DNA from: an uncultured Gammaproteobacteria bacterium
GTDB taxonomy: Bacteria > Patescibacteriota > Microgenomatia > UBA8517
NCBI GenBank assembly: GCA_964617045.1
Contig: CAZTVZ010000001.1
Span: forward strand, 24,521-88,520
Direction: 5' to 3'
DNA: 64,000 nucleotides
Part shown: in pieces, positions 1 to 64,000 of the stretch
How positions within the stretch are numbered: the stretch's first letter is position 1
Layout: each line of letters starts with the position of its first letter
Program-made: the position numbers and the translations under genes
Notes under the pieces: generated by a model
Seen by the model: only the letters and a program-made list of their open reading frames with translations
Told to the model about the DNA's origin: nothing
Database searches by the model: none

Positions 1-407
1 TACTTATCGCCTCTGAACACTTGGTGGGCAGTATCCATGCATATAAAAACCAATTAAATGAAAACTCGAAAACCTTTTCTCTTTCATTTGATATTCCGGA
101 ACTTAACCATCATTTAATGGAAGGTTTGAGATTTCCTCCTCAATTAAAGGAAAATTTGCTTTTTGTGTTTATCAATTCCGATTTGTATTCCGAAGATATT
201 AAAAAAAGATATCCCTTAACCCAAGATGTTGTTGGAAAAAACGAGATTCCCAGCATTAACATATATTTGACCGGGAAAACAAAACTGGAACAAATATATG
301 AAATATTGGTTCTTGGTAGTTTTGTAAGTTTTTACATTGCAGTGTTGTATGGCATCGATCCAACTCCCATTCCTTGGGTTGGCTATTTCAAATCAAAGCT
401 TTCGTAA
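1..407 (+). CDS. C-terminal fragment of a SIS-domain sugar isomerase (bifunctional phosphoglucose/phosphomannose isomerase-like). The 5' end lies outside the window.
   Basis: The frame is open from the window start. The C-terminal motif ...LYGIDPTPIPWVGYFK resembles PGI/PMI family C-termini. Its position ahead of ppsA-eno-gpmI fits a glycolytic cluster. Confidence 0.4.
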   Translation, partial: LIASEHLVGSIHAYKNQLNENSKTFSLSFDIPELNHHLMEGLRFPPQLKENLLFVFINSDLYSEDIKKRYPLTQDVVGKNEIPSINIYLTGKTKLEQIYEILVLGSFVSFYIAVLYGIDPTPIPWVGYFKSKLS

Positions 408-437
408 TTGCTGTTCTGCGTGGTATATTTAATCAGT

Positions 438-2714
438 ATGCCTGTCCATCCCCTAATACTGCCTTTTTCAAAAGTTGATAAACACGACACGGAGATTGTT
501 GGCGGAAAAAGTGCCAACATGGGTGAAATGATCAAGACCGGACTTCCTGTTCCTCCCGGTTTTGCCACAACAACATATGCCTACGACATTTTCTTAAAAG
601 ATAATAATATTGATAAAAATATCTACGAGATACTAAATTCAACTGATGTTGATAATTCTGCGGAGTTGGAAAACGCTTCAAGAAAAATTCATAAAATGAT
701 TGAGAATTCCAAAGTTCCCAAGGAGGTGGCCGAAGAGATAAGGAGTAATTATAAAAAGCTTTCCGGGTTTATGAAAAAAGCCCACGTTGCGGTTAGATCT
801 TCTGCAACCGCTGAAGACATGCCCGGAACTTCTTTTGCTGGTCAACAAGCAACTTTCCTTAATGTTAAAGGAGATAACAGTGTTATAGAAGCCGTTAAAG
901 AGTGTTGGGCATCATTATTTACTCCAAGATCAATATTTTACCGCGTACAAAATAAAATACCCCATGAAAAAGTGAAAATATCTGTCATTGTTCAAAAAAT
1001 GATCCAATCCGTTGTCTCTGGAGTTATGTTTACAGTTGATCCTGTCACAAACGACAAAGAAAAGATTGTAATCGAATCAGTATGGGGTTTGGGAGAGATG
1101 ATTGTTCAAGGTGCAGTTGTACCGGATCACTATGTTGTTCAAAAAGACACCTTTTCGATATTAAGCAAAGTTATTTCAGATCAAAGTAAACAACTTGTCA
1201 GGTCGGGAAATGACAACAGAGAAATTCCCGTTCCGCAAAAATTAATTGGAATTCAAAAGATATCCGACGAATGTATCGTAAAATTGGCTAAATATGCAGA
1301 CAAACTTCAAAAACATTATTATTTTCCACAAGATGCGGAATGGGCATATGATGGAAAAGATCTATTTATTGTTCAAACAAGACCGATAACGACTCTTAAA
1401 GACAAAAAAGAAGTAAAGATCGAAAAGACTGAAAACGGTCAGGAAATCGCACTGACCTCTGTATTAACGGGTTCGCCGGCATCTCCCGGCATAGGATCTG
1501 GTCCAGTAAAAATTGTTAAGTCGCCGAAGGAAATTGGAAGAGTTGAAGCTGGGGATATTTTGGTATCGGTAATGACCTCTCCAGATTTTGTGCCAGCAAT
1601 GAAAAAAGCGTCAGCGATAGTTACAGATCAGGGCGGACAAACATCTCATGCAGCAATTGTCTCAAGAGAGCTTGGTATTCCTTGTGTTGTCGGTACTAAA
1701 ATGGCAACGACTTCCCTCAAAGAGGGTTCTGTTGTTACGGTTGATGGTACGACTGGTCAGGTTTACCTGGGTAGTAAGTTGGAAAAAATAGAAAATATAA
1801 ATGAAACCGAAGAAAAAGTTGTAAGAACAAAAACTGCGACCAAGGTGTATGTAAACTTGGGAGAAACAGAAAGAATCAAAGAAATATCTTCAATGAATGT
1901 TGATGGAGTCGGTCTTTTGAGGGCCGAATTCATGATAGCCAATATCGGTATTCATCCCAAAGAAGCTATCAAAAATAAAGAACAAGGAGATTTTATAAAC
2001 AAGCTCGCCAACAATCTTGCCAAGTTTTGCGATGCATTTGACGGAAAGCCAATTGTATATAGAGCAACTGATTTTAAAACCAATGAATACAGGGCCCTTC
2101 CCGGAGGTAAAGCGTGGGAACCAGAAGAACCCAACCCTTTAATGGGTTATCGAGGAGCATTCAGATATGTTGCCAGTCCTGATGTGTTCAACCTTGAGCT
2201 CCAAGCAATTAAAAAAGTACGAGAAAAATACAGAAATCTTTGGTTGATGATTCCATATGTAAGGTCACCCGAAGAGTTAATGATGGTGCGAAGGATTGTT
2301 GCCGCGGAAGGTTTGTTTGAAAGTCCAACATTTAAATTTTGGATGATGGTTGAGATTCCGACCAATGTGATACAAATTGAAGATTTTATAAAGGTGGGAA
2401 TTGACGGAGTATCTATCGGTTCCAATGATTTAACAATGTTAATAACAGGAACCGACAGAGACAATCCTGAAGTTGCCAAGGCTTTTAACGAAAGATCTCC
2501 CTCGGTTTACTGGGCTTTAAGAAGAGTTATTAAAAAATGTAATAAGAACGGTGTAACTGCTTCTATTTGTGGTCAAGCACCTTCCACTTATGAAGACATG
2601 GTTAGAAAACTGGTCAAATATGGGATAACGAGTATTTCGGTTAATCCCGATGCGGTAAATCGAGTTAGGGGTGTTATCGCAGATGCCGAAAAGGAGCTCA
2701 TACGAAATGGCTAA
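438..2714 (+). CDS. ppsA: Phosphoenolpyruvate synthase (pyruvate, water dikinase)
   Basis: N-terminal ATP-grasp motif GGKSANMGEM. Central PEP-utilising mobile domain GGQTSHAAIVSRELGIPCVVG. C-terminal PEP/pyruvate-binding TIM-barrel motifs (GSNDLTM). About 760 aa. The start is placed at MPVHP; an upstream ATG at 408 is possible. Confidence 0.85.
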   Translation: MPVHPLILPFSKVDKHDTEIVGGKSANMGEMIKTGLPVPPGFATTTYAYDIFLKDNNIDKNIYEILNSTDVDNSAELENASRKIHKMIENSKVPKEVAEEIRSNYKKLSGFMKKAHVAVRSSATAEDMPGTSFAGQQATFLNVKGDNSVIEAVKECWASLFTPRSIFYRVQNKIPHEKVKISVIVQKMIQSVVSGVMFTVDPVTNDKEKIVIESVWGLGEMIVQGAVVPDHYVVQKDTFSILSKVISDQSKQLVRSGNDNREIPVPQKLIGIQKISDECIVKLAKYADKLQKHYYFPQDAEWAYDGKDLFIVQTRPITTLKDKKEVKIEKTENGQEIALTSVLTGSPASPGIGSGPVKIVKSPKEIGRVEAGDILVSVMTSPDFVPAMKKASAIVTDQGGQTSHAAIVSRELGIPCVVGTKMATTSLKEGSVVTVDGTTGQVYLGSKLEKIENINETEEKVVRTKTATKVYVNLGETERIKEISSMNVDGVGLLRAEFMIANIGIHPKEAIKNKEQGDFINKLANNLAKFCDAFDGKPIVYRATDFKTNEYRALPGGKAWEPEEPNPLMGYRGAFRYVASPDVFNLELQAIKKVREKYRNLWLMIPYVRSPEELMMVRRIVAAEGLFESPTFKFWMMVEIPTNVIQIEDFIKVGIDGVSIGSNDLTMLITGTDRDNPEVAKAFNERSPSVYWALRRVIKKCNKNGVTASICGQAPSTYEDMVRKLVKYGITSISVNPDAVNRVRGVIADAEKELIRNG

Positions 2715-3978
2715 GATTGCAAAAGTGTGGGCTAGAGAGATTCTAGATTCAAGAGGTACTCCAACCGTTGAAGGTGCAGTCCTGCTCGATTCTGGACAAG
2801 CGACCGTTGCTTCAGTCCCAGCAGGTGCGTCTACCGGAACACACGAAGCCTTGGAATTGAGGGATAACGAAAACCCTAGATATTTGGGTAAAGGAGTGTG
2901 GAAAGCTGTGAACAATGTTAATACAATTCTGGGCCCTGCGATTATTGGAATGGATCCAATGGATATATTCAAAATCGATCAGAAGTTAATATCTCTTGAT
3001 GGAACTGAAAACAAATCAAAACTGGGAGCAAATGCAATTCTTTCTGTTTCGATGGCTGTTGCAAAGGCTGGTGCTTTAGCTGCTCAAAAAGATTTATATG
3101 TCTGGATTTATTATTTGGCACAACAACTAGGAATGAAGAATTCGGTGAAAGTACCGATACCTTTATTTAACATGATAAACGGTGGATTGCACGGGGCGGG
3201 AAACCTGGACTTTCAGGAGTTTCATATCATTCCAGCTTCGAATAAATCTTTTGCCCATAGTATTCAGATGGGAGTGGAAATATATCACACGATTGGGGAA
3301 AACCTTAAACGTAGAGGTGCTATTCATTCGGTTGGTGACGAAGGTGGGTATGCACCAAATTTATTTACAAATGCAGATGCGCTCGAGGTATTTGTTGAAT
3401 CCATTAAACAAACACAATATTCATTGGGTCGCGACGTGTTTTTGGGTTTGGATGTTGCCGCAAATTCTTTCTATAGTGGTGGTGAATATCAAATCAGGGA
3501 CAAATCGGCACCAATGGACACCACTCATATCCTTGAATTTTATAAGGCTTTAAACGACCAATATCATTTGGCGATATTGGAAGACCCTTTATTTGAAGAT
3601 GCCTTCGAAGAATGGGCAAAGTTAAACGAACTTTTAGGTCAACAAGTGATAATTGTAGGTGATGATTTGTTGGCGACAAATCCGAAAAGGTTGGAAAAAG
3701 CCATTGCTCAAAAATCCTGCAATGCAATATTGATTAAACCCAACCAAATAGGAACTGTATCTGAAACCCTAAAAGTAATTAAGATGGCGAGGGATGCCAA
3801 TTATAAAATTGTTGTTTCTCATAGATCAGGTGAAACAAACGATTGGTTTATTGCCGATTTTGCAACTGGAGTGGGAGCAGATTATTGCAAATTCGGCGCA
3901 CCGGCAAGAGGGGAAAGAGTTGCCAAATACAACAGATTATCATCAATAGAAATCGAACTTTTAAGGTATCAAAAATGA
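2707..3978 (+). CDS. eno: Enolase
   Basis: MAKIAKVWAREILDSRGTPTVE... and SHRSGETED-like motif (SHRSGETNDWFIADFA). 423 aa. The start overlaps the ppsA stop. Confidence 0.95.
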   Translation: MAKIAKVWAREILDSRGTPTVEGAVLLDSGQATVASVPAGASTGTHEALELRDNENPRYLGKGVWKAVNNVNTILGPAIIGMDPMDIFKIDQKLISLDGTENKSKLGANAILSVSMAVAKAGALAAQKDLYVWIYYLAQQLGMKNSVKVPIPLFNMINGGLHGAGNLDFQEFHIIPASNKSFAHSIQMGVEIYHTIGENLKRRGAIHSVGDEGGYAPNLFTNADALEVFVESIKQTQYSLGRDVFLGLDVAANSFYSGGEYQIRDKSAPMDTTHILEFYKALNDQYHLAILEDPLFEDAFEEWAKLNELLGQQVIIVGDDLLATNPKRLEKAIAQKSCNAILIKPNQIGTVSETLKVIKMARDANYKIVVSHRSGETNDWFIADFATGVGADYCKFGAPARGERVAKYNRLSSIEIELLRYQK

Positions 3979-5639
3979 ATCCCGGTAACGAAACCAAACT
4001 TGTATGCCTTCTAATTTTGGACGGTTGGGGTTTGTCCCCGGCTTCAGCTGGTAATGCAATTTCATTAGCTGCTACACCAAACATAAACAGATTCAAATTA
4101 TCCTATCCATATACCCAGCTTACTGCCTCAGGAGAAGCTGTAGGTTTGCCGAAAGGAGAATCCGGTAATACCGAAACAGGACATTTGAATATCGGAGCTG
4201 GAAGAATTGTGTATCAGGATTTGGCGAGAATAAATATGTCTATTGCAGATGGAACGTTTGTGCAAAATCAGGTATTTATTGATGCAATAAATCATGCCAA
4301 GAAGTACGGCTCAAACCTCCATCTAATGGGACTTGTGGGTGCTGGAGGAGTACATTCAAACATTGAGCATTTATTGGCTCTGATCTCTCTTGCCAAAAAA
4401 CAAAATTTCAGCCGTGTGTATTTACATTTGTTTACCGATGGAAGAGATTCTCCCCAAACATCGGCAAAGATATATATTCAACAAATTAAGCAAGAGTTGC
4501 AAAGAAACGGAATAGGAAAAATTGCGTCGATTATGGGTAGATATTGGGCAATGGATAGAGATTTTCGTTGGGATAGGACCGCAAAAGCATATTTTGCACT
4601 TACAAAGGCTCAAGGAAAAGGATTTAGAACTGTCGAGGAAGCCGTAGATGCTTCATATAATCTTGGCAAAACGGATGAATTTATTGAGCCATCGATTATG
4701 ACTGATGAATCGGGTAGAGCTTTAACAACCATAAAAGATAACGATTCGGTAATATTTTTCAATTTCCGGGTTGATAGACCAAGACAACTAACAAGCGCAT
4801 TTATACTTCCTGATTTTGATGTTACCAAAATATCTTGGGAATTTGATCCTTATTCTGATAAATATTTGAAAACACATTTGGTTAAGCCAAAAACACCCGA
4901 AACCACATTTGAAAGAGGAGAACCCTTAAAAAACTTGTATTTTTGTACGATGACTGAATACGCCAAACCCCTGGTTCAATCGGGGTGTAAAGTTGCATTC
5001 AAACCAACAACTATAGAAATGCCTTTGGGAAGAGTAATTGCGGAACATGGATTAAAACAATTACGAGTTGCAGAATCGGAGAAAGAGAGATTTGTTACAT
5101 ATTATTTCAATGGTATGCAGGAAATGGTATTTCCAGGTGAAGAAAGAATGATTATTCCTTCACCAAAAGTACCAACATATGATTTAAAACCGGAAATGAG
5201 TGCCAGAGAATTAACTGAAGGTTTATTGACCAAACTAAGAAGTGCTTCAGATTATTCTTTTATCGTTGTTAATTTTGCAAATCCGGACATGGTGGCTCAT
5301 ACGGGTAATATCGGTGCCGCGACAAAAGCAATAGAAACAGTAGACGAATGTGTCGGAAAGATAGCCAATTTTGTACTCGCTTATGAAGGTGTTGTCTTAA
5401 TTACAGCCGATCATGGAAATGTAGAGGAAATGATTAATCCGCATACTGGGGAAATTGATACGGAACACAACGGAAGTCCCGTTCCATTTATTTTCGTATC
5501 CAGAAATTTCATTGGAAAAAATATTACTCTCCCTGACGGAATATTGGCGGATATTGCGCCAACGGTATTATCTCTTTTGGGAATTACTCCTCCAGCTGAT
5601 ATGACGGGAAGAAATCTACTTGAATCACTTCAGATTTAG
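3975..5639 (+). CDS. gpmI: 2,3-bisphosphoglycerate-independent phosphoglycerate mutase
   Basis: N-terminus LLILDGWG, metal-binding ADHGN motif (ITADHGNVEE), about 555 aa. ATGA start/stop overlap with eno. Confidence 0.9.
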   Translation: MNPGNETKLVCLLILDGWGLSPASAGNAISLAATPNINRFKLSYPYTQLTASGEAVGLPKGESGNTETGHLNIGAGRIVYQDLARINMSIADGTFVQNQVFIDAINHAKKYGSNLHLMGLVGAGGVHSNIEHLLALISLAKKQNFSRVYLHLFTDGRDSPQTSAKIYIQQIKQELQRNGIGKIASIMGRYWAMDRDFRWDRTAKAYFALTKAQGKGFRTVEEAVDASYNLGKTDEFIEPSIMTDESGRALTTIKDNDSVIFFNFRVDRPRQLTSAFILPDFDVTKISWEFDPYSDKYLKTHLVKPKTPETTFERGEPLKNLYFCTMTEYAKPLVQSGCKVAFKPTTIEMPLGRVIAEHGLKQLRVAESEKERFVTYYFNGMQEMVFPGEERMIIPSPKVPTYDLKPEMSARELTEGLLTKLRSASDYSFIVVNFANPDMVAHTGNIGAATKAIETVDECVGKIANFVLAYEGVVLITADHGNVEEMINPHTGEIDTEHNGSPVPFIFVSRNFIGKNITLPDGILADIAPTVLSLLGITPPADMTGRNLLESLQI

Positions 5640-5653
5640 CCTTACTATTAGGT

Positions 5654-6304
5654 GTGAATCCAATATTATTTTTAATTGATTTTATTCTTCATATAGATGT
5701 TCATCTGGGAGAGCTTATTTCAATGTACGGGTTTGCAACGTATGCAATTTTATTCGTAATTATTTTTATTGAAACTGGACTTGTTTTTACTCCATTTTTG
5801 CCGGGAGATTCACTTCTTTTTGCAGCAGGAGCATTTGCAGCGCTTGGATCCTTAAACATATTTGTTGTTATTGGTCTTCTTATTGTTGCGGCAGTATTGG
5901 GAGATACATGTAATTATTGGATTGGCCACTTTTTTGGTCAAAAATTGGTTGACAATCCGAAAGTTCCGATTAAAAAAGAGCATATCGAGGAAACTCAAAA
6001 GTTTTTTGAAAAACACGGTGGAAAAACAATTATTTTGGCTAGATTTGTACCAATTGTGAGGACTTTTGCTCCGTTTGTTGCCGGAATAGGAAAGATGCAT
6101 TACGGCAATTTTATTTCATATAACGTAATTGGAGGTATTACCTGGGTTGTTATTGCCTCGGTTGCTGGCTATTTCTTTGGAAATATTCCTCTCGTAAAAG
6201 AAAACTTCTCAGTTGTTATTATTGCAATTGTATTAATATCTGTCATACCCATGCTTATACCTGTTGTTAAAAAGTGGGTTAAGAAATTGATGAAGAAAAA
6301 TTAA
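5654..6304 (+). CDS. DedA/VTT (SNARE-associated) family membrane protein
   Basis: GDSLLFAAGAF...NYWIGHFFG motif, multiple TM segments, 216 aa. Confidence 0.75.
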   Translation: MNPILFLIDFILHIDVHLGELISMYGFATYAILFVIIFIETGLVFTPFLPGDSLLFAAGAFAALGSLNIFVVIGLLIVAAVLGDTCNYWIGHFFGQKLVDNPKVPIKKEHIEETQKFFEKHGGKTIILARFVPIVRTFAPFVAGIGKMHYGNFISYNVIGGITWVVIASVAGYFFGNIPLVKENFSVVIIAIVLISVIPMLIPVVKKWVKKLMKKN

Positions 6305-6924
6305 TTTCTATAGTATCTTCTGATTAGCCCGACTACTTTTCCTTGAATTTTTACGTTTTTAACAAAGATAGGGGACATTTTAGCGTTCGCAGGTTCCAGT
6401 CTTATTCTCGTGGCCTCTTTGAAAAAGCGTTTTAAAGTAGCCATTCCGTTTTCAAGAAGAGCAACGACGATTTCCCCATTATTGGCGTTGTCTGTTTGTT
6501 CAACAACAACATAATCACCGTCTCTGATTTGTTCTTCTATCATCGATTCTCCCCTGACTTGGAGTACGTAAACTCTTTTTTTGCCGCTTACAAACGGTGC
6601 TGGGATAGACATGGTTGCGTTTGGATCTGTATAGGGTTCGATTGGAGCTCCGGCCGCAATAAACCCAAGAATTGGAACATCCATTCCGCTATTTTCAAAA
6701 TCGATGTTTGTTTGTGTTAAATTAATTGCTCTGGTTTTTCCGAGTTTTCTTTTTATTAAACCTTTTTCTTCAAGAGTTTGTAAGTGTTCATGTACCGTAG
6801 CCAAGGAAGACACCCCAATTGCGGTTGCAATTTGTTTCAAAGTGGGAGCAGAGCCCGTTGATTGAATGTGTTGCTTTATAAAGTCCAATATTTGAGATTG
6901 CCTTTTGTAAATTATCGGTGCCAT
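6301..6924 (-). CDS. lexA: LexA repressor (S24 autopeptidase)
   Basis: N-terminal wHTH (LKQIATAIGVSSLATVHEHLQTLEEKGLI). C-terminal S24 domain with the RGESM catalytic Ser motif (VRGESMIEEQIRDGD) and K in ATLKRF. 207 aa. Confidence 0.85.
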   Translation of the reverse strand: MAPIIYKRQSQILDFIKQHIQSTGSAPTLKQIATAIGVSSLATVHEHLQTLEEKGLIKRKLGKTRAINLTQTNIDFENSGMDVPILGFIAAGAPIEPYTDPNATMSIPAPFVSGKKRVYVLQVRGESMIEEQIRDGDYVVVEQTDNANNGEIVVALLENGMATLKRFFKEATRIRLEPANAKMSPIFVKNVKIQGKVVGLIRRYYRN

Positions 6925-7022
6925 ATTAGATAAAAGATACTAATAAAACCCGAAAGTGTCAACTATATCTTTTATAGTCAAAACCCAAAGTTATACCGAA
7001 AAATGTGCTACAATATTTTGGT

Positions 7023-9044
7023 ATGGATTTTAAAATAAACACAAATTTCACTCCAATTCCGGACCAGAAAAATGCAATAGAAAAACTGGTTCAAGGAGTT
7101 AATGGAAACGATAAATATCAAGTACTTTTGGGGGTTACCGGGTCAGGAAAAACATTTACGATGGCCAATGTAATTGAAAAGTTGAACCGTCCAACTCTTA
7201 TTATTTGTCACAATAAAACATTGGCAGGCCAGTTGTACCAAGAAATGAGAGATTTATTTCCCGAAAATGCCGTAAGCTATTTCGTCTCATATTACGATTA
7301 TTACCAGCCGGAAGCATACATTCCCCAAACAGATACTTATATAGAAAAAGATGCCGATATCAATGAATTAATAGATAAATTAAGACTTGCAGCAACAGCC
7401 AACATATTAACCAGGAAAGACACTATCGTTGTTGCCTCGGTCTCTTGTATTTATAACATTGGATCGCCGAAAGAATACGGTAAATTCGTTTTTGAATTTC
7501 GGGAAGGAGTAAAAATATCACGACAACAAATAATCGATAGGCTTGTTGATTTGCAATACGAAAGAGCCGAATTTGGATTTCATAGAGGAACTTTTCGCGT
7601 TAGGGGGGACGCAATTGATGTTTATCCTGCTTACCAAGATGACGGTATTCGTATTGAATTGGACGAAGAAAAAATTGTCAAAGTAACGTTAATCGATTCG
7701 GCAACCGGTGAAGAGAAGAAAGATGATAAATATGACGGTGATGTATTTACACTTTATCCGGCCAAACACTTCATTACAGATCCAAGAGAGAACGAGGATA
7801 AATACAAACAAATATTAAATGATTTGAACAAAAGAGTTGAGGAATTTAAATCTCAAGGGAAAGATATTGAAGCTCATAGATTGAAGCAAAAAGTTTCATA
7901 TGATCTTGATATGCTCAAAGAATTCGGCTTTGTAAAGGGGATCGAAAATTATTCGAGATATTTTGACGGGAGAGAGCCCGGTGAAGCACCCTATTCTTTA
8001 TTGGATTATTTTAAAGAAGCTTCAAACGGTGAATATTTGGTAATCATCGATGAAAGCCACATGACGTTTCCTCAGATCAGGGGTATGTATAACGGTGACC
8101 AGGCAAGGAAACAAATACTAATTGATTATGGATTCAGATTGCCGTCAGCCATAGATAATCGGCCTCTTAAGTTTGATGAATTTATGCGAAGAATTCCTAA
8201 TTTTATTGCTTGTTCAGCAACACCTAATGAGTGGGAAATTAATCTTTCGGAAGGCAAGGTCATAGAACAGTTGTTAAGACCCACCGGAATACCAGATCCT
8301 GAAGTGGAAATAAGACCAACCGAAAAGCAGGTAAAAGACGTAATTGGTGAAATATCGAAGCAAGTAAAAAAAGGACAACGGACATTGGTCACAACACTTA
8401 CCAAAAAAACTGCAGAAGACTTATCAGGATATTTAAACGAACAAGGTTTCAAGGTACATTATCTACATTCAGATGTAAAAACTTTAGACAGAGGAGATAT
8501 TTTAGATGATTTAAGAAGAGGGAATTATGACGTACTTGTTGGAATCAATCTTTTAAGAGAAGGATTGGATTTGCCTGAAGTTTCCTTGGTTGCAATTCTG
8601 GATGCCGATAAAGAAGGGTTTTTACGTTCCGATGTAACCCTTATCCAAACAATGGGCAGGGCGGCAAGACATGCCGAGGGGAGAGTCATTATGTATGCGG
8701 ACAAAATAACAGGATCTATGGACAGGGCATTGAAAGAAGTAAGACGCAGAAGAGAATATCAAATTAAAGAGAATAAAAAAATGGGAATCGTTCCAAAAAC
8801 GGTTGTAAAACCAATAAGAGAAAAATTGATTGAGAGAGATGCTGAAAATGAGATTGAAAAGCAAATATTCGGTCATGAACCTCTTTATTATTCCCTGCCT
8901 ATGATAGACGTTGACGCATATACTCCGATGGAAAAAAGAAGACTAATTGCCAATCTTAAAAAAGAGATGAGAATTGCTGCACAAGATCTTAATTTTGAGT
9001 TGGCTGCAGAGATTAGAGACAAGATAGCGGAGTTGGATAAATAA
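7023..9044 (+). CDS. uvrB: Excinuclease ABC subunit B
   Basis: Walker A GVTGSGKTFT, beta-hairpin region YYDYYQPEAY, helicase motifs, C-terminal UvrB/UvrC interaction helix. ATG at 7023 chosen over GTG at 7005. Confidence 0.95.
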   Translation: MDFKINTNFTPIPDQKNAIEKLVQGVNGNDKYQVLLGVTGSGKTFTMANVIEKLNRPTLIICHNKTLAGQLYQEMRDLFPENAVSYFVSYYDYYQPEAYIPQTDTYIEKDADINELIDKLRLAATANILTRKDTIVVASVSCIYNIGSPKEYGKFVFEFREGVKISRQQIIDRLVDLQYERAEFGFHRGTFRVRGDAIDVYPAYQDDGIRIELDEEKIVKVTLIDSATGEEKKDDKYDGDVFTLYPAKHFITDPRENEDKYKQILNDLNKRVEEFKSQGKDIEAHRLKQKVSYDLDMLKEFGFVKGIENYSRYFDGREPGEAPYSLLDYFKEASNGEYLVIIDESHMTFPQIRGMYNGDQARKQILIDYGFRLPSAIDNRPLKFDEFMRRIPNFIACSATPNEWEINLSEGKVIEQLLRPTGIPDPEVEIRPTEKQVKDVIGEISKQVKKGQRTLVTTLTKKTAEDLSGYLNEQGFKVHYLHSDVKTLDRGDILDDLRRGNYDVLVGINLLREGLDLPEVSLVAILDADKEGFLRSDVTLIQTMGRAARHAEGRVIMYADKITGSMDRALKEVRRRREYQIKENKKMGIVPKTVVKPIREKLIERDAENEIEKQIFGHEPLYYSLPMIDVDAYTPMEKRRLIANLKKEMRIAAQDLNFELAAEIRDKIAELDK

Positions 9045-9046
9045 GA

Positions 9047-9436
9047 TTATCTGATTCTTGTATTGAAATCTTCCAGTTCGGAAATAAATTTAATATTGTG
9101 TTTTTCTTCCAGCCTAAAAATTGCATGGAATTGATATGCGTAGGTTACGGCAGGAGAGTTGTAGGATTGAATGATTCCGTACCCATATTCTTTATTGTTG
9201 TTTTCGGTTATTTGATCGTAACAGTGATCAAACAGACCCAGCATTGACTTGTTGTTCATAATACCCCTGAATTCAAACATTGATATTTTTCCTGAAGAAA
9301 CGAGATTGTTGAAATTGATTAGATGCCTTGAAATTTCTTCCCTAAGCTCGTCCGCTTCATAGATACTTAAACCATGATTTTTGTAAAAGTCTTCTGCTTC
9401 TTGCAAACTAGGTTCTTTGGGCGTGAATTCGACCAT
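9047..9436 (-). CDS. Hypothetical protein (129 aa), antisense-oriented between uvrB and uvrA
   Basis: Clean ORF filling the uvrB-uvrA gap. No motif recognised. Confidence 0.35.
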   Translation of the reverse strand: MVEFTPKEPSLQEAEDFYKNHGLSIYEADELREEISRHLINFNNLVSSGKISMFEFRGIMNNKSMLGLFDHCYDQITENNNKEYGYGIIQSYNSPAVTYAYQFHAIFRLEEKHNIKFISELEDFNTRIR

Positions 9437-9501
9437 ATCGGTATTTTAACAAAATTGATGATATACTCAAGTGTCCGTCGGAAAACCGATGGAGCTTTTG
9501 T

Positions 9502-12423
9502 ATGGAAAACACAATCAAAATACGCGGTGCAAAACAGCATAACTTAAAAAATGTTGATGTCGATATTCCAAAAAACAAACTCGTGGTATTGACCGGTGTG
9601 TCCGGTAGCGGTAAAAGTTCTTTGGCTTTCGATACGTTATATGCGGAAGGCCAAAGAAGATACGTTGAATCTCTTTCAACATATGCCAGACAATTTTTAG
9701 GTGTAATGGAAAAACCAGATGTTGATTATATCGAAGGGTTGTCTCCGGCGATATCTATCGATCAAAAAACCACATCCAGAAATCCACGATCAACTGTGGG
9801 TACTGTTACTGAAATATATGATTATCTCAGACTTCTGTTTGCTAAAATCGGACATCCTCATTGTCCAGTTTGTGGAAGAGAAATATCACAGCAAAGCGTG
9901 GATCAAATTGTTGAAGAAGCCTTATCGTTGATCAAATCAACGGTGACAAATGAAAAAAGAGGATGGTTTCTTGTTTTGTCTCCGGTTGTAAGAGACAGAA
10001 AGGGTGAATATTCTTCGCTTTTCGACAATTTAAAAGCAAAGGGTTATAGGAGGGTAAGAGTGGATGGATACATCAAAGACCTTTCGGAAGATTTTGTTCT
10101 CATAAAAACGAACAAGCATTCTATAGATGTTCAGGTGGATAAATTAAGTCTTACGGAAAAGAATTTAAAAGATCAAAAATATGTTGAAGATCTTAGAAAA
10201 AGATTGTCCGATTCTATCCAGCAGGCATTAAATTTATCTGAGGGAAATGTTATTTTTGCGAAGATTGATGATCAGGGCTTCATTATGCCCGAAGTGCCCA
10301 AAAAGTTCCAAGATACTTTGTTTTCTGAAAGATTTGCATGCCCTGTAGATAATATTCAAATTTCCGAAATCGAACCAAGATCTTTTTCTTTTAATTCTCC
10401 TCAGGGTGCATGTCCATCGTGTACCGGTTTGGGGAAAATTTTGAAAGTAGAACCTTCACTAATTTTCAATGACAATTTGACCATAAGAGAAGGGGGCATT
10501 ACTCCTTTTGCCGCAATGTTTGAAAATGATACTTGGTATTCCAGAATTATTATTGGAGTCTGTGAAGGAAATGGAATCGATTCTAGAAAGCCTTTAAGTG
10601 AAATAACAGATAAAGAAAAACAATTACTTCTCTATGGTACTGGTGACAGGGTTTACAAAATCGAAGGGACAAACAAATCAGGGAAAATGACAAATATATG
10701 GGAGGAATATCATGGAATCGTGGACGAACTAGAAAAAAAATATCAACAGACCGACTCGGATTGGGTCAGAAAAGAAATTGAAAAGTACATGAGAGAACAA
10801 GTATGTGAAGAGTGTAAAGGGGCAAGGCTAAAACAAGAGGTTTTAAGTGTTACCGTTGCCGGTCTTTCGATATCCGAAGTAACCAATTTCTCAATTTCAG
10901 ACGCAATTATCTGGATAAAAGAGCTTGGAGAAAATAAACAAATATTAAATTCAAGGGAAAAAAGAATAGGTGATTTAATTATCAAAGAAATTGCGGACAG
11001 ATTGGGTTTTTTAAGTTCTGTTGGGCTTGAATATCTTACACTCTCGAGAGAAGCGGGAACATTATCGGGAGGAGAAGCGCAAAGAATTCGTTTGGCTTCT
11101 CAGATAGGATCGGGGCTTACAGGAGTTCTTTACGTACTTGATGAACCTACGATCGGTTTACATCAAAAAGATAACAGAAAACTAATAGATACTCTTAAAA
11201 GACTAAGAGATTTGGGTAATACGGTTGTTGTTGTTGAACACGACAAAGAAATGATTGAATCCGCTGATTATGTAATAGATTTCGGTCCTGGTGCTGGTAA
11301 ATTAGGCGGCATGATGGTTTCAGCGGGCACACCGGAACAAATAAAAAAAGATGAAAAATCTCTTACTGGAAAATATCTATCAGGAAAAAGAGATATCGAT
11401 ATTAAAAGAAATAGCCTGGTTGATTTGAAAAACAATAATCTGACAATTAAAGGTTGCTCACAATTTAATCTAAAAAATGTTGATGTTACCTTCCCCCTCG
11501 GTAAATTAATTGCATTAACAGGTTTGTCTGGTTCGGGAAAATCAACATTACTTGTCGAAACAATGTATCCCGCACTAATGAATGAACTTAATCCTCTTTA
11601 TAAACACGAGACTGGGGCTTACAAACATCTTGAAGGAATCGAAAATATTGACAAGGTTATTCTAATCGACCAGTCTCCTATAGGAAGAACACCAAGAAGC
11701 AACCCCGCAACATATACAGGAGTATTTGATCCGATTAGAGATGTCTTTTCCAATACACACGAAGCAAAAGCTTTGGGATTCAAAAAAAGCAGATTCTCTT
11801 TTAACTTAAAGGGAGGAAGATGCGAAGCGTGTGAAGGTCAAGGTCAAACAAAAATTGAAATGCAGTTTATGAGCGATATATGGGTTCCCTGCGAAATATG
11901 TAAAGGTAAAAGATATAACGCACAAACACTTGATGTTACTTATAAAGGTAAGGATATATCTGAAGTTTTGGGCATGACCGTAAGTGAAGCCAAGGAATAT
12001 TTTGTTAATAATCCACACATAATCGATAAACTTGAAACCCTTGAACAAGTAGGCCTTGGATATATTGAATTGGGACAACCGGCAACTACTCTCTCGGGAG
12101 GAGAAGCCCAAAGGGTAAAATTGGCTTCGGAATTATCACGTAAGGCAACCGGTAAAACAGTATATATTTTAGACGAACCTACAACCGGACTTCACTTTGC
12201 GGATGTCGATAGACTATTGAAGGTACTAAGAATATTGGTTGACAAAGGAAACACTGTTATATTAATCGAGCACAATTTGGATGTTATAAAAAATGCCGAC
12301 TACATCATAGATTTGGGACCTGAAGGTGGAGATAAAGGTGGAAAAATTGTTGCTTCAGGTAAAGTAGAAGATATAAAAAAGGTAAAAGAATCATACACAG
12401 GCTTTTACTTAAAATCTCTCTAA
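9502..12423 (+). CDS. uvrA: Excinuclease ABC subunit A
   Basis: Two ABC ATPase modules (GVSGSGKSSLAFDTLYAEGQRRY; GLSGSGKSTL), zinc-finger Cys clusters (CPVCG, CEACEGQG, CEIC), LSGGEAQR signatures. 973 aa. Confidence 0.95.
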   Translation: MENTIKIRGAKQHNLKNVDVDIPKNKLVVLTGVSGSGKSSLAFDTLYAEGQRRYVESLSTYARQFLGVMEKPDVDYIEGLSPAISIDQKTTSRNPRSTVGTVTEIYDYLRLLFAKIGHPHCPVCGREISQQSVDQIVEEALSLIKSTVTNEKRGWFLVLSPVVRDRKGEYSSLFDNLKAKGYRRVRVDGYIKDLSEDFVLIKTNKHSIDVQVDKLSLTEKNLKDQKYVEDLRKRLSDSIQQALNLSEGNVIFAKIDDQGFIMPEVPKKFQDTLFSERFACPVDNIQISEIEPRSFSFNSPQGACPSCTGLGKILKVEPSLIFNDNLTIREGGITPFAAMFENDTWYSRIIIGVCEGNGIDSRKPLSEITDKEKQLLLYGTGDRVYKIEGTNKSGKMTNIWEEYHGIVDELEKKYQQTDSDWVRKEIEKYMREQVCEECKGARLKQEVLSVTVAGLSISEVTNFSISDAIIWIKELGENKQILNSREKRIGDLIIKEIADRLGFLSSVGLEYLTLSREAGTLSGGEAQRIRLASQIGSGLTGVLYVLDEPTIGLHQKDNRKLIDTLKRLRDLGNTVVVVEHDKEMIESADYVIDFGPGAGKLGGMMVSAGTPEQIKKDEKSLTGKYLSGKRDIDIKRNSLVDLKNNNLTIKGCSQFNLKNVDVTFPLGKLIALTGLSGSGKSTLLVETMYPALMNELNPLYKHETGAYKHLEGIENIDKVILIDQSPIGRTPRSNPATYTGVFDPIRDVFSNTHEAKALGFKKSRFSFNLKGGRCEACEGQGQTKIEMQFMSDIWVPCEICKGKRYNAQTLDVTYKGKDISEVLGMTVSEAKEYFVNNPHIIDKLETLEQVGLGYIELGQPATTLSGGEAQRVKLASELSRKATGKTVYILDEPTTGLHFADVDRLLKVLRILVDKGNTVILIEHNLDVIKNADYIIDLGPEGGDKGGKIVASGKVEDIKKVKESYTGFYLKSL

Positions 12424-12441
12424 AATTCGTTATACTTAAAT

Positions 12442-14340
12442 ATGTTTTTACGAAAACTACTCATTTATGTATTCTCCTTTGTGTGTTTGTTGTTATTACC
12501 GTCCAATGTTAAGGCTCAACAAGAATTTGCAACCGACATAAATGTGGAGTATCAGTTTTCAACGACAGGTACTACAAAGGTAATTCACGACGTTTCTTTG
12601 GAAAACGTTTTTTCCAATCTGTACGCGACTTCATATAAGTTATACCTAAACAATATTGATCCGATTTCGCCGAAGGCATTCCAGGACGGTACTGAACTTA
12701 ATTTGACTAAATACAAAGAAAAAGATTCCACTGTTTTAAATGTAGAATTTTCTGATGCAGTTGTAGGTAAGGGTCAAAAAAGAAATTTTAGAATTGAATT
12801 TGAAAACAATTCCTTCGCAACAAGAACCGGTGAAGTTTGGGAAGTATCAATTCCCAAGTTATCCCAAGAAAACAACTTCAGATCTTACAATGTGATACTA
12901 AATGTTCCTTCATCTTTTGGTAACGAGGCATATATTTCCCCGAAAGCAGATGAAGCCAAGAATAATGGTGATTTTAAAATATATTCTTTCTCAAAAGAAA
13001 AGCTTTTAAGTTCAGGCATAACCGCCGGTTTCGGAGCGTTTCAAGTTTTCTCTTTCAATTTCAATTACCATTTGGAAAACCCTCTCAACAGAAGTGCAAT
13101 TACCGAGATTGCTCTTCCTCCAGATACCAATTTGCAAAAAGTATATTACACGGATCTAAAACCAGAACCCGATAACGTGTATGTTGATCCGGACGGCAAC
13201 TGGATTGGTGAATATAAATTGGAACCAAGACAAAGGATCGACGTTCAGGCAAAAGGTTTCGTGCAAATATTTGCAACCGCAAGACCATTCCCAAAGTCTT
13301 CAAAGGAAGTGTTGCAGAATAATTTAAAACCTACTCAATACTGGCAAACTGAACATCCACAGATAAAAGAAATAGCTGCAAAATATAAAACTCCCAAAGA
13401 AATATATGATTTTGTTTGGCAAAATCTAACCTACGACTACAATAACGTAAAGCCAAACGTAGAGAGAAAAGGGGCAGTGCTTGCTCTAAACAACCCAAGT
13501 AGTGCCATATGTATGGAATTTACCGATTTGTTTGTTGCCATAGCCAGAGCTGCTGGGATACCCGCAAGAGAAATTAACGGTTATGCATATACTGAGAATC
13601 CACAAATTCAACCTTTATCCCTTGTTGCCGATGTGCTGCATGCCTGGCCGGAATACTGGGATGAAAAAACAGAATCTTGGATTGCAGTGGACCCAACATG
13701 GGCATCCACAACAGGTGGAGTAGATTTTTTCAGCAAACTTGATTTAAGACATTTTGCTTTTGTCATTCATGGAAACGATTCTTCAAAACCATATCCACCA
13801 GGATCTTACAAGTTGGGGTCTAACCCTCAAAAGGATGTTTTTATTTCATTTGGCCAATTACCTCAGGAAAAACAATCGGCACTGGACATAAAAGTCAGAC
13901 CCCTTGAAGGACTACCTTTCATGAATAGTAAAGTTGAAGTTACCATCAAAAATCCTGGACCATCGGCACTTTACAACCTAGAACCACAAATATTGTTTGA
14001 CGGAAAGTTCGAAACAAGCGGGTTTATCGAAATTCTACCTCCTTTCTCTACTCATAAAATGTCAGTTAGTATTCCCTTTTCGTTTTTGGGTAGTAGTACC
14101 CCAGGAAAAGTAACTGTTTTGGCCAACGGAAGAGAGGCGACAATAATTACGGACAAAAACAAAATGGTAATCTACAACATGATTATTATCAGTATTGTAT
14201 TTTTTGCTGCAATAATCCTTTTGCTGGTAAGATTGGGAAAAATTAAGTTTGGAGTTATAATTGCAAAAATTAGCAGTGTTTTTAAAGGAAAAAATGACAA
14301 GAAACCCCTTTCTCAAGACCAGGTCATACAAGATAAATAA
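12442..14340 (+). CDS. Transglutaminase-like cysteine protease-fold surface protein (signal peptide, C-terminal TM anchor)
   Basis: N-terminal signal peptide. Transglutaminase core Cys-His-Asp (SAICMEFTDLF ... HAWPEYW ... AVDPTW). Hydrophobic C-terminal anchor followed by a basic tail. Confidence 0.65.
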   Translation: MFLRKLLIYVFSFVCLLLLPSNVKAQQEFATDINVEYQFSTTGTTKVIHDVSLENVFSNLYATSYKLYLNNIDPISPKAFQDGTELNLTKYKEKDSTVLNVEFSDAVVGKGQKRNFRIEFENNSFATRTGEVWEVSIPKLSQENNFRSYNVILNVPSSFGNEAYISPKADEAKNNGDFKIYSFSKEKLLSSGITAGFGAFQVFSFNFNYHLENPLNRSAITEIALPPDTNLQKVYYTDLKPEPDNVYVDPDGNWIGEYKLEPRQRIDVQAKGFVQIFATARPFPKSSKEVLQNNLKPTQYWQTEHPQIKEIAAKYKTPKEIYDFVWQNLTYDYNNVKPNVERKGAVLALNNPSSAICMEFTDLFVAIARAAGIPAREINGYAYTENPQIQPLSLVADVLHAWPEYWDEKTESWIAVDPTWASTTGGVDFFSKLDLRHFAFVIHGNDSSKPYPPGSYKLGSNPQKDVFISFGQLPQEKQSALDIKVRPLEGLPFMNSKVEVTIKNPGPSALYNLEPQILFDGKFETSGFIEILPPFSTHKMSVSIPFSFLGSSTPGKVTVLANGREATIITDKNKMVIYNMIIISIVFFAAIILLLVRLGKIKFGVIIAKISSVFKGKNDKKPLSQDQVIQDK

Positions 14341-15610
14341 ATCCGCATTTTCAAAATTACCGGATAGGCCTGGTGTGTATTCATTTCTCAAGCATAAAAG
14401 ACCTGTATATATTGGAAAAGCCGTAAACCTCAAATCACGAATCAAAAGCTATTTAGGAATCGAACTGCTACCTAAAACCAGAAAAATGGTTGAAGAATCA
14501 GACGAACTTCGTGTAATAAAAGTCGATAGTGAATTGGAATCTCTTCTTCTGGAAACGGAACTCATTAGAAAATACCAACCCATCTATAACATTATTTCCA
14601 AAGACGACAAGCATGCGCTTTATATCAGAATAACAAAAGAAAAATACCCCAGAGTTATTACAGCAAGAAAAATTGAAGTAGGTAAGAAGGATAACATTGC
14701 AGTATTTGGTCCATTTCCGTCTTCCGGCAATGTTAAATCGGTTTTAAAAATGATCAGAAAAATATTTCCGTATTCAGATCATAAATTGGGTAAAAAAGTA
14801 TGTTTGGAAAATCAAATAGGTCTTTGTAATCCATGTCCGAATCATATCGAAGCAATTTCAAATATAAATGAGAAAAGCAAAATGTTAACAGAATATTTAA
14901 ACAATATTAGAATGATAAAAAAAATTTTGAGTAGAAAAAGTAATCTTGTAAAAAATGCTCTTAGTAAAAGAATGAGCAAGTTGTCTAAGGATTTGAAATA
15001 CGAGGAAGCATCCAAAATCAGGGACCAAATAAGAAAGCTCGAATATATCCAACAACCGATCAATAGTGAGATAAGCTTTATAGAAAATCCGAACCTCCTT
15101 GAAGATATCAGGAAAGATGAACTGATTAATCTGGAAAAAATAATAGAAAAGTATTACGGCAAAAAGATTACAATATCGAGAATCGAGTGCTTTGATATCG
15201 CACACATATCGGGAGAAAACACCACCGCATCAATGGTTACTTTTATATCCGGTGAGCCTGCCAAAGAATATTATCGTAGAATAAAAATTAGGAAAACGGA
15301 TGGAGTAAACGATATTCAATCTATGGAAGAAGTTGCTCAAATACGTAAAAACAAGCTGGGTAATTGGGGAAAACCAGACTTGATTATTGTTGACGGAGGG
15401 AAAGCTCAAGTCAATGCCTTTAAAAAATATATTGAAGACATCCCGGTAATCGGATTGGCAAAAAGAACCGATAGAATATTGATCGAAGGAAAATATTTGG
15501 ATTTAAGTAAACAAAAATCGTTTAACCTGATCAAGAGAATTGATGACGAAGCCCATCGTTTTGCAAGGAGATATCATCATCTTTTGGTCAAAAAGATGCT
15601 CTTTTCTTGA
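14294..15610 (+). CDS. uvrC: Excinuclease ABC subunit C, short form (GIY-YIG + UvrBC + endonuclease domains; no C-terminal HhH)
   Basis: GIY-YIG motif PGVYSF...VYIGKAVNLKSRIKSY. UvrB-interacting EEASKIRDQIRKLEYI. C-terminal endonuclease IECFDIAHISGENTTASMV. The start is uncertain and overlaps the upstream gene; ATG 14294 or 14261. Confidence 0.8.
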   Translation: MTRNPFLKTRSYKINKSAFSKLPDRPGVYSFLKHKRPVYIGKAVNLKSRIKSYLGIELLPKTRKMVEESDELRVIKVDSELESLLLETELIRKYQPIYNIISKDDKHALYIRITKEKYPRVITARKIEVGKKDNIAVFGPFPSSGNVKSVLKMIRKIFPYSDHKLGKKVCLENQIGLCNPCPNHIEAISNINEKSKMLTEYLNNIRMIKKILSRKSNLVKNALSKRMSKLSKDLKYEEASKIRDQIRKLEYIQQPINSEISFIENPNLLEDIRKDELINLEKIIEKYYGKKITISRIECFDIAHISGENTTASMVTFISGEPAKEYYRRIKIRKTDGVNDIQSMEEVAQIRKNKLGNWGKPDLIIVDGGKAQVNAFKKYIEDIPVIGLAKRTDRILIEGKYLDLSKQKSFNLIKRIDDEAHRFARRYHHLLVKKMLFS

Positions 15611-15642
15611 CATTGGAATATTCACGTTAAATACTTAACTAA

Positions 15643-16044
15643 ATGAAAACACTGCTCAGACATTATATTGTTGACACATTCACATTGTATCTGGTGTCTA
15701 CTGTTGCTTCGGGAATAATATTTCAAGATGGATTGAAGACGTTGTTTCTTGCCGGAGTAGGTTTAATGGTCGCCTCTATGCTTATTAAGCCAATAATTAA
15801 TATCCTTCTGCTTCCGATTAATCTGGTTACTTTTGGACTTTTCAAATGGCTTTCGTCTGCAGTTGCTTTGTATTTGGTTGCCCTGGTTATACCTGGACTT
15901 AAAATCGAGCGATTTTTCTACCCAGGTCTTACCACAACTTGGATTGATATACCCCAAATATCTTTCGATGGATTGATGGCCTTTGTGGCTTTTTCTCTTC
16001 TTATTTCCTTCGTAACCTCAATCTTTCACTGGTTGATCAAGTAA
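15643..16044 (+). CDS. DUF360 / 'phage holin 4_2'-family 4-TM membrane protein
   Basis: Pattern LIKPIINILLLPINLVTFGLF...VALYLVALVIPGLKI is typical of PF04020-like proteins. Paralog at 34908. Confidence 0.55.
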   Translation: MKTLLRHYIVDTFTLYLVSTVASGIIFQDGLKTLFLAGVGLMVASMLIKPIINILLLPINLVTFGLFKWLSSAVALYLVALVIPGLKIERFFYPGLTTTWIDIPQISFDGLMAFVAFSLLISFVTSIFHWLIK

Positions 16045-16061
16045 TTTGATATAATTGTACG

Positions 16062-16274
16062 ATGAAAGATTTTTTGATCGTAATTCAGATGCTCGCGGCA
16101 GTTATCCTGGTTGTTTTGATTTTGATGCAGGCCAAGGGCACAGGATTCGGAAGCTCGTGGGGTGGGGGAGGATCTTCTTTTACGCGAAGAGGCTTGGAAA
16201 AACTGGTCTTTAAGATGACATTCGTTGTTACCGCTATTTTTCTTTTGGTTTCGTTTATAAACATTCTTATTTAA
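16062..16274 (+). CDS. secG: Preprotein translocase subunit SecG
   Basis: 70 aa, two TM. LILMQAKGTGFGSSWGGGGSSFTRRGLEKL matches the SecG Gly-rich loop. Confidence 0.8.
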   Translation: MKDFLIVIQMLAAVILVVLILMQAKGTGFGSSWGGGGSSFTRRGLEKLVFKMTFVVTAIFLLVSFINILI

Positions 16275-17596
16275 TGCGCAATCTGCGATATTACTACAGA
16301 CTGGTCGGAGCATTTCTTTCGCGTTTCAAGGCAATTATCATACTGGGTACAATTATCGGAATTGTTGGATTTGTTTTAATTTCTCTTTTTGGATCAACAA
16401 TCTTTTTAACGACTACCCAAACCATCGGATATGTTGGTAAATACCGAATCGATACTCTTCCTCAAGAAATTCTTTCACAAATTAGTGTCGGATTGACGAC
16501 TGTTGATGAAAGCGGAGCCGTACTTCCGGGAATTGCAGAATCCTGGGAAAGTACCGATGGAGGAAAATCTTGGACATTTAAAATTGCCAAAGACATGAAA
16601 TGGCAAGACGACAAAGAAATTACCTCAGATACAATTAATTACACTTTTTCTGACGCTCAGGTTGAAAAGCCTGATGATTATTCTATTACGTTTAAGCTGC
16701 AAAGTCCTTTTGCACCCTTCCCTTCTGTTGTATCTGAACCTTTATTCAAAAAGGGACTTTTAGGTACCGGGGAATGGAAAGTGTCAAAAGCTTCTGTAGT
16801 AGGAAATTATGTACAAAGGCTTACCCTTACAAACGAGCAGGGTGAAAAAAAGATATATAAGTTTTACCCAACCGAAGAAAGAGCAAAACTTGCATACAAA
16901 CTTGGATCTGTTGATAAATTGGAAGGATTGTTTACGAATGACCCGTTTATAAATTGGAGAAACACAACAATTGAAGAAAACATCAGCACATATCGTTATG
17001 CCGCAATATTTTTTAATTTGGCCAATCCTGTTTTGGGCGAAAAAACGATGAGACAAGCCTTGAACTACGCAATAGATAAAGAGGCATTTAACGGTGTCAG
17101 AGCGTTTGGGCCGATATCTCCCGATTCGTGGGCATACAATCCTCAAGTAAAGCCTTACACGTATGACGAAAAACGTGCCGTTGAACTATATGAAGGCTTG
17201 CCTAAAGAATTAAAGGAAAATAAAGATGTAAAAATTAGTACCAGTGTTGTTTTGTTGTCTTCAGCTGAAAAAATTGCTGAATATTGGAGGAAATTGGGAT
17301 TAAATGTCAATGTTGAGGTTGTATCCGGTGTTCCTGCGGAATATCAGGTTTTACTTGCCATTATCGATATTCCGATAGATCCCGATCAATATGCCTTATG
17401 GCACTCTACCCAAGGTCAGACAAATATTACCAAATATTCGAGCCCCAGAATCGACAAGCTTTTGGAAGACGGAAGAATCGAGGTTGATGTTGAACAAAGA
17501 AAAAAAATATACCTGGATTTTCAAAGGTTTTTAGTTGAGGATTCACCAGCAATATTTTTGTACCACCCCATTACTTATACCATTTTAAGGCAATAA
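16274..17596 (+). CDS. Extracellular solute-binding protein, family 5-like (peptide/nickel type), membrane-anchored, no cognate permease nearby
   Basis: N-terminal TM. VDESGAVLPGIAESWESTDGGKSWTFKI and later family-5 SBP-like segments. Shorter than canonical, at about 440 aa. Confidence 0.55.
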   Translation: MRNLRYYYRLVGAFLSRFKAIIILGTIIGIVGFVLISLFGSTIFLTTTQTIGYVGKYRIDTLPQEILSQISVGLTTVDESGAVLPGIAESWESTDGGKSWTFKIAKDMKWQDDKEITSDTINYTFSDAQVEKPDDYSITFKLQSPFAPFPSVVSEPLFKKGLLGTGEWKVSKASVVGNYVQRLTLTNEQGEKKIYKFYPTEERAKLAYKLGSVDKLEGLFTNDPFINWRNTTIEENISTYRYAAIFFNLANPVLGEKTMRQALNYAIDKEAFNGVRAFGPISPDSWAYNPQVKPYTYDEKRAVELYEGLPKELKENKDVKISTSVVLLSSAEKIAEYWRKLGLNVNVEVVSGVPAEYQVLLAIIDIPIDPDQYALWHSTQGQTNITKYSSPRIDKLLEDGRIEVDVEQRKKIYLDFQRFLVEDSPAIFLYHPITYTILRQ

Positions 17597-17598
17597 AA

Positions 17599-17646
17599 AA
17601 CTAACGGTGTTTTTGTTGATGCCTGGGTAAGCATTCACCGTTAGTT
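17599..17646. terminator. Bidirectional intrinsic-terminator-like hairpin between convergent genes
   Basis: Perfect 11-bp inverted repeat AACTAACGGTG ... CACCGTTAGTT, flanked by an A-run upstream and T-rich sequence inside. Confidence 0.45.
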
Positions 17647-17653
17647 ATCCCAA

Positions 17654-18085
17654 TTATGTATGGATTTCAATATTGGAAGAAAACAAGCACTTCCGCAAGG
17701 AAATCGTTTGTGGATTTCGAGTTACGGGAAGACTATCTTTTACATAATATAAAATCTTCTCGCAAACCTCTTGGAATGCCGATATTGAATAATCAGATCT
17801 AACATCCTCCGTGGGATATATAAACAGTTCGATATCGCTTTGTTTGACGGTCTTGCGATCCGTGATGTCGAAAAGTATATCCGCAGCAATTTTCTTTTCT
17901 GCCTGGTTGATTTTGAGTTTTCTAAGAAAATCATCAAGCCAACCCGGTGGGTACTGCAAAAACGTTGTTTTTTTGAAATTGACTACAATCGTTAATTGCA
18001 TTCTTCCTCCTTTGAAATGTGCTAACTCACTGAACATATTATAGGACTTGGGCACAAAATAGTCAAGTTTGCTATACTTAGGCAT
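17654..18085 (-). CDS. Hypothetical protein (143 aa)
   Basis: ORF only. No motif recognised. Confidence 0.3.
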   Translation of the reverse strand: MPKYSKLDYFVPKSYNMFSELAHFKGGRMQLTIVVNFKKTTFLQYPPGWLDDFLRKLKINQAEKKIAADILFDITDRKTVKQSDIELFIYPTEDVRSDYSISAFQEVCEKILYYVKDSLPVTRNPQTISLRKCLFSSNIEIHT

Positions 18086-18941
18086 GGTTGTTGATATTGC
18101 AAATAGTTGGGAAAATTATGAACTTTTAGATTCCGGAAACGGTAAGCGGATGGAAAGGTTTGGGTCATATACACTTGTAAGACCAGACCCGCAAGCAATA
18201 TGGAAACCGCTTCTTCCACTTCACAAATGGGAACAGGTTGATGCATTTTACTCAAAAAAGGGAAGTTTTGAGGGATGGACAAAAAGTAACGATTTTCCCG
18301 AGAAATGGGAAATAAAATACGACGATTTAACTATTTACGCCAAATTGACACCTTTTAAACATACAGGTATTTTCCCTGAACAATCCGTTCAATGGGAATG
18401 GATGAAAAATAAAATAGGGAAAGCCAGCAGGGAAATTAATGTACTGAATCTATTTGGCTATACGGGAATTGCGTCTCTTATATGTGCAAAGGCGGGTGCA
18501 AAAGTAACGCATATCGATGCTTCTAAACCTGCAATTACATGGGCAAGAGAAAATCAAAAATTATCTGGCCTTGATAATTTACCAATCAGATGGATTCCTG
18601 AGGATTCATTGAAGTTTGTGGAAAGAGAAATCAGAAGGGGTAACAAATATGATGCAATAATTATGGATCCTCCTGCATATGGACACGGTCCTACTGGTGA
18701 GATATGGGATTTCTACAAACACTTTCCGATTCTTCTTGAAAACTGTAAACGATTGTTGTCGGATGACCCTTTGTTTATCATCGTAAATGCATACGCAATA
18801 TCTGCTTCCTCGCTGATGTTGAAAAATATGCTTCTTGAGGTAGGTAGTGAAGAATGTATTGAAGTGGGCGAGTTGGCACTTAGAGAAAGTGGATCTGGAA
18901 GACTTCTTTCAACCGGTATTTTCGGTCGCGCCTCTTTTTAA
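18069..18941 (+). CDS. Class I SAM-dependent methyltransferase (RlmI/YccW-like rRNA methyltransferase C-terminal module)
   Basis: SAM-binding motif VLNLFGYTGIASLICAKAGAKVTHIDAS and post-II motif AIIMDPPAYG. Confidence 0.7.
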   Translation: MLYLGMVVDIANSWENYELLDSGNGKRMERFGSYTLVRPDPQAIWKPLLPLHKWEQVDAFYSKKGSFEGWTKSNDFPEKWEIKYDDLTIYAKLTPFKHTGIFPEQSVQWEWMKNKIGKASREINVLNLFGYTGIASLICAKAGAKVTHIDASKPAITWARENQKLSGLDNLPIRWIPEDSLKFVEREIRRGNKYDAIIMDPPAYGHGPTGEIWDFYKHFPILLENCKRLLSDDPLFIIVNAYAISASSLMLKNMLLEVGSEECIEVGELALRESGSGRLLSTGIFGRASF

Positions 18942-18947
18942 GCAATA

Positions 18948-19922
18948 TCAATTCTCTTTAATTTCCTTGGATTTTACAAGCCTGTTTTTGATTATTCTTA
19001 TATCAATTAATATTATCCCCACGGCAAATAACAATGACAAACTGGCAAGAATGAAATGTTTCCTGATAACATAATCTACATTAAAGAATAAGGGAGCAGG
19101 AACTTGCACTACGACATATTTGCCTATCCAATTACCATGAACGATTACTTTTTTGTATACATATATCGTTTTGTTGAGACTAGATCCTTTTTCAATATAA
19201 CCTTCGGGTTTATCCTCCGAAAGAACCTGTTCTTTAATGGAGTTGTCGAGCGTTTTTTCCTTTTCTTGTTCAGGAGAATGAAGTGTGACAACATCTTTAT
19301 CCTTTGCTATTAAATAAAACGATGACTGAGGCAAGAAGGAAGCCTTGTCAACCAGGTCGGTGAAATAATTAACATCCACAATAGCCCACATAACGGCACG
19401 TAATTTTCCTACTTCGTCATAATTTGGATATCCGAAATTAAAACCCGGTTTGTTGGTTATCTTCCCAATAAGAAAATCACTCATGGCCAGATGTTTTGTT
19501 TTGATTGCGTCTTGAAAATAATCTCTTTCGGAAGCGTTTACGGATTCTGTAAAAGGAATTGCACTGCATATGGCATTTCCGTCAGCATCAAGTAGTCCGA
19601 TATTTAACACTCCTTCGAGTTCAGGTAGAATAACGGCATATAAACGATTGCATTTGTTAGAATAAAATCCTTCGATAAATGGTGTTTTCGAAAGAAGCTC
19701 CATTGATAAATCAATATGTTCTACGTAGTGTTCAAAGTCTCTTGTTAAATTATTACTGTATTTAACAATATGTTCTTTGGAGTATTCTTCCAAAAAGGCT
19801 TTATCCGTAAAATAGTTGTAAATGGACACTGCAAAGATAACAAGCATGCAGTGAACAAGAACAATAAGAAAAACATGGTTGTAGGATTTAATATGAATTA
19901 GATTGAAGAATATTTTTTTCAA
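18948..19922 (-). CDS. Cache-like extracytoplasmic sensor domain protein with two TM segments and no output domain
   Basis: N-terminal TM, roughly 250-aa extracellular region with Cache-like features, second TM, then a 9-aa tail. Confidence 0.45.
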   Translation of the reverse strand: MKKIFFNLIHIKSYNHVFLIVLVHCMLVIFAVSIYNYFTDKAFLEEYSKEHIVKYSNNLTRDFEHYVEHIDLSMELLSKTPFIEGFYSNKCNRLYAVILPELEGVLNIGLLDADGNAICSAIPFTESVNASERDYFQDAIKTKHLAMSDFLIGKITNKPGFNFGYPNYDEVGKLRAVMWAIVDVNYFTDLVDKASFLPQSSFYLIAKDKDVVTLHSPEQEKEKTLDNSIKEQVLSEDKPEGYIEKGSSLNKTIYVYKKVIVHGNWIGKYVVVQVPAPLFFNVDYVIRKHFILASLSLLFAVGIILIDIRIIKNRLVKSKEIKEN

Positions 19923-19986
19923 GATAACCCATGTTAGTAAATATTCGTTTGAAAAGCAAAATCCGGAGAAATATGCTTGATTTATG

Positions 19987-20060
19987 GGTGGCTGAGCGGG
20001 ATCGAACCGCCAACCTCCTGCTCCACAGGCAGGCGCTCTAACCGTTGAGCTACAGCCACC
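19987..20060 (-). tRNA. tRNA-His (GTG)
   Basis: Cloverleaf with anticodon loop CTGTGGA. Encoded G-1 pairing with C73, diagnostic for bacterial tRNA-His. Confidence 0.85.
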
Positions 20061-20161
20061 ATTTAGGGGTACGCTCGTATTATATTATTTTCAGGATTTT
20101 TAGTCCATTATTGGCCCCTTGCAATTAAATTTTAATAAGTTAATAATGAATGTAGACGTTC

Positions 20162-21355
20162 ATGAAAAACAAATTATTTTCTTCATTAATAGCTTCAATT
20201 TTTACGTTTTTACTTTCTGGTTTGATTCAACCTCTTTATGCTGCCGGTCCTGCCGACCAGTTTTGCAGAACAGGTCTTACACCAGCATGGGTAACCATAA
20301 CAAACAGGTCAGATCACCTTTGGCAAAGCTTTACCCCTGTGCAGAATAGGTTAAGCAGGGTTGTTTTGGATGTTAATGGTGACGGAATTGGACAAATTAA
20401 ACTAAAAATTTCAACATTTTTGGTATCCGAGGAAAATTCTAATGGATGGGTGCAAGAACCTAATGGTAGAGGTTATGTTGAATTCTTATTTAACGACATT
20501 GCGCTTGTTCCAGGACTTAAATATGCACTTACTCCGATTGCATCAGATAATTCAGTGTTAACGTGGAATTACAAAACGGATTGTTACAGCGACGGCGAAG
20601 GTTTTATGGGTTCAACCGCTAAAACCTACGATTATGGTTTTGAGACGTATGGATTTACGGATGAGGCATTGATTGCAACCCCAACACAGCAACCCGAACA
20701 ATCTGTCACAAGTACTCCAACCTCCGTAATTACTACAGCCCAACAAAACGTTACTGCAACAACAAGTCCTACAAGCAATTTGCCAAAAGATAATAGTTTG
20801 GTGCCACCAAAGCTGTTGTATGCGATTAAAAACTTCGAAACAGTATCTGATGTCAATGAAAGTGTGAACGTAAAGTCCGGCGATGTTATTACACTTTACG
20901 GAGAAGGAACCACGGGATCCCAAATAATGATATCGATGGGAGATTTATCAACCGTTTCCGATGTTGACAAGCAAGGAAAATGGAGCTCTCAAATAGTGGT
21001 TAACGAAAACAGTTCTGGTGATTATACGATTTTTGGTAAAACCATTAGTTTGGGCAAATCAAGTGAAGAGATAGAGCTTCTTAAGTTAAACTACGGCAGT
21101 CCTTTAATAGAAATTGCAGATGACAATAGCTTTATCGAAAAGTACGCCTTTTATGTTATGGCAACCGCATTGATACTGATAGGCATCGCTTCTTATATGC
21201 TGTGGTACTTCATTAATAAATCAAAAAAAAGTAAAACCGTTGATGTAAAAACTGAAAATACGACTGAGTCTGATAAAAATGAGGGTAGCGGTGAAAATCC
21301 TAAAGATGAAGTCGGTAACGATAAAAAAGAAGAGCAAAATGTTGAAACAAAATAA
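20162..21355 (+). CDS. Type I membrane-anchored surface protein with Thr/Ser/Pro-rich linker
   Basis: Signal peptide, linker TPTQQPEQSVTSTPTSVITT..., C-terminal TM plus charged cytoplasmic tail. Confidence 0.5.
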   Translation: MKNKLFSSLIASIFTFLLSGLIQPLYAAGPADQFCRTGLTPAWVTITNRSDHLWQSFTPVQNRLSRVVLDVNGDGIGQIKLKISTFLVSEENSNGWVQEPNGRGYVEFLFNDIALVPGLKYALTPIASDNSVLTWNYKTDCYSDGEGFMGSTAKTYDYGFETYGFTDEALIATPTQQPEQSVTSTPTSVITTAQQNVTATTSPTSNLPKDNSLVPPKLLYAIKNFETVSDVNESVNVKSGDVITLYGEGTTGSQIMISMGDLSTVSDVDKQGKWSSQIVVNENSSGDYTIFGKTISLGKSSEEIELLKLNYGSPLIEIADDNSFIEKYAFYVMATALILIGIASYMLWYFINKSKKSKTVDVKTENTTESDKNEGSGENPKDEVGNDKKEEQNVETK

Positions 21356-22400
21356 TAAAGGATCATCTTCTTTGTTGGTAATTGCAATTATTGCAGCAGT
21401 TCTTCTTGTTGCCGGCTACTTTTTAGTTACATATTTTAAAATCCCCATTCCCTTTTTGGATAAAGCGATTGACGGTCTTTCTCAAAATTCAATGCTTTGG
21501 AAAAAATATACTGATGAGAAAGCCGGATTTAGTTTTAAATATCCAAGTAATGTGACCTTGGGTGAATTAAATAGAGAGGCCGAAGGTATGACCCTATCGG
21601 TTAGTGCTCAAAAAATTGCCGATATCCCGGAAAATCTTCCTTCGTTGATGGGGAGAAAGGACGTACTTCTTGAAAAGGCAATGCTCGAGAAAGGTGACGT
21701 TGACTCTTCTGTTAAGATCGGGTCTTTGAAAGGTATAGTTCGTGATAATCTCTCCCAATTCGAAGTATGTAGTGTAATTTTAACGAGGTCTTTCACTTTT
21801 TATCCTAGTGATTACAAGGTAGTAATTACCCTGCAAGGCCCTGTCGCATCTATTATGGAAAGTATGCCTGAGTTCTTCACTGTTGATCCAAAAAATTGTG
21901 GACAAAACAAAATGTGGAATCTCGATAACAAATTGAATTTTATTCCCACTCTTGAGGCAGGAAAAGGTAACGGAATAGCTCAGCAATGGTATGACACCTT
22001 TAATGAAATCGTTAAAACAATAGAAATAAATGAAATTTCACAAAAAGATACCAACAATTTGGTGACCAGTACCCCAACTGTATTCCCAAGTAACTTGGCA
22101 ACATATAAAAACGATACCTACGATTTCGAGATAAGTTATCCGAAGGAATATGATCTTTTAACATCCAAGGATGATCTTTATGGTTATCCCAATGGAATAC
22201 TGCTTCTCTATAACGGAGGTCAAGCTTATGACGTTGTTGTCGAAGTTTGGAATACCAAAGAAGAGATTGAGAATGCATACTCCTTTATGATGCAAAACGT
22301 TACTATCTACGAGGTCAACGGTAAATTTATTTCGTTACTAATAAATAGCGATAACGCTGAGACTCAAGCAATCAAAAATAGTTTCAAGATTAATAATTAA
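21339..22400 (+). CDS. N-terminally anchored extracytoplasmic protein (hypothetical)
   Basis: MLKQNNKGSSSLLVIAIIAAVLLVAGYF signal anchor. Start overlaps the previous gene by 17 nt. Confidence 0.45.
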   Translation: MLKQNNKGSSSLLVIAIIAAVLLVAGYFLVTYFKIPIPFLDKAIDGLSQNSMLWKKYTDEKAGFSFKYPSNVTLGELNREAEGMTLSVSAQKIADIPENLPSLMGRKDVLLEKAMLEKGDVDSSVKIGSLKGIVRDNLSQFEVCSVILTRSFTFYPSDYKVVITLQGPVASIMESMPEFFTVDPKNCGQNKMWNLDNKLNFIPTLEAGKGNGIAQQWYDTFNEIVKTIEINEISQKDTNNLVTSTPTVFPSNLATYKNDTYDFEISYPKEYDLLTSKDDLYGYPNGILLLYNGGQAYDVVVEVWNTKEEIENAYSFMMQNVTIYEVNGKFISLLINSDNAETQAIKNSFKINN

Positions 22401-23038
22401 TCGACTATCTCGTCGTAGAAAGCGTAAAGTATTAGTGTTCCGAAAACGGTGAAACCTCCAACTAAGGCAAAAAGAAAATCAAATCCGTAGTGCTCTGCAA
22501 TAATTGCTCCCAAACCTGCCGAGACCGCAGCTCCGAGCTCTGTGGGGGTCGTATGTAAACTCCAGACAAAAGACTCTTTTCCTTTCTCCATATTTCGGGT
22601 AAAAAGACCCATCCAAGCGGGATACATCATAGCCGAACCGATGGCGAATATAAATGAAATTATATATATATGAACTGGAGTCGATGCAAATATGTATGCA
22701 AAAATACACGCAGCTTCAATCAATGAACCGCTAAAGACCAGCCAAAAATCAATTTTTTCTCCTTTTGTTCTGTCAATCAATATTCCAATTGGTATTTGTA
22801 AAATAGATTTAACTAAAAGATATATTGTTTCGGCTATTCCAACGACAATTAGCGACCCTCCGATGATATTGTCGGTCAAAAATACGGCAAAAATAGGGGA
22901 CATTAGACCGTAAGCCGATAAAATAATTACGTCAGATATGACAAGGGTCCTCAGGATCTTGTTGATCTTGAAGTATCGTTTTAAGCCTCTCGACAGTCGT
23001 CTGGCCTCAGAATGTAGAAATGCAAACTTTTCCGACAT
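22397..23038 (-). CDS. Half-size (6-TM) MFS-like transporter
   Basis: Six TM segments and an MFS motif-A-like loop GILIDRTKGEK between TM2 and TM3. No second half adjacent. Confidence 0.45.
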   Translation of the reverse strand: MSEKFAFLHSEARRLSRGLKRYFKINKILRTLVISDVIILSAYGLMSPIFAVFLTDNIIGGSLIVVGIAETIYLLVKSILQIPIGILIDRTKGEKIDFWLVFSGSLIEAACIFAYIFASTPVHIYIISFIFAIGSAMMYPAWMGLFTRNMEKGKESFVWSLHTTPTELGAAVSAGLGAIIAEHYGFDFLFALVGGFTVFGTLILYAFYDEIVD

Positions 23039-23152
23039 CGTTTTCTCCCTGGGATAAACGGAAGTATAACACGGGCAGTAAGCTCAAAATAACCCCCATT
23101 TTCTTTATTCTGATTTTACCGGCTATTTGGTAACATTAAAGAAGCGTAAAAA

Positions 23153-24115
23153 ATGTTACAACACATCGTCATATACATACTTTCATTTGTAGGAATTTGG
23201 ATAGGATCTGGGCTCATTGTTAAAGCTGTAGAAAGAATTTCAAGCTCTCTAAAAACATCGTCTTTTATGGTTTCATTTTTACTTCTTGGTTTTTTTACTT
23301 CAATAAGCGAACTCTCGGTCGGAGTGAACTCAATAATTATTAACGATCCGGAAATATTTGTAGGCAACCTTATTGGAGCATCATTGGTTCTTTTTATGTT
23401 AATAATCCCTCTTTTGGCAATTCTCGGTAATTCAATACATATAACACCGGAATTAAGAGGGTTTAATCTTCCCGCATCGCTTATTGTAGTTGCTTTGCCA
23501 GTTATTCTTGCGATAGACGGTGAGATCACAAAACTTGATAGCTATATTTCACTTGCAGCCTTCGCTTTCCTGATGATTAGTATCCAATCGAGAAAGGGAA
23601 TTCTGGACAAAATAAAGGATATGAATTCCAAAGCTACATTCAAGTTTGGCAAAGAAGTGATCAAAATAATTATCGGAGTAGCTGTAATTTTTATTGCAAG
23701 TCGTTTTGTTGTTGAGCAAACGATATTTTTTTCCGAATATCTTGGCGTATCCCCCTTTTTGGTCAGTTTATTATTGGTTGCAATCGGAACAAACGTACCT
23801 GAGTTATCTATTGCCGTTCGATCATTGTTTATGAGAAACCATCAAGTGGCATTTGGGGACTATGTAGGGTCAGCAGTTTTTAATACCTTTCTTCTTGGTG
23901 TTCTTACTCTAATTTACGGTGGTACAGTATCTCTCACCAACAGCTACGTAGTTAGCTTGCTGTTTTTAATTGTCGGCTTGCTTGCCTTTTATTATTTTGC
24001 TAAAACTAAAAATACAATATCAAGATTGGAAGCTGTGGTTCTTTTTGTTATATATATAATGTTTATAGTCACAGAGATACTGCTTCATAAAAGCTTGTTA
24101 TTTTGGATACAGTAA
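23153..24115 (+). CDS. Na+/Ca2+ exchanger family (CaCA, YrbG-like) membrane protein
   Basis: Two alpha-repeat motifs (GNLIGASLVLF...; GTNVPELSIAV). About 10 TM. Confidence 0.75.
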   Translation: MLQHIVIYILSFVGIWIGSGLIVKAVERISSSLKTSSFMVSFLLLGFFTSISELSVGVNSIIINDPEIFVGNLIGASLVLFMLIIPLLAILGNSIHITPELRGFNLPASLIVVALPVILAIDGEITKLDSYISLAAFAFLMISIQSRKGILDKIKDMNSKATFKFGKEVIKIIIGVAVIFIASRFVVEQTIFFSEYLGVSPFLVSLLLVAIGTNVPELSIAVRSLFMRNHQVAFGDYVGSAVFNTFLLGVLTLIYGGTVSLTNSYVVSLLFLIVGLLAFYYFAKTKNTISRLEAVVLFVIYIMFIVTEILLHKSLLFWIQ

Positions 24116-25774
24116 ATGGACAACATAATTACACAACTGGCAATTATTTTAACTACATCTTCGCTTTTGGGATTAATTGCGTTTAAGTTAAAGCTTCCTC
24201 TTATTGTTTCCTACATGCTTACTGGAATTGTAATTTCTATCGTTAGCGTATTTGATGTATCAAATTCATTAGTTCTTCACAATCTTCCGGAATTGGGAAT
24301 TGCCTTTGTCCTATTCCTTATTGGAATGGAGCTGGATCTGAGGGAGATTAAAGTGTTGGGGCTACCGATTATTGTTTCTGCGTTAGGTCAAATTCTTATA
24401 ACAACCGGTGTCGGGTTTTATATTTCAACACTGCTTGGATTTAATACTGTCGAAAGCTTGTTCCTGGGATTAGGCTTAGGATTTTCGTCAACCGTTGTCG
24501 TTGTCAAAATGCTCATCGAAAAGCAGGATCTTACTTCTTTATATGGGAAATTGTCTATCGGCATACTTCTTGTTGAGGATTTGATTGCGGTTATTGCCTT
24601 AATGGTTATTTCTATTAGCAGTTCTGCTTTAAATGTAGGGCTTCAAAATAGTTTCCCAGTTATCGCTCTGGTTTTAAAAGCAATTGGTCTTTTTGTTCTT
24701 ACATTTATCTTATCGAAATATGTTCTACAAAAATTATTTTCGTTTGCGGCCAAGTCAGTGGAACTTCTTTTCTTTACTGCTATTACTTGGTGTTTTGCAT
24801 TTACCGCTCTTGCCATGATGGTTGGTTTTTCGGTGGAGATAGGAGCATTTCTGGCAGGAGTTGCACTTGCCTCGTCACCGTATAGATTGCAAATTCAAAG
24901 CAAGATTAAACCTTTGAGGGATTTTTTCCTCACGTTGTTCTTTATCTATCTTGGTTCGCAAGTAAAAGTGAATTATTTGTTAAATGTACTTCCGATAATA
25001 ATAATCTTCACATTAGTTGCACTTATTTTAAAACCTATTGTGTATATGTTTATTTTACGTTTCTTCGGATTTAGGAAACATACAATCTTTCAGACCGCAC
25101 TAAATCTTTCTCAGATATCTGAATTCTCATTGATTGTTTTGATGTTGGGTGTCAGTGTGGGAATAGTTGGGCAAACATCATTGTCAATAATGGCAACGGT
25201 GACTGTGCTTTCAATCGTATTTTCTTCAATTTCAATACAACTATCAAAAAGAATGTACAGGTTATTTGTTCCTTTGATTAATATAATGAAGAGTAGGGGA
25301 AAGGTTCACTTTTTAGAATCCAACGCGGGAACGGATCTTAATGAACACATCATCATTGTTGGAGCCCATCGCGTAGGTGGACCGGTTGTTAAATATTTAA
25401 TGAAAGCAAAAATACCCTTTCTCGTTATGGACTTCGACCCGTATGTTGTGAGGGATTTGAGGGAAAAAGACATAAACGCATTTTATGGAGATATTGGAGA
25501 CCCTGATGTTTTGGAAAGTCTGCATATCGAAAAAGCCAAATTGATTATTTCGACAGCTGCTTCGATGGACGACAATGAACTCTTGCTTGAAGAATGCAAA
25601 AAAAGAAAGTCCCAAGCAGTAACAATTATTAGAGCCGAAGATAAATCTCACGGTACTGCCCTAAAAGCATTGGGTGCAGATTACATATTGCTTCCCGAAA
25701 AAGTAACTGGACTTCATTTGGCAAACCAGATTAAACACCATTGGCCAAGAACTCAATTTGCGGGGTTAGATTAA
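24116..25774 (+). CDS. CPA2 monovalent cation:proton antiporter (KefB/KefC-like) with C-terminal RCK/TrkA-N domain
   Basis: Na+/H+-exchanger-fold TM domain plus Rossmann GxGxxG HIIIVGAHRVGGPVVKYL in a C-terminal TrkA-N domain. Confidence 0.8.
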   Translation: MDNIITQLAIILTTSSLLGLIAFKLKLPLIVSYMLTGIVISIVSVFDVSNSLVLHNLPELGIAFVLFLIGMELDLREIKVLGLPIIVSALGQILITTGVGFYISTLLGFNTVESLFLGLGLGFSSTVVVVKMLIEKQDLTSLYGKLSIGILLVEDLIAVIALMVISISSSALNVGLQNSFPVIALVLKAIGLFVLTFILSKYVLQKLFSFAAKSVELLFFTAITWCFAFTALAMMVGFSVEIGAFLAGVALASSPYRLQIQSKIKPLRDFFLTLFFIYLGSQVKVNYLLNVLPIIIIFTLVALILKPIVYMFILRFFGFRKHTIFQTALNLSQISEFSLIVLMLGVSVGIVGQTSLSIMATVTVLSIVFSSISIQLSKRMYRLFVPLINIMKSRGKVHFLESNAGTDLNEHIIIVGAHRVGGPVVKYLMKAKIPFLVMDFDPYVVRDLREKDINAFYGDIGDPDVLESLHIEKAKLIISTAASMDDNELLLEECKKRKSQAVTIIRAEDKSHGTALKALGADYILLPEKVTGLHLANQIKHHWPRTQFAGLD

Positions 25775-25802
25775 AACTTCAAACAATACGAAGAAAAAAA
25801 GG

Positions 25803-25873
25803 AGCGGGATACGGGAGTCGAACCCGTCTTCTCAGCTTGGAAAGCTGATGTTGAGCCGATCAACTAATCCCGC
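25803..25873 (-). tRNA. tRNA-Gly (TCC)
   Basis: Cloverleaf. Anticodon loop TTTCCAA. T-loop TTCGACT. Confidence 0.85.
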
Positions 25874-25916
25874 GGAACGTCTTTGATTATAGCAAACTGG
25901 GCCCACCAAGTGAAGT

Positions 25917-26981
25917 CTAAAGCCCGTATCTGGCCACAGCTGAGCAGATAATGGTTTGCAAAAGCTGATCGTATTCAATTCCGGCTGTTCTGGCTGCCAA
26001 GGGAAGATAGCTGGTCTTGGATATTTCCGGAGGAATGAGTCCGGGTGGAGTATTTACTTCCAATACATATAGATTGCCAACTTCGTCACATCTGGTGTCC
26101 ATTCTGCAAAGATCTTTAATTTCAAGTGCGTTCCATACATTAATTGCTGTATCTTCAATTGTTTTTTTGAGTTCCGGATCGACATTTGCCGGACACATCA
26201 AATGACCTTCAACTTCTTCTTCGTACAACCATTTAACCTCCAATGAATCGATGGGCGCATATCCTGATGGAAGTTTTTTTAGATTCGGTTCGATGATGGG
26301 AAGAATCGTGGGTGGGTTTCCTATCATTGCAACGGAAAACTCCCTGCCGGTCAATAATGGTTCGACAATTGCATGATCTTTAAAGTTTGTTATTACTTCG
26401 TTAAGTTGTACACGCAACTCTTTTTCGTTGTTAACAACACTTTTGTTGGTAATACCCGCAGATGAACCTTGTCCTATCGGTTTGACAATAAGAGGATAGT
26501 GCAGTTTGGGGTCTAGTGGTTCATTGGGATCAACAAATATTTGATCGGGTAGGACAGGAATACCATGTTTTCTCATCTCAATTTTTGCATTACCTTTATT
26601 TCTTACGAGTACTTGGGTTCTATCGGATGAACCTGTATGGGGAATGCCATGTTTTTCGCATATCGAGGTTATCTGAGTCTTTCTTCCGTTTTCCAAAACA
26701 ACTTCCGAATAGTTAAAAACAAGTGCAATCGAATCTTTGTTTTCCACAAGTGTTTTCTCAAAATTTTGATCAGCCTCTATAGGGAGAATGTCAAAACCGG
26801 CCGAAACAAGATGTTTTTTAAATGCCTCAATGGTTTCAGGATCGTCGTAATCAGTTTCCAAAAAAGTTCTTGGATCATTTGGGTCCGGATAGCTGTGTCT
26901 GACGTTGTAGGCAAAAGCAAGTTTTTTGTCTGCTTCTTTAAAGGAGAGAAGGCATTTAGAAAAATTATTTTCCATTAACAT
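25917..26981 (-). CDS. ddl: D-alanine--D-alanine ligase (ATP-grasp)
   Basis: HGIPHTGS motif, ATP-grasp segments LIVKPIGQGSSAGI and EFSVAMIG, C-terminal LYVLEVNTPPG. Confidence 0.8.
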   Translation of the reverse strand: MLMENNFSKCLLSFKEADKKLAFAYNVRHSYPDPNDPRTFLETDYDDPETIEAFKKHLVSAGFDILPIEADQNFEKTLVENKDSIALVFNYSEVVLENGRKTQITSICEKHGIPHTGSSDRTQVLVRNKGNAKIEMRKHGIPVLPDQIFVDPNEPLDPKLHYPLIVKPIGQGSSAGITNKSVVNNEKELRVQLNEVITNFKDHAIVEPLLTGREFSVAMIGNPPTILPIIEPNLKKLPSGYAPIDSLEVKWLYEEEVEGHLMCPANVDPELKKTIEDTAINVWNALEIKDLCRMDTRCDEVGNLYVLEVNTPPGLIPPEISKTSYLPLAARTAGIEYDQLLQTIICSAVARYGL

Positions 26982-27023
26982 CCATTTTTAAATATATGGA
27001 AAATATGTCAAGTAGAAAATGAG

Positions 27024-27096
27024 TCGGAGTGCCCGGATTCGAACCGGGGACCTCCGCGTCCCAAACGCGGCGCTCTACCAACTGAGCCACACTCCG
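27024..27096 (-). tRNA. tRNA-Pro (TGG)
   Basis: Cloverleaf. Anticodon loop TTTGGGA. Confidence 0.85.
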
Positions 27097-27101
27097 TAAT
27101 G

Positions 27102-27186
27102 TGCCGAGGGTGGGACTCGAACCCACACGTCGCTAATGCAACACAGGATTTTAAGTCCTGAGCGTCTGCCATTCCGCCACCCCGGC
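27102..27186 (-). tRNA. tRNA-Leu (TAA)
   Basis: Long variable arm. Anticodon loop CTTAAAA. Confidence 0.85.
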
Positions 27187-27273
27187 AAATATTCAATCTC
27201 TAATTTTACATTTTTTGGCCTGATTTGACAAAGCGTGAAAATATCTCTAATTTCTAATTAATACAGTAGGGAG

Positions 27274-27648
27274 GTGATTAGATTGAAAAAACTAAAAAAT
27301 ATATTAATTTACACGATACATAATTCAATATTTTTGTATTTTTCTTACATTTTCTTTCCGTCAAAATTTGTTCTTGGTAATGCAAAATTGTCATTTTGGG
27401 CGGCCGTATTCGTATCGGGATTTGTCTGGACATTAATCTTAAAAAGACTTCTTCTTACCATTCAAACAAGAAGTCGTTTTGTCAGATTTGTCTTAAGCTG
27501 GATATTTAACTTTGTTGCCTTATGGATAGTTGCCAGAATAGCCCCTTATTCGGGATTTGGCGTTGTTAAATTTACCTGGTTAATTGGTCTTGCCTTTATA
27601 GCAAATATTGTTCAACAAAACTTTTACGAAGAAAACGTAGGAAAGTGA
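27274..27648 (+). CDS. Small multi-TM membrane protein (hypothetical)
   Basis: GTG start preceded by AGGGAGG Shine-Dalgarno. 124 aa, 3-4 TM. Confidence 0.4.
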   Translation: MIRLKKLKNILIYTIHNSIFLYFSYIFFPSKFVLGNAKLSFWAAVFVSGFVWTLILKRLLLTIQTRSRFVRFVLSWIFNFVALWIVARIAPYSGFGVVKFTWLIGLAFIANIVQQNFYEENVGK

Positions 27649-27717
27649 GCCTGGAAGGATTCGAACCTTCAACCTCTTCCTTAAGAGGGAATTGCTCTAC
27701 CGTTGAGCTACAGGCCC
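27646..27717 (-). tRNA. tRNA-Lys (CTT)
   Basis: Cloverleaf. Anticodon loop CTCTTAA with U33/A37. One A.G mismatch at pair 27:43. Confidence 0.7.
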
Positions 27718-29108
27718 AGGAAGGACCTTATTTTATCAAATATCCACTCAACTTTCATTTCTACGGTTTTGAGGGTATTTAGTTTGACTTCTATTGGCTG
27801 GGTTAAATCTTCACCCTTTTTGTATACGGTAAATGAATAGTAATCGCTTTCCTTGTTACCGGGTATTACAAGTGAATATGATATTGCTCCGGTAGAAAAA
27901 GGTTTTAGTTCATCAAAAGAAGAACCTGTTTTTAATGAATAAAATTCATCCAACGGCCTTAGTGCAATATCTTTACTGGATATAATCGATTGACCGATAT
28001 TCTCAATTATTAAAATACCTGTATATTTCCCGTCGTTATTCGGGAAAGGGAATACATAATTTGATCTTACTTTAAGACTTTCAATAATCCTGGGTTGTCC
28101 TTCAATCTTTGAAAGAGATCGTACTTTTTCGTAATAGCTGTAAAAACCAAACTCGTTCTTCCAGGAAAAGACATCAAACGGTTCATGGGTGTAATTGAGT
28201 AGAAAAGGAGTAATTACAACAATATCGGGATCAATCCAAACTTTAGTAAAAGCGTCAATATAATTGTTTGCAATTTGCTCCTCGGACAAAAGCCTTGTGT
28301 TTTTTGTTGTTTTTTTATCGTATTTAGCCCATCCTGTTTCGGTAATAAATATCGGATAATTTTTGACTATTCCTAAAGATTTTAAATAACCTTGTTCCCA
28401 TTTGTAACCTTCGATACTTCTTTTCCCCATGTCAAATACATTTCCTGTAAAGTCAGGGTTTGGGTAGGAATGTGATGTCCATCCGTCAATTGAGTTGAAG
28501 AATTCCGGACTGGATGAATGAATTCTTCTCAAAAATATTTCGGCATCCATTGTTTGAAGGGTATTGCCGGCAGATAGATCCAGTCCAGCAGGCAAGACAA
28601 AAAAATCGGTATTAGCAGTCTTTAATTTTTTTGAAAACGTAACCAAGTAATCAGCATATTCTTCAGGTGAAATGGAGTTGCCCCATTCTTTCGCGTGATT
28701 TGGCTCGTTACCGACAATAATATATCTGTTTTCCGTAACCCAATTTAGAGAGTTCAAAAAACTTACCCAATGATCTATCTCTGTAACATTTGGTTTTTCC
28801 CAATAGTCCTTATTTGGTTGAGTAGCAATCCTTACAAGAGGAATTAAATGCATTTGCCTTAATTCATCGAAAATATATTGCCAATAATCTTTGTTTCTGT
28901 CACCGCTTTGAATAACAAACGTAACATAACCCCAATCTCCTCCGGAAGAATTAACCAAAGTTTGGGCATCTCTAAGATCATTCATTGAGGCAACATGGAT
29001 TCCATATTTATTGTTAGGCTGTTCAAGAGGATTGTTGATTGCCTGAATAATCGAATTATTAAACAGGAAAAGTATTGCTGCAAGCAATACTCCAAAGAAT
29101 GTCTTCAT
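27708..29108 (-). CDS. Secreted glycoside hydrolase, clan GH-A (GH5-like TIM barrel)
   Basis: Signal peptide. Catalytic acid/base motif VGNEPN and nucleophile motif IFITETGW. The 3' end overlaps tRNA-Lys by about 10 nt. Confidence 0.55.
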   Translation of the reverse strand: MKTFFGVLLAAILFLFNNSIIQAINNPLEQPNNKYGIHVASMNDLRDAQTLVNSSGGDWGYVTFVIQSGDRNKDYWQYIFDELRQMHLIPLVRIATQPNKDYWEKPNVTEIDHWVSFLNSLNWVTENRYIIVGNEPNHAKEWGNSISPEEYADYLVTFSKKLKTANTDFFVLPAGLDLSAGNTLQTMDAEIFLRRIHSSSPEFFNSIDGWTSHSYPNPDFTGNVFDMGKRSIEGYKWEQGYLKSLGIVKNYPIFITETGWAKYDKKTTKNTRLLSEEQIANNYIDAFTKVWIDPDIVVITPFLLNYTHEPFDVFSWKNEFGFYSYYEKVRSLSKIEGQPRIIESLKVRSNYVFPFPNNDGKYTGILIIENIGQSIISSKDIALRPLDEFYSLKTGSSFDELKPFSTGAISYSLVIPGNKESDYYSFTVYKKGEDLTQPIEVKLNTLKTVEMKVEWIFDKIRSFLGL

Positions 29109-29130
29109 AACCAATTCTAACAAATGAATG

Positions 29131-29202
29131 TGCGCCTGGGGGGAATCGAACCCTCATCCTCGGTTCCGAAGACCGATGCTCTATCCGTTGAGCTACAGGC
29201 GC
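29131..29202 (-). tRNA. tRNA-Arg (TCG)
   Basis: Perfect acceptor and anticodon stems. Loop CTTCGGA. One mismatch in the T-stem. Confidence 0.75.
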
Positions 29203-29248
29203 ATAACTTTAGACTTTATGCCTAAAGCACTGTAAAATTATACAACAA

Positions 29249-30340
29249 ATGACTGATTTTACCCAAACAATCGAGGATATTGAAAAAGAAATTAGAGAAA
29301 CCCCTTACCATAAAGGGACAGAGCATCATATCGGAAAATTGAGAGCACGCTTGGCCAAACTAAAGGATAAGCAAATTGAAGGTTATATAAAAGCAAAAGG
29401 TACCGGAGGGGGTGGAGGCGGATATGCAGTTAAAAAACACGGAGATGCAACAGTTGTTTTAATAGGGCCTCCTTCCGCAGGAAAATCTACTTTAATCAAT
29501 AAAATTACGAACGCCGAAAGCAAGGTGGCAGCATATGCTTTTACTACGGTATCGGTAGTTCCGGGAATGCTTAAATACAATGATGCATATATTCAAATAT
29601 TTGATTTACCCGGACTAATTCAAGGAGCAGGTCTTGGTAAAGGAAGAGGAAAAGAGGTTTTATCAGTAGCCAGAACAAGTGATCTTTTGGTCATCATCTC
29701 TGATGTAGATAGACCTGAAGTTCTGATAAATATTCAAGACGAACTGGAAAAAACCGGAATCAGAATAAACAAAATCAGACCGAATATTAAATTTGTCAAA
29801 AGAATCGAAGGTGGAATTGAAGTTAAAACAAATATAAAACAGGATATATCCAAAGATCTGGTTAGAGATATTGCTTCCGAGTTCGGATACAAAAATGGAG
29901 AAATAACGCTTAATCAAAGAATCACTGTTGAGGATCTTATTGATACTTTTTCAAGCAACAGATCGTACATAAATGCCATATTCGTATTAAACAAGATAGA
30001 TAAAAAGAAACCTAACCCTATAAACCTTCCAGAAAATACATTATTTATATCTGCTGACAAGGAAATCGGTATTGAGGAATTTAAAGAAGCTTTATGGAAC
30101 AGTTTGAGATTGGTTAAAGTTTATTTAATTGAACCGGATGAAGAACCTAATACTAATCACCCCATTATTATGAGGGAGGGTGATACATTAATGGATATTG
30201 CCATGACCATTGGTGATGATTTTGCTTCGGATAAAAAGCTTGCTAAAATCTGGGGAAAGAAAGCTCATTATCAAGGACAAGAGGTACCTTTAACCACTAC
30301 TGTTGAAGAAGGATTGATGGTTAGATTTCTTCAAGCTTAA
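29249..30340 (+). CDS. Obg-superfamily GTPase of the DRG/Rbg type with C-terminal TGS domain
   Basis: G1 GPPSAGKST, G3 DLPG, TGS-like C-terminus (VYLIEPDEE...MREGDTLMDIA). Unusual GTGGGGGGY insert. Confidence 0.75.
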   Translation: MTDFTQTIEDIEKEIRETPYHKGTEHHIGKLRARLAKLKDKQIEGYIKAKGTGGGGGGYAVKKHGDATVVLIGPPSAGKSTLINKITNAESKVAAYAFTTVSVVPGMLKYNDAYIQIFDLPGLIQGAGLGKGRGKEVLSVARTSDLLVIISDVDRPEVLINIQDELEKTGIRINKIRPNIKFVKRIEGGIEVKTNIKQDISKDLVRDIASEFGYKNGEITLNQRITVEDLIDTFSSNRSYINAIFVLNKIDKKKPNPINLPENTLFISADKEIGIEEFKEALWNSLRLVKVYLIEPDEEPNTNHPIIMREGDTLMDIAMTIGDDFASDKKLAKIWGKKAHYQGQEVPLTTTVEEGLMVRFLQA

Positions 30341-30372
30341 TTTGATATAATAACTACGCACTTTTTAAATAA

Positions 30373-30462
30373 GCCGAGGTGCTGAAATTGGTAGACAGGC
30401 AGGTTTCAGGAACCTGTGCTCCTTATACGAGCGTGAGGGTTCAAGTCCCTCCCTCGGCACCA
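30373..30462 (+). tRNA. tRNA-Leu (CAG), CCA encoded
   Basis: Long variable arm. Anticodon loop TTCAGGA. Confidence 0.85.
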
Positions 30463-30472
30463 AAGCGTATTC

Positions 30473-30554
30473 GCGGGGATGGCGAAATTGGTAGACGCGC
30501 AGTCTTGAGGAGGCTGTGGAGAAATCCTTGGAGGTTCAAGTCCTCTTCCCCGCA
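30473..30554 (+). tRNA. tRNA-Leu (GAG)
   Basis: Long variable arm. Anticodon loop TTGAGGA. Confidence 0.8.
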
Positions 30555-30571
30555 CAAAGTCGTGTATAATT

Positions 30572-30648
30572 GGATGCTTAGCTCAGCTGGTTAGAGCACT
30601 TCGTTTACATCGAAGGGGTCGGGGGTTCGAATCCCTCAGCATCCACCA
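30572..30648 (+). tRNA. tRNA-Val (TAC), CCA encoded
   Basis: Anticodon loop TTTACAT. T-loop TTCGAAT. Confidence 0.9.
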
Positions 30649-30651
30649 TAT

Positions 30652-30724
30652 GCCGAGATAGCCAAGGTGGTCACGGCGGGCGCCTGAAGAGCGTCAGATG
30701 TGTGTTCGACTCACACTCTCGGCA
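30652..30724 (+). tRNA. tRNA-Phe (GAA)
   Basis: Anticodon loop CTGAAGA. Acceptor GCCGAGA/TCTCGGC. Confidence 0.7.
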
Positions 30725-30736
30725 CAAAGCGAAGAT

Positions 30737-30811
30737 GCGGGAATAGCTCAGTGGTAGAGCGTCTCCTTGCCAAGGAGAAGGCCGCGGGTTCAAGTCCCGT
30801 TTCCCGCTCCA
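30737..30811 (+). tRNA. tRNA-Gly (GCC), CCA encoded
   Basis: Anticodon loop TTGCCAA. Canonical D and T arms. Confidence 0.9.
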
Positions 30812-30812
30812 A

Positions 30813-30884
30813 GCCCCCATAGCTCAACGGATAGAGCGCGCCCCTTCTAAGGGTGAAATGAAAGTTCGATTCTTTCTGGGGGCA
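30813..30884 (+). tRNA. tRNA-Arg (TCT)
   Basis: Anticodon loop CTTCTAA. T-arm GAAAG/TTCGATT/CTTTC. Confidence 0.85.
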
Positions 30885-30961
30885 CCCTTTTCACAAACTT
30901 GACTTTAATCCTCAAAATGTGTCATCCTGATACTCAATAACGGCTAAGCTGTTGTTGTATT

Positions 30962-31579
30962 ATGGTTATCGAGCAAGAAACTTTTACATTCTGGAAAAAC
31001 CTGCTTTTAACAAGCGTATTTTTTATCGTTACACCAATATTAATCGGAATAAGCATCTTCTCTTTATATTCCTTCAGAAATACCGAAATTTTAGAAAAAC
31101 AAATGCATATAAGCAGCGGAAATCCATTATCTGGTGTTAGAGTCTTTGCATCTCTTCCTGCGCTTACACCTTCGGTGTACGGAGCTGTTGAAGCAAAAGA
31201 TGCCAGGCCTGAGATTATCCGTGGTTATCTTGAATATTATAAATCTCCTTTAGTTCCTCACGCAGAATTCATTGTTGAAACAGCCGACAAATATGAACTC
31301 GATTTTAGATTGATTACCGCAATAGCCCAGCAAGAATCTAACCTTTGCAAAATTATTCCTCCAAATACATACAACTGTTGGGGATGGGGAATTCACAGCA
31401 GGGGTACACTGGGTTTTGAATCGTATGAGCAGGGTATAGAAACCGTATCAAAAGGGTTGAAGGAAGAATACATCAACAAAGGATACTTAACACCCGAACA
31501 AATAATGAGCAAATATACTCCAATGTCCAATGGTTCATGGGCAAGAGGCGTGAATCAATTTATGTCCGAAATGGAATAG
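30962..31579 (+). CDS. Membrane-anchored lysozyme-like peptidoglycan hydrolase (SLT / lytic-transglycosylase-like)
   Basis: N-terminal TM. ITAIAQQESNLC resembles the SLT catalytic E-S motif. Start position uncertain. Confidence 0.45.
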   Translation: MVIEQETFTFWKNLLLTSVFFIVTPILIGISIFSLYSFRNTEILEKQMHISSGNPLSGVRVFASLPALTPSVYGAVEAKDARPEIIRGYLEYYKSPLVPHAEFIVETADKYELDFRLITAIAQQESNLCKIIPPNTYNCWGWGIHSRGTLGFESYEQGIETVSKGLKEEYINKGYLTPEQIMSKYTPMSNGSWARGVNQFMSEME

Positions 31580-31623
31580 CTTTGACTTTGGATTAATTTA
31601 AAGCTATTCTTGTTGCTTGCAAA

Positions 31624-32382
31624 ATGCCAGCCGCATATGACACATATGATTATCCATCTTATTGGGTGGGGAGAGAATATGAGCATAGATGTGAATTGAT
31701 AGCCGTAAAGGCTCTTCTTCAGAAAATTCCCCGGATAGATACCTTAATTGAAGTTGGAGCCGGATTCGGGAGGATTACTCCAGTATACAAATACAGAGCG
31801 AAAAAAATATTTCTCACTGACCCGTCGGGAAAATTGTTAAGCCTTGCTCGGGATTCATTTAAAAGAAAAGGGTTATATTTCGTACATTCGAGGCTGGAAA
31901 GGTTGGATAAAAAAATCAAAAGAAGATCCGCTGATCTGATAATTATGGTTCGAGTTCTCCACCACATAAAGGATGTCGACCAGGCATTTAAGATTCTGTC
32001 CAAACTAACAAAAAAAGGCGGTTATTTAATATTGGAATTTGCCAACAAGAGCAATTTTAAAAACATGGTTAAAGAGTTTTTAAGGGGGAATTTTGTATTT
32101 CCAATGGAAATTGATACGGTTGATAAAAGAAGCAAAAAGAATATTAAGAAAAATACTATTCCTTTTAACAATTATCACGTTGATTACATCAAAGACAGAC
32201 TGTCTGAAGCAGGGTACAAAATAATTGAAAAACGCTCTGTATCGAACATTAGAAACTCGTTTGTGAAAAACTTGTTTCCAACCAGTTTTTTTCTTTCTCT
32301 TGCCAACCTTGTTCAGCCTTTACTGGGATACATAAACTTTGGTCCATCAATATTTATATTGGCCAAAAAGATAGAGGAATAG
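31624..32382 (+). CDS. Class I SAM-dependent methyltransferase
   Basis: Motif I LIEVGAGFGRIT, acidic motif II FLTDPS. Confidence 0.7.
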   Translation: MPAAYDTYDYPSYWVGREYEHRCELIAVKALLQKIPRIDTLIEVGAGFGRITPVYKYRAKKIFLTDPSGKLLSLARDSFKRKGLYFVHSRLERLDKKIKRRSADLIIMVRVLHHIKDVDQAFKILSKLTKKGGYLILEFANKSNFKNMVKEFLRGNFVFPMEIDTVDKRSKKNIKKNTIPFNNYHVDYIKDRLSEAGYKIIEKRSVSNIRNSFVKNLFPTSFFLSLANLVQPLLGYINFGPSIFILAKKIEE

Positions 32383-32473
32383 GGGATCTTGACAGACCTG
32401 TAGTCTAATGCTATAGTACCACTAGATCTTGAGGCAAGATGGTTTTTACCATTCGAGCGTTGAGATATTTTTT

Positions 32474-32500
32474 GGGGCCCCCGCAAGGGGGCTCCTTTTT
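32474..32500 (+). terminator. Rho-independent terminator (9-bp GC-rich stem, GCAA tetraloop, T5)
   Basis: GGGGCCCCC-GCAA-GGGGGCTCC followed by TTTTT. Confidence 0.8.
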
Positions 32501-32520
32501 GTTATAATATGCCTGTGAAT

Positions 32521-32604
32521 GCCGGGGTGGCGGAATGGTAGACGCGCATGGTTTAGGACCATGTGAGTTAATAACTCGTGGGGGTTCAAGTCCCTTCCTC
32601 GGCA
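32521..32604 (+). tRNA. tRNA-Leu (TAG)
   Basis: Long variable arm. Anticodon loop TTTAGGA. Preceded by TATAAT at 32503-32508. Confidence 0.85.
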
Positions 32605-32810
32605 CAAGAAATGCTATAATGAGCCATGGAAGATGAACTGATAAACATCATACCCGTCAGAAATACACACAATCTCAATTTATTGCTTCTTCTGATACCG
32701 ATAATCTCGTTTATATTAATACTGGCCCTACTTTCTACCAATCTGGATAAAGGAGAAGTTGCTGGAATGTCTGATAGTAGAGATGTTTCCAAAGCTGAAC
32801 AAAATATAAA

Positions 32811-33302
32811 ATGAAACAGCTTTTTCTTCCGATTCTTGGTGCTGCTGCGTTCATAATCATTGTTGGTCTCATGTACAACAACAAACTCCCGTTAAAAAGC
32901 CCTGAAAGCAATAAGGACAGCTCAAAAAATAATATTGTAATAATTTCTGACAACCATATTGAGGTAGAAATTGCCGATTCGTCAGACGAGAGATCAAAAG
33001 GCCTTTCGGGAAGAGACAATCTTGATGAGGGAAAAGGAATGCTCTTTGTCTTAGACCAAAAAAACACACGTCCGGGGTTCTGGATGAAAGGAATGAAAAT
33101 GCCGATAGATATAATTTGGATTAATGATGAAAAGATTATTCAAATTGATTCGGAAGTGCCGTATCCCGATGAAAATGCAAATGAATTTCCAAGCTATTTT
33201 CCCAAGTCCGACATAGATTATGTTTTGGAAGTTCCTTCCGGTTATTCCAATAAAGTTGGTATCAAAGAAGGAGACCAGGTTAAACTTCCTTCACCCTACT
33301 AA
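32811..33302 (+). CDS. DUF192 (COG1430) family secreted protein
   Basis: N-terminal TM/signal. Core ERSKGLSGRDNLDEGKGMLFV ... FWMKGMKMPIDIIWIN matches the DUF192 pattern. Confidence 0.7.
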   Translation: MKQLFLPILGAAAFIIIVGLMYNNKLPLKSPESNKDSSKNNIVIISDNHIEVEIADSSDERSKGLSGRDNLDEGKGMLFVLDQKNTRPGFWMKGMKMPIDIIWINDEKIIQIDSEVPYPDENANEFPSYFPKSDIDYVLEVPSGYSNKVGIKEGDQVKLPSPY

Positions 33303-34558
33303 CCGCTTAAAGTAAACTCCTCTAATTCTTTTACTCCACCGAAAGCAATTCTGTCGGGAACCAGCTCTCTGGTATTAATCATCTTAAGAGGTGCAATTAC
33401 AAACGACCCCCATTTTTCGTTGATATTATCTTGAGCTTTTGTAACTTTTTCTTTTCGTGGTAAGTCTTCAAAAAAATTAAGCTGTAACTCATTTTTTTTG
33501 AGAAGTTCATATACCGAAACCGCTATTTCTCGTACCGGTTTTTTGTATGGTGTTTTATTGAGTAGCTTAAACATTCCCTTGTATATATCCCTGGAATCGT
33601 AAACAGGTTCTTGTAGTTTCTTTGATTGGTGCCAAAAAGACCCGTCTTTATACGAAATTGCCAAATGAATACCTTTTGCTTTGTATCCTGCTTTACGAAG
33701 TCTAAATCCTGTTTTTTGAGAAAGTTTGGTAATTATCGGAGAAAGATCTTCGACTTCGGAAAGCGGTCTCGGAAGCGCAAATGAATTACCATAACTTTTC
33801 CTGGCAAAAACAACATCGTCAATTTCCCAACCTCTAATTCTCAAATACCAATAATACCCAAGTACCGAATGAAATGCCGCTTTTAATTTCCAATACGGTG
33901 CATTGTAGAAATCAAGGACGGTGTGTATTCCAACCCCAGACAGTCTGATTGCATTTTTAATCTTAATCCCGGGCAAATCAGTTATTTTTAATTGAGAGAA
34001 AACCTTTTTGTAATTTCTATAATTTATTTCATCTAAACCGTCGGGTTTCTTGAGTTCCGCTCCCAATTTTGCCAAAAATCTGTTTGGAGCAATTCCGATG
34101 GAAACCGTTAACCATTCTCCGATTTCATTTTTTATCCTTTCTTTGATTTCTTTGGCTATATTGGCAATTCCTTTTTGGAAAGATGGATATCCCTCGAGAT
34201 TCAGAACAAATTCGTCAATACTTTTAGGGGAATAGTCATTTGTGTAATCGGAAATTATTTTACCCAGTTCAATGTGTACAAAACGATACTTCCACGGATC
34301 TGGGCTCAAAACTATTAGCTCGGGGCAAATTAATTTACCTTCTTTAACTCTCATTCCCACTCGTACACCGAGCCTTTTTGCTTCAACGGAAGGTGCAATG
34401 ATACATCCTCCGGGTGAATCGTACGCAGAAACGGCAATGGGTTTTCCTCTTAATAGAGGGTTTGCCTGTTGTTCTATTGTTGCAAAGCAGGAATTGAGAT
34501 CAATGTGTAATATTGTCGAATTCTTTTTGTTAAAAGATATTTCAGTCAGGATTTCCAT
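33299..34558 (-). CDS. Y-family translesion DNA polymerase (DinB/UmuC-like)
   Basis: ILHIDLNSCFATIEQQANPLLRGKPIAV (catalytic Asp region) and the SIDE acidic motif. 419 aa. Confidence 0.8.
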   Translation of the reverse strand: MEILTEISFNKKNSTILHIDLNSCFATIEQQANPLLRGKPIAVSAYDSPGGCIIAPSVEAKRLGVRVGMRVKEGKLICPELIVLSPDPWKYRFVHIELGKIISDYTNDYSPKSIDEFVLNLEGYPSFQKGIANIAKEIKERIKNEIGEWLTVSIGIAPNRFLAKLGAELKKPDGLDEINYRNYKKVFSQLKITDLPGIKIKNAIRLSGVGIHTVLDFYNAPYWKLKAAFHSVLGYYWYLRIRGWEIDDVVFARKSYGNSFALPRPLSEVEDLSPIITKLSQKTGFRLRKAGYKAKGIHLAISYKDGSFWHQSKKLQEPVYDSRDIYKGMFKLLNKTPYKKPVREIAVSVYELLKKNELQLNFFEDLPRKEKVTKAQDNINEKWGSFVIAPLKMINTRELVPDRIAFGGVKELEEFTLSG

Positions 34559-34802
34559 CGGATATTTGTTCCAATCTCCATGTAAGGTTCTCCGTGTTGA
34601 AAACCAGCCTCATAAAAAGCGTTTCACTTGCAACCGAAAAAACATGCATCAAAGATCGGCCATCCCTATATGAATGGTGAAGACCTATTTTCTCTATTTT
34701 GTGGGATCTTCCTTCCCAAAGCACGTAAGTTGGTGTAAATTTACGAACCTTATGGTTGTAGATCGTAGCAACTGTAATGGGAGCCGATATTTTTTCTATC
34801 AT
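34542..34802 (-). CDS. Small hypothetical protein (86 aa) translationally coupled upstream of the Y-family polymerase
   Basis: Its stop overlaps the polymerase start by 17 nt on the same strand. Confidence 0.3.
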   Translation of the reverse strand: MIEKISAPITVATIYNHKVRKFTPTYVLWEGRSHKIEKIGLHHSYRDGRSLMHVFSVASETLFMRLVFNTENLTWRLEQISDGNPD

Positions 34803-34907
34803 TCCAAAATAAACCCGAAACTTTATATCTATTTATATATCCAAATAAAACCCGAAATCAATACCTAATTTCTTGACATTCGGAAGTAATAATATAAAAA
34901 TATACCT

Positions 34908-35246
34908 ATGAAGTTATTAATAAGACTTGCAATAAATGTTTTTGCTTTATTCGTCGTTGACTATTTGGTTCCCGGATTCGAGCTGGGTGGAATCGAAACC
35001 GCTGTTGTGGCAGCTATCGTAATTGGAATAGTAAACACCTTAATCAAACCTGTTTTGCAACTAATTGCATTGCCGATATCGATACTTACATTCGGAATAG
35101 CAGCTTTTTTTATCAATGTTACATTGCTTTACCTGTCAAGCAAATTGGTTCCAGGATTTATAATTGATACATATGTCACAGCCATAATTGCATCTTTGGT
35201 GTTGTCACTAACCTCATGGTTTTTGAATAAATTGGCCAAAGAATAA
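34908..35246 (+). CDS. DUF360 / 'phage holin 4_2'-family membrane protein (paralog of 15643..16044)
   Basis: LIKPVLQLIALPISILTFGIAAFFINV...LVPGFIID has the same architecture as the first copy. Confidence 0.55.
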   Translation: MKLLIRLAINVFALFVVDYLVPGFELGGIETAVVAAIVIGIVNTLIKPVLQLIALPISILTFGIAAFFINVTLLYLSSKLVPGFIIDTYVTAIIASLVLSLTSWFLNKLAKE

Positions 35247-35421
35247 TATGAAGCCTCAAATTAAGAATCAGTCAAAATTCAGTTTCAGATCTTCAGATTT
35301 CCTAAAAGGAAGTAAATTTTCAGGAGGATCAAACAAAAACAGTGTAAAATTTAATCCTTCACAGTTCAAAACACAACATAAAGGAAGTTAGCCTCGTTTT
35401 GTGTTATAATTCCTCATTGCT

Positions 35422-36270
35422 ATGGCAAAAGAAATAACAAATTCCATTGCCCGGGAAGAAGACGGAACATTACAGGTAACGTTTATGTTGCCTTGGGAGA
35501 TTGTTGAAAAAGCCCAACTTGATGCCTACAAAAAGTATGCCAAGGATATTACCGTCAAAGGTTTCCGAAAAGGAATGGCTCCTGTCGAAAAAGCCAAAGA
35601 ACATATAGCTTTGGATAAGGTAATTAGGTCTGTCATAGCCGAGATTCTTCCTCCTGCTTTGGGCAAAGCATTTGAAGAACACAAAATTCAAGCCATGATG
35701 TACCCCAGAATTGAAGTAGTGTCTGTTGAAGAAGGTAAGGATTGGCAAATTAGAGCCGTTACATGCGAATTACCCTCGTTTGAACTCGGTAACTATAAAG
35801 ATGCCATAACAAATCTCTCAAAATCATTAAAAAAGGATAAAAAAGAATTAACCGTAGAAGAAAAGCAAAGAAATATTGTGGAGCTTCTGGAAAAATCGAT
35901 AACCCTTAAAGTTCCTCATGTATTGGTTGAGGAAGAGGTTGAAGGAAGACTAACAAGCCTCCTGGATAGAATAGATAAGTTGGGACTTAACTTGGAAAGC
36001 TATCTTTCATCACTTGGTAAAACTCCGGAAAAATTGAGAGAAGAATATGTCGAACAGGCAAAATCCTCTATCGCGATGGAACTTATTTTGGAAAAGATTG
36101 CCAAAGAAGAAAAAATTGAAATTAAAGATGAAGAAATTGAAGCCGTAATTAAGGCCAGCGAAGCTGACAGGTCATTATCCGAAAGACTTAGCTCACCCGA
36201 ACAAAGATCCGTAATCAAATCAATCTTAAGAAAAAGAAAGTGTCTTGACGCTTTATCTGCCTTGCTGTAA
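35422..36270 (+). CDS. tig: Trigger factor, short form lacking the PPIase domain
   Basis: N-terminal ribosome-binding signature GFRKGMAP, then a C-terminal helical-arm-like region. 282 aa versus about 430 canonical. Confidence 0.7.
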   Translation: MAKEITNSIAREEDGTLQVTFMLPWEIVEKAQLDAYKKYAKDITVKGFRKGMAPVEKAKEHIALDKVIRSVIAEILPPALGKAFEEHKIQAMMYPRIEVVSVEEGKDWQIRAVTCELPSFELGNYKDAITNLSKSLKKDKKELTVEEKQRNIVELLEKSITLKVPHVLVEEEVEGRLTSLLDRIDKLGLNLESYLSSLGKTPEKLREEYVEQAKSSIAMELILEKIAKEEKIEIKDEEIEAVIKASEADRSLSERLSSPEQRSVIKSILRKRKCLDALSALL

Positions 36271-36282
36271 TCTGGGCTTGAA

Positions 36283-36912
36283 ATGGATAAAACTCAAAAA
36301 CAAAAGGTAATCAAAAATCTTCAAAGAAAAAATATCCTTGAATCCATTAAAGATATTGGAGAATCGACAACTCAATCTATCACTTCCGACCTTGTTGAAC
36401 AGTCGACAAAAGACTTTTTAAAAGAACTTCTGGGAATAAATAGCACCAACAAATCAGGGGAAATATTCGCAGGACAGGAAATTGCAATGAAAGAGGTGTT
36501 TGATGGTAAAGCCAAGGAAAAAGAAAACGAATATAAACAAACCAGATTTGAAAACACTCTTATAAGAGAAGAAAAAGAACGAATTGAACACAAATCCAAC
36601 GAACTAAAACTCCACCTGCATGCTTTAATGCAGGAAATCTATTCTTTGGCTAAGACTACTCAAAACCTGGGACAAGAGGTAGAGGTAGCCACTATGCAGG
36701 CCCCAGCAAATCCAGGTATATATCATGTCGTTTTTTTTGAAAAAATGATTGAATATATCAGAGATTTTCGGAAAAAAATTGAAGATTCTTCTGTCTGGCT
36801 CTCTTCATCCAATAAAAGAGCTGAGAAAAAGAACTACTGGTCCATGTACAAGAAAAAGGGGAGCTCATTCCTATTGGCTCCTGATCATTATTTACAAAGA
36901 TCGGTTGGATAA
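36283..36912 (+). CDS. Hypothetical coiled-coil protein (209 aa)
   Basis: ORF only. Confidence 0.35.
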   Translation: MDKTQKQKVIKNLQRKNILESIKDIGESTTQSITSDLVEQSTKDFLKELLGINSTNKSGEIFAGQEIAMKEVFDGKAKEKENEYKQTRFENTLIREEKERIEHKSNELKLHLHALMQEIYSLAKTTQNLGQEVEVATMQAPANPGIYHVVFFEKMIEYIRDFRKKIEDSSVWLSSSNKRAEKKNYWSMYKKKGSSFLLAPDHYLQRSVG

Positions 36913-37190
36913 TGTCTCCAGAAATTGGCCATTTTTATCAGCATTTACAAAAATTGGGTATTCATCGAAAAGTTCTTCTTGCGAGGGAAGAGGATCTCGG
37001 TGGGTATCTAATGGAAATATATTCTTTACCTCTTAACAAATACGTACTATGTGACAACAACTGCAATAATCCTGCTTCAATCATGATTTATTCAAAATCT
37101 CATGATGGCAAAAAAGCGCTTGATTTGTTTTGTGATATGCATGCCGGCGACAACCTGATTAAGCTTCGGGACAATAAATTATTTGATTAA
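36912..37190 (+). CDS. Hypothetical protein (92 aa)
   Basis: ORF only, Cys-containing. Start coincides with the upstream stop. Confidence 0.3.
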   Translation: MSPEIGHFYQHLQKLGIHRKVLLAREEDLGGYLMEIYSLPLNKYVLCDNNCNNPASIMIYSKSHDGKKALDLFCDMHAGDNLIKLRDNKLFD

Positions 37191-37231
37191 TTAGTCAATC
37201 TTTAACCCGTTTGGTATAATTAGCGTTACCT

Positions 37232-37305
37232 GGACGCTTAGCTCAGTTGGCTAGAGCGCTTTCTTGACGTGAAAGAGGTCGGGGGTTCAAGTCCCTCAGC
37301 GTCCA
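37232..37305 (+). tRNA. tRNA-Val (GAC)
   Basis: Anticodon loop TTGACGT. Preceded by TATAAT at 37215-37220. Confidence 0.9.
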
Positions 37306-37311
37306 CATATC

Positions 37312-37384
37312 GGGCTCGTAGCTCAATGGCTAGAGCACCTGGCTGGCAGTCAGGGGGTTAGGGGTTCGACTCCCCTCGAGTCCA
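37312..37384 (+). tRNA. tRNA-Ala (GGC)
   Basis: Anticodon loop CTGGCAG. G3:U70 identity pair in the acceptor stem. Confidence 0.9.
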
Positions 37385-37429
37385 CAAAACTTGCATTAAC
37401 AATCAATAAAGTACTAATATTTTATAAGG

Positions 37430-37927
37430 ATGAATCGTAAACTGCTCATTGTAATTGCAATCGTAATTCTTGTTATTGTTGCCCTGCTTTCGATAAAAAT
37501 ATTTTTTCCTGAAAACAATTTCGTTGATAAAGGAATTTACTGGATAAGTGGAACTGATCAATCAAATCAAAGTCAAAGTATCTTTAACATCAACCAGAAT
37601 AATGCAAAAATGCGCACTTCTGATGGAAGTATAAAATTAACGTCTCCCGCTCCAAACTCTAAGGTTAAACCCGGATTTGTTGTTTCCGGAACTGCAAGAG
37701 TAGCTGAGAACATAATAAGCTGGAAATTAATTTCAAGCGAAAACGAGATTCTCGGACAAGGATATGTTTCTGTTGAAGTTAATGAAGAAATTAATGTTTC
37801 ACTATTCGATTTTCAAGCTATTTATCCAGAAGGGACAAATGGAAATGGATTCTTGGAAATATTTGACTACTCTCTGAAAGATGGATCTTTATACGAAAAA
37901 ATTCAGATTCCCCTCATATTCGATTAA
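37430..37927 (+). CDS. Membrane-anchored extracytoplasmic protein, Ig-like (Gmad2-like) domain
   Basis: N-terminal TM, Asn/Gln-rich linker, beta-rich C-terminal domain. Confidence 0.4.
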   Translation: MNRKLLIVIAIVILVIVALLSIKIFFPENNFVDKGIYWISGTDQSNQSQSIFNINQNNAKMRTSDGSIKLTSPAPNSKVKPGFVVSGTARVAENIISWKLISSENEILGQGYVSVEVNEEINVSLFDFQAIYPEGTNGNGFLEIFDYSLKDGSLYEKIQIPLIFD

Positions 37928-37957
37928 CATCTCTCCATAAATGAGTTAAAATAAGCC

Positions 37958-39715
37958 ATGAGTAACGAACTTGAGCATTTGAGACATTCTACGGCACACT
38001 TGCTTGCTGCAGCCGTAACTTCGTTGTGGCCTAACGCCAAACCAACAATCGGACCCGTTATCGAACATGGTTTCTATTACGATTTTGACATGGGAGATGA
38101 AAAGATTACCAATGGGGATTTACCAAAGATTGAAGAAAAAATGAGAGAAATTATCTCTTCATGGAAGTCTATCGATGGGGAAGAGATCTCTGTCGAAAAA
38201 GCCAAAGACATTTTCAAAGACAATGAATACAAAATTGAATTGATTGAAGAATTTGAATCTGAAAAACTACCAATAACAATATACAAGTCAGGTGATTTTA
38301 TTGATTTATGCAGAGGGGGTCATGTTGATAATCCCCAGGAAATTAAACATTTTAAACTCATGTCTGTAGCCGGAGCGTATTGGAGAGGAAACGAGAAAAA
38401 CAAAATGCTTACCCGTATTTATGGAGTTTCCTTTTCAAGTAACGATGACTTGGAAAATCACTTACAAAGTCTGGAAGAAGCATCCGAATTTGATCACCGA
38501 AAAATTGGCAAGGATCTTAATTTATTTGTCTTTTCTGACATTATCGGCAAAGGTCTTCCCATGCTTACACCTCAAGGAGCGACAATCAGAAGAGTTTTGG
38601 AAAGATTTATTGTTGATGAAGAAATTAGAAGAGGATATCAACATGTTTACACCCCTCCTCTTGCAAAAACCGAACTATACAAAAAATCGGGACATTATCC
38701 TTATTACAAAAACACAATGTATCCTGTTATGAAAGTCGACGAGGAGGAGCTTATTCTTAGGCCCATGACGTGTCCTCATCACTTTATGCTCTATAAATCC
38801 GACTTACATAGCTACAAAGAACTTCCTTTAAGGATTGCCGAGATAGCTCCACAATTTAGATACGAAAAAAGTGGAGAGCTTACCGGACTTATAAGAGTAA
38901 GGATGTTCCATCTTGCCGATGCCCATATCTTTACATCACAAGAACAAGCCAAAGATGAAATAAAAAATGTTTTGGAACTTATTGATTTTGTAAATTCCAA
39001 AATGGGTCTCAAAAAGGGTGAAGATTATCGTTACAGGCTTTCTTTGGGTGATCGATCGGACAAAAACGAAAAATATTACAAGGATGATGAAGCTTGGGAA
39101 TATGCCGAAAATGTATTAAGGGAAGTATTAAGTGAATCCGATGTGCCATCCTTTGAAGCAAAAGGAGAAGCCGCATTTTACGGTCCGAAAATTGACGTTC
39201 AGGTAAAAAAGATAACTGGAAAGGAAGAAACAGCATTTACGGTACAGTATGACTTTGTAATGCCAAAGCGATTTGATCTTAAATATACCTCTGAAGACGG
39301 TAGCGAAAAGGAAGTTGTTGTTATCCATAGGGCCTCGATAGGTTGTCTGGAAAGAACAATTGCCTTCTTGCTCGAAAAATATCATGGAGCACTCCCTCTA
39401 TGGATGTCTCCAACACAAGTAGCCATTTTACCGATATCTGAAAAGCATACCAAGTATGCAATCCTTGTAAAGGAAAAGTTGGATGAAGTCGGTATTCGAT
39501 CTTTCTTTGACGACAGAAGCGAAACTTTACAAGCTAAAATAAGATCGGCGCAAATGAAAAAAATACCCTACATGTTAGTATTGGGTGACAGGGAGATGGA
39601 AGCACAAAAAGTTGCACCCAGGCACAGAATAAAAGGAAATCTGGATACAATGTCTATTGAAGAATTTGTGACTAAAATTGACAAGGAAAATAAGGAGATG
39701 TTGATAGAGGAATGA
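37958..39715 (+). CDS. thrS: Threonyl-tRNA synthetase (no N-terminal TGS domain)
   Basis: Editing-domain HxxxH (HSTAHLLAAAV), class II motifs (HRKIGKDLNLF; RPMTCPHH), C-terminal anticodon-binding domain. Confidence 0.95.
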   Translation: MSNELEHLRHSTAHLLAAAVTSLWPNAKPTIGPVIEHGFYYDFDMGDEKITNGDLPKIEEKMREIISSWKSIDGEEISVEKAKDIFKDNEYKIELIEEFESEKLPITIYKSGDFIDLCRGGHVDNPQEIKHFKLMSVAGAYWRGNEKNKMLTRIYGVSFSSNDDLENHLQSLEEASEFDHRKIGKDLNLFVFSDIIGKGLPMLTPQGATIRRVLERFIVDEEIRRGYQHVYTPPLAKTELYKKSGHYPYYKNTMYPVMKVDEEELILRPMTCPHHFMLYKSDLHSYKELPLRIAEIAPQFRYEKSGELTGLIRVRMFHLADAHIFTSQEQAKDEIKNVLELIDFVNSKMGLKKGEDYRYRLSLGDRSDKNEKYYKDDEAWEYAENVLREVLSESDVPSFEAKGEAAFYGPKIDVQVKKITGKEETAFTVQYDFVMPKRFDLKYTSEDGSEKEVVVIHRASIGCLERTIAFLLEKYHGALPLWMSPTQVAILPISEKHTKYAILVKEKLDEVGIRSFFDDRSETLQAKIRSAQMKKIPYMLVLGDREMEAQKVAPRHRIKGNLDTMSIEEFVTKIDKENKEMLIEE

Positions 39716-39761
39716 TTCTCTTGAGCTCAAGGTCATATTCGGGTATAATTTACATCGTAAA

Positions 39762-40292
39762 TTGAAAACAGGAAACTTGAATTGGCGTGTAGACAGTGAA
39801 ATCCGTGCCCCGGAAGTCCGAGTAATCGACTCCGAAGGGAATCAACTGGGAGTAATGAAAACTCCAGATGCCATCAAGAAAGCCAACGAAACCGGGCTAA
39901 ATCTGGTCGAGATTGCACCAAATGCCGTTCCACCTGTAACTAAAATTATCGAAGTCGGTAAGTTTAAGTATCAGGAAGAAAAAAAGCAGAGGATGCAACA
40001 AAAAAAGGTAAAGGGAGGGGACGTAAAAGAAATAAGATTCTCTCCGTTTATCGCGGAAAACGACTTTAATACAAGAATGGAGCGTGTTAAGGAGTTTATC
40101 GACAACAGAGACAAGGTTAGGTTGGTTGTTGTTTTCAGAAGACAACAGTTGGGAAGCAAACAGTTTGGATATGATCTGTTTAAAAAGATTCTAACCGAAC
40201 TTGGAGACACGGTTTCCGTTGACATGGAACCCAAGTTTCTTGGAAAGAATTTAATAATGGGAATATCCCCATTAAGCAAGAAAAATGCCTAA
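39762..40292 (+). CDS. infC: Translation initiation factor IF-3
   Basis: [20 protein letters not shown]..., C-terminal domain [21 protein letters not shown]. Non-ATG (TTG) start; in-frame ATA at 39735 is an alternative. Confidence 0.85.
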
Positions 40293-40479
40293 ATCAAAAA
40301 CAAGAAAATCAGTTATAAGAAGATTCAAAGTCACACCTACAGGAAAGGTGCTACACAGACATGCTTTCAGAAGACATTTGAAAGCCAATAAAACCAAAAA
40401 ACAACTTGGCAATCTTAAAAGAGTTGCCGAGATGAAAGGCCAATTTGCTAAAAGAATAAGAAAGGCATTGGGAAAATAA
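40285..40479 (+). CDS. rpmI: 50S ribosomal protein L35
   Basis: [22 protein letters not shown]... Confidence 0.9.
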
Positions 40480-40480
40480 A

Positions 40481-40822
40481 ATGGCAAGAGTAAAATCACC
40501 ATCAGCAATTAAACACAGAAAAATTCTTAAACAGGTTAAGGGTTTTAAGCAAAGCAGGAGAAAGAGAATCCAAACAGCCATGGAGGCAAGACTTCATTCA
40601 ATGCAGTATGCATATGAAGGAAGAAAACTCAAGAAAAGAGACTTGAGAGCCTTATGGATTATTAGAATAAATGCTGCAGTCAGAAAGTTTGATCTATCAT
40701 ATTCTAAATTTATCAAGCTACTTAAAGAGTCCAAAGTTGAAATCGATAGGAAAATATTGTCTGATATTGCCGCCAAGGACCCATCTACTTTCGAAAAAGT
40801 AGTTAATTCAGTAAAGAAATGA
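40481..40822 (+). CDS. rplT: 50S ribosomal protein L20
   Basis: [22 protein letters not shown]... Confidence 0.95.
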
Positions 40823-40910
40823 TAACCTTTTTCTCCGGACTTAAATTCTTTAGAATAGAATAAGTTTGTGGAGAAATAATTTTATTAGCTCTCCACAGGA
40901 GAGCTTTTTT
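40819..40910 (+). promoter_or_regulatory. pheST transcription attenuator: 14-codon Phe-rich leader peptide plus alternative antiterminator/terminator hairpins
   Basis: Leader ORF 40819-40863 ([14 protein letters not shown], four Phe codons) starts inside the rplT stop (aATGA). Region 1 TTTCTCC (40830-36) pairs with region 2 GGAGAAA (40870-76). Antiterminator TGTGGAGA (40867-74) pairs with TCTCCACA (40890-97). Terminator GCTCTCC-ACA-GGAGAGC (40888-40904) plus TTTTTT (40905-10). pheS ATG at 40916. Confidence 0.65.
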
Positions 40911-40915
40911 CGTAT

Positions 40916-41941
40916 ATGAGAGAAGAATTAATAAATATTAAAAATGAGGCAATGGCTCAAATTATGGAAGCAAAGTCTTCCCAGGAGCTGGAAACATTAA
41001 GGATCAACTATCTCGGAAGAAACGGGAAGATAAATGAAATACTTAAAAATATTAAGGATGTTAAACCTGAAGATAGAGTAGAGATAGGCAAACTTGTTAA
41101 TGAAGTAAAAAATACTATATCGCTTCTTCTCGCAGAGCAAGATAATAAATTCACCGAAAGCGTAAGGGATTGGTTCGACACATCGGTGCCCGGTATCAAA
41201 CCCAAAATTGGAAAAATCCATTTGGTAACAAAAGCAATTAGAGAAATATCTAAATTATTTGAGGATATTGGATTCGTAAGATCCCGATACCCGGAGGTTG
41301 AATGGGATTATTTTGCTTTTTCTGCATTAAACATGCCCAAAGAACATGCGGCCAGGGACGAATGGGAAACTTTTTTTGTGGATGTTAAGGAAAATCCAAA
41401 ATACGGAAAGATGGTTTTAACTCCCCACACATCTTCCGGACAAATCAGGGAAATGTTTAGAGTAAAAAAACCTCCGATAAGAATGATAAACATTGCAAAA
41501 ACTTACAGAAGGCAACTGGACGTGTCTCATAACCAAATGTTCCATCAATTTGAAGGGCTTGTCGTTGACGAAGGAATCAACATAACCCACCTTAAAGGGA
41601 CACTGGATTATTTTGCCAAGAACTTTTTTGGTGAAAAAAGAACTACGCGACTTAGACCTTATCATTTCCAATTTACCGAACCGTCATTTGAAGTTGATAT
41701 CTCCTGCGGACTATGTGACGGAAAGGGGTGCAAATTTTGCAAATCCGGTTGGCTGGAGCTTGGTGGCGCTGGTATGGTTCACCCTAATGTTTTAAAAGAA
41801 TGCGGAATTGACCCAAACAAATACTCGGGTTTTGCATTTGGTTGGGGAGTGGAAAGAACCTTTATGATGAAATCGGGGCTTAAGATCGATGATATAAGAA
41901 AATTATATGGTGCTGATATTAGATTCCTAAAACAATTTTAA
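40916..41941 (+). CDS. pheS: Phenylalanyl-tRNA synthetase alpha subunit
   Basis: Class II motifs FQFTEPSFEVD, GWLELGGAGMVHPNVL. Confidence 0.95.
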   Translation: MREELINIKNEAMAQIMEAKSSQELETLRINYLGRNGKINEILKNIKDVKPEDRVEIGKLVNEVKNTISLLLAEQDNKFTESVRDWFDTSVPGIKPKIGKIHLVTKAIREISKLFEDIGFVRSRYPEVEWDYFAFSALNMPKEHAARDEWETFFVDVKENPKYGKMVLTPHTSSGQIREMFRVKKPPIRMINIAKTYRRQLDVSHNQMFHQFEGLVVDEGINITHLKGTLDYFAKNFFGEKRTTRLRPYHFQFTEPSFEVDISCGLCDGKGCKFCKSGWLELGGAGMVHPNVLKECGIDPNKYSGFAFGWGVERTFMMKSGLKIDDIRKLYGADIRFLKQF

Positions 41942-41942
41942 T

Positions 41943-43886
41943 ATGGACATAAAAATTCCTGACAAATGGTTAAGAGAGCATCTTGAAACAAACGCCAAGC
42001 CGGATGATATTGCAAGATGTTTGTCTCTATGCGGCCCTTCTGTAGAAAAGGTTGATGAAACAAAACATGGAATTGTATATAACATTGAAGTTACGGGGAA
42101 TAGAATTGATTCAGCGTCCGTATATGGAATAGCAAGAGAGGCGGCTGTAATACTTCCCAGATTTGGTTACAAAGCTAAACTTAAACCTCTTCCTAAAATA
42201 AAGATAAAGACATCTAAAAAAGTAGATTATCTTACCACTATTGTAAACTCCAGACTTTGCCCAAGGTTTAGCATGATACTAATTAAGGACGTAAAAATAT
42301 CCGATTCGCCGCCTGATATGGTAGAAATGATTTCCGCTTGCGGTGGAAGGGGAATCAATAATGTCGTTGATATTAGCAACTACTTAATGTTTGAATACGG
42401 CCAACCCCTACACACATTCGATTACGACAAGATTAAGGATTCTTTGATGATGCTTAGAGAAAGCAAAAAGGGAGAAAGCATTTTTACTCTCGATGGAGTA
42501 AAACGAACTCTTCCCGGAGGAGATATGGTAATCGAAGACGGGTCGGGCAAGTTGATTGATCTTTGCGGAATCATGGGTGGTAAGCTGTCAGCAGTCGATA
42601 AAAACACAAAAAATGTACTTATATATGTACAGTCATATAATCCATCCTATGTAAGGAGGACTTCCATGTCTCTAGCCCACAGAACTGATGCTTCTGTGTT
42701 GTTTGAAAAAGGACTTAATCCCGAATCGGTTACTCTAACCATTCAGGAATCCATTAGATTATTTGAAAAGTTTACTGGCGGTAAAGCAGATCCTAGTATT
42801 CTTGATGTTTATCCTAATCCGTGGAAAGCAAAATCGATAAGACTTAGGTTTGATAAGGTGCAAAAAGTACTCGGAATTGATATTGAAGAAAGACAGATTA
42901 AATCAATTTTAGAAAGCCTAGGATTTAGCATTTCGGGTAGTAATCCCATGGATGTAAAAATTCCTTCGTACCGTGATAACGATATATCTATCGAAGAAGA
43001 TTTGATTGAGGAAATTGCCAGAATTTACGGTTACCATAATATCTCCAGTCAGTTAATGCATACTGCAATACCCACAGAAAATCGAAATGGCATATTTGCT
43101 TTTGAGAATTATGTAAAGGATATTATTAAAGGGTACGGTGGAATTGAGGTATACACATTAACTTTAGTTTCCGAAAAGGATGTTGTTGGTAAAGCATACA
43201 AACTCAAAAATCCTCTTGGTAAAGACGCTGAATACTTAAGAACTTCAATGTTGCCCTCTTTGATGTTGGCAAAAAAAGAAAACCGTAATATTAATGACGA
43301 GTATCACTTGTTTGAAATTTCAAATATTTATTTACCTGTTGAAAGCGAACTGCCTCAAGAAAAATCTGTTCTTGCCGGAATAATTGAAAATTCTGAATAC
43401 CGTCACGCAAAGGGAATTATCGAAGCCTTACTTACAGAATTAAATATTTCATACGAATTCATTGAGGAAGAAATGCCGCTATTTGCACCTGGTATGGGTT
43501 TAAAAATAATGTGCGGAAAAGAAAAACTAGGTATTTTCGGTATAACCGAGCAAGGTGACTTCTATTACGAGTTTGACACTAAAACATTATTTAACAATTA
43601 TTCGCTTGTTGGAAAATATTCACCGAACTCAAAGTTCCCATCACAGATTGAGGATATTACTTTTACCTTACCGGAAAAAACAAGGATCGGTGATGTCATT
43701 ACTCAAATATCTCAACGCGCAAAAGAAATTGTTTCAGTTGTACTAAAAGAAGTATACGAAAACTCGTTTACGTTTAGAGTCGAATACCAGAGCATGGAAA
43801 AAACTTTGGAAAACAAAGATGTTGAAAAAATCAGAAGCAATATCATATCAGCAATAGAAAAAAAGTTCGGTGGCAAAGTAAAATAA
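41943..43886 (+). CDS. pheT: Phenylalanyl-tRNA synthetase beta subunit (short, no N-terminal tRNA-binding domain)
   Basis: B3/B4, B5 and C-terminal catalytic-like/anticodon-binding modules. 647 aa. Confidence 0.9.
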   Translation: MDIKIPDKWLREHLETNAKPDDIARCLSLCGPSVEKVDETKHGIVYNIEVTGNRIDSASVYGIAREAAVILPRFGYKAKLKPLPKIKIKTSKKVDYLTTIVNSRLCPRFSMILIKDVKISDSPPDMVEMISACGGRGINNVVDISNYLMFEYGQPLHTFDYDKIKDSLMMLRESKKGESIFTLDGVKRTLPGGDMVIEDGSGKLIDLCGIMGGKLSAVDKNTKNVLIYVQSYNPSYVRRTSMSLAHRTDASVLFEKGLNPESVTLTIQESIRLFEKFTGGKADPSILDVYPNPWKAKSIRLRFDKVQKVLGIDIEERQIKSILESLGFSISGSNPMDVKIPSYRDNDISIEEDLIEEIARIYGYHNISSQLMHTAIPTENRNGIFAFENYVKDIIKGYGGIEVYTLTLVSEKDVVGKAYKLKNPLGKDAEYLRTSMLPSLMLAKKENRNINDEYHLFEISNIYLPVESELPQEKSVLAGIIENSEYRHAKGIIEALLTELNISYEFIEEEMPLFAPGMGLKIMCGKEKLGIFGITEQGDFYYEFDTKTLFNNYSLVGKYSPNSKFPSQIEDITFTLPEKTRIGDVITQISQRAKEIVSVVLKEVYENSFTFRVEYQSMEKTLENKDVEKIRSNIISAIEKKFGGKVK

Positions 43887-46445
43887 TTAAGGAGTGGGGG
43901 TAGGAGTTGGTGTAATATCCCATGCTACGTTAACACCAATTCTAATCATACTTTCAGCCTCATGGTTATCTTTATCCCATGCTTTTACTTTTAACTGATG
44001 TGCTCCATCACTAACCCCAGAAAAACTATGTTCAAAAGGTGGTCCGTCAAAACTTCTAACTTTACTATTGTCCAAATACAATTCGACTTTTGTTACATCT
44101 GATGTCGAATCTGCAAAAAACTTGGCTGTGAAATTATTGCCGAGGTTTGATGTCTGATCTGTCGGATTGGAAAAACCGGTGTTTAAGGGATTTTGAGTAC
44201 CACAATATTCGCTTGGAGGCTTATACCTGGAATCGGATTGGGTATTAATCCAATTCAGTATTCCTTCCTGCCATCTGTTTGGCTTACCCGCACCTGCCGT
44301 AGGATCTTCCTCTTTAAAGACAAAATATTCTTTCTCTTCATAGTCACCTCTGTTGATATCTGCAGGTGTGGCTAGTTTTCCGTCTTGTTTACAAACCTTG
44401 AGCTTTACGTGCACAGGATCGTTACCCGGCTCTGTGCCTTGAATAAACTTTTCAGTTCTTGCGGCAAACCCGTCGTGCGCTCGATATCCGGATACGGAAT
44501 CAACAGAAGCAGTTATTATCCTTCCTGGTGTTTCAAATCCAATGTTTGGTTTACCTGATAATGCCTCAACGGTTATTCTTCTCCAGATAGGGGATGCTCC
44601 CGAGATACCGGAGGCAACTGATTTCATCGGAGAGTTGTCGTTGTTTCCAACCCAAACTCCAACAACAATCTGTGTGTTTCCACCTATTGCCCAGTTATCT
44701 CTGCGGTCATTGGTTGTACCGGTTTTAACACCCACCGTTCTTCCGGGAATATTAAGGAGTGAATTGGGTCCGAAGACTGTTTCTCTGGCTTTATTATCAG
44801 AGAGAATGTCGGCCATTAAATAAGCTTGTTCTTCAGTTAGAACTCTCTTTTTCTTTTCTGGTTTAACTTCTTCAAGTACTTTTCCGTCGGCATCTTCGAC
44901 CTTAAGTATCGCTGTGGGTTCAATCCGATAACCTTTGTTAAAGAATGCCGCATATGCAGCTGTTATCTCGGACAGCTTAACCTCACCACCACCCAGCGTT
45001 AACGACAACCCTACACGGCTTAACGTTTCCTGTGTTGGAGGTAGAGAATTTATACCAAGATCGTATGCAGTTTGAAGGGTATCCTTTATTCCTACAAGAG
45101 CGAGCATTTTAACAGCAGGTATGTTTAGAGAATTGCCCAATGCATATCTTAATTGAACCGGACCCCTGTATTTCCCGTCGTAATTAACTGGTTTGTAATC
45201 CGGTTGGCCCGCACCTCCGGGGAAGACAGTCTCGACATCCATAATTAAAGTCGATGGTGTGTATCCTTCTTTAAGTGCCGTTACATATGTAATTGGCTTA
45301 AAAGACGATCCGGGCTGTCTTAATGATTGAGTTACATTTACTTGCCCATCGTAATCATCGGCGGCAAAGTTTTTGGATCCAACCATTGCAAGAATTTCTC
45401 CTGTTTGAGGGTCGTATGCAATTGCTGCACCATTTGTAATATTTTGAGATTCGACTTTGGCAATTTCTTCTGAAACTATAGATTGTGCTTTTTCCTGCAA
45501 TTCCAAATCGAGAGTTGTTGTTACTTTTAAACCTCCTTGTTCTATCGCTGCTTCTCCGTACCTTTCCTCAAGTATTCCTTGTACATATTGGACAAAATGT
45601 GGTGCTTTGAAAGAAGCTCCTTTTGGTTGAAAAACAACCGTATCCAATTCACTTTTTGCCTGTTCTTCCTGTTCTTTCGTTATATAGTCATCCTCACGCA
45701 TTCTTCTTAAGACCTCTTGAGTTCTTCCGATATATGCCTTTGGATTACTGGAATAGGGAGAATAATAGGAGGGTCTTTGAGGCATTCCCGCAAGTATGGC
45801 CGACTCAACAAGTGTCAGATCTTTTGCACTTTTTCCAAAATAGGTTTCGGCTGCAGTTTCAACACCCCATGCCGTTCCTCCATAGGGAGCTTCGTTTAGG
45901 TACATTTGCAGTATTTCGTCTTTGGTATATTTTCTTTCTATTTGGACTGCCAAAATGAATTCTTTTGCTTTTCTTATCAATGATCGTTCGGATGTAAGCA
46001 GAACATTTTTAACAAGTTGCTGGGTAAGCGTTGATCCACCCTGAGCTCTTCCCGCAGTAAAAAGTCGGGTGAATCCACGAATTATTCCCAGTGGATCAAA
46101 ACCTTGATGTGAATAGAAATTTTTATCTTCTATCGCAATCGTTGCTTGTCTCAAATAAACGGGTATTTCTGTAAGTGGTATTGCAGTTCTTCTTTGGTCG
46201 ATAAAAATGTCGTATAAGACTTTTCCGTTACGATCAAGGATCTTGGTGGAAAAACCCTCTCTTCTAACTACATTGTCCGGAGTGGGAAGGTTAAAAGACA
46301 TTAAAGGAACAACAACAAATGAAGCGATAATTAGTACGATTACTCCGATAAAGCCGTACTTTGCTAATTTGAATATGAGTTGACTATTCTTAAATCCCGG
46401 TCTTCGTGCGATTATCCTTCGTCTTCTGTATTTATCCCTCCACAT
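43887..46445 (-). CDS. Class A penicillin-binding protein (PBP1A: GT51 transglycosylase + transpeptidase) with C-terminal beta-rich extension and PT repeat
   Basis: N-terminal TM. GT51 motifs (ATIAIEDKNFYSHQGFD; RAQGGSTLTQQ). Transpeptidase SxxK, SxN, KTG motifs. Confidence 0.9.
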   Translation of the reverse strand: MWRDKYRRRRIIARRPGFKNSQLIFKLAKYGFIGVIVLIIASFVVVPLMSFNLPTPDNVVRREGFSTKILDRNGKVLYDIFIDQRRTAIPLTEIPVYLRQATIAIEDKNFYSHQGFDPLGIIRGFTRLFTAGRAQGGSTLTQQLVKNVLLTSERSLIRKAKEFILAVQIERKYTKDEILQMYLNEAPYGGTAWGVETAAETYFGKSAKDLTLVESAILAGMPQRPSYYSPYSSNPKAYIGRTQEVLRRMREDDYITKEQEEQAKSELDTVVFQPKGASFKAPHFVQYVQGILEERYGEAAIEQGGLKVTTTLDLELQEKAQSIVSEEIAKVESQNITNGAAIAYDPQTGEILAMVGSKNFAADDYDGQVNVTQSLRQPGSSFKPITYVTALKEGYTPSTLIMDVETVFPGGAGQPDYKPVNYDGKYRGPVQLRYALGNSLNIPAVKMLALVGIKDTLQTAYDLGINSLPPTQETLSRVGLSLTLGGGEVKLSEITAAYAAFFNKGYRIEPTAILKVEDADGKVLEEVKPEKKKRVLTEEQAYLMADILSDNKARETVFGPNSLLNIPGRTVGVKTGTTNDRRDNWAIGGNTQIVVGVWVGNNDNSPMKSVASGISGASPIWRRITVEALSGKPNIGFETPGRIITASVDSVSGYRAHDGFAARTEKFIQGTEPGNDPVHVKLKVCKQDGKLATPADINRGDYEEKEYFVFKEEDPTAGAGKPNRWQEGILNWINTQSDSRYKPPSEYCGTQNPLNTGFSNPTDQTSNLGNNFTAKFFADSTSDVTKVELYLDNSKVRSFDGPPFEHSFSGVSDGAHQLKVKAWDKDNHEAESMIRIGVNVAWDITPTPTPTP

Positions 46446-46491
46446 ACTTACTTGTCATTGTATCAAAACAAGCCTAAAATGTGTAATAAGA

Positions 46492-47646
46492 ATGAATAAT
46501 ATTGACGAAATACTAACAAGAGGGGTGGAAATGATTATGCCTTCGAAAGACGGCCTTAAATCATTAATGGAGAAGGGGAAAATTAAACTTTACCAAGGCT
46601 TCGATCCTTCAATGCCCAGCTTACATTTGGGTAATTTTGTTGGGTTAATGAAATTAAGACAATTTCAAAAATTAGGTCACGAAGTTATATTCCTCGTCGG
46701 TGATTTTACCGGAATGATCGGAGATCCTACAGACAAAGCTTCCGCAAGAAAACAGTTAACCAGAGAGGATGTTTTGAAAAACTGTGAATCATGGAAAGCA
46801 CAAGCCGGTAAAATATTGGATTTTCAAGGTGATAATCCTGCAAAAATACTATTCAACTCCGAATGGTCGGACAAGGTAAGCTTCAAAGATTTAATTGAAA
46901 TTACTTCAAACTTTACTGTTCAACAAATGATTGAGAGAGATATGTTCCAGGAGAGAATAAAAAATAAAAAACCTATCTATCTACATGAATTTTTATATCC
47001 TGTTGCTCAAGGATATGATTCGGTTGTAATGGATGTAGATCTTGAAGTGGGGGGGTCGGATCAAATGTTCAATATGATGGCGGGAAGGGATTTGATGAAA
47101 TCAATGAAAGGAAAAGAGAAATTTGTTTTAGGCACCAAGCTTCTTGTCGATAAAGATGGAAACAAAGTTGGAAAAACAACCGGAAATGCTCTCTTTCTTG
47201 ATTCTACTCCCGAAAAGTTTTTTGCAGGAATTATGTCTTTTCCTGACGAAGTGCTACTTATTTCTTACGAGCTCTTGACCGAGCTCCCCATGGAAGGAAT
47301 AAAGGAAAAAATTAGTAATGATCCAATGAAAGCAAAGAAAGATCTTGCTTTTGAAATTGTAAAGTTTCTCTGGGGCGAAGAAGCTGCAGTAAAGGGACAG
47401 AATTATTTTCAAAAAACCTTCCAGGACAAAATGCCTTCTTTTGATATAAGAGTCACATCCGGAGGATCAATCGCTTCGACAATAGCACCATTTACTTCAA
47501 ATTCAAGCATGAGCGAAGCAAAAAGATTGATTGCTCAAGGAGCAGTAGATATAAATGGTTTAACGGTAAATGATCATTCAACCATAATTAATAAGGGCGA
47601 TGAGATTAAGGTTGGAAAAACAACTTTTCTGAAAGCAACAAAATGA
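46492..47646 (+). CDS. tyrS: Tyrosyl-tRNA synthetase
   Basis: HIGH-type SLHLGNFVGL. KFGKS-type KVGKT loop. C-terminal S4-like domain. Confidence 0.9.
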   Translation: MNNIDEILTRGVEMIMPSKDGLKSLMEKGKIKLYQGFDPSMPSLHLGNFVGLMKLRQFQKLGHEVIFLVGDFTGMIGDPTDKASARKQLTREDVLKNCESWKAQAGKILDFQGDNPAKILFNSEWSDKVSFKDLIEITSNFTVQQMIERDMFQERIKNKKPIYLHEFLYPVAQGYDSVVMDVDLEVGGSDQMFNMMAGRDLMKSMKGKEKFVLGTKLLVDKDGNKVGKTTGNALFLDSTPEKFFAGIMSFPDEVLLISYELLTELPMEGIKEKISNDPMKAKKDLAFEIVKFLWGEEAAVKGQNYFQKTFQDKMPSFDIRVTSGGSIASTIAPFTSNSSMSEAKRLIAQGAVDINGLTVNDHSTIINKGDEIKVGKTTFLKATK

Positions 47647-47744
47647 TACTTACAAGAAAGCAAAAGAAATTTGTCACTATCGTAATTATGATTGCAGGAA
47701 TTGCTCTTGTTTTAAGTTCTTTCCTTCCCTTCCTTATATACTAA
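47643..47744 (+). CDS. Candidate 33-aa single-TM small protein, translationally coupled to tyrS (not in ORF track)
   Basis: ATG overlaps the tyrS stop (aATGA). MILTRKQKKFVTIVIMIAGIALVLSSFLPFLIY is a basic N-terminus followed by one TM. Confidence 0.25.
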   Translation: MILTRKQKKFVTIVIMIAGIALVLSSFLPFLIY

Positions 47745-47747
47745 ACA

Positions 47748-49775
47748 ATGTTCAAAGATGCTCCAGTGGAAAATTTGCCACAAATCGGACCTTCGTATGC
47801 AACAAAACTTAATCGCTTGGGAATAGAAACGATATCCGATCTGTTTTTTCACATACCGACTCGGTATTTAGACTTCCGAAACACAAGAAAAATTAAAGAC
47901 CTGCGGGCAGGAGACATTGTTGTCGTAAACGCAACCGTAAAATACATCAAAAACCAATACACAAAATCGGGTAAATTTATGCAAATTGCTCAAGTCGAAG
48001 ACGAATCCGGTACATTAACTGTCGTCTGGTTCAATCAACGATTTTTATCAAGAATTTTATATCCCGGAATTACAGTTTCTTTAGCAGGAACCGTAAAATG
48101 GTTTGGTAGGACAATTACATTAACCTCACCGGATTTTGAAATAATCAAAGAAGAAAAAGACATCATTCACACAAAAGGACTTGTTCCAATCTATTCCGAG
48201 ACATCGGGACTAAATTCAAAATGGTTTCGCAACAGAATCCACGAAAATATTAAATTACTTGAGGGCTACAAAGAATATCTTCCTGATAATGTTTTAAAAA
48301 TGTATAAGTTAAGTAAAATCGGTGAATCTTTAGTTAATATTCATAATCCCAAAAGCAATACCGATCTGGGTTATTATTTTAAACGTTTAATATTTGAAGA
48401 ATTGATTTCGTTTCAACTTGCATCTATCACTAACAAACACAATTTTAAAGCTTATAAAACGTACAACCTCAACCACACCAAAAAAGAGCTTGCAACACTA
48501 TATGAAGGCTTACCTTTCAAACTAACAAATTCCCAGAAAGAGGTTGTTGACGAAATACTTGATGACATTTCCAAAGATCAGCCAATGAATAGACTGTTGG
48601 AAGGAGATGTGGGTTCGGGCAAAACTATTGTCGCCCTGATTGCAACATTCGTTGCATTTCTTAACGGATATCAAACCGTAATCATGGCTCCAACTCAAAT
48701 TCTCGCCGAGCAACACTTTAAAACGATAGGAAAAATATTTTCAAAATTTAAAATTAGGCTTCGTTTCGTGACCGGGAAAATCGACAAATCTGATATCGGG
48801 AAAACAGATGTCTTTATCGGAACCCATGCATTAATCAATAAAAAGGAATTGTTTAACAATGTTGCTTTGGTCGTTATTGACGAACAGCATAAGTTCGGAG
48901 TAAACCAAAGGCAACGATTGCTTAGAAACGTTGCTCGGAATAAACACATACCACATCTTTTAACCATGACTGCGACACCTATTCCAAGAACAATTGCACT
49001 AACAGCCTATGGTGACATGGACCTGAGTGTCATCAACGAACTTCCTAAAGGAAGACAAGAAATCAAAACCTGGATTATAGAAAAAGGTAAACGTGATAAG
49101 GCATACGAGTGGGTTGAAAATGAAATCAAAAATAAAAGTGTTCAAGCATATGTTGTGTGTCCGTTAATTGAAGAATCCGAAATTGAAACACTTAAAAGTA
49201 TTAAGTCAGTTAAGGCGGAATACGAAAGACTAAAAAGCATAATGAAACCGCTTAAGCTTGGTCTTTTGCATGGAAAAATGAAATCTGATGAAAAAGAACA
49301 AATAATTGATCAGTTTTCTAAAGGGAAAATTGATATTTTGGTTTCAACTCCGGTTGTGGAAGTAGGAATAGATGTTCCCAATGCCTGCATTATGGTCGTC
49401 GAGGGATCGGAAAGATTCGGACTATCGAGTCTTCATCAATTAAGAGGAAGAGTGGGGCGAGGGGTTAAACAGTCCTACTGTCTATTAATGACGGATAGCC
49501 CCTCCAAAAATCCTTTGGCGAGGTTGCAGGCCATGGAAAAGAACCATTCTGGATTCGAACTGGCAGAGATAGACTTGAAGCTCAGAGGCCCGGGTGAAAT
49601 ATTCGGAGTAAAACAGCACGGAATACCTGAGCTAAAAATCGCGACATGGCAGGATTTCGATAATATCAAATATTCGAAACGCCTTTCCGAAGAGATTTTC
49701 CAAAACAAAGAACTTCTGGCCAAAGTTTACCGCTCAAACCATTTCATCCTTGCGGGTATGCCTAAATTGGTTTAA
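47748..49775 (+). CDS. recG: ATP-dependent DNA helicase RecG
   Basis: Wedge/OB N-domain. Helicase motifs (GDVGSGKT, DEQHKFG, TATPIPRT). C-terminal TRG motif region (QLRGRVGRG). Confidence 0.9.
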   Translation: MFKDAPVENLPQIGPSYATKLNRLGIETISDLFFHIPTRYLDFRNTRKIKDLRAGDIVVVNATVKYIKNQYTKSGKFMQIAQVEDESGTLTVVWFNQRFLSRILYPGITVSLAGTVKWFGRTITLTSPDFEIIKEEKDIIHTKGLVPIYSETSGLNSKWFRNRIHENIKLLEGYKEYLPDNVLKMYKLSKIGESLVNIHNPKSNTDLGYYFKRLIFEELISFQLASITNKHNFKAYKTYNLNHTKKELATLYEGLPFKLTNSQKEVVDEILDDISKDQPMNRLLEGDVGSGKTIVALIATFVAFLNGYQTVIMAPTQILAEQHFKTIGKIFSKFKIRLRFVTGKIDKSDIGKTDVFIGTHALINKKELFNNVALVVIDEQHKFGVNQRQRLLRNVARNKHIPHLLTMTATPIPRTIALTAYGDMDLSVINELPKGRQEIKTWIIEKGKRDKAYEWVENEIKNKSVQAYVVCPLIEESEIETLKSIKSVKAEYERLKSIMKPLKLGLLHGKMKSDEKEQIIDQFSKGKIDILVSTPVVEVGIDVPNACIMVVEGSERFGLSSLHQLRGRVGRGVKQSYCLLMTDSPSKNPLARLQAMEKNHSGFELAEIDLKLRGPGEIFGVKQHGIPELKIATWQDFDNIKYSKRLSEEIFQNKELLAKVYRSNHFILAGMPKLV

Positions 49776-49788
49776 AATTAGCGCTGTT

Positions 49789-49956
49789 ATGACACCATTA
49801 CCGAAGAAAAAACATACAAGATCAAGATCCAACCAAAGAAGAAGCGCCGTAACCAGAATTTCCCTGGGAACATTGGCTAAGTGTGCTTCGTGTGGAAAAC
49901 TAAAAGAACCACACAAGACTTGCAAGCACTGTGGCGCACACCACCTCAAAAAATAA
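49789..49956 (+). CDS. rpmF: 50S ribosomal protein L32
   Basis: MTPLPKKKHTRSRSNQRRS... with C-x2-C...C-x2-C zinc ribbon. Confidence 0.8.
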   Translation: MTPLPKKKHTRSRSNQRRSAVTRISLGTLAKCASCGKLKEPHKTCKHCGAHHLKK

Positions 49957-49958
49957 TA

Positions 49959-50396
49959 ATGAAGACTGCTCATGACCCCCGCCATATAAAAAGAAGAGAA
50001 ATCGTAAAGACATTATTTGCTGAATCTTTCACCCACCAGGATCAAGTTCCTGCAACGGACCTTGAAGACGATGGTCTGGGAGAAATCGAATTTAACGAAC
50101 TCGACAAATCCGAAATATTGGAGGAAGTAGCGGATATTGTCAAAATACAAGCAAAAATAGACGATTACATAAAAGAATCCGCGACCGAATGGCCGATAGA
50201 CAAACTGAATAAAATTGACCTATCCATTCTCAGACTGGCAATATATGAACTTCTGAATAAGGGAGAATCAACACCTCCCAAAGTTGTAATAGACGAAGCA
50301 GTTGAGCTATCCAAGGAGTTTGGAAGTGAAACCACATCCTCTTTTGTAAATGGTGTATTGGGAAGTGTCCTTAAAAAAATTGACGATGGAAAATAA
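49959..50396 (+). CDS. nusB: Transcription antitermination factor NusB
   Basis: RREIVKTLF..., ILRLAIYELLN, VVIDEAVELSKEFG...FVNGVLGSVLKK. Confidence 0.8.
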   Translation: MKTAHDPRHIKRREIVKTLFAESFTHQDQVPATDLEDDGLGEIEFNELDKSEILEEVADIVKIQAKIDDYIKESATEWPIDKLNKIDLSILRLAIYELLNKGESTPPKVVIDEAVELSKEFGSETTSSFVNGVLGSVLKKIDDGK

Positions 50397-50619
50397 TATT
50401 GAACAATTAATAATAAGTACAATTTCAGAAATTTCAGGAGCAGATATATCGGATATTAAATCGGAAGATTTTTTGATTGATGATCTTCATCTTGGACCCA
50501 CCGAAATGACCGATTTACTGGAAAAATTATCGGAAAAAGGATGCGACACGTCCAAATTAGAAAATATTCAGGAAATGACGGTTTCTGATTTGACAGAAGA
50601 ATTGACTTTAAGTTCATAA
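50386..50619 (+). CDS. Acyl-carrier-protein-like small acidic protein lacking the phosphopantetheine-attachment Ser
   Basis: Four-helix ACP-like pattern. The DSL position reads LGPTE (DDLHLGPTEMTDLLEKL). Sits immediately upstream of rnc, as acpP/acpA does in many bacteria. Confidence 0.45.
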   Translation: MENNIEQLIISTISEISGADISDIKSEDFLIDDLHLGPTEMTDLLEKLSEKGCDTSKLENIQEMTVSDLTEELTLSS

Positions 50620-50621
50620 GT

Positions 50622-51296
50622 ATGGACAACATCGACAAACTAGTAACTTTTTTTAAAAACCAAGAACTATTGGATCAGGCTTTGACCCATAAATCTTGGG
50701 TTAACGAGAACCTGGGGGTTAGGGGATCTAATGAAAGATTGGAGTTTCTTGGGGATGCTGTTCTTGAATTTGTAATTTCCGCCGAAATATTCAGGAAGTT
50801 CCCGGACAAAGAAGAAGGTTTTTTAACAGCCTTGCGATCTAGCTTGGTTAATACGGAAAATCTTGCTTCGGTTGCCATTAAACTTAATGTCGGTGAAAAG
50901 ATTTATCTATCCAAAGGCGAAGAAGAAAGTGGGGGAAGAACCAATAGTTCACTTCTTGCAGATACTGTTGAGGCGATTATAGGGGCTCTTTATATGGATC
51001 AAGGGCTCGAATATGCTACAAAATTTATCATGGACAATATCGCAGCAGAAATACCCGAAAAAATTGAACAACCTTTAAAGGATCCGAAAAGCAGACTTCA
51101 GGAATATGTCCAAAGTATGAGTTTCCCAACACCCAATTATCGCGTGGTTGAAGAAACAGGCCCCGATCACAGTAAACATTTTGAAATAGAGGTATTTGTG
51201 AATGGAGATTCATGGGGTAAGGGTGAAGGGAAAAGCAAAAGCCTGGCTGAACAGGCAGCAGCCAAAAACGCTTTGGACAACCACCTTGAGAAATAG
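50622..51296 (+). CDS. rnc: Ribonuclease III
   Basis: RNase III signature ERLEFLGDAVLEFVIS. C-terminal dsRBD. Confidence 0.9.
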   Translation: MDNIDKLVTFFKNQELLDQALTHKSWVNENLGVRGSNERLEFLGDAVLEFVISAEIFRKFPDKEEGFLTALRSSLVNTENLASVAIKLNVGEKIYLSKGEEESGGRTNSSLLADTVEAIIGALYMDQGLEYATKFIMDNIAAEIPEKIEQPLKDPKSRLQEYVQSMSFPTPNYRVVEETGPDHSKHFEIEVFVNGDSWGKGEGKSKSLAEQAAAKNALDNHLEK

Positions 51297-51325
51297 CCTC
51301 AATTAAGATATAATTCTTCACTGAC

Positions 51326-51547
51326 ATGGTAAAAATACGATTAGCCAGACTAGGAACCAAGAAAAAGCCGTTCTACCGAATTGTCGCCATAGACGAGAGA
51401 CAAAAGGGAACTGGTGAGGCATTGGATATTGTAGGATATTGGCATCCAGCACAAAAAAAGACTGAAATAGACACGGCAAAAGTTGAAGAGTGGGTCAAAA
51501 AAGGTGCAATTATTACTCCCGCGGTCAAAAAACTCATCGAAAAATGA
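51326..51547 (+). CDS. rpsP: 30S ribosomal protein S16
   Basis: MVKIRLARLGTKKKPFYRIVAIDERQKG... Confidence 0.95.
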   Translation: MVKIRLARLGTKKKPFYRIVAIDERQKGTGEALDIVGYWHPAQKKTEIDTAKVEEWVKKGAIITPAVKKLIEK

Positions 51548-51777
51548 CAGATTTAATCAAGTACATCATTAAAAACATCACTGGATCGGATGATTTCGAG
51601 GTTGTTGAAAACGAAATTGGTGAAGGAAGATTGGAATATGTAGTCAAAGTACCCAAAGAATTAATGGGTATAGTAATCGGGAAGGGTGGCAGCATAGTCA
51701 AATCAATAAGAAATCTTGTTAAAGTTAAGGCTACAATAGAAAAGAAATCCGTAAATATCTTCGTTGAAGAACGTTAA
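51544..51777 (+). CDS. khpA: KH-domain RNA-binding protein (KhpA/YlqC-like)
   Basis: VIGKGGSIVKSIRNL matches the KH GxxG loop. ATGA overlap with rpsP. Confidence 0.8.
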   Translation: MTDLIKYIIKNITGSDDFEVVENEIGEGRLEYVVKVPKELMGIVIGKGGSIVKSIRNLVKVKATIEKKSVNIFVEER

Positions 51778-52454
51778 TTAAAAGGATCCTGTCTTATTCC
51801 TGGCTGTTGAGGTGTCAAATTCACTTGAATTGGTGTTCTTAACAGCAATATTTTTGCCAGAGAATCTTTTTCTGCAGCCGTTAAATCTTTCAGAGGGTCG
51901 TTTATCGGTGGTAGCTTGGTGGGATAAGGACCGAAATATGTTCTGACAACGACATCCGCTCTCGTTAAACCGGTTGACTGCGAAAACTTTGCTTTTTCAA
52001 TATTCGAGACAGGGGATACGTTTTCAAAGGATTTCAAATAATCTAGAAGTGTAAGCATGGGACCATCTACGGTAAAAGTAATGTCGACACTGTTTACTGA
52101 ACCCTGTAAAGCTTCCGTTCCGCCTTTTAAATCGGTAATTGTCAAGCCTTTTTCCAATGCCAACATTTTTATTTGCGATATCATGGAAAAACCGGAGTAT
52201 CTTTCCGGCATTGCGAATGTAATTGCATTGGCATATTTATCCATTTCTCCCGAAAGATCGGATAGTATTCGTTCTTTTTCCTTCAAGACATTTTCAATTT
52301 TTTGATTTCTTTCAAGCTCGTCTTTTTGTTCGGTTATTTTTCCGAATCCAACCTTAACTGCAACCGTAAACACGACGGTAATAAGAAGAATCATACCAAT
52401 AGGCATTAAAAGAGCTTTTATGTTTGGTGAACTGATATTTAAATTTGTTTTCAT
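51774..52454 (-). CDS. pilO: Type IV pilus assembly protein PilO-like (bitopic)
   Basis: One TM, coiled coil, periplasmic-type domain. Downstream of pilM-pilN. Confidence 0.55.
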   Translation of the reverse strand: MKTNLNISSPNIKALLMPIGMILLITVVFTVAVKVGFGKITEQKDELERNQKIENVLKEKERILSDLSGEMDKYANAITFAMPERYSGFSMISQIKMLALEKGLTITDLKGGTEALQGSVNSVDITFTVDGPMLTLLDYLKSFENVSPVSNIEKAKFSQSTGLTRADVVVRTYFGPYPTKLPPINDPLKDLTAAEKDSLAKILLLRTPIQVNLTPQQPGIRQDPFN

Positions 52455-52993
52455 TTCTTTGTTACAGTCCCGTTGGAAAATTTGACACTAACAATGTATC
52501 CGACACTAGAATTAAAACTAAAACTCAACAAATCGATTCTTTTATATTCCGTAATAGTTGCCACAGTAGACATAAGTTTTACCAAACTTAATGAATTATT
52601 GGCAAGATAGGTCATCTCAATCGACTCTTTTCCCAGAATGGATTCCGTAACTACAATGTCCGGAGGAATAATTGTTGTAATATCGTATAGGGACGCAATT
52701 TCTTTCTCCACGTTTTGTTTCTTTTCAATTTCTGCAATTTTTGCCAATCTGTCTTTAACCAATATCAAGCTTTGTTCTGTTTGCTCCAATGCTTTGATAT
52801 TGCCTTTTAAGGCCTCCTGGGCTTCCTGAGATTTTTTCAAGGCGATTGAATTGAAGGAAAAATAAGCAACCAATCCTATTAGGGATACAACAAGAATCAT
52901 TGCCAACCCTGTTGCTGCCGATCGCAAATATCCAGATATTTTCTGTATACGAGGATCGGGAGTTAGGTCTTTGGGGAGTAGGTTAATACCCAT
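52451..52993 (-). CDS. pilN: Type IV pilus assembly protein PilN
   Basis: N-terminal INLLP motif, one TM, coiled coil. Confidence 0.7.
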   Translation of the reverse strand: MGINLLPKDLTPDPRIQKISGYLRSAATGLAMILVVSLIGLVAYFSFNSIALKKSQEAQEALKGNIKALEQTEQSLILVKDRLAKIAEIEKKQNVEKEIASLYDITTIIPPDIVVTESILGKESIEMTYLANNSLSLVKLMSTVATITEYKRIDLLSFSFNSSVGYIVSVKFSNGTVTKK

Positions 52994-52999
52994 TGCAGT

Positions 53000-54016
53000 T
53001 TATGCTCCTCTCAAAGCCAATCCAACGGCAATAGAATATAATGGCGCATACGGAGCGATTGTTTTTAGAGCCTGTTGATCAACACTTATTCTGGAGAATG
53101 GATTTCCGATTATTACTTCAATCCCTATTGCTTTGGAAATTAGAGGAAGTGCTTGAGGCATTCCGGAAGTGCCGCCGGATAAGATGATAGTTTTGGGCAT
53201 ATCACCTTTTTCTTCGGACTGATAAAAATGAATGGCTTTTTTGATTTCGTCTATAACAATATTAAATACCGGATCCAGTGCGCCCTTTATCTTTCCTTCC
53301 AATTGAGCCCCTTCCAATCCGTAAGTCCTTTTGTATTCTTCAGCTTGCTGCAATTCTATCCCGAGTGTTTGAGCAACAGCTCTCGTAAATGCCTCACCTG
53401 CAGTAGGGATACTTCTCGAGAAAGACAATTGCCCATTTTTGGCAATGGCGATATCGGTTGACTTGGCACCAAAATCGGCAATTAAAACCGTTTGATTAAT
53501 AGGTGCAAGACCTCTTGTCAAAGACATTAATTCCGTTTCAACACCGACAACATTAAGTCCTGCCAGCTGAACAGCTTTAACATATGTTTCAACTAATTTT
53601 CTGGGTGCGGCAACGAGTAGAACCAAGACTTCCGGAGGAGTAATGTTTTGCCTTCGTTCAATTATCTGATGTTGAACGATAGCTTCGTTGATTGGAATTG
53701 GAACATATTGTTCCGCTTCCCATTTTACTGCACTTGCAATTTCTTGGTCTGTTAAGGGAGGGAATTTAATGGTTCTGGTAAAAACCAGCGGTTCAGGTAG
53801 GGAAATAGAGACATCCTTGGAAGATATTCTTGCTTCGGTGTGAAGTTTTTTAATTACTTGCGCTATAGAAGCAAGATCTCTTTCGTCTTTTGCTTGATCA
53901 GGGGGAACTCCTTGATAACCAATAACACCCGAGCCGTTTAATTTCCAAACATTACCGGCAGGGACTAATTCGACAATTTTTATTGTCTTTGATCCGATAT
54001 CTATGCCAACACTCAC
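53000..54016 (-). CDS. pilM: Type IV pilus assembly ATPase-fold protein PilM (actin-like)
   Basis: VGIDIGSKTIKIVEL start, FtsA/actin-like fold motifs, 338 aa. Confidence 0.85.
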   Translation of the reverse strand: MSVGIDIGSKTIKIVELVPAGNVWKLNGSGVIGYQGVPPDQAKDERDLASIAQVIKKLHTEARISSKDVSISLPEPLVFTRTIKFPPLTDQEIASAVKWEAEQYVPIPINEAIVQHQIIERRQNITPPEVLVLLVAAPRKLVETYVKAVQLAGLNVVGVETELMSLTRGLAPINQTVLIADFGAKSTDIAIAKNGQLSFSRSIPTAGEAFTRAVAQTLGIELQQAEEYKRTYGLEGAQLEGKIKGALDPVFNIVIDEIKKAIHFYQSEEKGDMPKTIILSGGTSGMPQALPLISKAIGIEVIIGNPFSRISVDQQALKTIAPYAPLYSIAVGLALRGA

Positions 54017-54930
54017 TTTGTTATACCTCCAAGAGAAAAGATGGCCGAATCAAATACCGAGGGCAATTCACCATAACCTTGAAAAACATCAATCTTCCTG
54101 TTGGATGCACCCGAGATTCCTGTTGATGTAATTTTTACTCCTTGAGAGGGTAGAGTTCCGTTTCCTGAATAGTTTGTAGAAATTCCTGCTGTATGGGTTT
54201 CTGTGGTGTTATAAAGCATTTTAATTTTTAAAAACTGTAATCCGTTCTGGGTGGAATATACTCCGGATCCAATATTCATAGTAGATAAATCAAATGTTTT
54301 TTGGAACGCATAACGTTCACCTGTTGATAAATCACATGTGCCTGAATCGGGAGCGGAAAACCCATTCGAAGCCCTTCTCGTTTCGTTTGGGTCAATTGCG
54401 GCTCTGGCAATTCTTGCAGTACCGATACTACCGGGTGTATTTAAATAATAGACAGATGCTTCAATAGCAGGAGTAGTATCTGTATTACCCGCAGTTCCTT
54501 CTTTCCCCCAGCAAATTTTAATTTGATTCCCGGTGAAACAAGGTCTTTCCGCACTGCAAATCAAGTCGCCGTCATCATCGTGGGCAACAAACCAAAAAGT
54601 AATTGATTCTCCCGAAAAAATTCCAATCGGATTCCCAAATTCGTAATCGTTGGTGTTTGCAACTGCAATTGATGTTGAAAAAGATGCGTTATCGGAATAT
54701 TCGGAATTGGCAATAATGCTTCCAATATTTCCAGAAATTAATGCTTCTTCAACTCCTGCTTCGGCAGCGGAAAAGGCACGTAATGCTTCTTCTTCTTTTG
54801 TTGAAACACTTACATCGGTAATTGATCTGGATAAAATGGAAAGCACAACCGTCAAAACAACTGCCATAGAAAGAAGAACCAGAAGCAATGCTTGACCACT
54901 CTGTCCAACATTTTTTGGCAGATTTTTCAT
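54013..54930 (-). CDS. PilX-N-domain-like minor pilus component
   Basis: N-terminus GQSGQALLLVLLSMAVVLTVVLS resembles the PilX_N hydrophobic segment. Large variable C-terminal domain. Confidence 0.5.
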   Translation of the reverse strand: MKNLPKNVGQSGQALLLVLLSMAVVLTVVLSILSRSITDVSVSTKEEEALRAFSAAEAGVEEALISGNIGSIIANSEYSDNASFSTSIAVANTNDYEFGNPIGIFSGESITFWFVAHDDDGDLICSAERPCFTGNQIKICWGKEGTAGNTDTTPAIEASVYYLNTPGSIGTARIARAAIDPNETRRASNGFSAPDSGTCDLSTGERYAFQKTFDLSTMNIGSGVYSTQNGLQFLKIKMLYNTTETHTAGISTNYSGNGTLPSQGVKITSTGISGASNRKIDVFQGYGELPSVFDSAIFSLGGITK

Positions 54931-54972
54931 AACAATTCAGTTTAGCAATGTAACCTTATCAGGTCAATTATG

Positions 54973-55485
54973 TTAGTAAGATCTTAATAGTATCTTTGTA
55001 CTCGTTGAGACGACAGCATTATCAATATCCCCCGAATTTGTCTCACTTGCCGTCAGGTCGATAATTACGGATGGGGGAACGACCCCTGCTTCGGGTATGC
55101 AGGTGAACGAACAGGAATTTATTTTTACATCGGTTCCCGTCAATCTTGCCGATCCGGATGCAACATAGCTTTCGTCCGTTCCTGTTCCCACACACGAGAA
55201 AGAAGAAGCAAGGCCTCCATTCGCAATATAATCAATTCTGGTGGGATCAATATTTGGACAAGGCGATACCTTGTCTGCATTTCTTATATTCCTTTCCATA
55301 ATCGCAATTGCGTAATCCAAATTCTCCCTTACTTTAACAACATCATCGCTTTTGTTTGATCCTCTTAAGGTAAGAATTGTAATTCTGCTAATCAAAACAC
55401 CTAATACGGCAAAAACGGCAACAACAACCAATATTTCGATAAAGGAAATCCCTTTTATTTCTTTCATCTTTGTAAATCTCTCCAA
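54973..55485 (-). CDS. Minor (pseudo)pilin with prepilin-type N-terminus
   Basis: KG|ISFIEILVVVAVFAVLG class III signal. Confidence 0.6.
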   Translation of the reverse strand: MERFTKMKEIKGISFIEILVVVAVFAVLGVLISRITILTLRGSNKSDDVVKVRENLDYAIAIMERNIRNADKVSPCPNIDPTRIDYIANGGLASSFSCVGTGTDESYVASGSARLTGTDVKINSCSFTCIPEAGVVPPSVIIDLTASETNSGDIDNAVVSTSTKILLRSY

Positions 55486-55937
55486 TCGCTGAATCGGGTT
55501 GTCGAACTAACCTGATGTTCTCCCTGGCTATCTACCCAGTACACTTTTACAAAAGCATCAACATATTGCTTTGGAACCCCCGAAACGTCAATTGTACCTG
55601 CTGTAAATACTACCTCACGATAAAAAAAAGTATCCGGAATAAACTCGTTATCCGAGCAATTTGGTTTGGCATTTGAAATGGTCCAATCAAGTTCTGTCAT
55701 ACACCAGCTTGGAGTTGCAGAGGCAACGGCATAAAAATCATTCCAATTAATATCTCTTTCGCTTCTTAACCATTCCATTGTCTGCTGGGCGTATCTTGTT
55801 GCAACAGTATTGTTTCTCGAATATGAGCTGTTTCTAATCGATGTCGAAGCAAGGGCTACAATTGCAACAATAATTAAAGTTGATACTGCCAGGGCAACGA
55901 CAATTTCAAAAAGAGATTGGCCTTTTTCGTTTTTCAA
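55464..55937 (-). CDS. Minor pilin with prepilin-type N-terminus
   Basis: G|QSLFEIVVALAV with E at +5. Confidence 0.6.
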   Translation of the reverse strand: MKNEKGQSLFEIVVALAVSTLIIVAIVALASTSIRNSSYSRNNTVATRYAQQTMEWLRSERDINWNDFYAVASATPSWCMTELDWTISNAKPNCSDNEFIPDTFFYREVVFTAGTIDVSGVPKQYVDAFVKVYWVDSQGEHQVSSTTRFSDWRDLQR

Positions 55938-56419
55938 TTAATTTCTCCTCCTTGAGTAACAGTTACAGAAATTATTTTACCGGTCGATATTTGTGTAACG
56001 GATACAATTTCCGACGGATTGGGAATATTAGTTCCGTGTCCCAGAGGCTTAAATATGATTGGATTAATTCCAGTAGAAATAATTAAATCATTTGAATTTA
56101 ACTCTTTTGTTTTTACTTCAACGCTCCCTCCCGTACACAATGCATTAATCCTGTAGGTATTGGAATTAATAACAAGAAATTCATAACCGTTAAGTAAATT
56201 TGACCCTTGGCAGTTTGGACTATCAGGCTTTTCTCCGGCAAGAGCTTTGCTTTGTGCCAATCTTAGATCACTTTTGATAAATCTAGCGGTCGAAGTAAGA
56301 AGTTGTCTTCTTGAAAATTCTCTAAAACCAACATATCCAACACCGAAAATCAATCCGATTATGGTTAATCCGACAAGTATTTCGATAAGGGTATAACCGT
56401 TGTTGTTTTTTTCATTCAT
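55934..56419 (-). CDS. Minor pilin, GspH/FimT-like
   Basis: NG|YTLIEILVGLTIIGLI, then the GspH-like segment ARFIKSDLRLAQSKA. Confidence 0.6.
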   Translation of the reverse strand: MNEKNNNGYTLIEILVGLTIIGLIFGVGYVGFREFSRRQLLTSTARFIKSDLRLAQSKALAGEKPDSPNCQGSNLLNGYEFLVINSNTYRINALCTGGSVEVKTKELNSNDLIISTGINPIIFKPLGHGTNIPNPSEIVSVTQISTGKIISVTVTQGGEIN

Positions 56420-56886
56420 TAGGGGCTGGTTACTTTATAATTACACTCAACGTCTGTCCCACAACTATCTATTCCACCATCTCCGTCACAATCGACACCT
56501 GCAAGCTCATCTTCCAAGGCAGTACAAAGAGAGTAGGACGATCCCGTTTCGGAGTAGTATCTGTAAAATCTCCCAGTAGTTGAAATTGGTTCCGAAGGGC
56601 TTACAAAATATTGATTGGAAGACGAACAGCTGGTGGGTGTATCGTCACCGTTAAGTGTTGCCGGCCAATTTGTTGTGTATGTTTCCGCCGGATAATTGCC
56701 ACAGTCGGAATGATATATCTCAAGTCCGGACCTTATCAGCTCAAGATCTGCTTTTCTTCGGGCGTCACGAGAGTCTTTCCTGGCTTCCTGAAGTCCAAAC
56801 ACGGATACAGCCATCAATATTCCGACTATCGAGATAACAACAAGAAGTTCGATTAATGTAAAACCTTTTCTCATGGCAGGGGACAA
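56419..56886 (-). CDS. Type IV pilin paralog 1
   Basis: KG|FTLIELLVVISIVG, conserved RDARRKADL...YP module, Cys-rich variable C-terminus. Confidence 0.75.
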   Translation of the reverse strand: MSPAMRKGFTLIELLVVISIVGILMAVSVFGLQEARKDSRDARRKADLELIRSGLEIYHSDCGNYPAETYTTNWPATLNGDDTPTSCSSSNQYFVSPSEPISTTGRFYRYYSETGSSYSLCTALEDELAGVDCDGDGGIDSCGTDVECNYKVTSP

Positions 56887-57338
56887 GTGCCTCCCGATTG
56901 TTCCTCGGATACATATCCTTCTCCGACTTTTCCATTACTGCAAATTATGTAATGCCTGTCAGAAGTGTTTTCTATTAATGCCCACAAAACATACATTGTT
57001 GCCCCCGGATCTCCGGAATTGTCGACATTAGATTGATAGTTGTAGACAAAAGCATTGTTGGAAACATATTTTACATCTTCAGGGCAACCACTTTGACCCA
57101 AGTCGGTACAGAGAGTGGAGGACGCTCTTGCTGTTACGTTTCTTTTTGGATAAAGTCCTTCGTTTTTATTGGCATAAACCTCAAGCATGTTTTGATATTG
57201 CCTAAGATCCGACTTTCTTTTTGAATCATTTGCCTGTTTTTGTGATCCTCCGAAAGAAACCAGAGACACTGCAGCAAGCACACCAATAATCGATATTACA
57301 ACCAACAATTCTACAAGTGTAAATCCTTTCTTATTCAT
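56871..57338 (-). CDS. Type IV pilin paralog 2
   Basis: KG|FTLVELLVVISIIG, KRKSDL...YP module. Confidence 0.75.
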   Translation of the reverse strand: MNKKGFTLVELLVVISIIGVLAAVSLVSFGGSQKQANDSKRKSDLRQYQNMLEVYANKNEGLYPKRNVTARASSTLCTDLGQSGCPEDVKYVSNNAFVYNYQSNVDNSGDPGATMYVLWALIENTSDRHYIICSNGKVGEGYVSEEQSGGTCPLP

Positions 57339-57805
57339 GGTCTTACTTGATACATAACATCATTTGGACAATCTGTATTTTCAACACCTTTTTCATCGCT
57401 TGGATTTTCCAGACATGCAGTCAACGTATAGCTATCAGCATTGGGATCATAAACATACGAATAGGATTGGTCTGGAAGTGGATCGGCAGGAAGCATGGTC
57501 ATTATTACACGGTTATCGGATGACCACACTTGACCCCATTCGCAATCTGCAAAACCTTGTTGTACACGACCACAACCGTGGATCTTTCCATCGGCAGATG
57601 CCGTCGGATAATAGTTATGATCGTTATAAAAAAGTCTGAGTGCTGTTTGAATGTTCCTTAAATCAGATTTTCTCTGTGCATCTCTTGCACGTTCCCTGGC
57701 CGAATTAAAATTGGCAAGAAGAAGTGCAGAAATTATACCGATAATGGATATAGCAACAAGAAGTTCAATTAGAGTGAATCCTTTTTTCGTGGCAGAATTG
57801 AACAT
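57335..57805 (-). CDS. Type IV pilin paralog 3
   Basis: KG|FTLIELLVAISIIG, RDAQRKSDL...YP module. Confidence 0.75.
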   Translation of the reverse strand: MFNSATKKGFTLIELLVAISIIGIISALLLANFNSARERARDAQRKSDLRNIQTALRLFYNDHNYYPTASADGKIHGCGRVQQGFADCEWGQVWSSDNRVIMTMLPADPLPDQSYSYVYDPNADSYTLTACLENPSDEKGVENTDCPNDVMYQVRP

Positions 57806-57816
57806 AATTTATTATA

Positions 57817-58350
57817 TCAGTCAAAAACTTCAAATACAGTTGTATTGGTCGAAGTTAATCCGTAATTACAGATATTTGTCCCGCCACAAGTAACAACAAC
57901 AGGGTTTATGCAATTGGGGGTGCCACCTTGAACACCGTTCGTTCCTTTAATACAATTTTTATCTTGTTGATTTTCCAGTCGGGCGAAAAGTTTATATTTA
58001 CTCCTCGCAGTGTTTACATAATATTGATATATCGTTGATTCCGAAGGGTCAGATGGAAGAGTTTTGAAATACACCGTTTGACCATCGGTAAAATCGTCAT
58101 AACCCCAGTCACAGTTTCCTTCTGTGGTAGAAGGACATCCAGCAATCATTGTCCCGGAAGCACCAGGATATTGCCTGTGATCCTGATAGTACAATTCAAG
58201 TGCGTTTACAATCTGTTTTAAATCGCTTTTTCTCTGAGCATCCCTTCCTTTCATTTGAGAAGATCGAAAAGCTCCTACTCCAACAACGGCAAGTATTCCA
58301 AGAATTGCAATTACTACAAGTAGCTCAATTAAAGTAAAACCTTTTTTCAT
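57817..58350 (-). CDS. Type IV pilin paralog 4
   Basis: KG|FTLIELLVVIAILG, RDAQRKSDL...YP module. Confidence 0.75.
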   Translation of the reverse strand: MKKGFTLIELLVVIAILGILAVVGVGAFRSSQMKGRDAQRKSDLKQIVNALELYYQDHRQYPGASGTMIAGCPSTTEGNCDWGYDDFTDGQTVYFKTLPSDPSESTIYQYYVNTARSKYKLFARLENQQDKNCIKGTNGVQGGTPNCINPVVVTCGGTNICNYGLTSTNTTVFEVFD

Positions 58351-58964
58351 GGCATCAATTTATTTTCGTACTCTTTCAGGGACATATCAAGCGGAGTGCC
58401 TCTCGAAGCTTTTCCAAAATTGCAGATATCACTACCGCAGGATATGTTTCTTTGCTCGATTTTAGTAGAATAATCTAGAACACTTTTCCCTTCAAAGGAT
58501 CCGAATATTTGATAATGGTCTCCTGTAGAAAAATATCGATAACTTCTTCCCTTCGAAGATTCCATGTCTTGAGGAACATGGGAAAGATATGGTTCTTTTC
58601 CTTCGACGGTAAAATCTTCGAAAACACTTTCTCCCCATATGCACGGAGCAAATGTTTGAAACATCTTTTCCCTGTTTTCCAATGGCCTTCCTGCAAGTAA
58701 ATATTTCATGTCTTCCCTTTCCCAACCTTCAGGTAGGCATGCAATAATTTCTCCTTCATCGGAAGCTAAAGGGTACCTGTCAAAATCATTGTAAAAAGCT
58801 TCAAGTGCCGATTGAACAGCGGTTAGATCGTTTCTTCTTTGGATATCCCTTGCTTTTTCAAGACTAACCAGGTAGTTCCAGTAGGAATAAAAATAAATAC
58901 CTATAAGGATAATGACAAGTCCGACAATTTCTTTTTTGTATTCTTTGAGATTGATCATTCCCAT
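58347..58964 (-). CDS. Pilin-like paralog lacking the prepilin peptidase cleavage motif
   Basis: Has the conserved ARDIQRRNDL...FYNDFDRYP pilin module behind an uncleavable-looking TM (no G-F-T-L-I-E). Confidence 0.5.
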   Translation of the reverse strand: MGMINLKEYKKEIVGLVIILIGIYFYSYWNYLVSLEKARDIQRRNDLTAVQSALEAFYNDFDRYPLASDEGEIIACLPEGWEREDMKYLLAGRPLENREKMFQTFAPCIWGESVFEDFTVEGKEPYLSHVPQDMESSKGRSYRYFSTGDHYQIFGSFEGKSVLDYSTKIEQRNISCGSDICNFGKASRGTPLDMSLKEYENKLMP

Positions 58965-59590
58965 GGTTCACATTCATTTATTGGTTCACCGCTCGAAGGA
59001 GCCGTACACTGAGAGTAGCATGTCTGAGATAGAAAGTTGGGGTCACATTCAGGACCGGGCCTGCTAACATCCCAACCGATAGGAACACAAGAACCGGCTC
59101 GACAACCATAAAAGTCGGATGATGTTATGTTTGCATGAGGGGCATTGGGACTGGAGGTGTAATAATTAAATGCCCCATCGGGACCCAGACCACCCATTAT
59201 GTCCGTGTCAGCGTCATTCTCCAGAGTGGCATAAAGCTTAAACCAATCAGGACAAGTATCGGCATCCGGTATTTCATAAAGATAATCGGATCCTGTTCTG
59301 GGATCACAGGGAATTTTATCAAGGTATGGCCTTAGTCCAGTTCCCGGATTGCAATAGAGAAGATCTCTTGGGGGATAACAATCGTGATCTTTTTCGTATT
59401 CCTCAACGGCTGTTCTGATTTTATGAAGATCAGCTTTTCTTCTTGCGTCAAACCCTTTCCAGATTTGGGTTCGATATGCCCATATGGCAACAACAATCAA
59501 AAGCGCCATAACAACGACAACTATCATTACCTCCATCAAAGTAAAGCCCAATATTCTTTTTTTACTTATTGTGCTTTTTATATTATTCAT
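58955..59590 (-). CDS. Type IV pilin paralog 6 (Cys-rich C-terminal domain)
   Basis: LG|FTLMEVMIVVVV, FDARRKADL...YPP module, 12 Cys in the C-terminal half. Confidence 0.7.
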   Translation of the reverse strand: MNNIKSTISKKRILGFTLMEVMIVVVVMALLIVVAIWAYRTQIWKGFDARRKADLHKIRTAVEEYEKDHDCYPPRDLLYCNPGTGLRPYLDKIPCDPRTGSDYLYEIPDADTCPDWFKLYATLENDADTDIMGGLGPDGAFNYYTSSPNAPHANITSSDFYGCRAGSCVPIGWDVSRPGPECDPNFLSQTCYSQCTAPSSGEPINECEPWE

Positions 59591-60378
59591 AGCGGCATTA
59601 TTAATCTTAACAAAGTATTGCCCCATAGAAAAACCAAGATGAAAGCTGCGACCAAAAATGGCCCAAACGGTATTTCATCTTTCCTTTTGGCCTTTTTCAA
59701 CATCAAGAGAACTATTGCAACGATAGCTCCCAAAATGAACGATAGAAATATCCAGAGTGGGGTATACGGATAACCCAACAATAATCCTATGGGAACCGCC
59801 AGTTTAACGTCTCCCAAACCCATACCCCGTCCTTTTGTTAGTAAATTAATGGATAACAAGAAAAATGACGCTGCGAATGCGCTAACAATATGCAAATAGA
59901 TATTGGAATAATCAAGAATTATAAAAGTTGTAATAATTAGAGTGGATAGAAAAACAATTGTTTCGTCTGGGATAATCTTATTTTCCCAATCAATAATCAA
60001 AATAAGATAACAAAGGAAAAATACAATTAGGGTGAATATTAGGCCCATAAAACCCAATTCGTTTCGAAACAAAGACAGCAGTGCACTGTCGGAGAAATAG
60101 AAAGCCAAATAAGTAGCAACGAAAATAAATCCCGAGAAAACCTCAATCAAAGGATACCTGCAAGAAATCTTTTCTCTGCAAAAGCGACATTTGCCCCACA
60201 GAAATAAATATGAAAGAAGTGGAATATTGTCGTACCACTTTAGTTTTTTGCGGCACTTAGTACATTCGGATCTTTCGGTTTTCCAATTTATACCTCTGGG
60301 AATCCGATAACTAAGTGCCGTGGCAAAGGAACCAAAAATTAATCCTGCCAAAAACAATACCAATAACCAAGTTATCAC
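59587..60378 (-). CDS. pilD: Prepilin peptidase (A24 family)
   Basis: N-terminal CxxC...CxxC zinc motif (CTKCRKK...CRFCRE), 8 TM, catalytic Asp regions. Confidence 0.9.
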   Translation of the reverse strand: MITWLLVLFLAGLIFGSFATALSYRIPRGINWKTERSECTKCRKKLKWYDNIPLLSYLFLWGKCRFCREKISCRYPLIEVFSGFIFVATYLAFYFSDSALLSLFRNELGFMGLIFTLIVFFLCYLILIIDWENKIIPDETIVFLSTLIITTFIILDYSNIYLHIVSAFAASFFLLSINLLTKGRGMGLGDVKLAVPIGLLLGYPYTPLWIFLSFILGAIVAIVLLMLKKAKRKDEIPFGPFLVAAFILVFLWGNTLLRLIMPL

Positions 60379-60379
60379 T

Positions 60380-60979
60380 TTATTCGGGTAAACAGACTAC
60401 ACATGATGTAGCCATATCAGCATATGTTCTAGTCGCACAGTCAGCAACGTTTTCCGTAATTTCGCTATCAGCGATACTTATGGATCTGCTTGCTTTTTTC
60501 TGTTCAGACTTGGATTTTGGTACATAACAAGCGTATACGGATGCAGCAACACCTGCTGTTCCGTCACTCTTTCCAATGTAAAGTAAGTCGTTCCATGCGG
60601 AAGTCGATCTTACAAAATCTCTTTTCGTAAACTCCGTTTTGAGTTCGTTATTGGTAATAAGTAAACCAGGGTCGTTTGGACAACCATTTTGACCCGGTGC
60701 TACATCACATATTCCAATTGTCGTGTCCCTAGCGTCGGTGAAATTAACAGCGTCTTCGTCATCAGTAACCCCGGCTTCATACCAGGGGAAATGTCCGATT
60801 GCCACGTAATATCTATCTATTGCCGCTAAAAGTTGTGATGCGTCCGATTTCATTCTTGAATCCCTTGAACGATTTGCTTGTTCAAGCGGATTAATCGCTG
60901 CTAAAACCGCTGTGGCCAAAACTCCGAGAAGTGCGATAACAATCAAAAGTTCAACTAACGTAAAACCTTTTTTATTCAT
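60380..60979 (-). CDS. pilA: Type IV pilin (candidate major pilin, adjacent to pilC)
   Basis: KG|FTLVELLIVIALLGVLA, strong AAGGAGG Shine-Dalgarno upstream, 199 aa. Confidence 0.8.
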   Translation of the reverse strand: MNKKGFTLVELLIVIALLGVLATAVLAAINPLEQANRSRDSRMKSDASQLLAAIDRYYVAIGHFPWYEAGVTDDEDAVNFTDARDTTIGICDVAPGQNGCPNDPGLLITNNELKTEFTKRDFVRSTSAWNDLLYIGKSDGTAGVAASVYACYVPKSKSEQKKASRSISIADSEITENVADCATRTYADMATSCVVCLPE

Positions 60980-61066
60980 TTTAGGCAGAATTAATTTTGT
61001 TCACCTCCTTTAAATATTAAAACAACTGTAATCAGTATGAAAAATCCCCACTGCTATGTCAATAGC

Positions 61067-62272
61067 TTAGAAACTACTGGTCAAATTATAGATCGGTAAA
61101 ATAATTGCGATAACCAAAAATCCGACACCAAGTCCCAACAAAATCATTACCAACGGTTCAACGGCAGAGGTTAAAGTTTTTACTTTTTCTTCACTCTCTA
61201 TCTCAAAAACATGGCTTACCTTGGAAAGAACTTCTTCCATTTTTCCGGTTTCTTCTCCAACCGCAATCATTTGGGAAAGGATAAACGGAAAAGCTTCGGG
61301 GTGTTTTGAAAACGAATAAGCAATGGGGAATCCTTTTTCTACTTGTTTTGCAGCATCTTTTAAAGCCTCGGATATTACAACGTTATCGGTAACACCGGAT
61401 GTAATTGTTAAACTTTCAAGGATAGAGACTCCAGCACCGGTCATCAAGCTCATTGTTCTTGTAAGTTCCGTAAGCATTACTTCTTTTTGCATCGGCCCGA
61501 TAATAGGAATCTTAAAATAGAGCTCGTCGGTTTTTCTTCTTCCCAAAGGAGTCTTTCTGTATTGAATAAACGCAAACACACCGATTACTCCAATCATCAA
61601 AACAATGGGCCAGAACTTTACTGCGGCATTCGAAATCGTAATTAATATTTTTGTTGCGACAGGAAGGTTGGCATTAAATTCGGTATATAAAGACATTAAT
61701 CGGGGGATAACAAAGATCATCATTACAATCGCAACTGCAACCATACCAATAACGATAATTGCAGGATAAATAAGGGCTCCTTTTACTTTTCCTGAAAATT
61801 CCTGCTGTTTTTCGAGATTGTCCGCAAGTCTATTTAAAACTTGATCGATAACACCTCCCAATTCTCCTGATTTAACAAGAGCAATGTAGGTTGGGGAGAA
61901 TACTTTAGGATGTTTTTGCAAAGCAACCGAAAGAGACTGTCCGCCTTCAACATCGTTAAGAATTTGAGAAACAACTTTTTGCATACCTCCTTTTGTTTGT
62001 GATCTGAGAATAAGAAGTGACTCGGTAATAGGAAGTCCGGCATTAACCATTGTTGCCATTTGTCTTGTAAAAGTAGTAACGTCTCTCCCGGTGATTTTAT
62101 TTCTTAGATTGGTAATTATTGACGCTATGCTCTCTGTCGCGGGGGATACGGAGATTACAACAAGTCCTTTGTCTCTCACCAGTTTTGCGGCAACACTAAT
62201 AGAGGACGCCTCAACTTCACCGGTTACCAACTTTCCCGTTTTATCTTTTGCTTTGTAAAAAAACCTTTTCAT
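61067..62272 (-). CDS. pilC: Type IV pilus platform protein PilC (GspF family)
   Basis: Two GspF repeats, three TM, 401 aa. Confidence 0.9.
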   Translation of the reverse strand: MKRFFYKAKDKTGKLVTGEVEASSISVAAKLVRDKGLVVISVSPATESIASIITNLRNKITGRDVTTFTRQMATMVNAGLPITESLLILRSQTKGGMQKVVSQILNDVEGGQSLSVALQKHPKVFSPTYIALVKSGELGGVIDQVLNRLADNLEKQQEFSGKVKGALIYPAIIVIGMVAVAIVMMIFVIPRLMSLYTEFNANLPVATKILITISNAAVKFWPIVLMIGVIGVFAFIQYRKTPLGRRKTDELYFKIPIIGPMQKEVMLTELTRTMSLMTGAGVSILESLTITSGVTDNVVISEALKDAAKQVEKGFPIAYSFSKHPEAFPFILSQMIAVGEETGKMEEVLSKVSHVFEIESEEKVKTLTSAVEPLVMILLGLGVGFLVIAIILPIYNLTSSF

Positions 62273-62279
62273 TTAAACG

Positions 62280-63353
62280 TTAGTACATTCCGTCTTGAGG
62301 AGAGCGAACAAGTCTGGTAAGTTGCTCGGGCCTCATTGACCAACTTTGGGCTACATCCAAAGAAATTTTACCGGCCTTTACCAGTGCGGCAAGTGAATTC
62401 TCCAGTGTATACATTCCCACTTCTTGTGAGGTTTGGAGTATTGAATCAATTTGATGAGTTTTTCCTTCTCTGATAGCTGTTCTAATTGCTGTCGTTCCAA
62501 GCATTACTTCGGAGGCAACCATTCTTCCACCTGTAATAGATGGTACAAGTCTTTGCGAGAATACCGCCTCAATAACATTTGACAGTTGAAGTCTTACTTG
62601 TCCTTGTTGTTCTTCCGGAAAAACATCGACAATTCTATCAATTGTTTGTGCAGCCGAATTGGTGTGCAATGTTGCCAAAACCAAATGTCCGGTCTCTGCA
62701 ACGGTGAGCGCAGCGGCTATTGTTTCGTAATCTCTCATCTCTCCAACAAGTACAACATCCGGATCCTCACGCAGGGTTGATCTTAGCGCAACCTGCCAAG
62801 AATGAGTATCGGACTTCATTTCCCTTTGAGAAATAATCGACTTTATCGGTTTAAACATAAATTCTATCGGGTCTTCAATGGTAACAATGTGGGCAGCTCT
62901 GTTGTTGTTTATTTCATTGATCATTGAGGCAAGAGTCGTTGATTTACCATGTCCTGTTGGTCCCGTAACAAGAACAAATCCTTGTTTCAGGTTGGTGAAG
63001 TTGTGAATTATTTTGGGTAATCCCAATGCGTCAACTGCTGGTATTTCCAAGGGAATTCTTCTGAATGCCGCCGCAAGGGTCCCTCTTTGGGTATATGCGT
63101 TAACACGGAATCTTGCTTTTTCGGAAAACGCCAAAGAAAAATCGATTTCCTTGTTAACGGTAAGTCTTTCAAGTTGTTCTGAGGTCAAAGCTTCTTTTAA
63201 AAAGGCGGCAACGGAGTCGGGGGTAAGAACTGCTTCGTTGGGTACAGGCATCAGATTTCCTTCGACTCTAATCGTAGGAGCAATACCTGAAATGACATGC
63301 AAGTCCGATGCATTTCTGTCTACTGTTAATTGTAATAATTCTTTTACTCCCAT
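62280..63353 (-). CDS. pilT: Type IV pilus retraction ATPase PilT
   Basis: Walker A GPTGHGKSTT, Asp box, His box (ATLHTNSAA), AIRE(G)-like motif. 357 aa. Confidence 0.9.
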   Translation of the reverse strand: MGVKELLQLTVDRNASDLHVISGIAPTIRVEGNLMPVPNEAVLTPDSVAAFLKEALTSEQLERLTVNKEIDFSLAFSEKARFRVNAYTQRGTLAAAFRRIPLEIPAVDALGLPKIIHNFTNLKQGFVLVTGPTGHGKSTTLASMINEINNNRAAHIVTIEDPIEFMFKPIKSIISQREMKSDTHSWQVALRSTLREDPDVVLVGEMRDYETIAAALTVAETGHLVLATLHTNSAAQTIDRIVDVFPEEQQGQVRLQLSNVIEAVFSQRLVPSITGGRMVASEVMLGTTAIRTAIREGKTHQIDSILQTSQEVGMYTLENSLAALVKAGKISLDVAQSWSMRPEQLTRLVRSPQDGMY

Positions 63354-64000
63354 TATTCTTGAGCAACTCTCAATATTTCTTCTATTGTAGTTGTTCCCTC
63401 CAATACTTTTAAGTATCCGTCCTGCTTCATTGTTATTAGTCCATCCAACTTGGCTTGCTTTTCTATTTCGCTGGCTGGTGATCGTTGCAAAATAAGATTT
63501 TGTACTTTTTCCGTTACCGGAATAACTTCAAATATTCCGACTCTTCCTTGATAACCGGAATTGCCGCAATCCTGATCACCTTGGCCCTTATACAATTGAA
63601 CTTGCTTGTTTTGGGGATAAAAGTTTCCCAGAACCTGCTTCATGTCTTCCAATATCTTTGGATCGGGATTATATGCAACCTTACATTTGTCGTGAATTTT
63701 TCTGACGACCCTTTGTGCAACAATGGCTGTCATTGAAGAGGCAAGAAGATAAGGTTCCGCACCCATATCCAAAAGTCTGGGCAAGGCACCCGATGCATCG
63801 TTGGTGTGAAGCGTAGAAAAAACCAAATGACCCGTTAGTGATGCTTGAATAGCAAGATCCGCTGTCTCTCGGTCACGAATTTCTCCAACAAGAATAATAT
63901 TGGGATCTTGTCTCAAAAAAGCTCTTAATCCGGAAGCGAATGTAAGTCCCGCGGCAGGATTAACTTGCACCTGGTTTACACCTGGCATCTTATATTCGAC
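63353..64000 (-). CDS. pilB: Type IV pilus extension ATPase PilB/GspE, C-terminal part (5' end beyond the window)
   Basis: GspE C-terminal domain: [32 protein letters not shown], and a tetracysteine-like region. Confidence 0.85.

What the first reader, a model, noticed from the sequence alone, without database searches (positions are those of the whole stretch)
6301..15610. SOS / nucleotide-excision-repair genes consolidated in one 9-kb neighbourhood (lexA <-> uvrB, uvrA, uvrC)
In most bacteria uvrA, uvrB and uvrC are dispersed. Here lexA is divergently transcribed from uvrB, and uvrA and a shortened uvrC follow within 9 kb. The uvrC lacks the C-terminal (HhH)2 domain.
The cluster is interrupted only by a 129-aa antisense ORF (9047-9436) and a transglutaminase-like surface protein (12442-14340). 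The 3' end of the transglutaminase gene overlaps the uvrC start region.
This suggests a compact LexA-controlled repair unit. The two intercalated genes are candidates for co-regulated, uncharacterised partners.
Basis: partly seen in the sequence, partly recalled or inferred. Interest (0 to 1): 0.55.

Follow-up and report, generated by a model that had tools for sequence, protein, structure and literature searches.

The report
Conserved repair-gene block, partly LexA-controlled
In this tiny-genome (Woesebacteria-like) bacterium the DNA excision-repair genes sit together in a conserved block, but the damage-response repressor LexA appears to control only itself and uvrB, and the UvrC nuclease is a naturally stripped-down version lacking two of its usual non-catalytic domains.

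Summary
lexA (6301-6924, -) is divergent from uvrB (7023-9044), followed by a 129-aa antisense ORF, uvrA, a transglutaminase-like gene and a short uvrC that overlaps it by 47 nt.

The block is conserved in 5 of 6 Woesebacteria relatives. A distant Colwellbacteria genome has uvrB-uvrA-patatin-uvrC.

I infer a LexA operator, a direct repeat TTCGG-N6-TT(C/T)GG. It lies in the -35/-10 spacer of the lexA promoter, in weaker form next to the uvrB promoter, and twice in the promoter of a small-ORF-dinB operon 28 kb away. Upstream of uvrA, the transglutaminase gene and uvrC, scores stay at background in the window and nearly all relatives. These genes have their own promoter-like boxes, and uvrA has a conserved 5' hairpin.

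The 129-aa ORF is a species-level orphan in a slot that holds unrelated genes in every relative. The transglutaminase-like protein is as conserved as UvrC but is secreted and membrane-anchored, so it is an unlikely repair partner.

UvrC lacks the (HhH)2 domain and also the central RNase H1 domain. Both nuclease sites are intact. All 120 closest homologues and two Parcubacteria share this form.

Verdict: a real, conserved, mostly ordinary SOS/repair neighbourhood. The minimal UvrC is its most interesting feature.

The parts
6301..6924 (-). lexA: self-cleaving SOS repressor, 207 aa
   Evidence: Pfam LexA_DNA_bind plus Peptidase_S24. TIGR00498 equivalog at 205 bits against a cut-off of 111. The sequence shows the Ala-Gly cleavage site (FIAAGAP), the Ser of GESM and the Lys of LKRF.
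6934..6962 (-). lexA promoter: -35 TTGACA (6957-6962), 17-nt spacer, -10 TATCTT (6934-6939). The -10 box ends 9 nt before the ATG, so the mRNA is probably leaderless or nearly so (inferred).
   Evidence: Promoter scan. The same TTGAC(A/G)-17-TATATT layout appears in relatives.
6938..6955 (-). Inferred LexA operator 1: TTTCGGGTTTTATTAGTA, a direct repeat with 11-bp period that fills the promoter spacer
   Evidence: Scores 20.3 bits, second best in the 64-kb window. The homologous box TTCGGGTAATNTTCG sits at the same position in L010, L011, L013, L014, L081 and L082. L009 carries a box that was not in the training set (23.4-23.6 bits). The half-sites are unchanged in close relative L135; its substitutions fall in the spacer.
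6984..7001 (-). Inferred LexA operator 2 (weak): TTTCGGTATAACTTTGGG, just upstream of the uvrB extended -10 box TGCTACAAT (7006-7014)
   Evidence: Scores 12.2 bits, rank 6 in the window. A positionally equivalent CRAA-N7-CGAA site is present in L010, L013 and L014, and by eye in L009.
7023..9044 (+). uvrB, 673 aa
   Evidence: Pfam ResIII, UvrB_inter, Helicase_C, UvrB and UVR. The 673-aa gene call in close relatives fixes the start at 7023.
9047..9436 (-). 129-aa orphan gene in a variable slot between uvrB and uvrA
   Evidence: Only two homologue clusters, at 99% and 88% identity. It keeps the same slot in L135-L140. Codon differences against L135 are 36 synonymous and 15 non-synonymous. Slot genes of other relatives are unrelated to it and to each other. 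No family hit in any library.
9462..9493 (+). uvrA promoter -10 box TATACT (9462-9467), followed by a conserved 5' stem-loop (9474-9493) whose 3' arm holds the GGAG Shine-Dalgarno sequence
   Evidence: The hairpin was flagged by the terminator scan. It folds at -10.7 to -13.9 kcal/mol at the same place in 8 genomes, with three different stem sequences. No LexA box is present.
9502..12423 (+). uvrA, 973 aa
   Evidence: Pfam UvrA_inter, UvrA_DNA-bind and ABC_tran.
12409..12436 (+). Promoter-like element of the transglutaminase gene: TTAAAA-16-TATACT, with the -10 box ending 5 nt before the ATG
   Evidence: Promoter scan. A TATACT or TACAAT box lies at the same distance from the start in L009, L011, L013 and L014.
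12442..14340 (+). Transglutaminase-like cysteine-protease-fold protein, 632 aa: signal peptide, beta-sandwich domains, Cys-His-Asp core and C-terminal membrane anchor
   Evidence: Pfam Transglut_core. The sequence shows a signal peptide and a C-terminal hydrophobic helix. C357, H400 and D417 are invariant in 22 homologues. AlphaFold2 model with pLDDT 73.5. Foldseek matches only lumenal or extracellular beta-domains. Identity across Woesebacteria is 53-63%.
14233..14261 (+). Possible internal promoter for uvrC inside the 3' end of the transglutaminase gene: TTGGGA-17-TATAAT
   Evidence: Consensus-level match only. L010, L012 and L014 have an extended -10 box, TGnTA(C/A)AAT, 11 nt before the uvrC ATG.
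14294..15610 (+). uvrC, minimal form, 438 aa: GIY-YIG, beta/Cys-rich motif, UvrB-binding helical bundle and RNase H2 endonuclease. It has no RNase H1 domain and no (HhH)2 domain.
   Evidence: Pfam. PDB alignments. Alignment with full-length UvrC. AlphaFold2 model with pLDDT 87.1. Invariant catalytic residues. TIGR00194 scores 285.3 bits against a cut-off of 285.45.
15643..17596 (+). Right flank conserved in synteny: PF04020 4-TM protein (15643-16044), secG (16062-16274) and an SBP_bac_5 solute-binding protein (16274-17596)
   Evidence: Pfam. The same order is seen in L009-L014.
34803..34857 (-). Two inferred LexA operators (34803-34820 and 34840-34857) in the promoter and leader of the small-ORF-dinB operon. 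This is the only other place in the window with the operator.
   Evidence: They score 18.1 and 23.1 bits, ranks 3 and 1 of the window. The exact 10-mer AAACCCGAAA occurs 3 times against 0.35 expected, and all three are operator sites. Relative L036 has its own version of the box in the -35/-10 spacer upstream of the same two genes.
33299..34802 (-). 86-aa small ORF (34542-34802) overlapping the start of dinB (33299-34558): the second inferred LexA-controlled unit
   Evidence: Pfam IMS and IMS_C for dinB. Translations. The small-ORF family has 306 cluster representatives, typically 86 aa long.

Best explanation
This is a lineage-conserved gene neighbourhood of a Woesebacteria-like (Patescibacteria/CPR) genome. 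The nucleotide-excision-repair genes lie together but are expressed as several separate units.

Shown:
- The genes, their order and the overlap.
- The conservation of the order in relatives.
- The presence and positions of a shared direct-repeat motif.
- The domain content of UvrC.

Inferred, regulation:
- The motif TTCGG-N6-TT(C/T)GG is the LexA operator. In the window it reads TTTCGGGTTTTATTAG.
- LexA carries an intact Ala-Gly cleavage site and Ser/Lys dyad. It would sit in the -35/-10 spacer of its own promoter and next to the uvrB promoter.
- It would also sit twice on the small-ORF-dinB promoter 28 kb away.
- After DNA damage, RecA-stimulated self-cleavage would derepress lexA, uvrB and dinB.
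- uvrA is outside this control. It has its own promoter, and its transcript starts with a conserved stem-loop that holds the ribosome-binding site. This points to constitutive or post-transcriptional control.
- uvrC is expressed either with the upstream transglutaminase-like gene or from a promoter embedded in that gene's 3' end. Either way there is no operator.

Inferred, UvrC function:
- UvrC is a minimal dual nuclease. The GIY-YIG site would make the 3' cut and the RNase H2 DDH site the 5' cut.
- UvrB would recruit it through the retained UVR helical bundle.
- It would work without the RNase H1 platform domain and the (HhH)2 DNA anchor.

The intercalated genes:
- The 129-aa ORF is strain-level cargo in a variable slot.
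- The transglutaminase-like protein is a cell-surface enzyme. Its linkage to uvrC reflects physical gene overlap and general collinearity, not shared function.
For: Synteny:
- iPGM-(DedA)-lexA<>uvrB-[slot]-uvrA-TGase-uvrC-PF04020-secG-SBP5 occurs in L009, L010, L011, L013 and L014, at 52-58% UvrC identity.
- L012 keeps uvrA...TGase-uvrC.
- The TGase/uvrC overlap is 37-59 nt in all seven genomes.
- A Colwellbacteria genome has uvrB-uvrA-patatin-uvrC.

Operator:
- The same box lies in the same promoter spacer of lexA in at least 7 Woesebacteria genomes.
- A scan of metagenomes with the relatives' box found it in the spacer of the small-ORF-dinB promoter of L036. It also found it in the lexA promoter spacer of an unrelated 67%-GC organism whose LexA is 45% identical.
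- The window's three best matrix hits are the lexA and dinB sites, at 18-23 bits. The next best hit scores 14.
- The exact 10-mer core occurs 3 times against 0.35 expected. None of 100 shuffles reached 3.
- The intergenic region is about 94% conserved in L135, against 87-90% for the flanking coding DNA. The half-sites are untouched.

No operator elsewhere:
- The best scores upstream of uvrA, the TGase gene, uvrC and PF04020 in 7 genomes range from -5 to 9.6 bits. The 95th percentile of random 220-nt windows is 8.5 bits and the 99th is 12.7.

UvrC:
- Domain content.
- Y29, Y39, R49, E87, N99, D301, D367 and H421 are invariant in 31 sequences.
- D. radiodurans UvrC lacking (HhH)2 still makes both incisions, with a weaker 5' cut (PMC10085695).

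Intercalated genes.
Against: - No experiment shows that LexA binds the motif. The assignment rests on position and recurrence.
- A matrix built from relatives' sites alone did not separate the window sites from chance: they ranked 2, 4 and 21, and the shuffled top score averaged 14 bits. The final matrix includes the window sites, so it is partly circular for the window.
- The uvrB-proximal site is weak (12.2 bits).
- L010 has a candidate box directly before uvrA (15.6 bits). LexA control of uvrA may therefore exist in some relatives.
- The promoter calls are consensus matches, and their number in the region is not above chance (41 found, 39 expected).
- Leaderless starts and transcription units are inferred, not mapped.
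- Activity of the minimal UvrC is inferred from conservation only.
- I could not read the one paper on the Patescibacteria SOS network (Sanchez-Osuna et al. 2017).
Confidence: 0.68

Rival explanations
1. One reading: the whole 9-kb block is one compact LexA-controlled repair unit. The 129-aa ORF and the transglutaminase-like gene are co-regulated repair partners.
For: - The gene order is conserved.
- LexA boxes lie at the head of the block.
- In L010 and L013 the slot genes point the same way as uvrB and uvrA, so read-through is conceivable there.
- L010 has a candidate box before uvrA.
Against: - In the window the slot gene is antisense and ends 2 nt from the uvrB stop, which argues against read-through.
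- There is no operator upstream of uvrA, the TGase gene or uvrC in the window or in most relatives.
- Separate promoter-like boxes lie directly before uvrA and the TGase gene, and possibly uvrC.
- The slot genes are unrelated between genomes.
- The transglutaminase-like protein is extracytoplasmic.
Confidence: 0.1
2. The clustering is inherited collinearity with no regulatory meaning. The repeated motif is not a LexA site but a promoter-architecture element or the site of another factor.
For: - Unrelated flanking genes (iPGM, PF04020, secG, SBP5) are as syntenic as the uvr genes.
- The matrix built from relatives only was not significant in the window.
- Promoter-like matches are not enriched in the region.
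Against: - The motif is found at lexA's own promoter in every genome examined and at dinB in two genomes. These are the two most canonical SOS genes.
- It appears with identical architecture at lexA of a distant high-GC organism.
- It is absent from the other leaderless-type promoters of the block.
- uvr genes are also clustered in a distant Colwellbacteria genome with different flanks.
Confidence: 0.12
3. The transglutaminase-like protein is a true functional partner of UvrC. It might compensate for the lost DNA-anchoring domains or tether repair to the membrane, which would explain the invariant gene overlap.
For: - The TGase-uvrC adjacency with a 37-59 nt overlap occurs in all seven genomes, including L012 where lexA and uvrB are elsewhere.
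- The protein is as conserved as UvrC.
- From my own knowledge, eukaryotic Rad4/XPC contains a transglutaminase fold.
Against: - A signal peptide plus a single C-terminal anchor puts the catalytic domain outside the cell. Only about 35 poorly conserved residues would face the cytoplasm.
- The Cys-His-Asp triad is intact, which indicates an active enzyme rather than a Rad4-like inactivated DNA binder.
- Foldseek gives no repair-protein match.
- In Colwellbacteria a patatin-like gene occupies that position instead.
Confidence: 0.05

Closest known systems
LexA-regulated uvrB-uvrA (uvrBA) operon of Bacillus subtilis and other Firmicutes (from my own knowledge)
   Same: uvrB and uvrA are neighbours in the same orientation. 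A LexA operator lies at the uvrB promoter. uvrC is not under the same operator.
   Different: - Here lexA itself is the divergent neighbour.
- uvrA has its own promoter and a 5' hairpin, and an unrelated, variable gene separates it from uvrB.
- uvrC lies 2 kb further on.
- The operator is a direct repeat rather than the GAAC-N4-GTTC palindrome.
Alphaproteobacterial LexA box GTTC-N7-GTTC, a direct-repeat operator (cited in PMC8565304)
   Same: It is a direct repeat with an 11-bp period. The relatives' box TTCGGGTAATGTTCG reads (A/T)TTC-N7-GTTC.
   Different: - The conserved half-site here extends to TTCGG.
- The window's own copies have degenerate downstream halves (TTAG, TTGG).
- The organism is a Patescibacterium.
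- I did not test whether the LexA proteins are specifically related.
Canonical UvrC, about 600 aa (D. radiodurans and T. maritima; PMC10085695)
   Same: - GIY-YIG nuclease.
- Cys-rich motif: C170, C178 and C181 are invariant, with His163.
- UVR/UvrB-binding helical bundle.
- C-terminal RNase H2 endonuclease with the DDH triad.
   Different: - It lacks the central RNase H1 domain, which that paper describes as highly conserved and as the platform for the other domains.
- It lacks the (HhH)2 domain needed for efficient 5' incision.
- It is about 170-200 residues shorter.
Cho (UvrC homologue, E. coli ydjQ)
   Same: It is a shortened UvrC-family nuclease. The window protein gives a weak NCBIfam hit to Cho (62.8 bits against a cut-off of 367).
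   Different: From my own knowledge, Cho lacks the whole C-terminal half and makes only the 3' cut. This protein keeps the RNase H2 5'-incision domain with its catalytic triad. All 120 of its closest homologues are this same short form, but I have not checked whether the genome also carries a full-length UvrC.
Bacterial transglutaminase-like cysteine proteases (Pfam Transglut_core, PF01841)
   Same: The core domain has an invariant Cys-His-Asp triad.
   Different: The architecture is lineage-specific: signal peptide, two beta-sandwich domains, the core, an Ig-like domain and a C-terminal anchor. The gene also has a fixed position overlapping uvrC.

Membership tests
UvrC (excinuclease ABC subunit C) | N-terminal GIY-YIG nuclease with its catalytic Tyr, Arg, Glu and Asn residues | tested here: met
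   Pfam GIY-YIG. It aligns to 1ycz and 1yd6. Y29, Y39, R49, E87 and N99 are invariant in 31 homologues.
UvrC (excinuclease ABC subunit C) | UVR/UvrB-binding helical motif | tested here: met
   Pfam UVR, E = 3.5e-8. The model shows helices at 191-253.
UvrC (excinuclease ABC subunit C) | Central RNase H1-like platform domain (PF22920) | tested here: not met
   - PF22920 is found in the Globicatella control. It is absent from the window protein, three Woesebacteria homologues and two Parcubacteria proteins.
- The alignment shows a gap of about 100 residues.
- The AlphaFold2 model has only a linker and one helix between residues 254 and 295.
UvrC (excinuclease ABC subunit C) | C-terminal RNase H2 endonuclease domain with the DDH triad | tested here: met
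   PF08459, E = 5e-37. It aligns to 2nrt and 3c65. D301, D367 and H421 are invariant.
UvrC (excinuclease ABC subunit C) | [quoted passage not shown] | tested here: not met
   - The protein ends at the position of residue 159 of the 220-residue 2nrt_A fragment.
- No HHH family is detected, whereas the control shows HHH_5 and HHH_2.
- None of the 120 closest homologues carries an HhH family.
UvrC (excinuclease ABC subunit C) | Passes the curated equivalog model TIGR00194 | tested here: inconclusive
   It scores 285.3 bits against a cut-off of 285.45, just below threshold because of the two missing domains.
LexA repressor | Winged-helix LexA DNA-binding domain plus an S24 self-cleaving domain with an Ala-Gly site and a Ser/Lys dyad | tested here: met
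   Pfam and TIGR00498 at 205 bits against a cut-off of 111. Full-length alignment to T. maritima LexA 3k2z. AAG, GESM and LKRF are visible in the sequence.
LexA repressor | Autoregulation: an operator in its own promoter | tested here: met
   A direct-repeat box lies in the -35/-10 spacer of the lexA promoter in the window and in at least 7 related genomes. Binding itself cannot be tested with these tools.
SOS (LexA-controlled) regulon membership of each gene in the block | A LexA operator at the gene's promoter: uvrB | tested here: inconclusive
   A weak site (12.2 bits) adjoins the uvrB -10 box. Stronger equivalents occur in L010 (20.9-21.3 bits) and L014 (19.3-19.8 bits). The strong lexA box lies 68 nt upstream of the uvrB start.
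SOS (LexA-controlled) regulon membership of each gene in the block | A LexA operator at the gene's promoter: uvrA, the transglutaminase gene, uvrC and the 129-aa ORF | tested here: not met
   The best scores in the -200..+20 regions of uvrA, the TGase gene and uvrC are at background in the window (0.1, 0.8 and 4.3 bits) and in six relatives. The only exception is L010 uvrA (15.6 bits). The 129-aa ORF shares the 65-nt uvrA intergenic region, which holds no site.
Transglutaminase-like cysteine protease superfamily | Transglut_core domain with a Cys-His-Asp triad | tested here: met
   PF01841, E = 3e-17. C357, H400 and D417 are invariant. This part of the AlphaFold2 model has low confidence.

The most novel reading that the evidence does not exclude
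Woesebacteria and at least some Parcubacteria may run UvrABC repair with a natural minimal UvrC. It keeps both nuclease sites and the UvrB-binding bundle. It has lost the central RNase H1 platform domain and the (HhH)2 DNA anchor, two domains regarded as conserved and, for (HhH)2, as needed for efficient 5' incision. If so, either these domains are dispensable in vivo or an unrecognised partner supplies their function in trans. In parallel, LexA of this lineage uses a direct-repeat operator of the alphaproteobacterial type and controls only a very small set of genes (lexA, uvrB and small-ORF-dinB).
Probability: 0.4. Interest if true: 0.6.

Novelty: new variant of a known kind. Interest (0 to 1): 0.4.

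Why it matters
NER enzymology: a natural UvrC without the RNase H1 and (HhH)2 domains is a ready-made test of what those domains do. Their roles are listed as open questions in the 2023 structural study of D. radiodurans UvrC (PMC10085695). Cloning one small gene set and running a standard incision assay would give a direct answer.

SOS evolution: the locus gives a clean, position-defined operator for an uncultivated lineage. It suggests a minimal regulon in which uvrB and dinB respond to damage but uvrA and uvrC do not.

Genome annotation: conserved neighbours in streamlined CPR genomes, here a surface transglutaminase-like protein overlapping uvrC, need not be functional partners.

Tried and rejected
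1. A weight matrix built only from relatives' sites did not separate the window's sites from chance. The window's box has diverged (TTTTATTAG against TAATGTTCG). I therefore relied on exact-core counts, position and independent genomes.
2. The single genome-contig scan with UvrC returned only distant genomes at 32-41% identity. Close relatives came from the look-up of encoding contigs instead.
Most of the 120 loci were chance matches in unrelated DNA, and only 4 were informative.
4. The Sanchez-Osuna et al. 2017 paper on the Patescibacteria SOS network is not held. Papers citing it do not restate its motif. I cannot say whether the operator is already published.
5. I looked for a link between the transglutaminase fold and Rad4/XPC. 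Foldseek found no such match, and the topology is extracellular. Rejected.
6. I considered a programmed frameshift fusing the transglutaminase tail to UvrC. The overlap length and frame vary between genomes (37, 47, 50 and 59 nt), and the tail is not conserved. Rejected.
7. The 129-aa ORF gave nothing in Pfam, NCBIfam, PHROGs or PADLOC.
8. RNAalifold on the uvrA leader was compromised by a wrong L010 coordinate and by loop-length differences. I replaced it with per-sequence folding.
9. recA was not found among the ORFs I screened with Pfam, which cover most but not all of the larger ORFs in the window. Its promoter could not be checked.

Full report
**1. What is there**

- lexA: 6301-6924 (-).
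- uvrB: ORF from 7005. The real start is most likely the ATG at 7023, giving the 673 aa called in close relatives.
- A 129-aa ORF on the opposite strand: 9047-9436.
- uvrA: 9502-12423.
- A transglutaminase-like gene: 12442-14340.
- uvrC: ORF from 14261, likely ATG at 14294, ending at 15610. It overlaps the transglutaminase gene by 47 nt.

LexA is a standard self-cleaving repressor. It passes TIGR00498 well above cut-off, and the Ala-Gly site and Ser/Lys dyad are visible.

The left flank is glycolytic genes and a DedA/VTT protein (PPDK, enolase, iPGM). The right flank is a PF04020 4-TM protein, secG and an SBP_bac_5 binding protein.

**2. Whose genome, and is the order conserved?**

The closest UvrC and transglutaminase homologues that carry a name are from Candidatus Woesebacteria, Microgenomates and the 'Patescibacteria group'. 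The composition (about 37-38% GC) and scattered tRNA genes fit such a genome.

I fetched six contigs encoding UvrC homologues of 52-58% identity.
- Five carry iPGM-(DedA)-lexA<>uvrB-[slot]-uvrA-transglutaminase-uvrC-PF04020-(secG)-SBP5.
- The sixth is a complete 1.08-Mb genome. It keeps uvrA...transglutaminase-uvrC, but lexA and uvrB are not in the 3.5 kb held upstream of uvrA.
- The transglutaminase/uvrC overlap of 37-59 nt is present in all seven genomes.

More distant genomes also cluster these genes. A Colwellbacteria genome has uvrB-uvrA-patatin-uvrC. A Parcubacteria genome has uvrC next to a convergent uvrB.

Clustering of uvr genes is therefore a real and fairly deep CPR trait. Within Woesebacteria the unrelated flanking genes are equally syntenic, so part of the conservation is plain collinearity.

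**3. The LexA operator**

Aligning the lexA-uvrB intergenic regions by eye showed a shared box. On the lexA strand it reads TTGAC(A/G)-(N)TTCGGGTAATNTTCG-TATATT. This is a direct repeat with an 11-bp period that fills the spacer between the -35 and -10 hexamers. In the window the box is TTTCGGGTTTTATTAGTA (6938-6955), between TTGACA and TATCTT.

Evidence that the box is a real, shared element:
- The 10-mer core AAACCCGAAA occurs exactly three times in 64 kb, against 0.35 expected. None of 100 shuffles reached three. One copy is at lexA.
- There the distal box again fills a promoter spacer (TTGATT...TATATA). The proximal box abuts the start codon of an 86-aa ORF (34542-34802) that overlaps the start of dinB.
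- I scanned metagenomes for the relatives' version of the box, CGAANATTACCCGAA. Most of the 120 returned loci were chance matches.
- The informative loci were two further lexA promoters, one contig with the box in the promoter spacer of the same small-ORF-dinB pair (L036), and a 67%-GC contig. In that contig the identical box sits in the TTGCAC-17-TATAGT spacer of a lexA gene whose product is 45% identical to the window's LexA.
- A matrix built from all sites puts the lexA and dinB sites at ranks 1-3 of the window (18-23 bits, next best 14). It also finds an untrained site in L009.
- In the close relative L135 the intergenic region is better conserved than the flanking coding DNA. All substitutions in the boxes fall between the half-sites.

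Taken together this is the classic signature of a LexA operator. Binding remains inferred.

Caveat: a matrix built from relatives' sites alone was not significant in the window, because the window's boxes have diverged.

**4. What the operator does and does not cover**

A second, weaker site (6984-7001, 12.2 bits) adjoins the extended -10 box of uvrB (TGCTACAAT, 7006-7014). Stronger equivalents occur at the same place in L010 and L014, and a weaker one in L013. uvrB is therefore plausibly SOS-controlled.

The 220 nt upstream of uvrA, the transglutaminase gene, uvrC and PF04020 score at background in the window and in six relatives. The one exception is a 15.6-bit candidate just before uvrA in L010.

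Each of these genes has its own promoter-like element:
- uvrA has a TATACT/TATAAT box, followed at once by a conserved stem-loop (window 9474-9493). The stem-loop folds at -10.7 to -13.9 kcal/mol in eight genomes, with three different stem sequences. Its 3' arm holds the ribosome-binding site.
- The transglutaminase gene has a TATACT box 5-9 nt before its ATG in five genomes.
- uvrC has a TTGGGA-17-TATAAT match inside the transglutaminase 3' end. In three relatives it has a TGnTA(C/A)AAT box 11 nt before its ATG.

These are consensus matches, not mapped starts. Overall promoter-like matches are not enriched in the region. With that caveat, the block looks like four or five transcription units, of which only lexA and uvrB carry the operator.

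**5. The two intercalated genes**

The 129-aa ORF:
- It has homologues only at 99% and 88% identity, always in the same slot.
- Its substitution pattern (36 synonymous, 15 non-synonymous codon changes) suggests a real but weakly constrained gene.
- It hits no family in any library.
- In other relatives the slot holds BacA plus a 100-aa ORF, a 191-aa ORF, 120- and 67-aa ORFs, or a 127-aa ORF. None is similar to another.
- It is variable cargo, not a partner.

The transglutaminase-like protein:
- It is strongly conserved, at 53-63% identity, with the Cys357-His400-Asp417 triad invariant.
- It has a signal peptide, beta-sandwich and Ig-like domains, and a single C-terminal anchor.
- Foldseek matches only lumenal or extracellular beta-domains and nothing repair-related.
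- It is a surface enzyme. Its tie to uvrC is physical, through overlap and possibly an embedded promoter, rather than functional.

**6. UvrC**

The protein stops at the equivalent of residue 159 of the 220-residue T. maritima fragment.

It is about 170-200 residues shorter than a normal UvrC, so more than (HhH)2 is gone.
- The central RNase H1-like domain (PF22920) is detected in a Globicatella control. It is absent from the window protein, three Woesebacteria homologues and two Parcubacteria proteins.
- The alignment shows a clean gap of about 100 residues.
- A confident AlphaFold2 model (pLDDT 87) has only a linker and one helix between the UvrB-binding bundle and the RNase H2 domain.

Both active sites are invariant. 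All 120 closest homologues are 418-498 aa long and carry neither domain in their precomputed Pfam lists.

Published work on D. radiodurans UvrC gives context (PMC10085695).
- Deleting (HhH)2 leaves dual incision with a weaker 5' cut.
- RNase H1 is described there as highly conserved and as the platform of the enzyme.
- A lineage that has lost both domains is therefore informative. I found no paper in the library that mentions it.

**7. Verdict**

The locus is a conserved SOS/NER neighbourhood of a known kind. It has three variant features: a direct-repeat operator resembling the alphaproteobacterial GTTC-N7-GTTC type, LexA control apparently restricted to lexA, uvrB and dinB, and a minimal UvrC. 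Interest is moderate.

Noticed in passing
window 9462-9504; also L009, L010, L011, L012, L013, L014, L135: The uvrA transcript appears to begin with a conserved stem-loop directly after the -10 box. It scores -10.7 to -13.9 kcal/mol and has three different stem sequences across genomes. In five relatives the stem keeps a conserved A-C mismatch where the window has G-U. The 3' arm contains the Shine-Dalgarno-like GGAG/GGCGGG and is followed by a T-rich run. It could be a 5' mRNA stabiliser, a translational gate or an attenuator.
   Followed up: partly
window 34542-34802 (-): An 86-aa ORF sits upstream of dinB and overlaps its start by 17 nt. It has no Pfam, NCBIfam, PHROGs or PADLOC match. It nevertheless belongs to a family with 306 cluster representatives (84 at E <= 1e-10), mostly exactly 86 aa long. 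The pair recurs in L036 behind a LexA box. It may be an uncharacterised DinB accessory protein.
   Followed up: partly
window 15643-16044 (+) and 34908-35246 (+): Two PF04020 (4-TM, 'holin superfamily IV') paralogues each sit next to an SOS-related locus. One lies directly after uvrC and is conserved in synteny. The other is divergent from the small-ORF-dinB operon, with the LexA boxes between them. Their promoter regions both begin TTCTTGACATT(C)GGAA. I did not resolve whether the second paralogue is LexA-controlled.
   Followed up: no
L133 10860-10900: A 67%-GC metagenome contig carries the same box, TTCGGGTAATATTCGG, in the TTGCAC-17-TATAGT spacer of its lexA promoter. Its neighbours are trp-like genes by ORF translation, and its LexA is 45% identical to the window's. 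This operator type is therefore not confined to Woesebacteria.
   Followed up: partly
L010 5205-5222: In one relative a LexA-box-like sequence (ATTCGTGTTTTGTTAGGG, 15.6 bits) followed by TATAAA lies directly before the uvrA start. It is downstream of the usual hairpin and of a decayed 14-codon copy of the gene start. LexA control of uvrA may have been gained in that lineage.
   Followed up: partly
window 6934-6924, 7009-7023, 12431-12442, 15630-15643, 34895-34908: Many genes in the block (lexA, uvrB, the transglutaminase gene and both PF04020 genes) have a -10-like box ending 5-9 nt before the start codon and no Shine-Dalgarno sequence. This suggests leaderless mRNAs. uvrA and uvrC, by contrast, have leaders with GGAG/AGGA.
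   Followed up: no
L008 9971-11551 (Mesomycoplasma ovipneumoniae): The mycoplasma UvrC ORF (526 aa) also ends right after the RNase H2 domain, with no (HhH)2. Loss of this domain may be a recurrent feature of reduced genomes.
   Followed up: no
window 9045-9501 and the equivalent slot in L009-L014: The gap between uvrB and uvrA is a variable slot. Every genome examined holds different, unrelated small genes there, in either orientation.
   Followed up: yes
window 39737-39754 (+): ATTCGGGTATAATTTACA (10.3 bits) lies 8 nt before the infC start. It is a half-decent operator match that overlaps a TATAAT box. It is probably chance.
   Followed up: no
window 51774-63988 (-): A long minus-strand gene run includes type IV pilus genes: PilM, a T2SSF/PilC-like protein, and six consecutive 155-177-aa genes with the N-terminal methylation motif (pilin-like paralogues, 55464-58350).
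   Followed up: no
window 30373-30886: A tight array of six tRNA genes (Leu, Leu, Val, Phe, Gly, Arg), plus nine more scattered across 20-37 kb.
   Followed up: no

Follow-up and report, generated by a model that had tools for sequence, protein, structure and literature searches.

The stretch of DNA analysed here, 64 kb in its full length and referred to as the window in the following, carries the six genes thrS-infC-rpmI-rplT-pheS-pheT, all of which lie on the plus strand and were confirmed by Pfam (Table 1). The stop codon of rplT is separated from the start codon of pheS by a spacer of 93 nt, and a short leader ORF together with four RNA segments that have alternative pairing partners was detected at this junction. 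The genome is AT-rich (GC content 0.36-0.40). The best matches to its PheS protein, with a maximum identity of 72-73%, belong to Patescibacteria MAGs (Woesebacteria, Microgenomates, Amesbacteria, Gottesmanbacteria).

Table 1. Genes, leader ORF and RNA segments around the rplT-pheS junction (positions in the window)
Feature	Position	Strand	Evidence or remark
thrS	37958-39715	+	ORF listing and Pfam
infC	39762-40292	+	ORF listing and Pfam
rpmI	40285-40479	+	ORF listing and Pfam
rplT (ribosomal protein L20)	40481-40822	+	TGA at 40820-22; Pfam Ribosomal_L20, E = 2e-34
Leader ORF, 14 codons	40819-40863	+	ATG at 40819-21 overlapping the rplT TGA at 40820-22 (aATGa); stop codon TAA at 40861-63
Segment 1, UUUCUCCG	40830-40837	+	within and just past the first Phe pair; anti-antiterminator partner of segment 2
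CTTTAGAAT block	40848-40856	+	apical part of the 1:2 hairpin; -10-like TAGAAT at 40851-56
Segment 2, UGUGGAGAAA	40867-40876	+	alternative partners: segment 1 or segment 3
Segment 3, AGCUCUCCACA	40887-40897	+	40890-97, antiterminator 3' arm; 40887-94, terminator 5' arm
Segment 4, GGAGAGCU	40898-905	+	terminator 3' arm; T-run then to 40910
pheS	40916-41941	+	Pfam tRNA-synt_2d and others (pheS and pheT together)
pheT	41943-43886	+	Pfam set for pheS/pheT: tRNA-synt_2d, Phe_tRNA-synt_N, B3_4, B5, FDX-ACB

A Rho-independent terminator, as is characteristic of an attenuator, is located between the leader and pheS (40887-40910). Its stem AGCTCTCC/GGAGAGCT (40887-94/40898-905) comprises 8 bp with five G-C pairs and encloses a loop of 3 nt. 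The original prediction had recognised both the stem and the T-run, but its coordinates (40888-904) were one base short at each end of the actual stem (40887-905). Strong intergenic hairpins of this terminator-like kind are rare in the 64-kb window, where only two to three were found including the one before pheS, so that the latter does not represent common background.

The stem ends 10 nt and the T-run (40910) 5 nt upstream of the pheS ATG, and the gap of 10 nt is too small for a promoter. Since the stem is located so close to the start codon, the expression of pheST in this genome requires read-through; as no promoter intervenes, a terminator that always acted would shut off an essential gene.

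No other candidates for attenuators of a similar kind were found in the window. The region upstream of thrS was rejected because it offers only a promoter-like spacer of 30 nt. A hairpin at 9474-93 was likewise discarded, being located in a divergent promoter region with a poor T-run; it precedes an ORF of 973 aa which we take to be uvrA-like, judging from its N-terminal sequence alone.

Leader ORF and alternative RNA pairings

The leader ORF contains four Phe codons among its 14 codons, arranged as TTT TTC (40828-33) and TTC TTT (40846-51), and thereby shows the enrichment in the cognate codon that is expected of a leader upstream of pheST. The predicted ORF, starting from within the rplT stop codon and carrying two Phe pairs, was confirmed base for base. 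Among dinucleotide shuffles of the spacer, 0.9% contained an ORF with a minimum length of 8 codons and a minimum of four Phe codons (P ~0.009).

A Shine-Dalgarno sequence is absent before the leader ORF, which is no objection to the attenuator model since such sequences are found in front of only few of the window's 54 long ORFs. Several of these long ORFs have a TAnAAT box 5-12 nt upstream of their ATG, an indication of mRNAs with short leaders. The ATGA overlap with rplT and the position of the leaders in related loci, which start at most 7 nt from the rplT stop codon in 16 of 23 cases, lead us to infer that the leader is translated by ribosomes restarting at the rplT stop codon once L20 has been completed. 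Translation of the leader would in that case probably be coupled to the termination of rplT translation.

Two further features of the spacer were considered and dismissed. A second small ORF running through the terminator from TTG at 40866 to TGA at 40919 (MWRNNFISSPQESFFRI), which overlaps the pheS ATG, appears to be due to chance and is not kept in the clade. The GGAG of segment 4 is unlikely to act as Shine-Dalgarno sequence of pheS, given its spacing of 14 nt and the scarce use of such sequences in this genome.

The two predicted pairings that involve segment 2 proved to be exact. In segment 1, TTTCTCC (40830-36) is the perfect complement of GGAGAAA (40870-76), the full 1:2 hairpin extending from 40830 to 40876, while TGTGGAGA (40867-74) is complementary to TCTCCACA (40890-97) over all 8 bp of the antiterminator. 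The antiterminator shares bases with the 5' arm of the terminator, as in known attenuators, and the two structures are thus mutually exclusive. Folded in isolation the three hairpins are nearly isoenergetic (1:2, -14.2 kcal/mol; 2:3, -13.1 kcal/mol; 3:4, -12.4 kcal/mol).

The minimum free energy (MFE) of the 97-nt region amounts to -27.4 kcal/mol compared with -15.4 +/- 2.7 kcal/mol in dinucleotide shuffles (z = -4.4), a stability that none of 200 shuffles attained. Left unmasked, the RNA has an MFE structure made up of exactly the 1:2 hairpin and the terminator, and since segment 1 overlaps the first Phe pair, the 1:2 hairpin has the position of an anti-antiterminator. The 2:3 duplex between the upstream region and the terminator 5' arm reaches -12.7 kcal/mol versus -5.6 +/- 1.8 kcal/mol in shuffles, only one out of 200 being as good.

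The leader stop codon ends 3 nt before segment 2, so that a ribosome terminating there would cover this segment. The effect of ribosomes was imitated by blocking a footprint of about 30 nt during folding. Without a ribosome, the 1:2 hairpin and the terminator were formed; with a ribosome at the leader stop codon, the terminator was retained. Stalling at the second Phe pair resulted in an extended antiterminator as MFE structure, even in the complete transcript, whereas a stall at the first pair led to the antiterminator when segment 3 had just been made and to the terminator as MFE of the full transcript. The fold hence switches between masked and unmasked states as the stalling model predicts, and the geometry originally proposed, in which a stall at the second Phe pair favours the antiterminator and arrival at the stop codon the terminator, is borne out by these folds. 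For the window element a purely thermodynamic switch holds.

Conservation and variants in related loci

The comparison covered 160 loci, all of them from Patescibacteria/Microgenomates-like MAGs or metagenome contigs. In 97 of these rplT is located directly upstream of pheS, yielding 59 distinct spacers of 40-400 nt, 46 of which carry a terminator-like hairpin. Because the loci are phylogenetically related, the counts given below suggest more independent cases than there are.

In 23 of the 46 spacers, the terminator is preceded by an ORF of 8 or more codons, three or more of them coding for Phe. Dinucleotide shuffles gave a mean of 2.44 (sd 1.46, maximum 8), and 23 was reached in none of 500 rounds. 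Among the remaining 19 amino acids, only Ser showed an excess, and a marginal one (6 loci versus 1.6 expected). Examples of the predicted peptides are MIFFFSTSLSFRIV, MKLFTFTSFFFRI, MRLFFFTSFYFRIS, MSYILYFFSTSFFFTMK, MNFMNLVIFFNFNLE, MKHIAKFFEFTFL, MTKNQFFAFFFAASKS and MKIQNIFFAFFTS. Phe accounts for 31% of the leader residues compared with 4.8% in the proteins of the window. Counted in frame, the leaders hold 97 Phe codons, versus 34 and 37 when read in the alternative frames, a comparison that is biased because the ORFs were preselected for at least three Phe codons.

An arm complementary to the terminator 5' arm is significant in 36 of the 46 loci (at most 10 of 200 shuffles as good; mean z = -3.05). 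In nearly all leader loci this antiterminator arm starts between -5 and +3 nt from the leader stop codon, and the last Phe codon is found 2-6 codons (mode 4) upstream of that stop. With this spacing, segment 2 would lie beneath a terminating ribosome but stay accessible next to a stalled one. The stems themselves differ completely among clades (CTCTCCAC, GCCCCGC, ACCTCCT, AAAACCTCC, CTCTCCCC), but the four-segment layout is kept. The spacer comparison thus agrees with the original prediction as far as the Phe-rich mini-ORF, the alternative pairings and the stop codon geometry are concerned, while the stem sequences change.

Alignment A1 holds 11 sequences from the window's own clade. Pairing in helix 2:3 reaches 94% there, including two compensatory pairs, compared with 37-65% in slid controls. 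For helix 1:2 the values are 84% and 35-51%, and covariation is weak. The modest covariation within the clade reflects a core that is nearly invariant. A covariance model built on helices 1:2 and 3:4 scored 86 bits at its single site in the window (40809-40913); another 21 matches with E < 0.01 came from the related loci.

Masked folding was applied to 22 leader loci as well. The terminator remained intact in all 22 when the ribosome was placed at the stop codon. In transcripts ending before segment 4, the terminator 5' arm was sequestered in 19 of 22 loci when the ribosome was stalled at the last Phe codon versus 5 of 22 when it stood at the stop codon. In complete transcripts with a stalled ribosome the terminator was still the MFE structure in 17 of 22 loci. 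A purely thermodynamic switch therefore fails as a general reading for most relatives, and the switch must be kinetic, as in classical attenuators.

A different arrangement was observed in 17 loci which have no separate leader and yet retain a strong antiterminator arm. This arm adjoins the rplT stop codon instead, starting at most 3 nt from it. Exactly these 17 loci encode an L20 protein with an additional C-terminal tail, for example ending in KEAGFSFTSEK, AGFFFTS or KKFTSQ, and in 11 of the 17 the last Phe codon of the tail is located 5 codons before the stop. Masked folds gave the terminator with a ribosome at the stop codon and a sequestered 5' arm with a stall at the last Phe codon, in 17 of 17 loci each. 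In this group of relatives, the Phe-containing tail of L20 seems to take the place of the leader. Many tail loci also show a TAnAAT box just upstream of pheS, so that transcription of pheS may start from a separate promoter there. Leader and tail are both missing from four loci (L011, L016, L157, L159), which have plain terminators and lack the antiterminator arm.

At the nucleotide level, the tail of locus L019, ending in TTCTTTACTTCC TAA CGG, matches the last part of the separate leader found in locus L025. In a rough PheS tree, loci with a leader, with a tail, with a plain terminator and with a 9-10-nt spacer are interleaved. Both observations suggest repeated events in which the leader merged with rplT or separated from it.

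The Phe-rich peptides before pheS in Buchananbacteria-type loci (ending in LEFFFLSYKKRI) were rejected as leaders since each forms the C-terminus of a longer frame and has a plain terminator and a TTGACT..TATAAT promoter downstream.

Proposed mechanism and alternative explanations

Based on these results, the element between rplT and pheS is interpreted, with a probability of roughly 0.8, as a Phe-sensing leader-peptide transcription attenuator of pheST. It would sense charged tRNA-Phe and control the read-through of the infC-rpmI-rplT transcript into pheST. According to this model, the polymerase arrives from rplT and transcribes the spacer, and the ribosome that has finished L20 would terminate at UGA and presumably restart on the overlapping leader AUG. 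When Phe-tRNA is ample, the ribosome would proceed to the leader stop codon and place its footprint over segment 2, so that segments 3 and 4 could pair and transcription would end 10 nt before pheS. A shortage of Phe-tRNA would make the ribosome stall at one of the two Phe pairs, whereby segment 1 is covered or separated from segment 2; segments 2 and 3 could then pair before segment 4 exists, no terminator would be formed and pheST would be transcribed. On a leader free of ribosomes, the 1:2 hairpin and the terminator are both expected to form. We infer that transcripts actually terminate or read through at this site and do so in response to Phe. The element would thus most likely raise the output of the synthetase when charged Phe-tRNA runs low.

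It might be argued that the spacer merely holds a plain intrinsic terminator of infC-rpmI-rplT, and that the mini-ORF and the complementarities arose by chance in a T-rich sequence repetitive in GGAG and CTCC. The AT-rich genome makes TTT and TTC common, and the four relatives without leader and tail possess just such a terminator. However, the Phe-specific enrichment lies far above composition-matched shuffles, the antiterminator arm is significant in most loci and placed at the stop codon, and the architecture is kept despite different stems. Taking furthermore into account that a plain terminator in this position would silence pheS, we regard this explanation as highly improbable. A switch that is coupled to translation but not specific to Phe is unlikely as well. 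It would report the arrival of a ribosome at the stop codon beside segment 2, and hence general or rplT translation, the Phe codons being incidental. Consistent with this, a stop codon directly adjoins the antiterminator arm in all classes of loci, the leader-less ones among them, and segment 2 would become accessible whenever the ribosome slows down. It does not account for the finding that of the 20 amino acids Phe alone is clearly enriched, for the fact that the genes under control are pheST, or for the L20 tails of the leader-less loci, in which conserved Phe codons keep a constant spacing to the stop.

The attenuator model leaves the conserved -10-like TAGAAT within the leader without a role. 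The surrounding CTTTAGAAT block is the most conserved leader stretch outside the stems in alignment A1. It is conserved as nucleotides in the 11 clade members, the peptide being variable at this site (FRI/FTM/FRL/FKT), and may serve as apical loop of the 1:2 hairpin or as a pause element. Alternatively, TTTAGAAT (40848-56) could be the -10 box of an internal pheST promoter, the Phe ORF being of little weight for expression; transcripts starting near 40863, about 7 nt downstream, would begin with segment 2 and be constitutively antiterminated. The TAnAAT boxes 5-12 nt before many starts in the genome suggest that this type of -10 box is in use. Nevertheless, a convincing -35 box is absent (TTTTTC/TTCACC at the aligned positions), a promoter scan did not report the motif, and other leader clades lack it and still retain the Phe ORF and the switch. 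As such a promoter would moreover leave the Phe enrichment and segment 1 unexplained, and could coexist with an attenuator instead of replacing it, we consider it very unlikely as the sole explanation. It seems barely credible, finally, that the control is translational, with the 3:4 hairpin occluding the initiation of pheS and the 2:3 pairing freeing its start. The hairpin does end 10 nt from the ATG and thus within the landing zone of the ribosome, and local structure should count in a genome in which Shine-Dalgarno sequences are rarely used; but a canonical T-run follows the hairpin in the window and in the relatives, and in many relatives the terminator is located 20-60 nt from the pheS ATG. 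Occlusion of the start is therefore more likely an added effect than an alternative to transcription attenuation.

Within the attenuator model, the Phe sensor may be physically tied to L20: the leader of the window would be read only by ribosomes restarting at the rplT stop codon, and in the sister group, with its L20 tail of the pattern ..AGF.F....*, the leader would be fused with rplT, the coding end of which would itself act as leader peptide. We hold this extension tentatively, at slightly less than even odds. If true, the L20-fused variant would represent an unusual protein-coding 3' end that doubles as a regulatory leader.

To our knowledge, almost nothing is known about gene regulation in CPR/Patescibacteria. 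Members of this lineage are tiny, uncultured and metabolically dependent, and do not make most amino acids. For cells with this inability, a ribosome-based sensing of charged tRNA-Phe seems a sensible way to tune an essential synthetase. We found no report of leader-peptide attenuation in CPR/Patescibacteria in a literature search whose incomplete coverage makes it weak evidence of novelty; as far as this search reached, such regulation has not been described for the lineage. The presence of classical leader-peptide attenuation would imply working intrinsic termination and a tight coupling of transcription and translation in these bacteria. With about 20 distinct examples and a covariance model, annotators gain a recognisable element, and the compact 93-nt switch is suited to heterologous testing.

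Relation to known regulatory systems

Searches with Rfam placed the element outside the known families. RF01859 (Phe_leader, gathering score 55 bits) gave no match at E <= 10 in positions 37500-42500 of the window; the positive control, E. coli pheM, scored 75 bits. In the same region Rfam returned noise only (E = 6-9), without RF00230 (T-box) or RF00558 (L20 leader). Since no Rfam family reached its gathering score in 40 related loci, neither T-box, Phe_leader nor L20_leader, the T-box and the L20 leader could be excluded. The L20 leader is moreover situated upstream of infC/rpmI, whereas the window element is found downstream of rplT.

The T-box upstream of pheS in Firmicutes resembles the window element in that low levels of charged tRNA lead to more synthetase by means of a terminator and an antiterminator. 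In contrast to the window element, it binds the uncharged tRNA directly and does not need a ribosome. T-boxes comprise about 200-300 nt with a conserved Stem I, a specifier loop and the T-box sequence, and the spacer of 93 nt is too short to make one plausible here.

In its architecture the window element resembles trpL, which likewise has four segments forming three mutually exclusive hairpins, regulatory codons within or next to segment 1, a stop codon that lets the terminating ribosome mask segment 2, and the 1:2 hairpin plus terminator as the default in the untranslated state. It differs from trpL, which responds to another amino acid, controls biosynthetic genes, has its own promoter and ribosome-binding site, and is longer.

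Leader-peptide attenuators have also been predicted for other synthetase genes, namely trpS and leuS in Streptomyces (PMC1262725) and hisS paralogues in Bacillus (PMC2965389). In these cases, too, a short ORF with cognate codons and a terminator precede a synthetase gene in a phylum where this was unexpected. They concern other amino acids and phyla, however, and represent stand-alone 5' leaders that are not coupled to the stop codon of a ribosomal protein gene.

The closest counterpart is pheM of E. coli, the leader of the pheST-ihfA attenuator, where the gene order thrS-infC-rpmI-rplT-leader-pheS-pheT places the leader at the same junction as in the window. Both leaders are Phe-rich, comprise 14 codons and precede the same regulated genes, and in pheM a stall of the ribosome at the Phe codons decides between antiterminator and terminator. 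The original prediction had called the attenuator unexpected in its context. This applies to the taxon, Patescibacteria/CPR, and to the compact form coupled to rplT, but not to the rplT-pheS junction, which is the classical context of pheM. The pheST operon has been named as a classical example of attenuation (Seliverstov et al. 2005, PMC1262725). In E. coli, about 450 nt separate rplT from pheS (122 nt to pheM and 283 nt from pheM to pheS) compared with 93 nt in the window. Furthermore, pheM has its own promoter and ribosome-binding site, whereas the leader in the window has neither and starts with an ATG overlapping the rplT stop codon, in a lineage nearly free of Shine-Dalgarno sequences. 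Judged by its sequence, the window element is an independent, compact analogue of pheM, with a switch of the E. coli type at the same junction and without homology detectable by Rfam.

Variation of the rplT-pheS junction among relatives

The proposed Phe-sensing attenuator in front of pheST is evolutionarily labile, since the entire rplT-pheS spacer has been lost in one clade close to the window. The gap between the two genes comprises merely 9-20 nt in these loci, and neither a leader nor a terminator was detected between rplT and pheS.

Another arrangement was found in 17 related loci, in which L20, the rplT product, is extended by an additional C-terminal tail (..AGF.F....*), with no separate leader ORF present between the 3' end of rplT and pheS. 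The antiterminator arm, complementary to the 5' arm of the terminator, starts at most 3 nt from the rplT stop codon in these loci, and the last Phe of the tail lies five codons ahead of the stop in 11 of them. The predicted RNA fold switched in all 17 when the ribosome footprint was masked. The tail resembles a leader peptide that has become joined to L20.

The pheS gene does not adjoin rplT in the Buchananbacteria-type loci. Here, the reading frame upstream of pheS ends with ..LEFFFLSYKKRI*, after which come a plain terminator and then a TTGAC(T/G)-17-TATAAT promoter. This terminal run of Phe was rejected as a leader as it is part of a longer reading frame.

Positions in the window and related loci (L-numbers, from the comparison set of 160 loci) of the features discussed
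Feature	Position or loci	Strand	Details
Conserved leader block	40848-40856		CTTTAGAAT; contains -10-like TAGAAT
Second small ORF	40866-40919		TTG..TGA, MWRNNFISSPQESFFRI
Terminator-like hairpin	32474-32495		GGGGCCCCC gcaa GGGGGCTCC, then T5
852-aa ORF	43887-46445	-	ORF listing
TAnAAT-box examples	37924-37952 (thrS); 39721-39749 (infC); upstream of 57805(-), 35422, 46492, 29249		
L20-tail loci	L004, L008, L009, L013, L018, L019, L021, L099, L102, L105, L106, L109, L112, L119, L126, L141, L158		rplT 3' end to pheS
Spacer-less loci	L003, L012, L082-L084, L090, L092, L093, L104, L114		clade near window
Loci with TAnAAT before pheS, e.g.	L009, L013, L102, L105, L106, L109, L112, L119		
Buchananbacteria-type loci	L039, L042, L052, L075, L150, L153		

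Elements within and around the attenuator

Leaving the stems aside, the leader is best conserved among the 11 clade members at the block CTTTAGAAT, where the nucleotide sequence is kept and the encoded peptide is not. This block could act as an internal promoter or a pause signal, or could be a loop element. The second small ORF spans the terminator, and its stop codon shares an ATGA overlap with the pheS start codon. It is probably a chance reading frame, given that no conservation was found in the relatives.

According to the terminator search across the 64 kb, the window contains a sole other strong intrinsic terminator-like hairpin, which is placed 91 nt past the ORF 31624-32382. The 852-aa ORF converges on pheT with directly abutting stop codons and zero spacer. 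Judged by eye from its sequence, its product, which ends in a TPTPTPTP repeat, looks like a protein of the penicillin-binding-protein/transglycosylase type.

Start-site signals and promoters

Shine-Dalgarno sequences are nearly absent from the genome, as seen across the window. Several window genes possess a TAnAAT box ending 5-12 nt ahead of the start codon, a spacing which suggests that they are transcribed into leaderless or very short-leader mRNAs. Such a box was also detected 3' of the terminator, 6-8 nt ahead of the pheS ATG, in some related loci, and therefore pheS may be expressed from its own short-leader promoter in these relatives, besides read-through.

Follow-up and report, generated by a model that had tools for sequence, protein, structure and literature searches.

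A complete single-operon type IV pilus locus without an outer-membrane pore in Candidatus Woesebacteria

Analysis of the window (the whole 64 kb stretch of DNA studied) led to the finding of a real and complete operon for a retractable type IV pilus (T4P) that has no outer-membrane pore. We estimate a probability of about 85% that it encodes a type IVa-like pilus machine working across one membrane, in a cell of Candidatus Woesebacteria. The operon comprises 18 genes on the minus strand, from position 51774 to the window end, and is followed here through its layout, machine proteins and prepilins.

Organisation and source of the operon

The ORF list and Pfam/NCBIfam scans gave a tightly packed operon of ~13.3 kb in the order pilB-pilT-pilC-199-aa pilin-pilD-six pilin-like genes-four minor-pilin-like genes-pilM-pilN-pilO, which bears out the contiguous gene order proposed in the earlier note. 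Neighbouring genes abut or share a few bases, an operon-like packing with gaps only before the gene for the 199-aa pilin (87 nt, the only sizeable one) and before the 305-aa gene (42 nt). A promoter-like site in front of the former was not above shuffle expectation (35 sites found, 31 expected). The window holds only part of pilB; contig L001, identical to the window (100%) across 11,721 bp, supplies the missing 1,083 nt and completes the locus. The organism is a Candidatus Woesebacteria (Microgenomates, CPR/Patescibacteria), with an ultrasmall genome: PilC is 75-76% identical to that of Candidatus Woesebacteria MAGs. The 18-gene order recurs in dozens of Woesebacteria MAGs.

Neither the sizeable ORFs of the 64 kb window nor the 8.3 kb upstream of pilB, read from L001, yielded a domain of a secretin, PilP or TsaP. 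The predicted lack of a PilQ secretin, PilP and TsaP thus holds for ~72 kb around the locus, and would be explained by a fibre that has no outer membrane to cross; CPR cells are without an outer membrane of the kind a type II secretion system (T2SS) crosses (PMC7143001). The label 'monoderm-type' used earlier is appropriate for this composition, but the parts themselves resemble a diderm T4aP minus its outer-membrane parts and not the Firmicute version.

ATPases, platform and PilMNO proteins

All genes described below lie on the minus strand. The extension ATPase gene pilB (63353..64000) has its C-terminal 215 codons in the window (T2SSE, 216 bits). The full gene (L001:8271-10001) extends to virtual coordinate 65083 and encodes 576 aa with an N-terminal MshEN domain and a T2SSE domain. 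The full-length protein ties between the PilB and GspE HMMs (551.0 and 550.6 bits, both below cut-off) and scores 266 bits with the ComGA HMM (cut-off 300). Among solved structures, Thermus PilF, Geobacter PilB and Myxococcus PilB lead over the full length (470-407 bits), with Vibrio GspE ranking behind these pilus ATPases (375-358 bits). The retraction ATPase gene pilT (62280..63353) encodes 357 aa, and judged by its sequence the protein belongs unambiguously to the PilT/PilU family (TIGR01420, 449.3 bits, cut-off 319.1); its nearest solved relatives, matched over the full length, are the Aquifex, Geobacter and Pseudomonas PilT. The pair of extension and retraction ATPases noticed earlier is therefore present, and classification as T2SS GspE was not obtained for either: PilT exceeds its cut-off and PilB is nearest to solved pilus ATPases. 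The platform protein PilC (61067..62272, 401 aa) carries two T2SSF repeats (201 bits) and scores 341 bits with the Thermus-type PilC HMM and 344 bits with GspF, both below cut-off. The NCBIfam HMMs do not separate PilB from GspE or PilC from GspF, the scores being near-equal and all below cut-offs.

To our knowledge, only T4aP machines use PilM, PilN and PilO, and the locus encodes all three. PilM (53000..54016, 338 aa) is an actin-like assembly protein (PilM_2, 153.7 bits; TIGR01175, 191 bits, cut-off 133) with full-length matches to the solved Myxococcus, Thermus and Pseudomonas PilM structures. Between pilM and pilO lies a pilN-like gene (52451..52993, 180 aa), the product of which has a short cytoplasmic N-terminus with an INLLP motif followed by one transmembrane helix. 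This protein gave no HMM match and no significant PDB match; its motif lines up with MMIRINLLP in Myxococcus PilN, a match that is not significant by itself (E 0.36), and residues N4-L5-L6-P7 are invariant across 21 orthologues. The PilO-like protein (51774..52454, 226 aa, or 210 aa from an alternative ATG at 52406) shows weak T2SSM_b and GspM matches, and a profile of 17 orthologues matched Myxococcus PilO (3jc8_O, E 6.8e-7) and P. aeruginosa PilO (E 0.037).

PilD and the pilin-like proteins

PilD (59587..60378, 263 aa, or 258 aa from an alternative ATG at 60363) is the prepilin peptidase/N-methyltransferase (A24_N_bact, 103.5 bits; Peptidase_A24, 56.3 bits). Canonical prepilin motifs, G↓(F/Y/Q/I)(T/S)(L/F)xE with the arrow at the cleavage site, occur nine times in the 64 kb window, all nine within the pilus locus. 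Up to ten prepilins are encoded, nine with the full G↓xxxxE and one (p305) that retains the Gly without E+5; in nine pilin families, every orthologue (100%) has G or A at position -1. Most leaders have 4-9 residues, those of p305 and p223 having 12 and 15. Such short leaders and the INLLP motif of PilN are diderm-like traits of the locus that, as a side point, merit a closer look.

The major pilin is most likely p199 (60380..60979, 199 aa), a candidate T4a pilin with the leader MNKKG↓FTLVE (N_methyl, 35 bits). The choice is indirect: a profile of 35 orthologues ranks the major T4a pilins Geobacter PilA, S. sanguinis PilE1 and Neisseria PilE above GspG, and the p199 gene is the one that follows the 87-nt gap. 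All-vs-all BLASTP showed that p199 has only the N-terminal helix (~63 residues) in common with the other pilins, and that full-length paralogy (32-43% identity) is limited to p177, p156, p155a and p155b, with p223 and p205 as distant relatives (26-33%). Of the seven tandem paralogs proposed earlier, four are thus full-length and two distant, and p199 shares no more than the helix with them.

The six pilin-like genes placed after pilD (56419-59626; 223, 205, 177, 156, 155 and 155 aa) form a GspG-like cassette. The Cys-rich p223 (58955..59626; 10 Cys), which probably starts at 59590 (211 aa), has an N_methyl match of 23 bits and a GspG score of 40 bits, below cut-off; it is 33% identical to p177 across 136 aa, and position -1 is G or A in 38/38 orthologues. 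The next protein, p205 (58347..58964; T2SSG, 18 bits, below cut-off), is 27-30% identical to p177 and p156 across 149-188 aa and has a degenerate site without the prepilin cleavage motif. Among its orthologues, 46 of 48 keep E+5, yet just 7 of 47 have Gly(-1); p205 is probably an uncleavable member of the cassette. For p177 (57817..58350), a GspG-like type IV pilin, the predicted structure (pLDDT 93) is nearest in fold to GspG/EpsG, the T2SS major pseudopilin, and then to T4 pilins, with Thermus competence pilins among the neighbours; a ComP_DUS Pfam match is weak (19.7 bits, below cut-off). Its paralogues p156 (57335..57805; 43% identical to p177 across 140 aa), p155a (56871..57338; 34-36% identical to p156, p177 and p155b) and p155b (56419..56886; 36% identical to p177 across 169 aa; likely start 56874, 151 aa) all have N_methyl matches.

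The six-pilin order is identical in 26 of 41 Woesebacteria-like species loci, and positional orthologues share 34-53% median identity. These sequence comparisons indicate that the array is ancient, and the fixed order together with the orthologue identities argues for distinct, selected roles. Instead of a recent variable array, the six genes make up a fixed set of components that are not redundant. Nine of the 41 loci have a reduced, three-pilin order, so not all six are indispensable. The products may be subunits that occur in low abundance, or else alternative building blocks of the fibre, and a conserved pilin cassette containing a probably uncleavable member is worth follow-up.

Three minor-pilin-like genes (54973-56419; 161, 157 and 170 aa) and a larger fourth occupy GspH/I/J/K positions. 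p161 (55934..56419; G↓YTLIE; N_methyl, 27.8 bits) is in the GspH/FimU position, in line with the earlier designation as GspH-like; the GspH HMM matched the N-terminal part only (27 bits, below cut-off). p157 (55464..55937; G↓QSLFE) is in the PilV/GspI position (PilV HMM 25 bits, GspI 22 bits, both below cut-off) and p170 (54973..55485; likely start 55467; G↓ISFIE) in the PilW/GspJ position (GspJ HMM 19.9 bits, below cut-off). The orthologue profiles of p161 and p170 matched only pilin N-termini. The protein in the PilX/GspK position, p305 (54013..54930, 305 aa; G12↓QALLL), has a predicted structure of a pilin helix plus a beta-sandwich and is a candidate tip or adhesin subunit, its beta-sandwich domain being the best putative adhesin.

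Proposed function and relation to known systems

The minimum for a monoderm T4aP is pilins, PilD, PilC, PilB and PilMNO, with PilT for retraction (PMC6916266). In the proposed mechanism, PilD would cut up to ten prepilins behind Gly(-1), removing their short leaders of 4-15 residues, and N-methylate them. p161, p157, p170 and p305 would prime assembly and finish at the pilus tip. A PilB hexamer on PilC, held by the PilM-PilN-PilO complex, in which the invariant INLLP N-terminus of PilN would be the binding site for PilM, would polymerise the major pilin, most likely p199. PilT would depolymerise the fibre, giving a pilus that can both extend and retract. In Saccharibacteria, twitching, binding to the host and epibiotic growth are all driven by T4P (PMC9894109, PMC10633639, PMC11623550); by analogy, the Woesebacteria fibre would be used to attach to surfaces or a host and to twitch, and possibly also to capture DNA.

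That DNA uptake is the main task, with a competence pilus binding extracellular DNA and retracting it to ComEC, is possible though doubtful; such uptake would be a source of genes, or of nucleotides, for a cell unable to synthesise nucleotides. Neisseria, Thermus and Vibrio transform using retractile T4aP with PilT, the type found here, and the weak ComP_DUS match and the Thermus fold neighbours of p177 point in the same direction. CPR genomes commonly pair ComEC, DprA and ComFC with T4P, and natural transformation of Saccharibacteria depends on comEC (PMC10633639, PMC8672522). However, domain scans of the ORFs found no comEC, comEA, comFC or dprA in the 64 kb window, and the locus is not Com-type, given PilT, PilMNO, a full-length PilB with MshEN and the sub-threshold ComGA score. 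Southlakia cannot live without its T4P genes but can do without comEC (PMC10633639), so the essential role of T4P there is not competence. DNA uptake is in any case compatible with adhesion or motility and excludes neither.

It is unlikely that the machine has more than a single product. In that reading it would assemble a T4a pilus from p199 and, in addition, a second filament or a short pseudopilus from the GspG-like p177, p156, p155a, p155b and p223, with p205 as an uncleaved membrane-anchored component; the additional fibre might be used for secretion or bind with a different specificity. The conserved cassette order and orthologue identities, the EpsG-like fold of p177 and the lack of relationship between p199 and the cassette beyond the helix agree with this arrangement, for which the heteropolymeric pilus of S. 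sanguinis (PMC10628169), the two T4P of TM7x (PMC11623550) and the wide and narrow pili of Thermus (PDB 6xxd, 6xxe, which appear among the matches of the p199 and p161 orthologue profiles) are precedents. Yet the locus has a single set of PilB, PilC and PilMNO, nine related species manage with three cassette genes, and low-abundance minor pilins explain the same data. A T2SS or T2SS-like pseudopilus exporter instead of a pilus is highly improbable. For PilB, PilC and the small pilins, scores with the GspE, GspF and GspG HMMs do equal or slightly exceed those with the HMMs of pilus proteins, and homologues are often labelled 'type II secretion system protein G' in database sources, but each of the GspE, GspF and GspG scores is below its curated cut-off. 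GspD secretin, GspC and GspL were not found, a clear PilT family member is present, PilM and not GspL exceeds its cut-off, PilB is nearer to pilus ATPases than to GspE, the p199 profile favours T4a major pilins, and CPR cells offer no outer membrane for a T2SS to cross (PMC7143001).

The retractable T4aP-like machine that we prefer shares with T2SS (GspD-M) the homologous ATPase, platform protein, prepilin peptidase, GspG-like subunits, for which EpsG is nearest to p177, and an H-I-J-K-like quartet; unlike a T2SS it lacks GspD, GspC and GspL, contains PilT and PilM, and has no outer membrane to secrete across. The diderm T4aP of Myxococcus xanthus, Pseudomonas aeruginosa and Thermus thermophilus provide the best solved relatives of PilB, PilT, PilM and PilO, and they too have INLLP in PilN, T4a pilins with short leaders, and a quartet of minor pilins ordered like FimU/PilV/PilW/PilX. 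Their genes are spread over several loci, whereas those of Woesebacteria are all in one operon, at which no PilQ secretin, PilP, TsaP, PilF/PilW pilotin or PilY1 was found. Firmicute T4aP (S. sanguinis, Clostridium; PMC6916266, PMC4832360, PMC10628169) have the same parts list of pilins, PilD, platform protein, extension ATPase, PilM-PilN-PilO and PilT for retraction, with no outer-membrane component. Leader peptides are long in those Firmicute major pilins that have been studied, in contrast to the mostly 4-9 residues here; the Firmicute PilM-PilN contact may use a motif other than the diderm-type INLLP N-terminus of Woesebacteria PilN; and the minor pilins of S. sanguinis have no relationship to PilHIJK (PMC6916266), whereas those of Woesebacteria follow the GspH-I-J-K order.

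T4P loci that have PilB and PilT but no secretin are already well documented for CPR, including Microgenomates, and published work covers single-locus systems, microscopy of the pili, and the dependence of twitching and host binding on T4P (PMC7143001, PMC9894109, PMC10633639, PMC11623550). The closest systems are those of Microgenomates Ch65, a single-locus T4P without pilQ (PMC7143001), Nanosynbacter lyticus TM7x T4P-1 (PMC11623550) and Southlakia epibionticum T4P1 (PMC10633639). Similar to the present operon, these CPR loci have PilB, PilT, PilC, PilD, PilM(NO), a major pilin and a number of minor ones, of which some are similar to T2SS pseudopilins, in one locus without PilQ. What distinguishes the Woesebacteria locus is the fixed set of six GspG-like genes after pilD, one without Gly(-1). 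TM7x differs in having pilins across four loci and a second, PilT-less machine, but its PilX1 resembles p305 in being the largest pilin-like protein, with an extra beta-rich domain and a non-canonical signal.

Layout and identity of the pilus machinery

An ORF map of positions 50000-64000, with gene identities assigned from Pfam and NCBIfam scans, reveals 18 minus-strand genes in an unbroken series from the window end to position 51774. The series starts with the C-terminal 215 codons of PilB (63353-64000, T2SSE domain), followed by PilT (62280-63353), PilC (61067-62272, two T2SSF repeats), the pilin p199 (60380-60979; pilin-like genes are named here by the length of their products in amino acids) with leader MNKKG/FTLVE (cleavage site at the slash), and PilD (59587-60378, A24_N_bact and Peptidase_A24). 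After pilD come a cassette of six pilin-like genes, p223, p205, p177, p156, p155a and p155b (56419-59626), three small pilins, p161, p157 and p170 (54973-56419), the pilin-like p305 (54013-54930), PilM (53000-54016; TIGR01175, 191 bits against a cut-off of 133), a PilN-like protein without HMM match (52451-52993) and a PilO-like protein with weak GspM/T2SSM_b matches (51774-52454). The gene order and content of the type IV pilus (T4P) locus described in the earlier note are thereby borne out. Since the genes touch or overlap by a few bases, apart from gaps of 87 nt ahead of p199 and 42 nt ahead of p305, the locus looks like one operon. A promoter/terminator scan gave no excess of sites (35 against 31.3 and 10 against 11.1 in shuffled sequence), so a promoter-like site before p199 carries no evidential weight.

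Public-assembly contigs were retrieved by exact-protein look-up of PilT. One of these, L001, shares 100% identity with the window across 11,721 bp and is therefore a reliable extension of it. It carries the full pilB gene, the first of the putative operon, encoding 576 amino acids with an N-terminal MshEN domain and a T2SSE domain; upstream lie a divergent holB gene and then gyrB, ppa, small genes and gyrA. The MshEN domain binds c-di-GMP in some ATPases; in this PilB (N-terminus, L001:8271-8800) the motif, inspected by eye, seems only partly conserved, with TLS in place of its first residues, RLG.

PilT is unambiguous, with 449.3 bits against TIGR01420 (cut-off 319.1) and matches to solved PilT structures at 336-289 bits. 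For full-length PilB, the PilB HMM (551.0 bits, over the entire model) and the GspE HMM (550.6 bits) score almost equally, both under their curated cut-offs, and the HMMs are thus unable to decide. Full-length comparison with solved structures gave Thermus PilF as the best match (470 bits), then Geobacter PilB (427 and 424 bits) and Myxococcus PilB (407 bits), whereas Vibrio GspE/EpsE scored lower than these pilus assembly ATPases (375-358 bits). With PilT above its cut-off and PilB closest to solved pilus ATPases, the previous assignment of the pair to a pilus rather than to a type II secretion system (T2SS) holds. A T2SS would combine the secretin GspD with GspC, GspL and GspM and have no retraction ATPase. 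It is also untenable for the locus as a whole, because PilT and PilM are present, GspD, GspC and GspL were not found at the locus, and all Gsp HMM scores, including those for GspE, GspF and GspG, stay under their cut-offs. A Com pseudopilus would consist of a ComGA-ComGG operon with a short ATPase lacking the N-terminal domain and would have neither PilT nor PilMNO. The locus differs in that PilT and PilMNO are present, and this reading was rejected with every Com HMM score under its cut-off (ComGA 266 bits against 300, ComGB 134 against 240, ComGC at most 30 against 75). Among the parts diagnostic of type IVa pili (T4aP), the locus has a PilB/GspE-family ATPase with MshEN/T2SSE_N, PilT, PilC and PilD, the T4aP-specific PilM-PilN-PilO subcomplex, and pilins whose short class III signal peptide ends in Gly(-1) and is followed by Phe(+1) and Glu(+5).

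Within this subcomplex, PilM scores above its cut-off and matches solved PilM proteins over the full length. Single-sequence HMM searches with PilN and PilO gave no usable match; a profile of 17 PilO orthologues matches Myxococcus PilO (3jc8_O, E 6.8e-7). The PilN assignment rests on an invariant INLLP motif, topology and position, with no significant HMM match, and a profile from the PilN orthologue alignment found no significant match in the PDB. Among the orthologues an N-terminal N-L-L-P is invariant, and the motif aligns with MMIRINLLP of Myxococcus PilN in an alignment that is not significant alone. In Thermus and Pseudomonas, a conserved N-terminal motif of PilN binds a pocket of PilM (PMC5805733). 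Judged by sequence, INLLP is the diderm-type PilM-binding motif; a literature search with the string 'INLLP' gave no match.

A secretin-less machine with diderm-like details

Every sizeable ORF of the window was covered, either by a Pfam scan or by precomputed Pfam labels on identical contigs. Neither a secretin, nor PilP, nor a TsaP-like/LysM-type protein is found in the 64 kb window plus the 8.3 kb upstream in L001, which confirms across about 72 kb the proposed lack of PilQ, PilP and TsaP nearby; no secretin gene came to light to contradict it, and the combination of PilQ, PilP and TsaP that marks a full diderm T4aP system is absent from this stretch. The other ORFs of the window encode housekeeping functions (ppsA-like, eno, gpmI, lexA, uvrABC, a PBP1, pheST, thrS, tyrS, recG, rnc, rpsP, tig, transporters) and a few further, unannotated proteins.

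In composition, the locus corresponds to the minimal T4aP set of a monoderm as worked out in Streptococcus sanguinis (PMC6916266), and as a parts list the term 'monoderm-type' used before is apt. As a statement of lineage it is not, in view of the diderm-like details: the locus shares with diderm T4aP the short leaders of most pilins, the INLLP motif of PilN and a putative H-I-J-K order of the minor pilins, and its best protein matches come from Myxococcus, Thermus, Geobacter and Pseudomonas. Firmicute T4aP are described as having long major-pilin leaders, a PilM-PilN motif of non-diderm type and minor pilins with no relationship to PilHIJK (PMC6916266); from this published description the present locus is set apart by leaders of mostly 4-9 residues and by INLLP. 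The secretin-less machine looks like a diderm T4aP stripped of its outer-membrane parts, unlike the Firmicute type.

One Microgenomates genome is on record with a T4P encoded at a single locus that includes PilB and PilT and lacks a secretin (PMC7143001); T4P are said to occur widely among CPR bacteria, and competence genes co-occur with them there (PMC10633639, PMC8672522). Saccharibacteria cannot grow as epibionts without T4P (PMC10633639). Their T4P drive twitching and adhesion to the host (PMC9894109), and two forms are known, the minor pilins being lectin-like (PMC11623550). A secretin-less T4P with PilB and PilT being the expected CPR genotype already, the locus leaves this picture unchanged. 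Only three features go beyond what is published, all of them put forward as hypotheses: the conservation of the six-pilin cassette, p205 as a probably uncleavable member of it, and the traits that recall diderm systems.

The pilins, the six-gene cassette and p205

A six-frame motif scan of the 64 kb detected nine canonical prepilin motifs, every one inside the locus. Leader lengths range from 4 to 15 residues, p199 having a leader of 5, and Gly or Ala at -1 and Glu at +5 are conserved in the orthologues. All-against-all BLASTP showed that p177, p156, p155a and p155b are full-length paralogues with 32-43% identity and that p223 and p205 belong to this family at a greater distance (26-33% identity to p177 and p156), whereas p199 has some 63 N-terminal residues, and no more, in common with the other pilins. 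The seven tandem paralogues proposed earlier thus reduce to a six-gene family, four of them full-length and two distant, next to a distinct pilin, p199. The profile built from p199 orthologues matches Geobacter PilA, S. sanguinis PilE1, Neisseria PilE and Myxococcus PilA better than GspG, and because of this preference for major T4a pilins and its position after the only real intergenic gap, p199 is the best candidate for the major pilin. For p177 more than 4,600 database homologues exist, many labelled GspG or XcpT.

By position, the quartet p161, p157, p170 and p305 would correspond to the order GspH-I-J-K (FimU-PilV-PilW-PilX), with weak HMM matches mostly to the N-terminal part. Profiles of p161 and p170 matched only generic pilin N-termini in the PDB, so that the GspH and GspJ labels stay weak. 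In p305, which has 1,019 homologues and no Pfam domain, G12-Q13 is invariant and Glu(+5) is missing, as in GspK and PilX; its orthologue-alignment profile found no significant match in the PDB. These GspK/PilX-like features would suit a subunit at the pilus tip that may carry a binding domain, comparable to the minor pilins of TM7x described as lectin-like (PMC11623550); p305, with a predicted beta-sandwich domain, is a candidate tip adhesin. Every pilin-like protein of the locus has an even number of cysteines (2-10), which suggests disulfide-stabilised extracellular domains in an organism without a periplasm; p223 (58955-59626, minus strand) has ten, most of them in a C-terminal extension beyond the pilin core.

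For the history of the cassette, the ORFs from 80 related loci were matched with the proteins of the window, and 41 loci of Woesebacteria-like species span the stretch from pilD to p161. Exactly the order pilD-p223-p205-p177-p156-p155a-p155b-p161 occurs in 26 of the 41, a reduced arrangement pilD-p205-p155a-p155b-p161 in nine, and small variants in the other six. In the nine reduced loci the best match at the p199 position is weaker, or a p155a-like gene is found there instead (L048, L049). Positional orthologues of the cassette have median identities of 34-53%, as against 70-75% for PilB, PilT and PilC. A recent tandem duplication, or an array for antigenic variation, was considered for this run of related genes and rejected, as the paralogues are only 26-43% identical and positional orthologues occur in 26-47 species loci. 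From the conserved order and these orthologues, the pilin array is, on comparative sequence evidence, old and fixed.

Nine pilin families have Gly or Ala before the cleavage site in every orthologue. In the p205 family (window copy at 58347-58964, minus strand; MGMINLK/EYKKE) Gly(-1) is kept in 7/47 members and lost in 40/47, the position being taken by F, K, I, L, P, N or R; Phe(+1) is retained in 44/47 and Glu(+5) in 46/48, together with the pilin fold family. Prepilin peptidases reportedly require Gly, or at best Ala, at -1, as found by Strom and Lory for PilD. With Gly(-1) lost, p205 is probably a pilin-like component that PilD leaves uncleaved.

Applied to the parts of the locus, the established T4aP mechanism would have PilD process the prepilins and the H-I-J-K-like quartet prime assembly and cap the fibre. 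PilB, acting on PilC in a PilM-PilN-PilO frame, would polymerise p199, and PilT would retract the fibre. A secretin would be superfluous, since CPR cells lack an outer membrane. In a bolder version, p205 would be a new, uncleaved and membrane-retained machine part or a fibre terminator, the clade-wide cassette of GspG-like pilins would give rise to a heteropolymeric or second filament, and the locus would be a diderm T4aP minus its outer-membrane parts; we give this combination roughly one chance in five.

Host and genomic surroundings

PilC has 75-76% identical counterparts in metagenome-assembled genomes (MAGs) named Candidatus Woesebacteria, Microgenomates or Patescibacteria, and these relatives assign the window, with a G+C content of about 38%, to a Woesebacteria-like CPR bacterium. 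The genotype is present in the samples SRR24756002-05, ERR4519277 and ERR4539294. Many of the closest MAG records (loci L014, L022, L023, L026 and others) are titled 'uncultured Gammaproteobacteria bacterium' and carry the Woesebacteria-type locus with PilC 64-75% identical; the titles of such MAG records are probably a taxonomic mislabel. To our knowledge, the Woesebacteria have no cultured member. T4P are the main candidate for the organelle with which the ultrasmall CPR bacteria would locate other cells, keep hold of them and exploit them, and the window offers a clean, complete and compact example from this group. It provides three leads, namely p199 as a candidate major pilin, p305 as a candidate tip adhesin, and the conserved cassette with the probably uncleavable p205, the first two of which could guide proteomics, antibody and cryo-ET work on uncultured Microgenomates. 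Diderm-like details in a machine without an outer-membrane component add a little to the discussion of what envelope ancestral CPR cells had; a diderm-derived locus, if true, would bear on whether CPR ancestors possessed two membranes.

Elsewhere in the window, lexA, uvrB, uvrA and uvrC are clustered at 6301-15610, uvrA and uvrC being separated by the gene of a transglutaminase-like membrane protein, and a DinB/ImpB-family polymerase is encoded at 33299-34558, which together make a DNA-damage gene set in a small CPR genome. Two adjoining plus-strand genes (20162-22400) encode proteins of 397 and 373 amino acids that seem to be secreted or anchored in the membrane and lack a meaningful Pfam match, and a 471-aa ORF at 27708-29123 (minus strand) has no Pfam match. 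Fifteen tRNA genes, all those of the 64 kb, lie at 19986-37385, six of them consecutive on the plus strand at 30373-30886 (Leu, Leu, Val, Phe, Gly, Arg).
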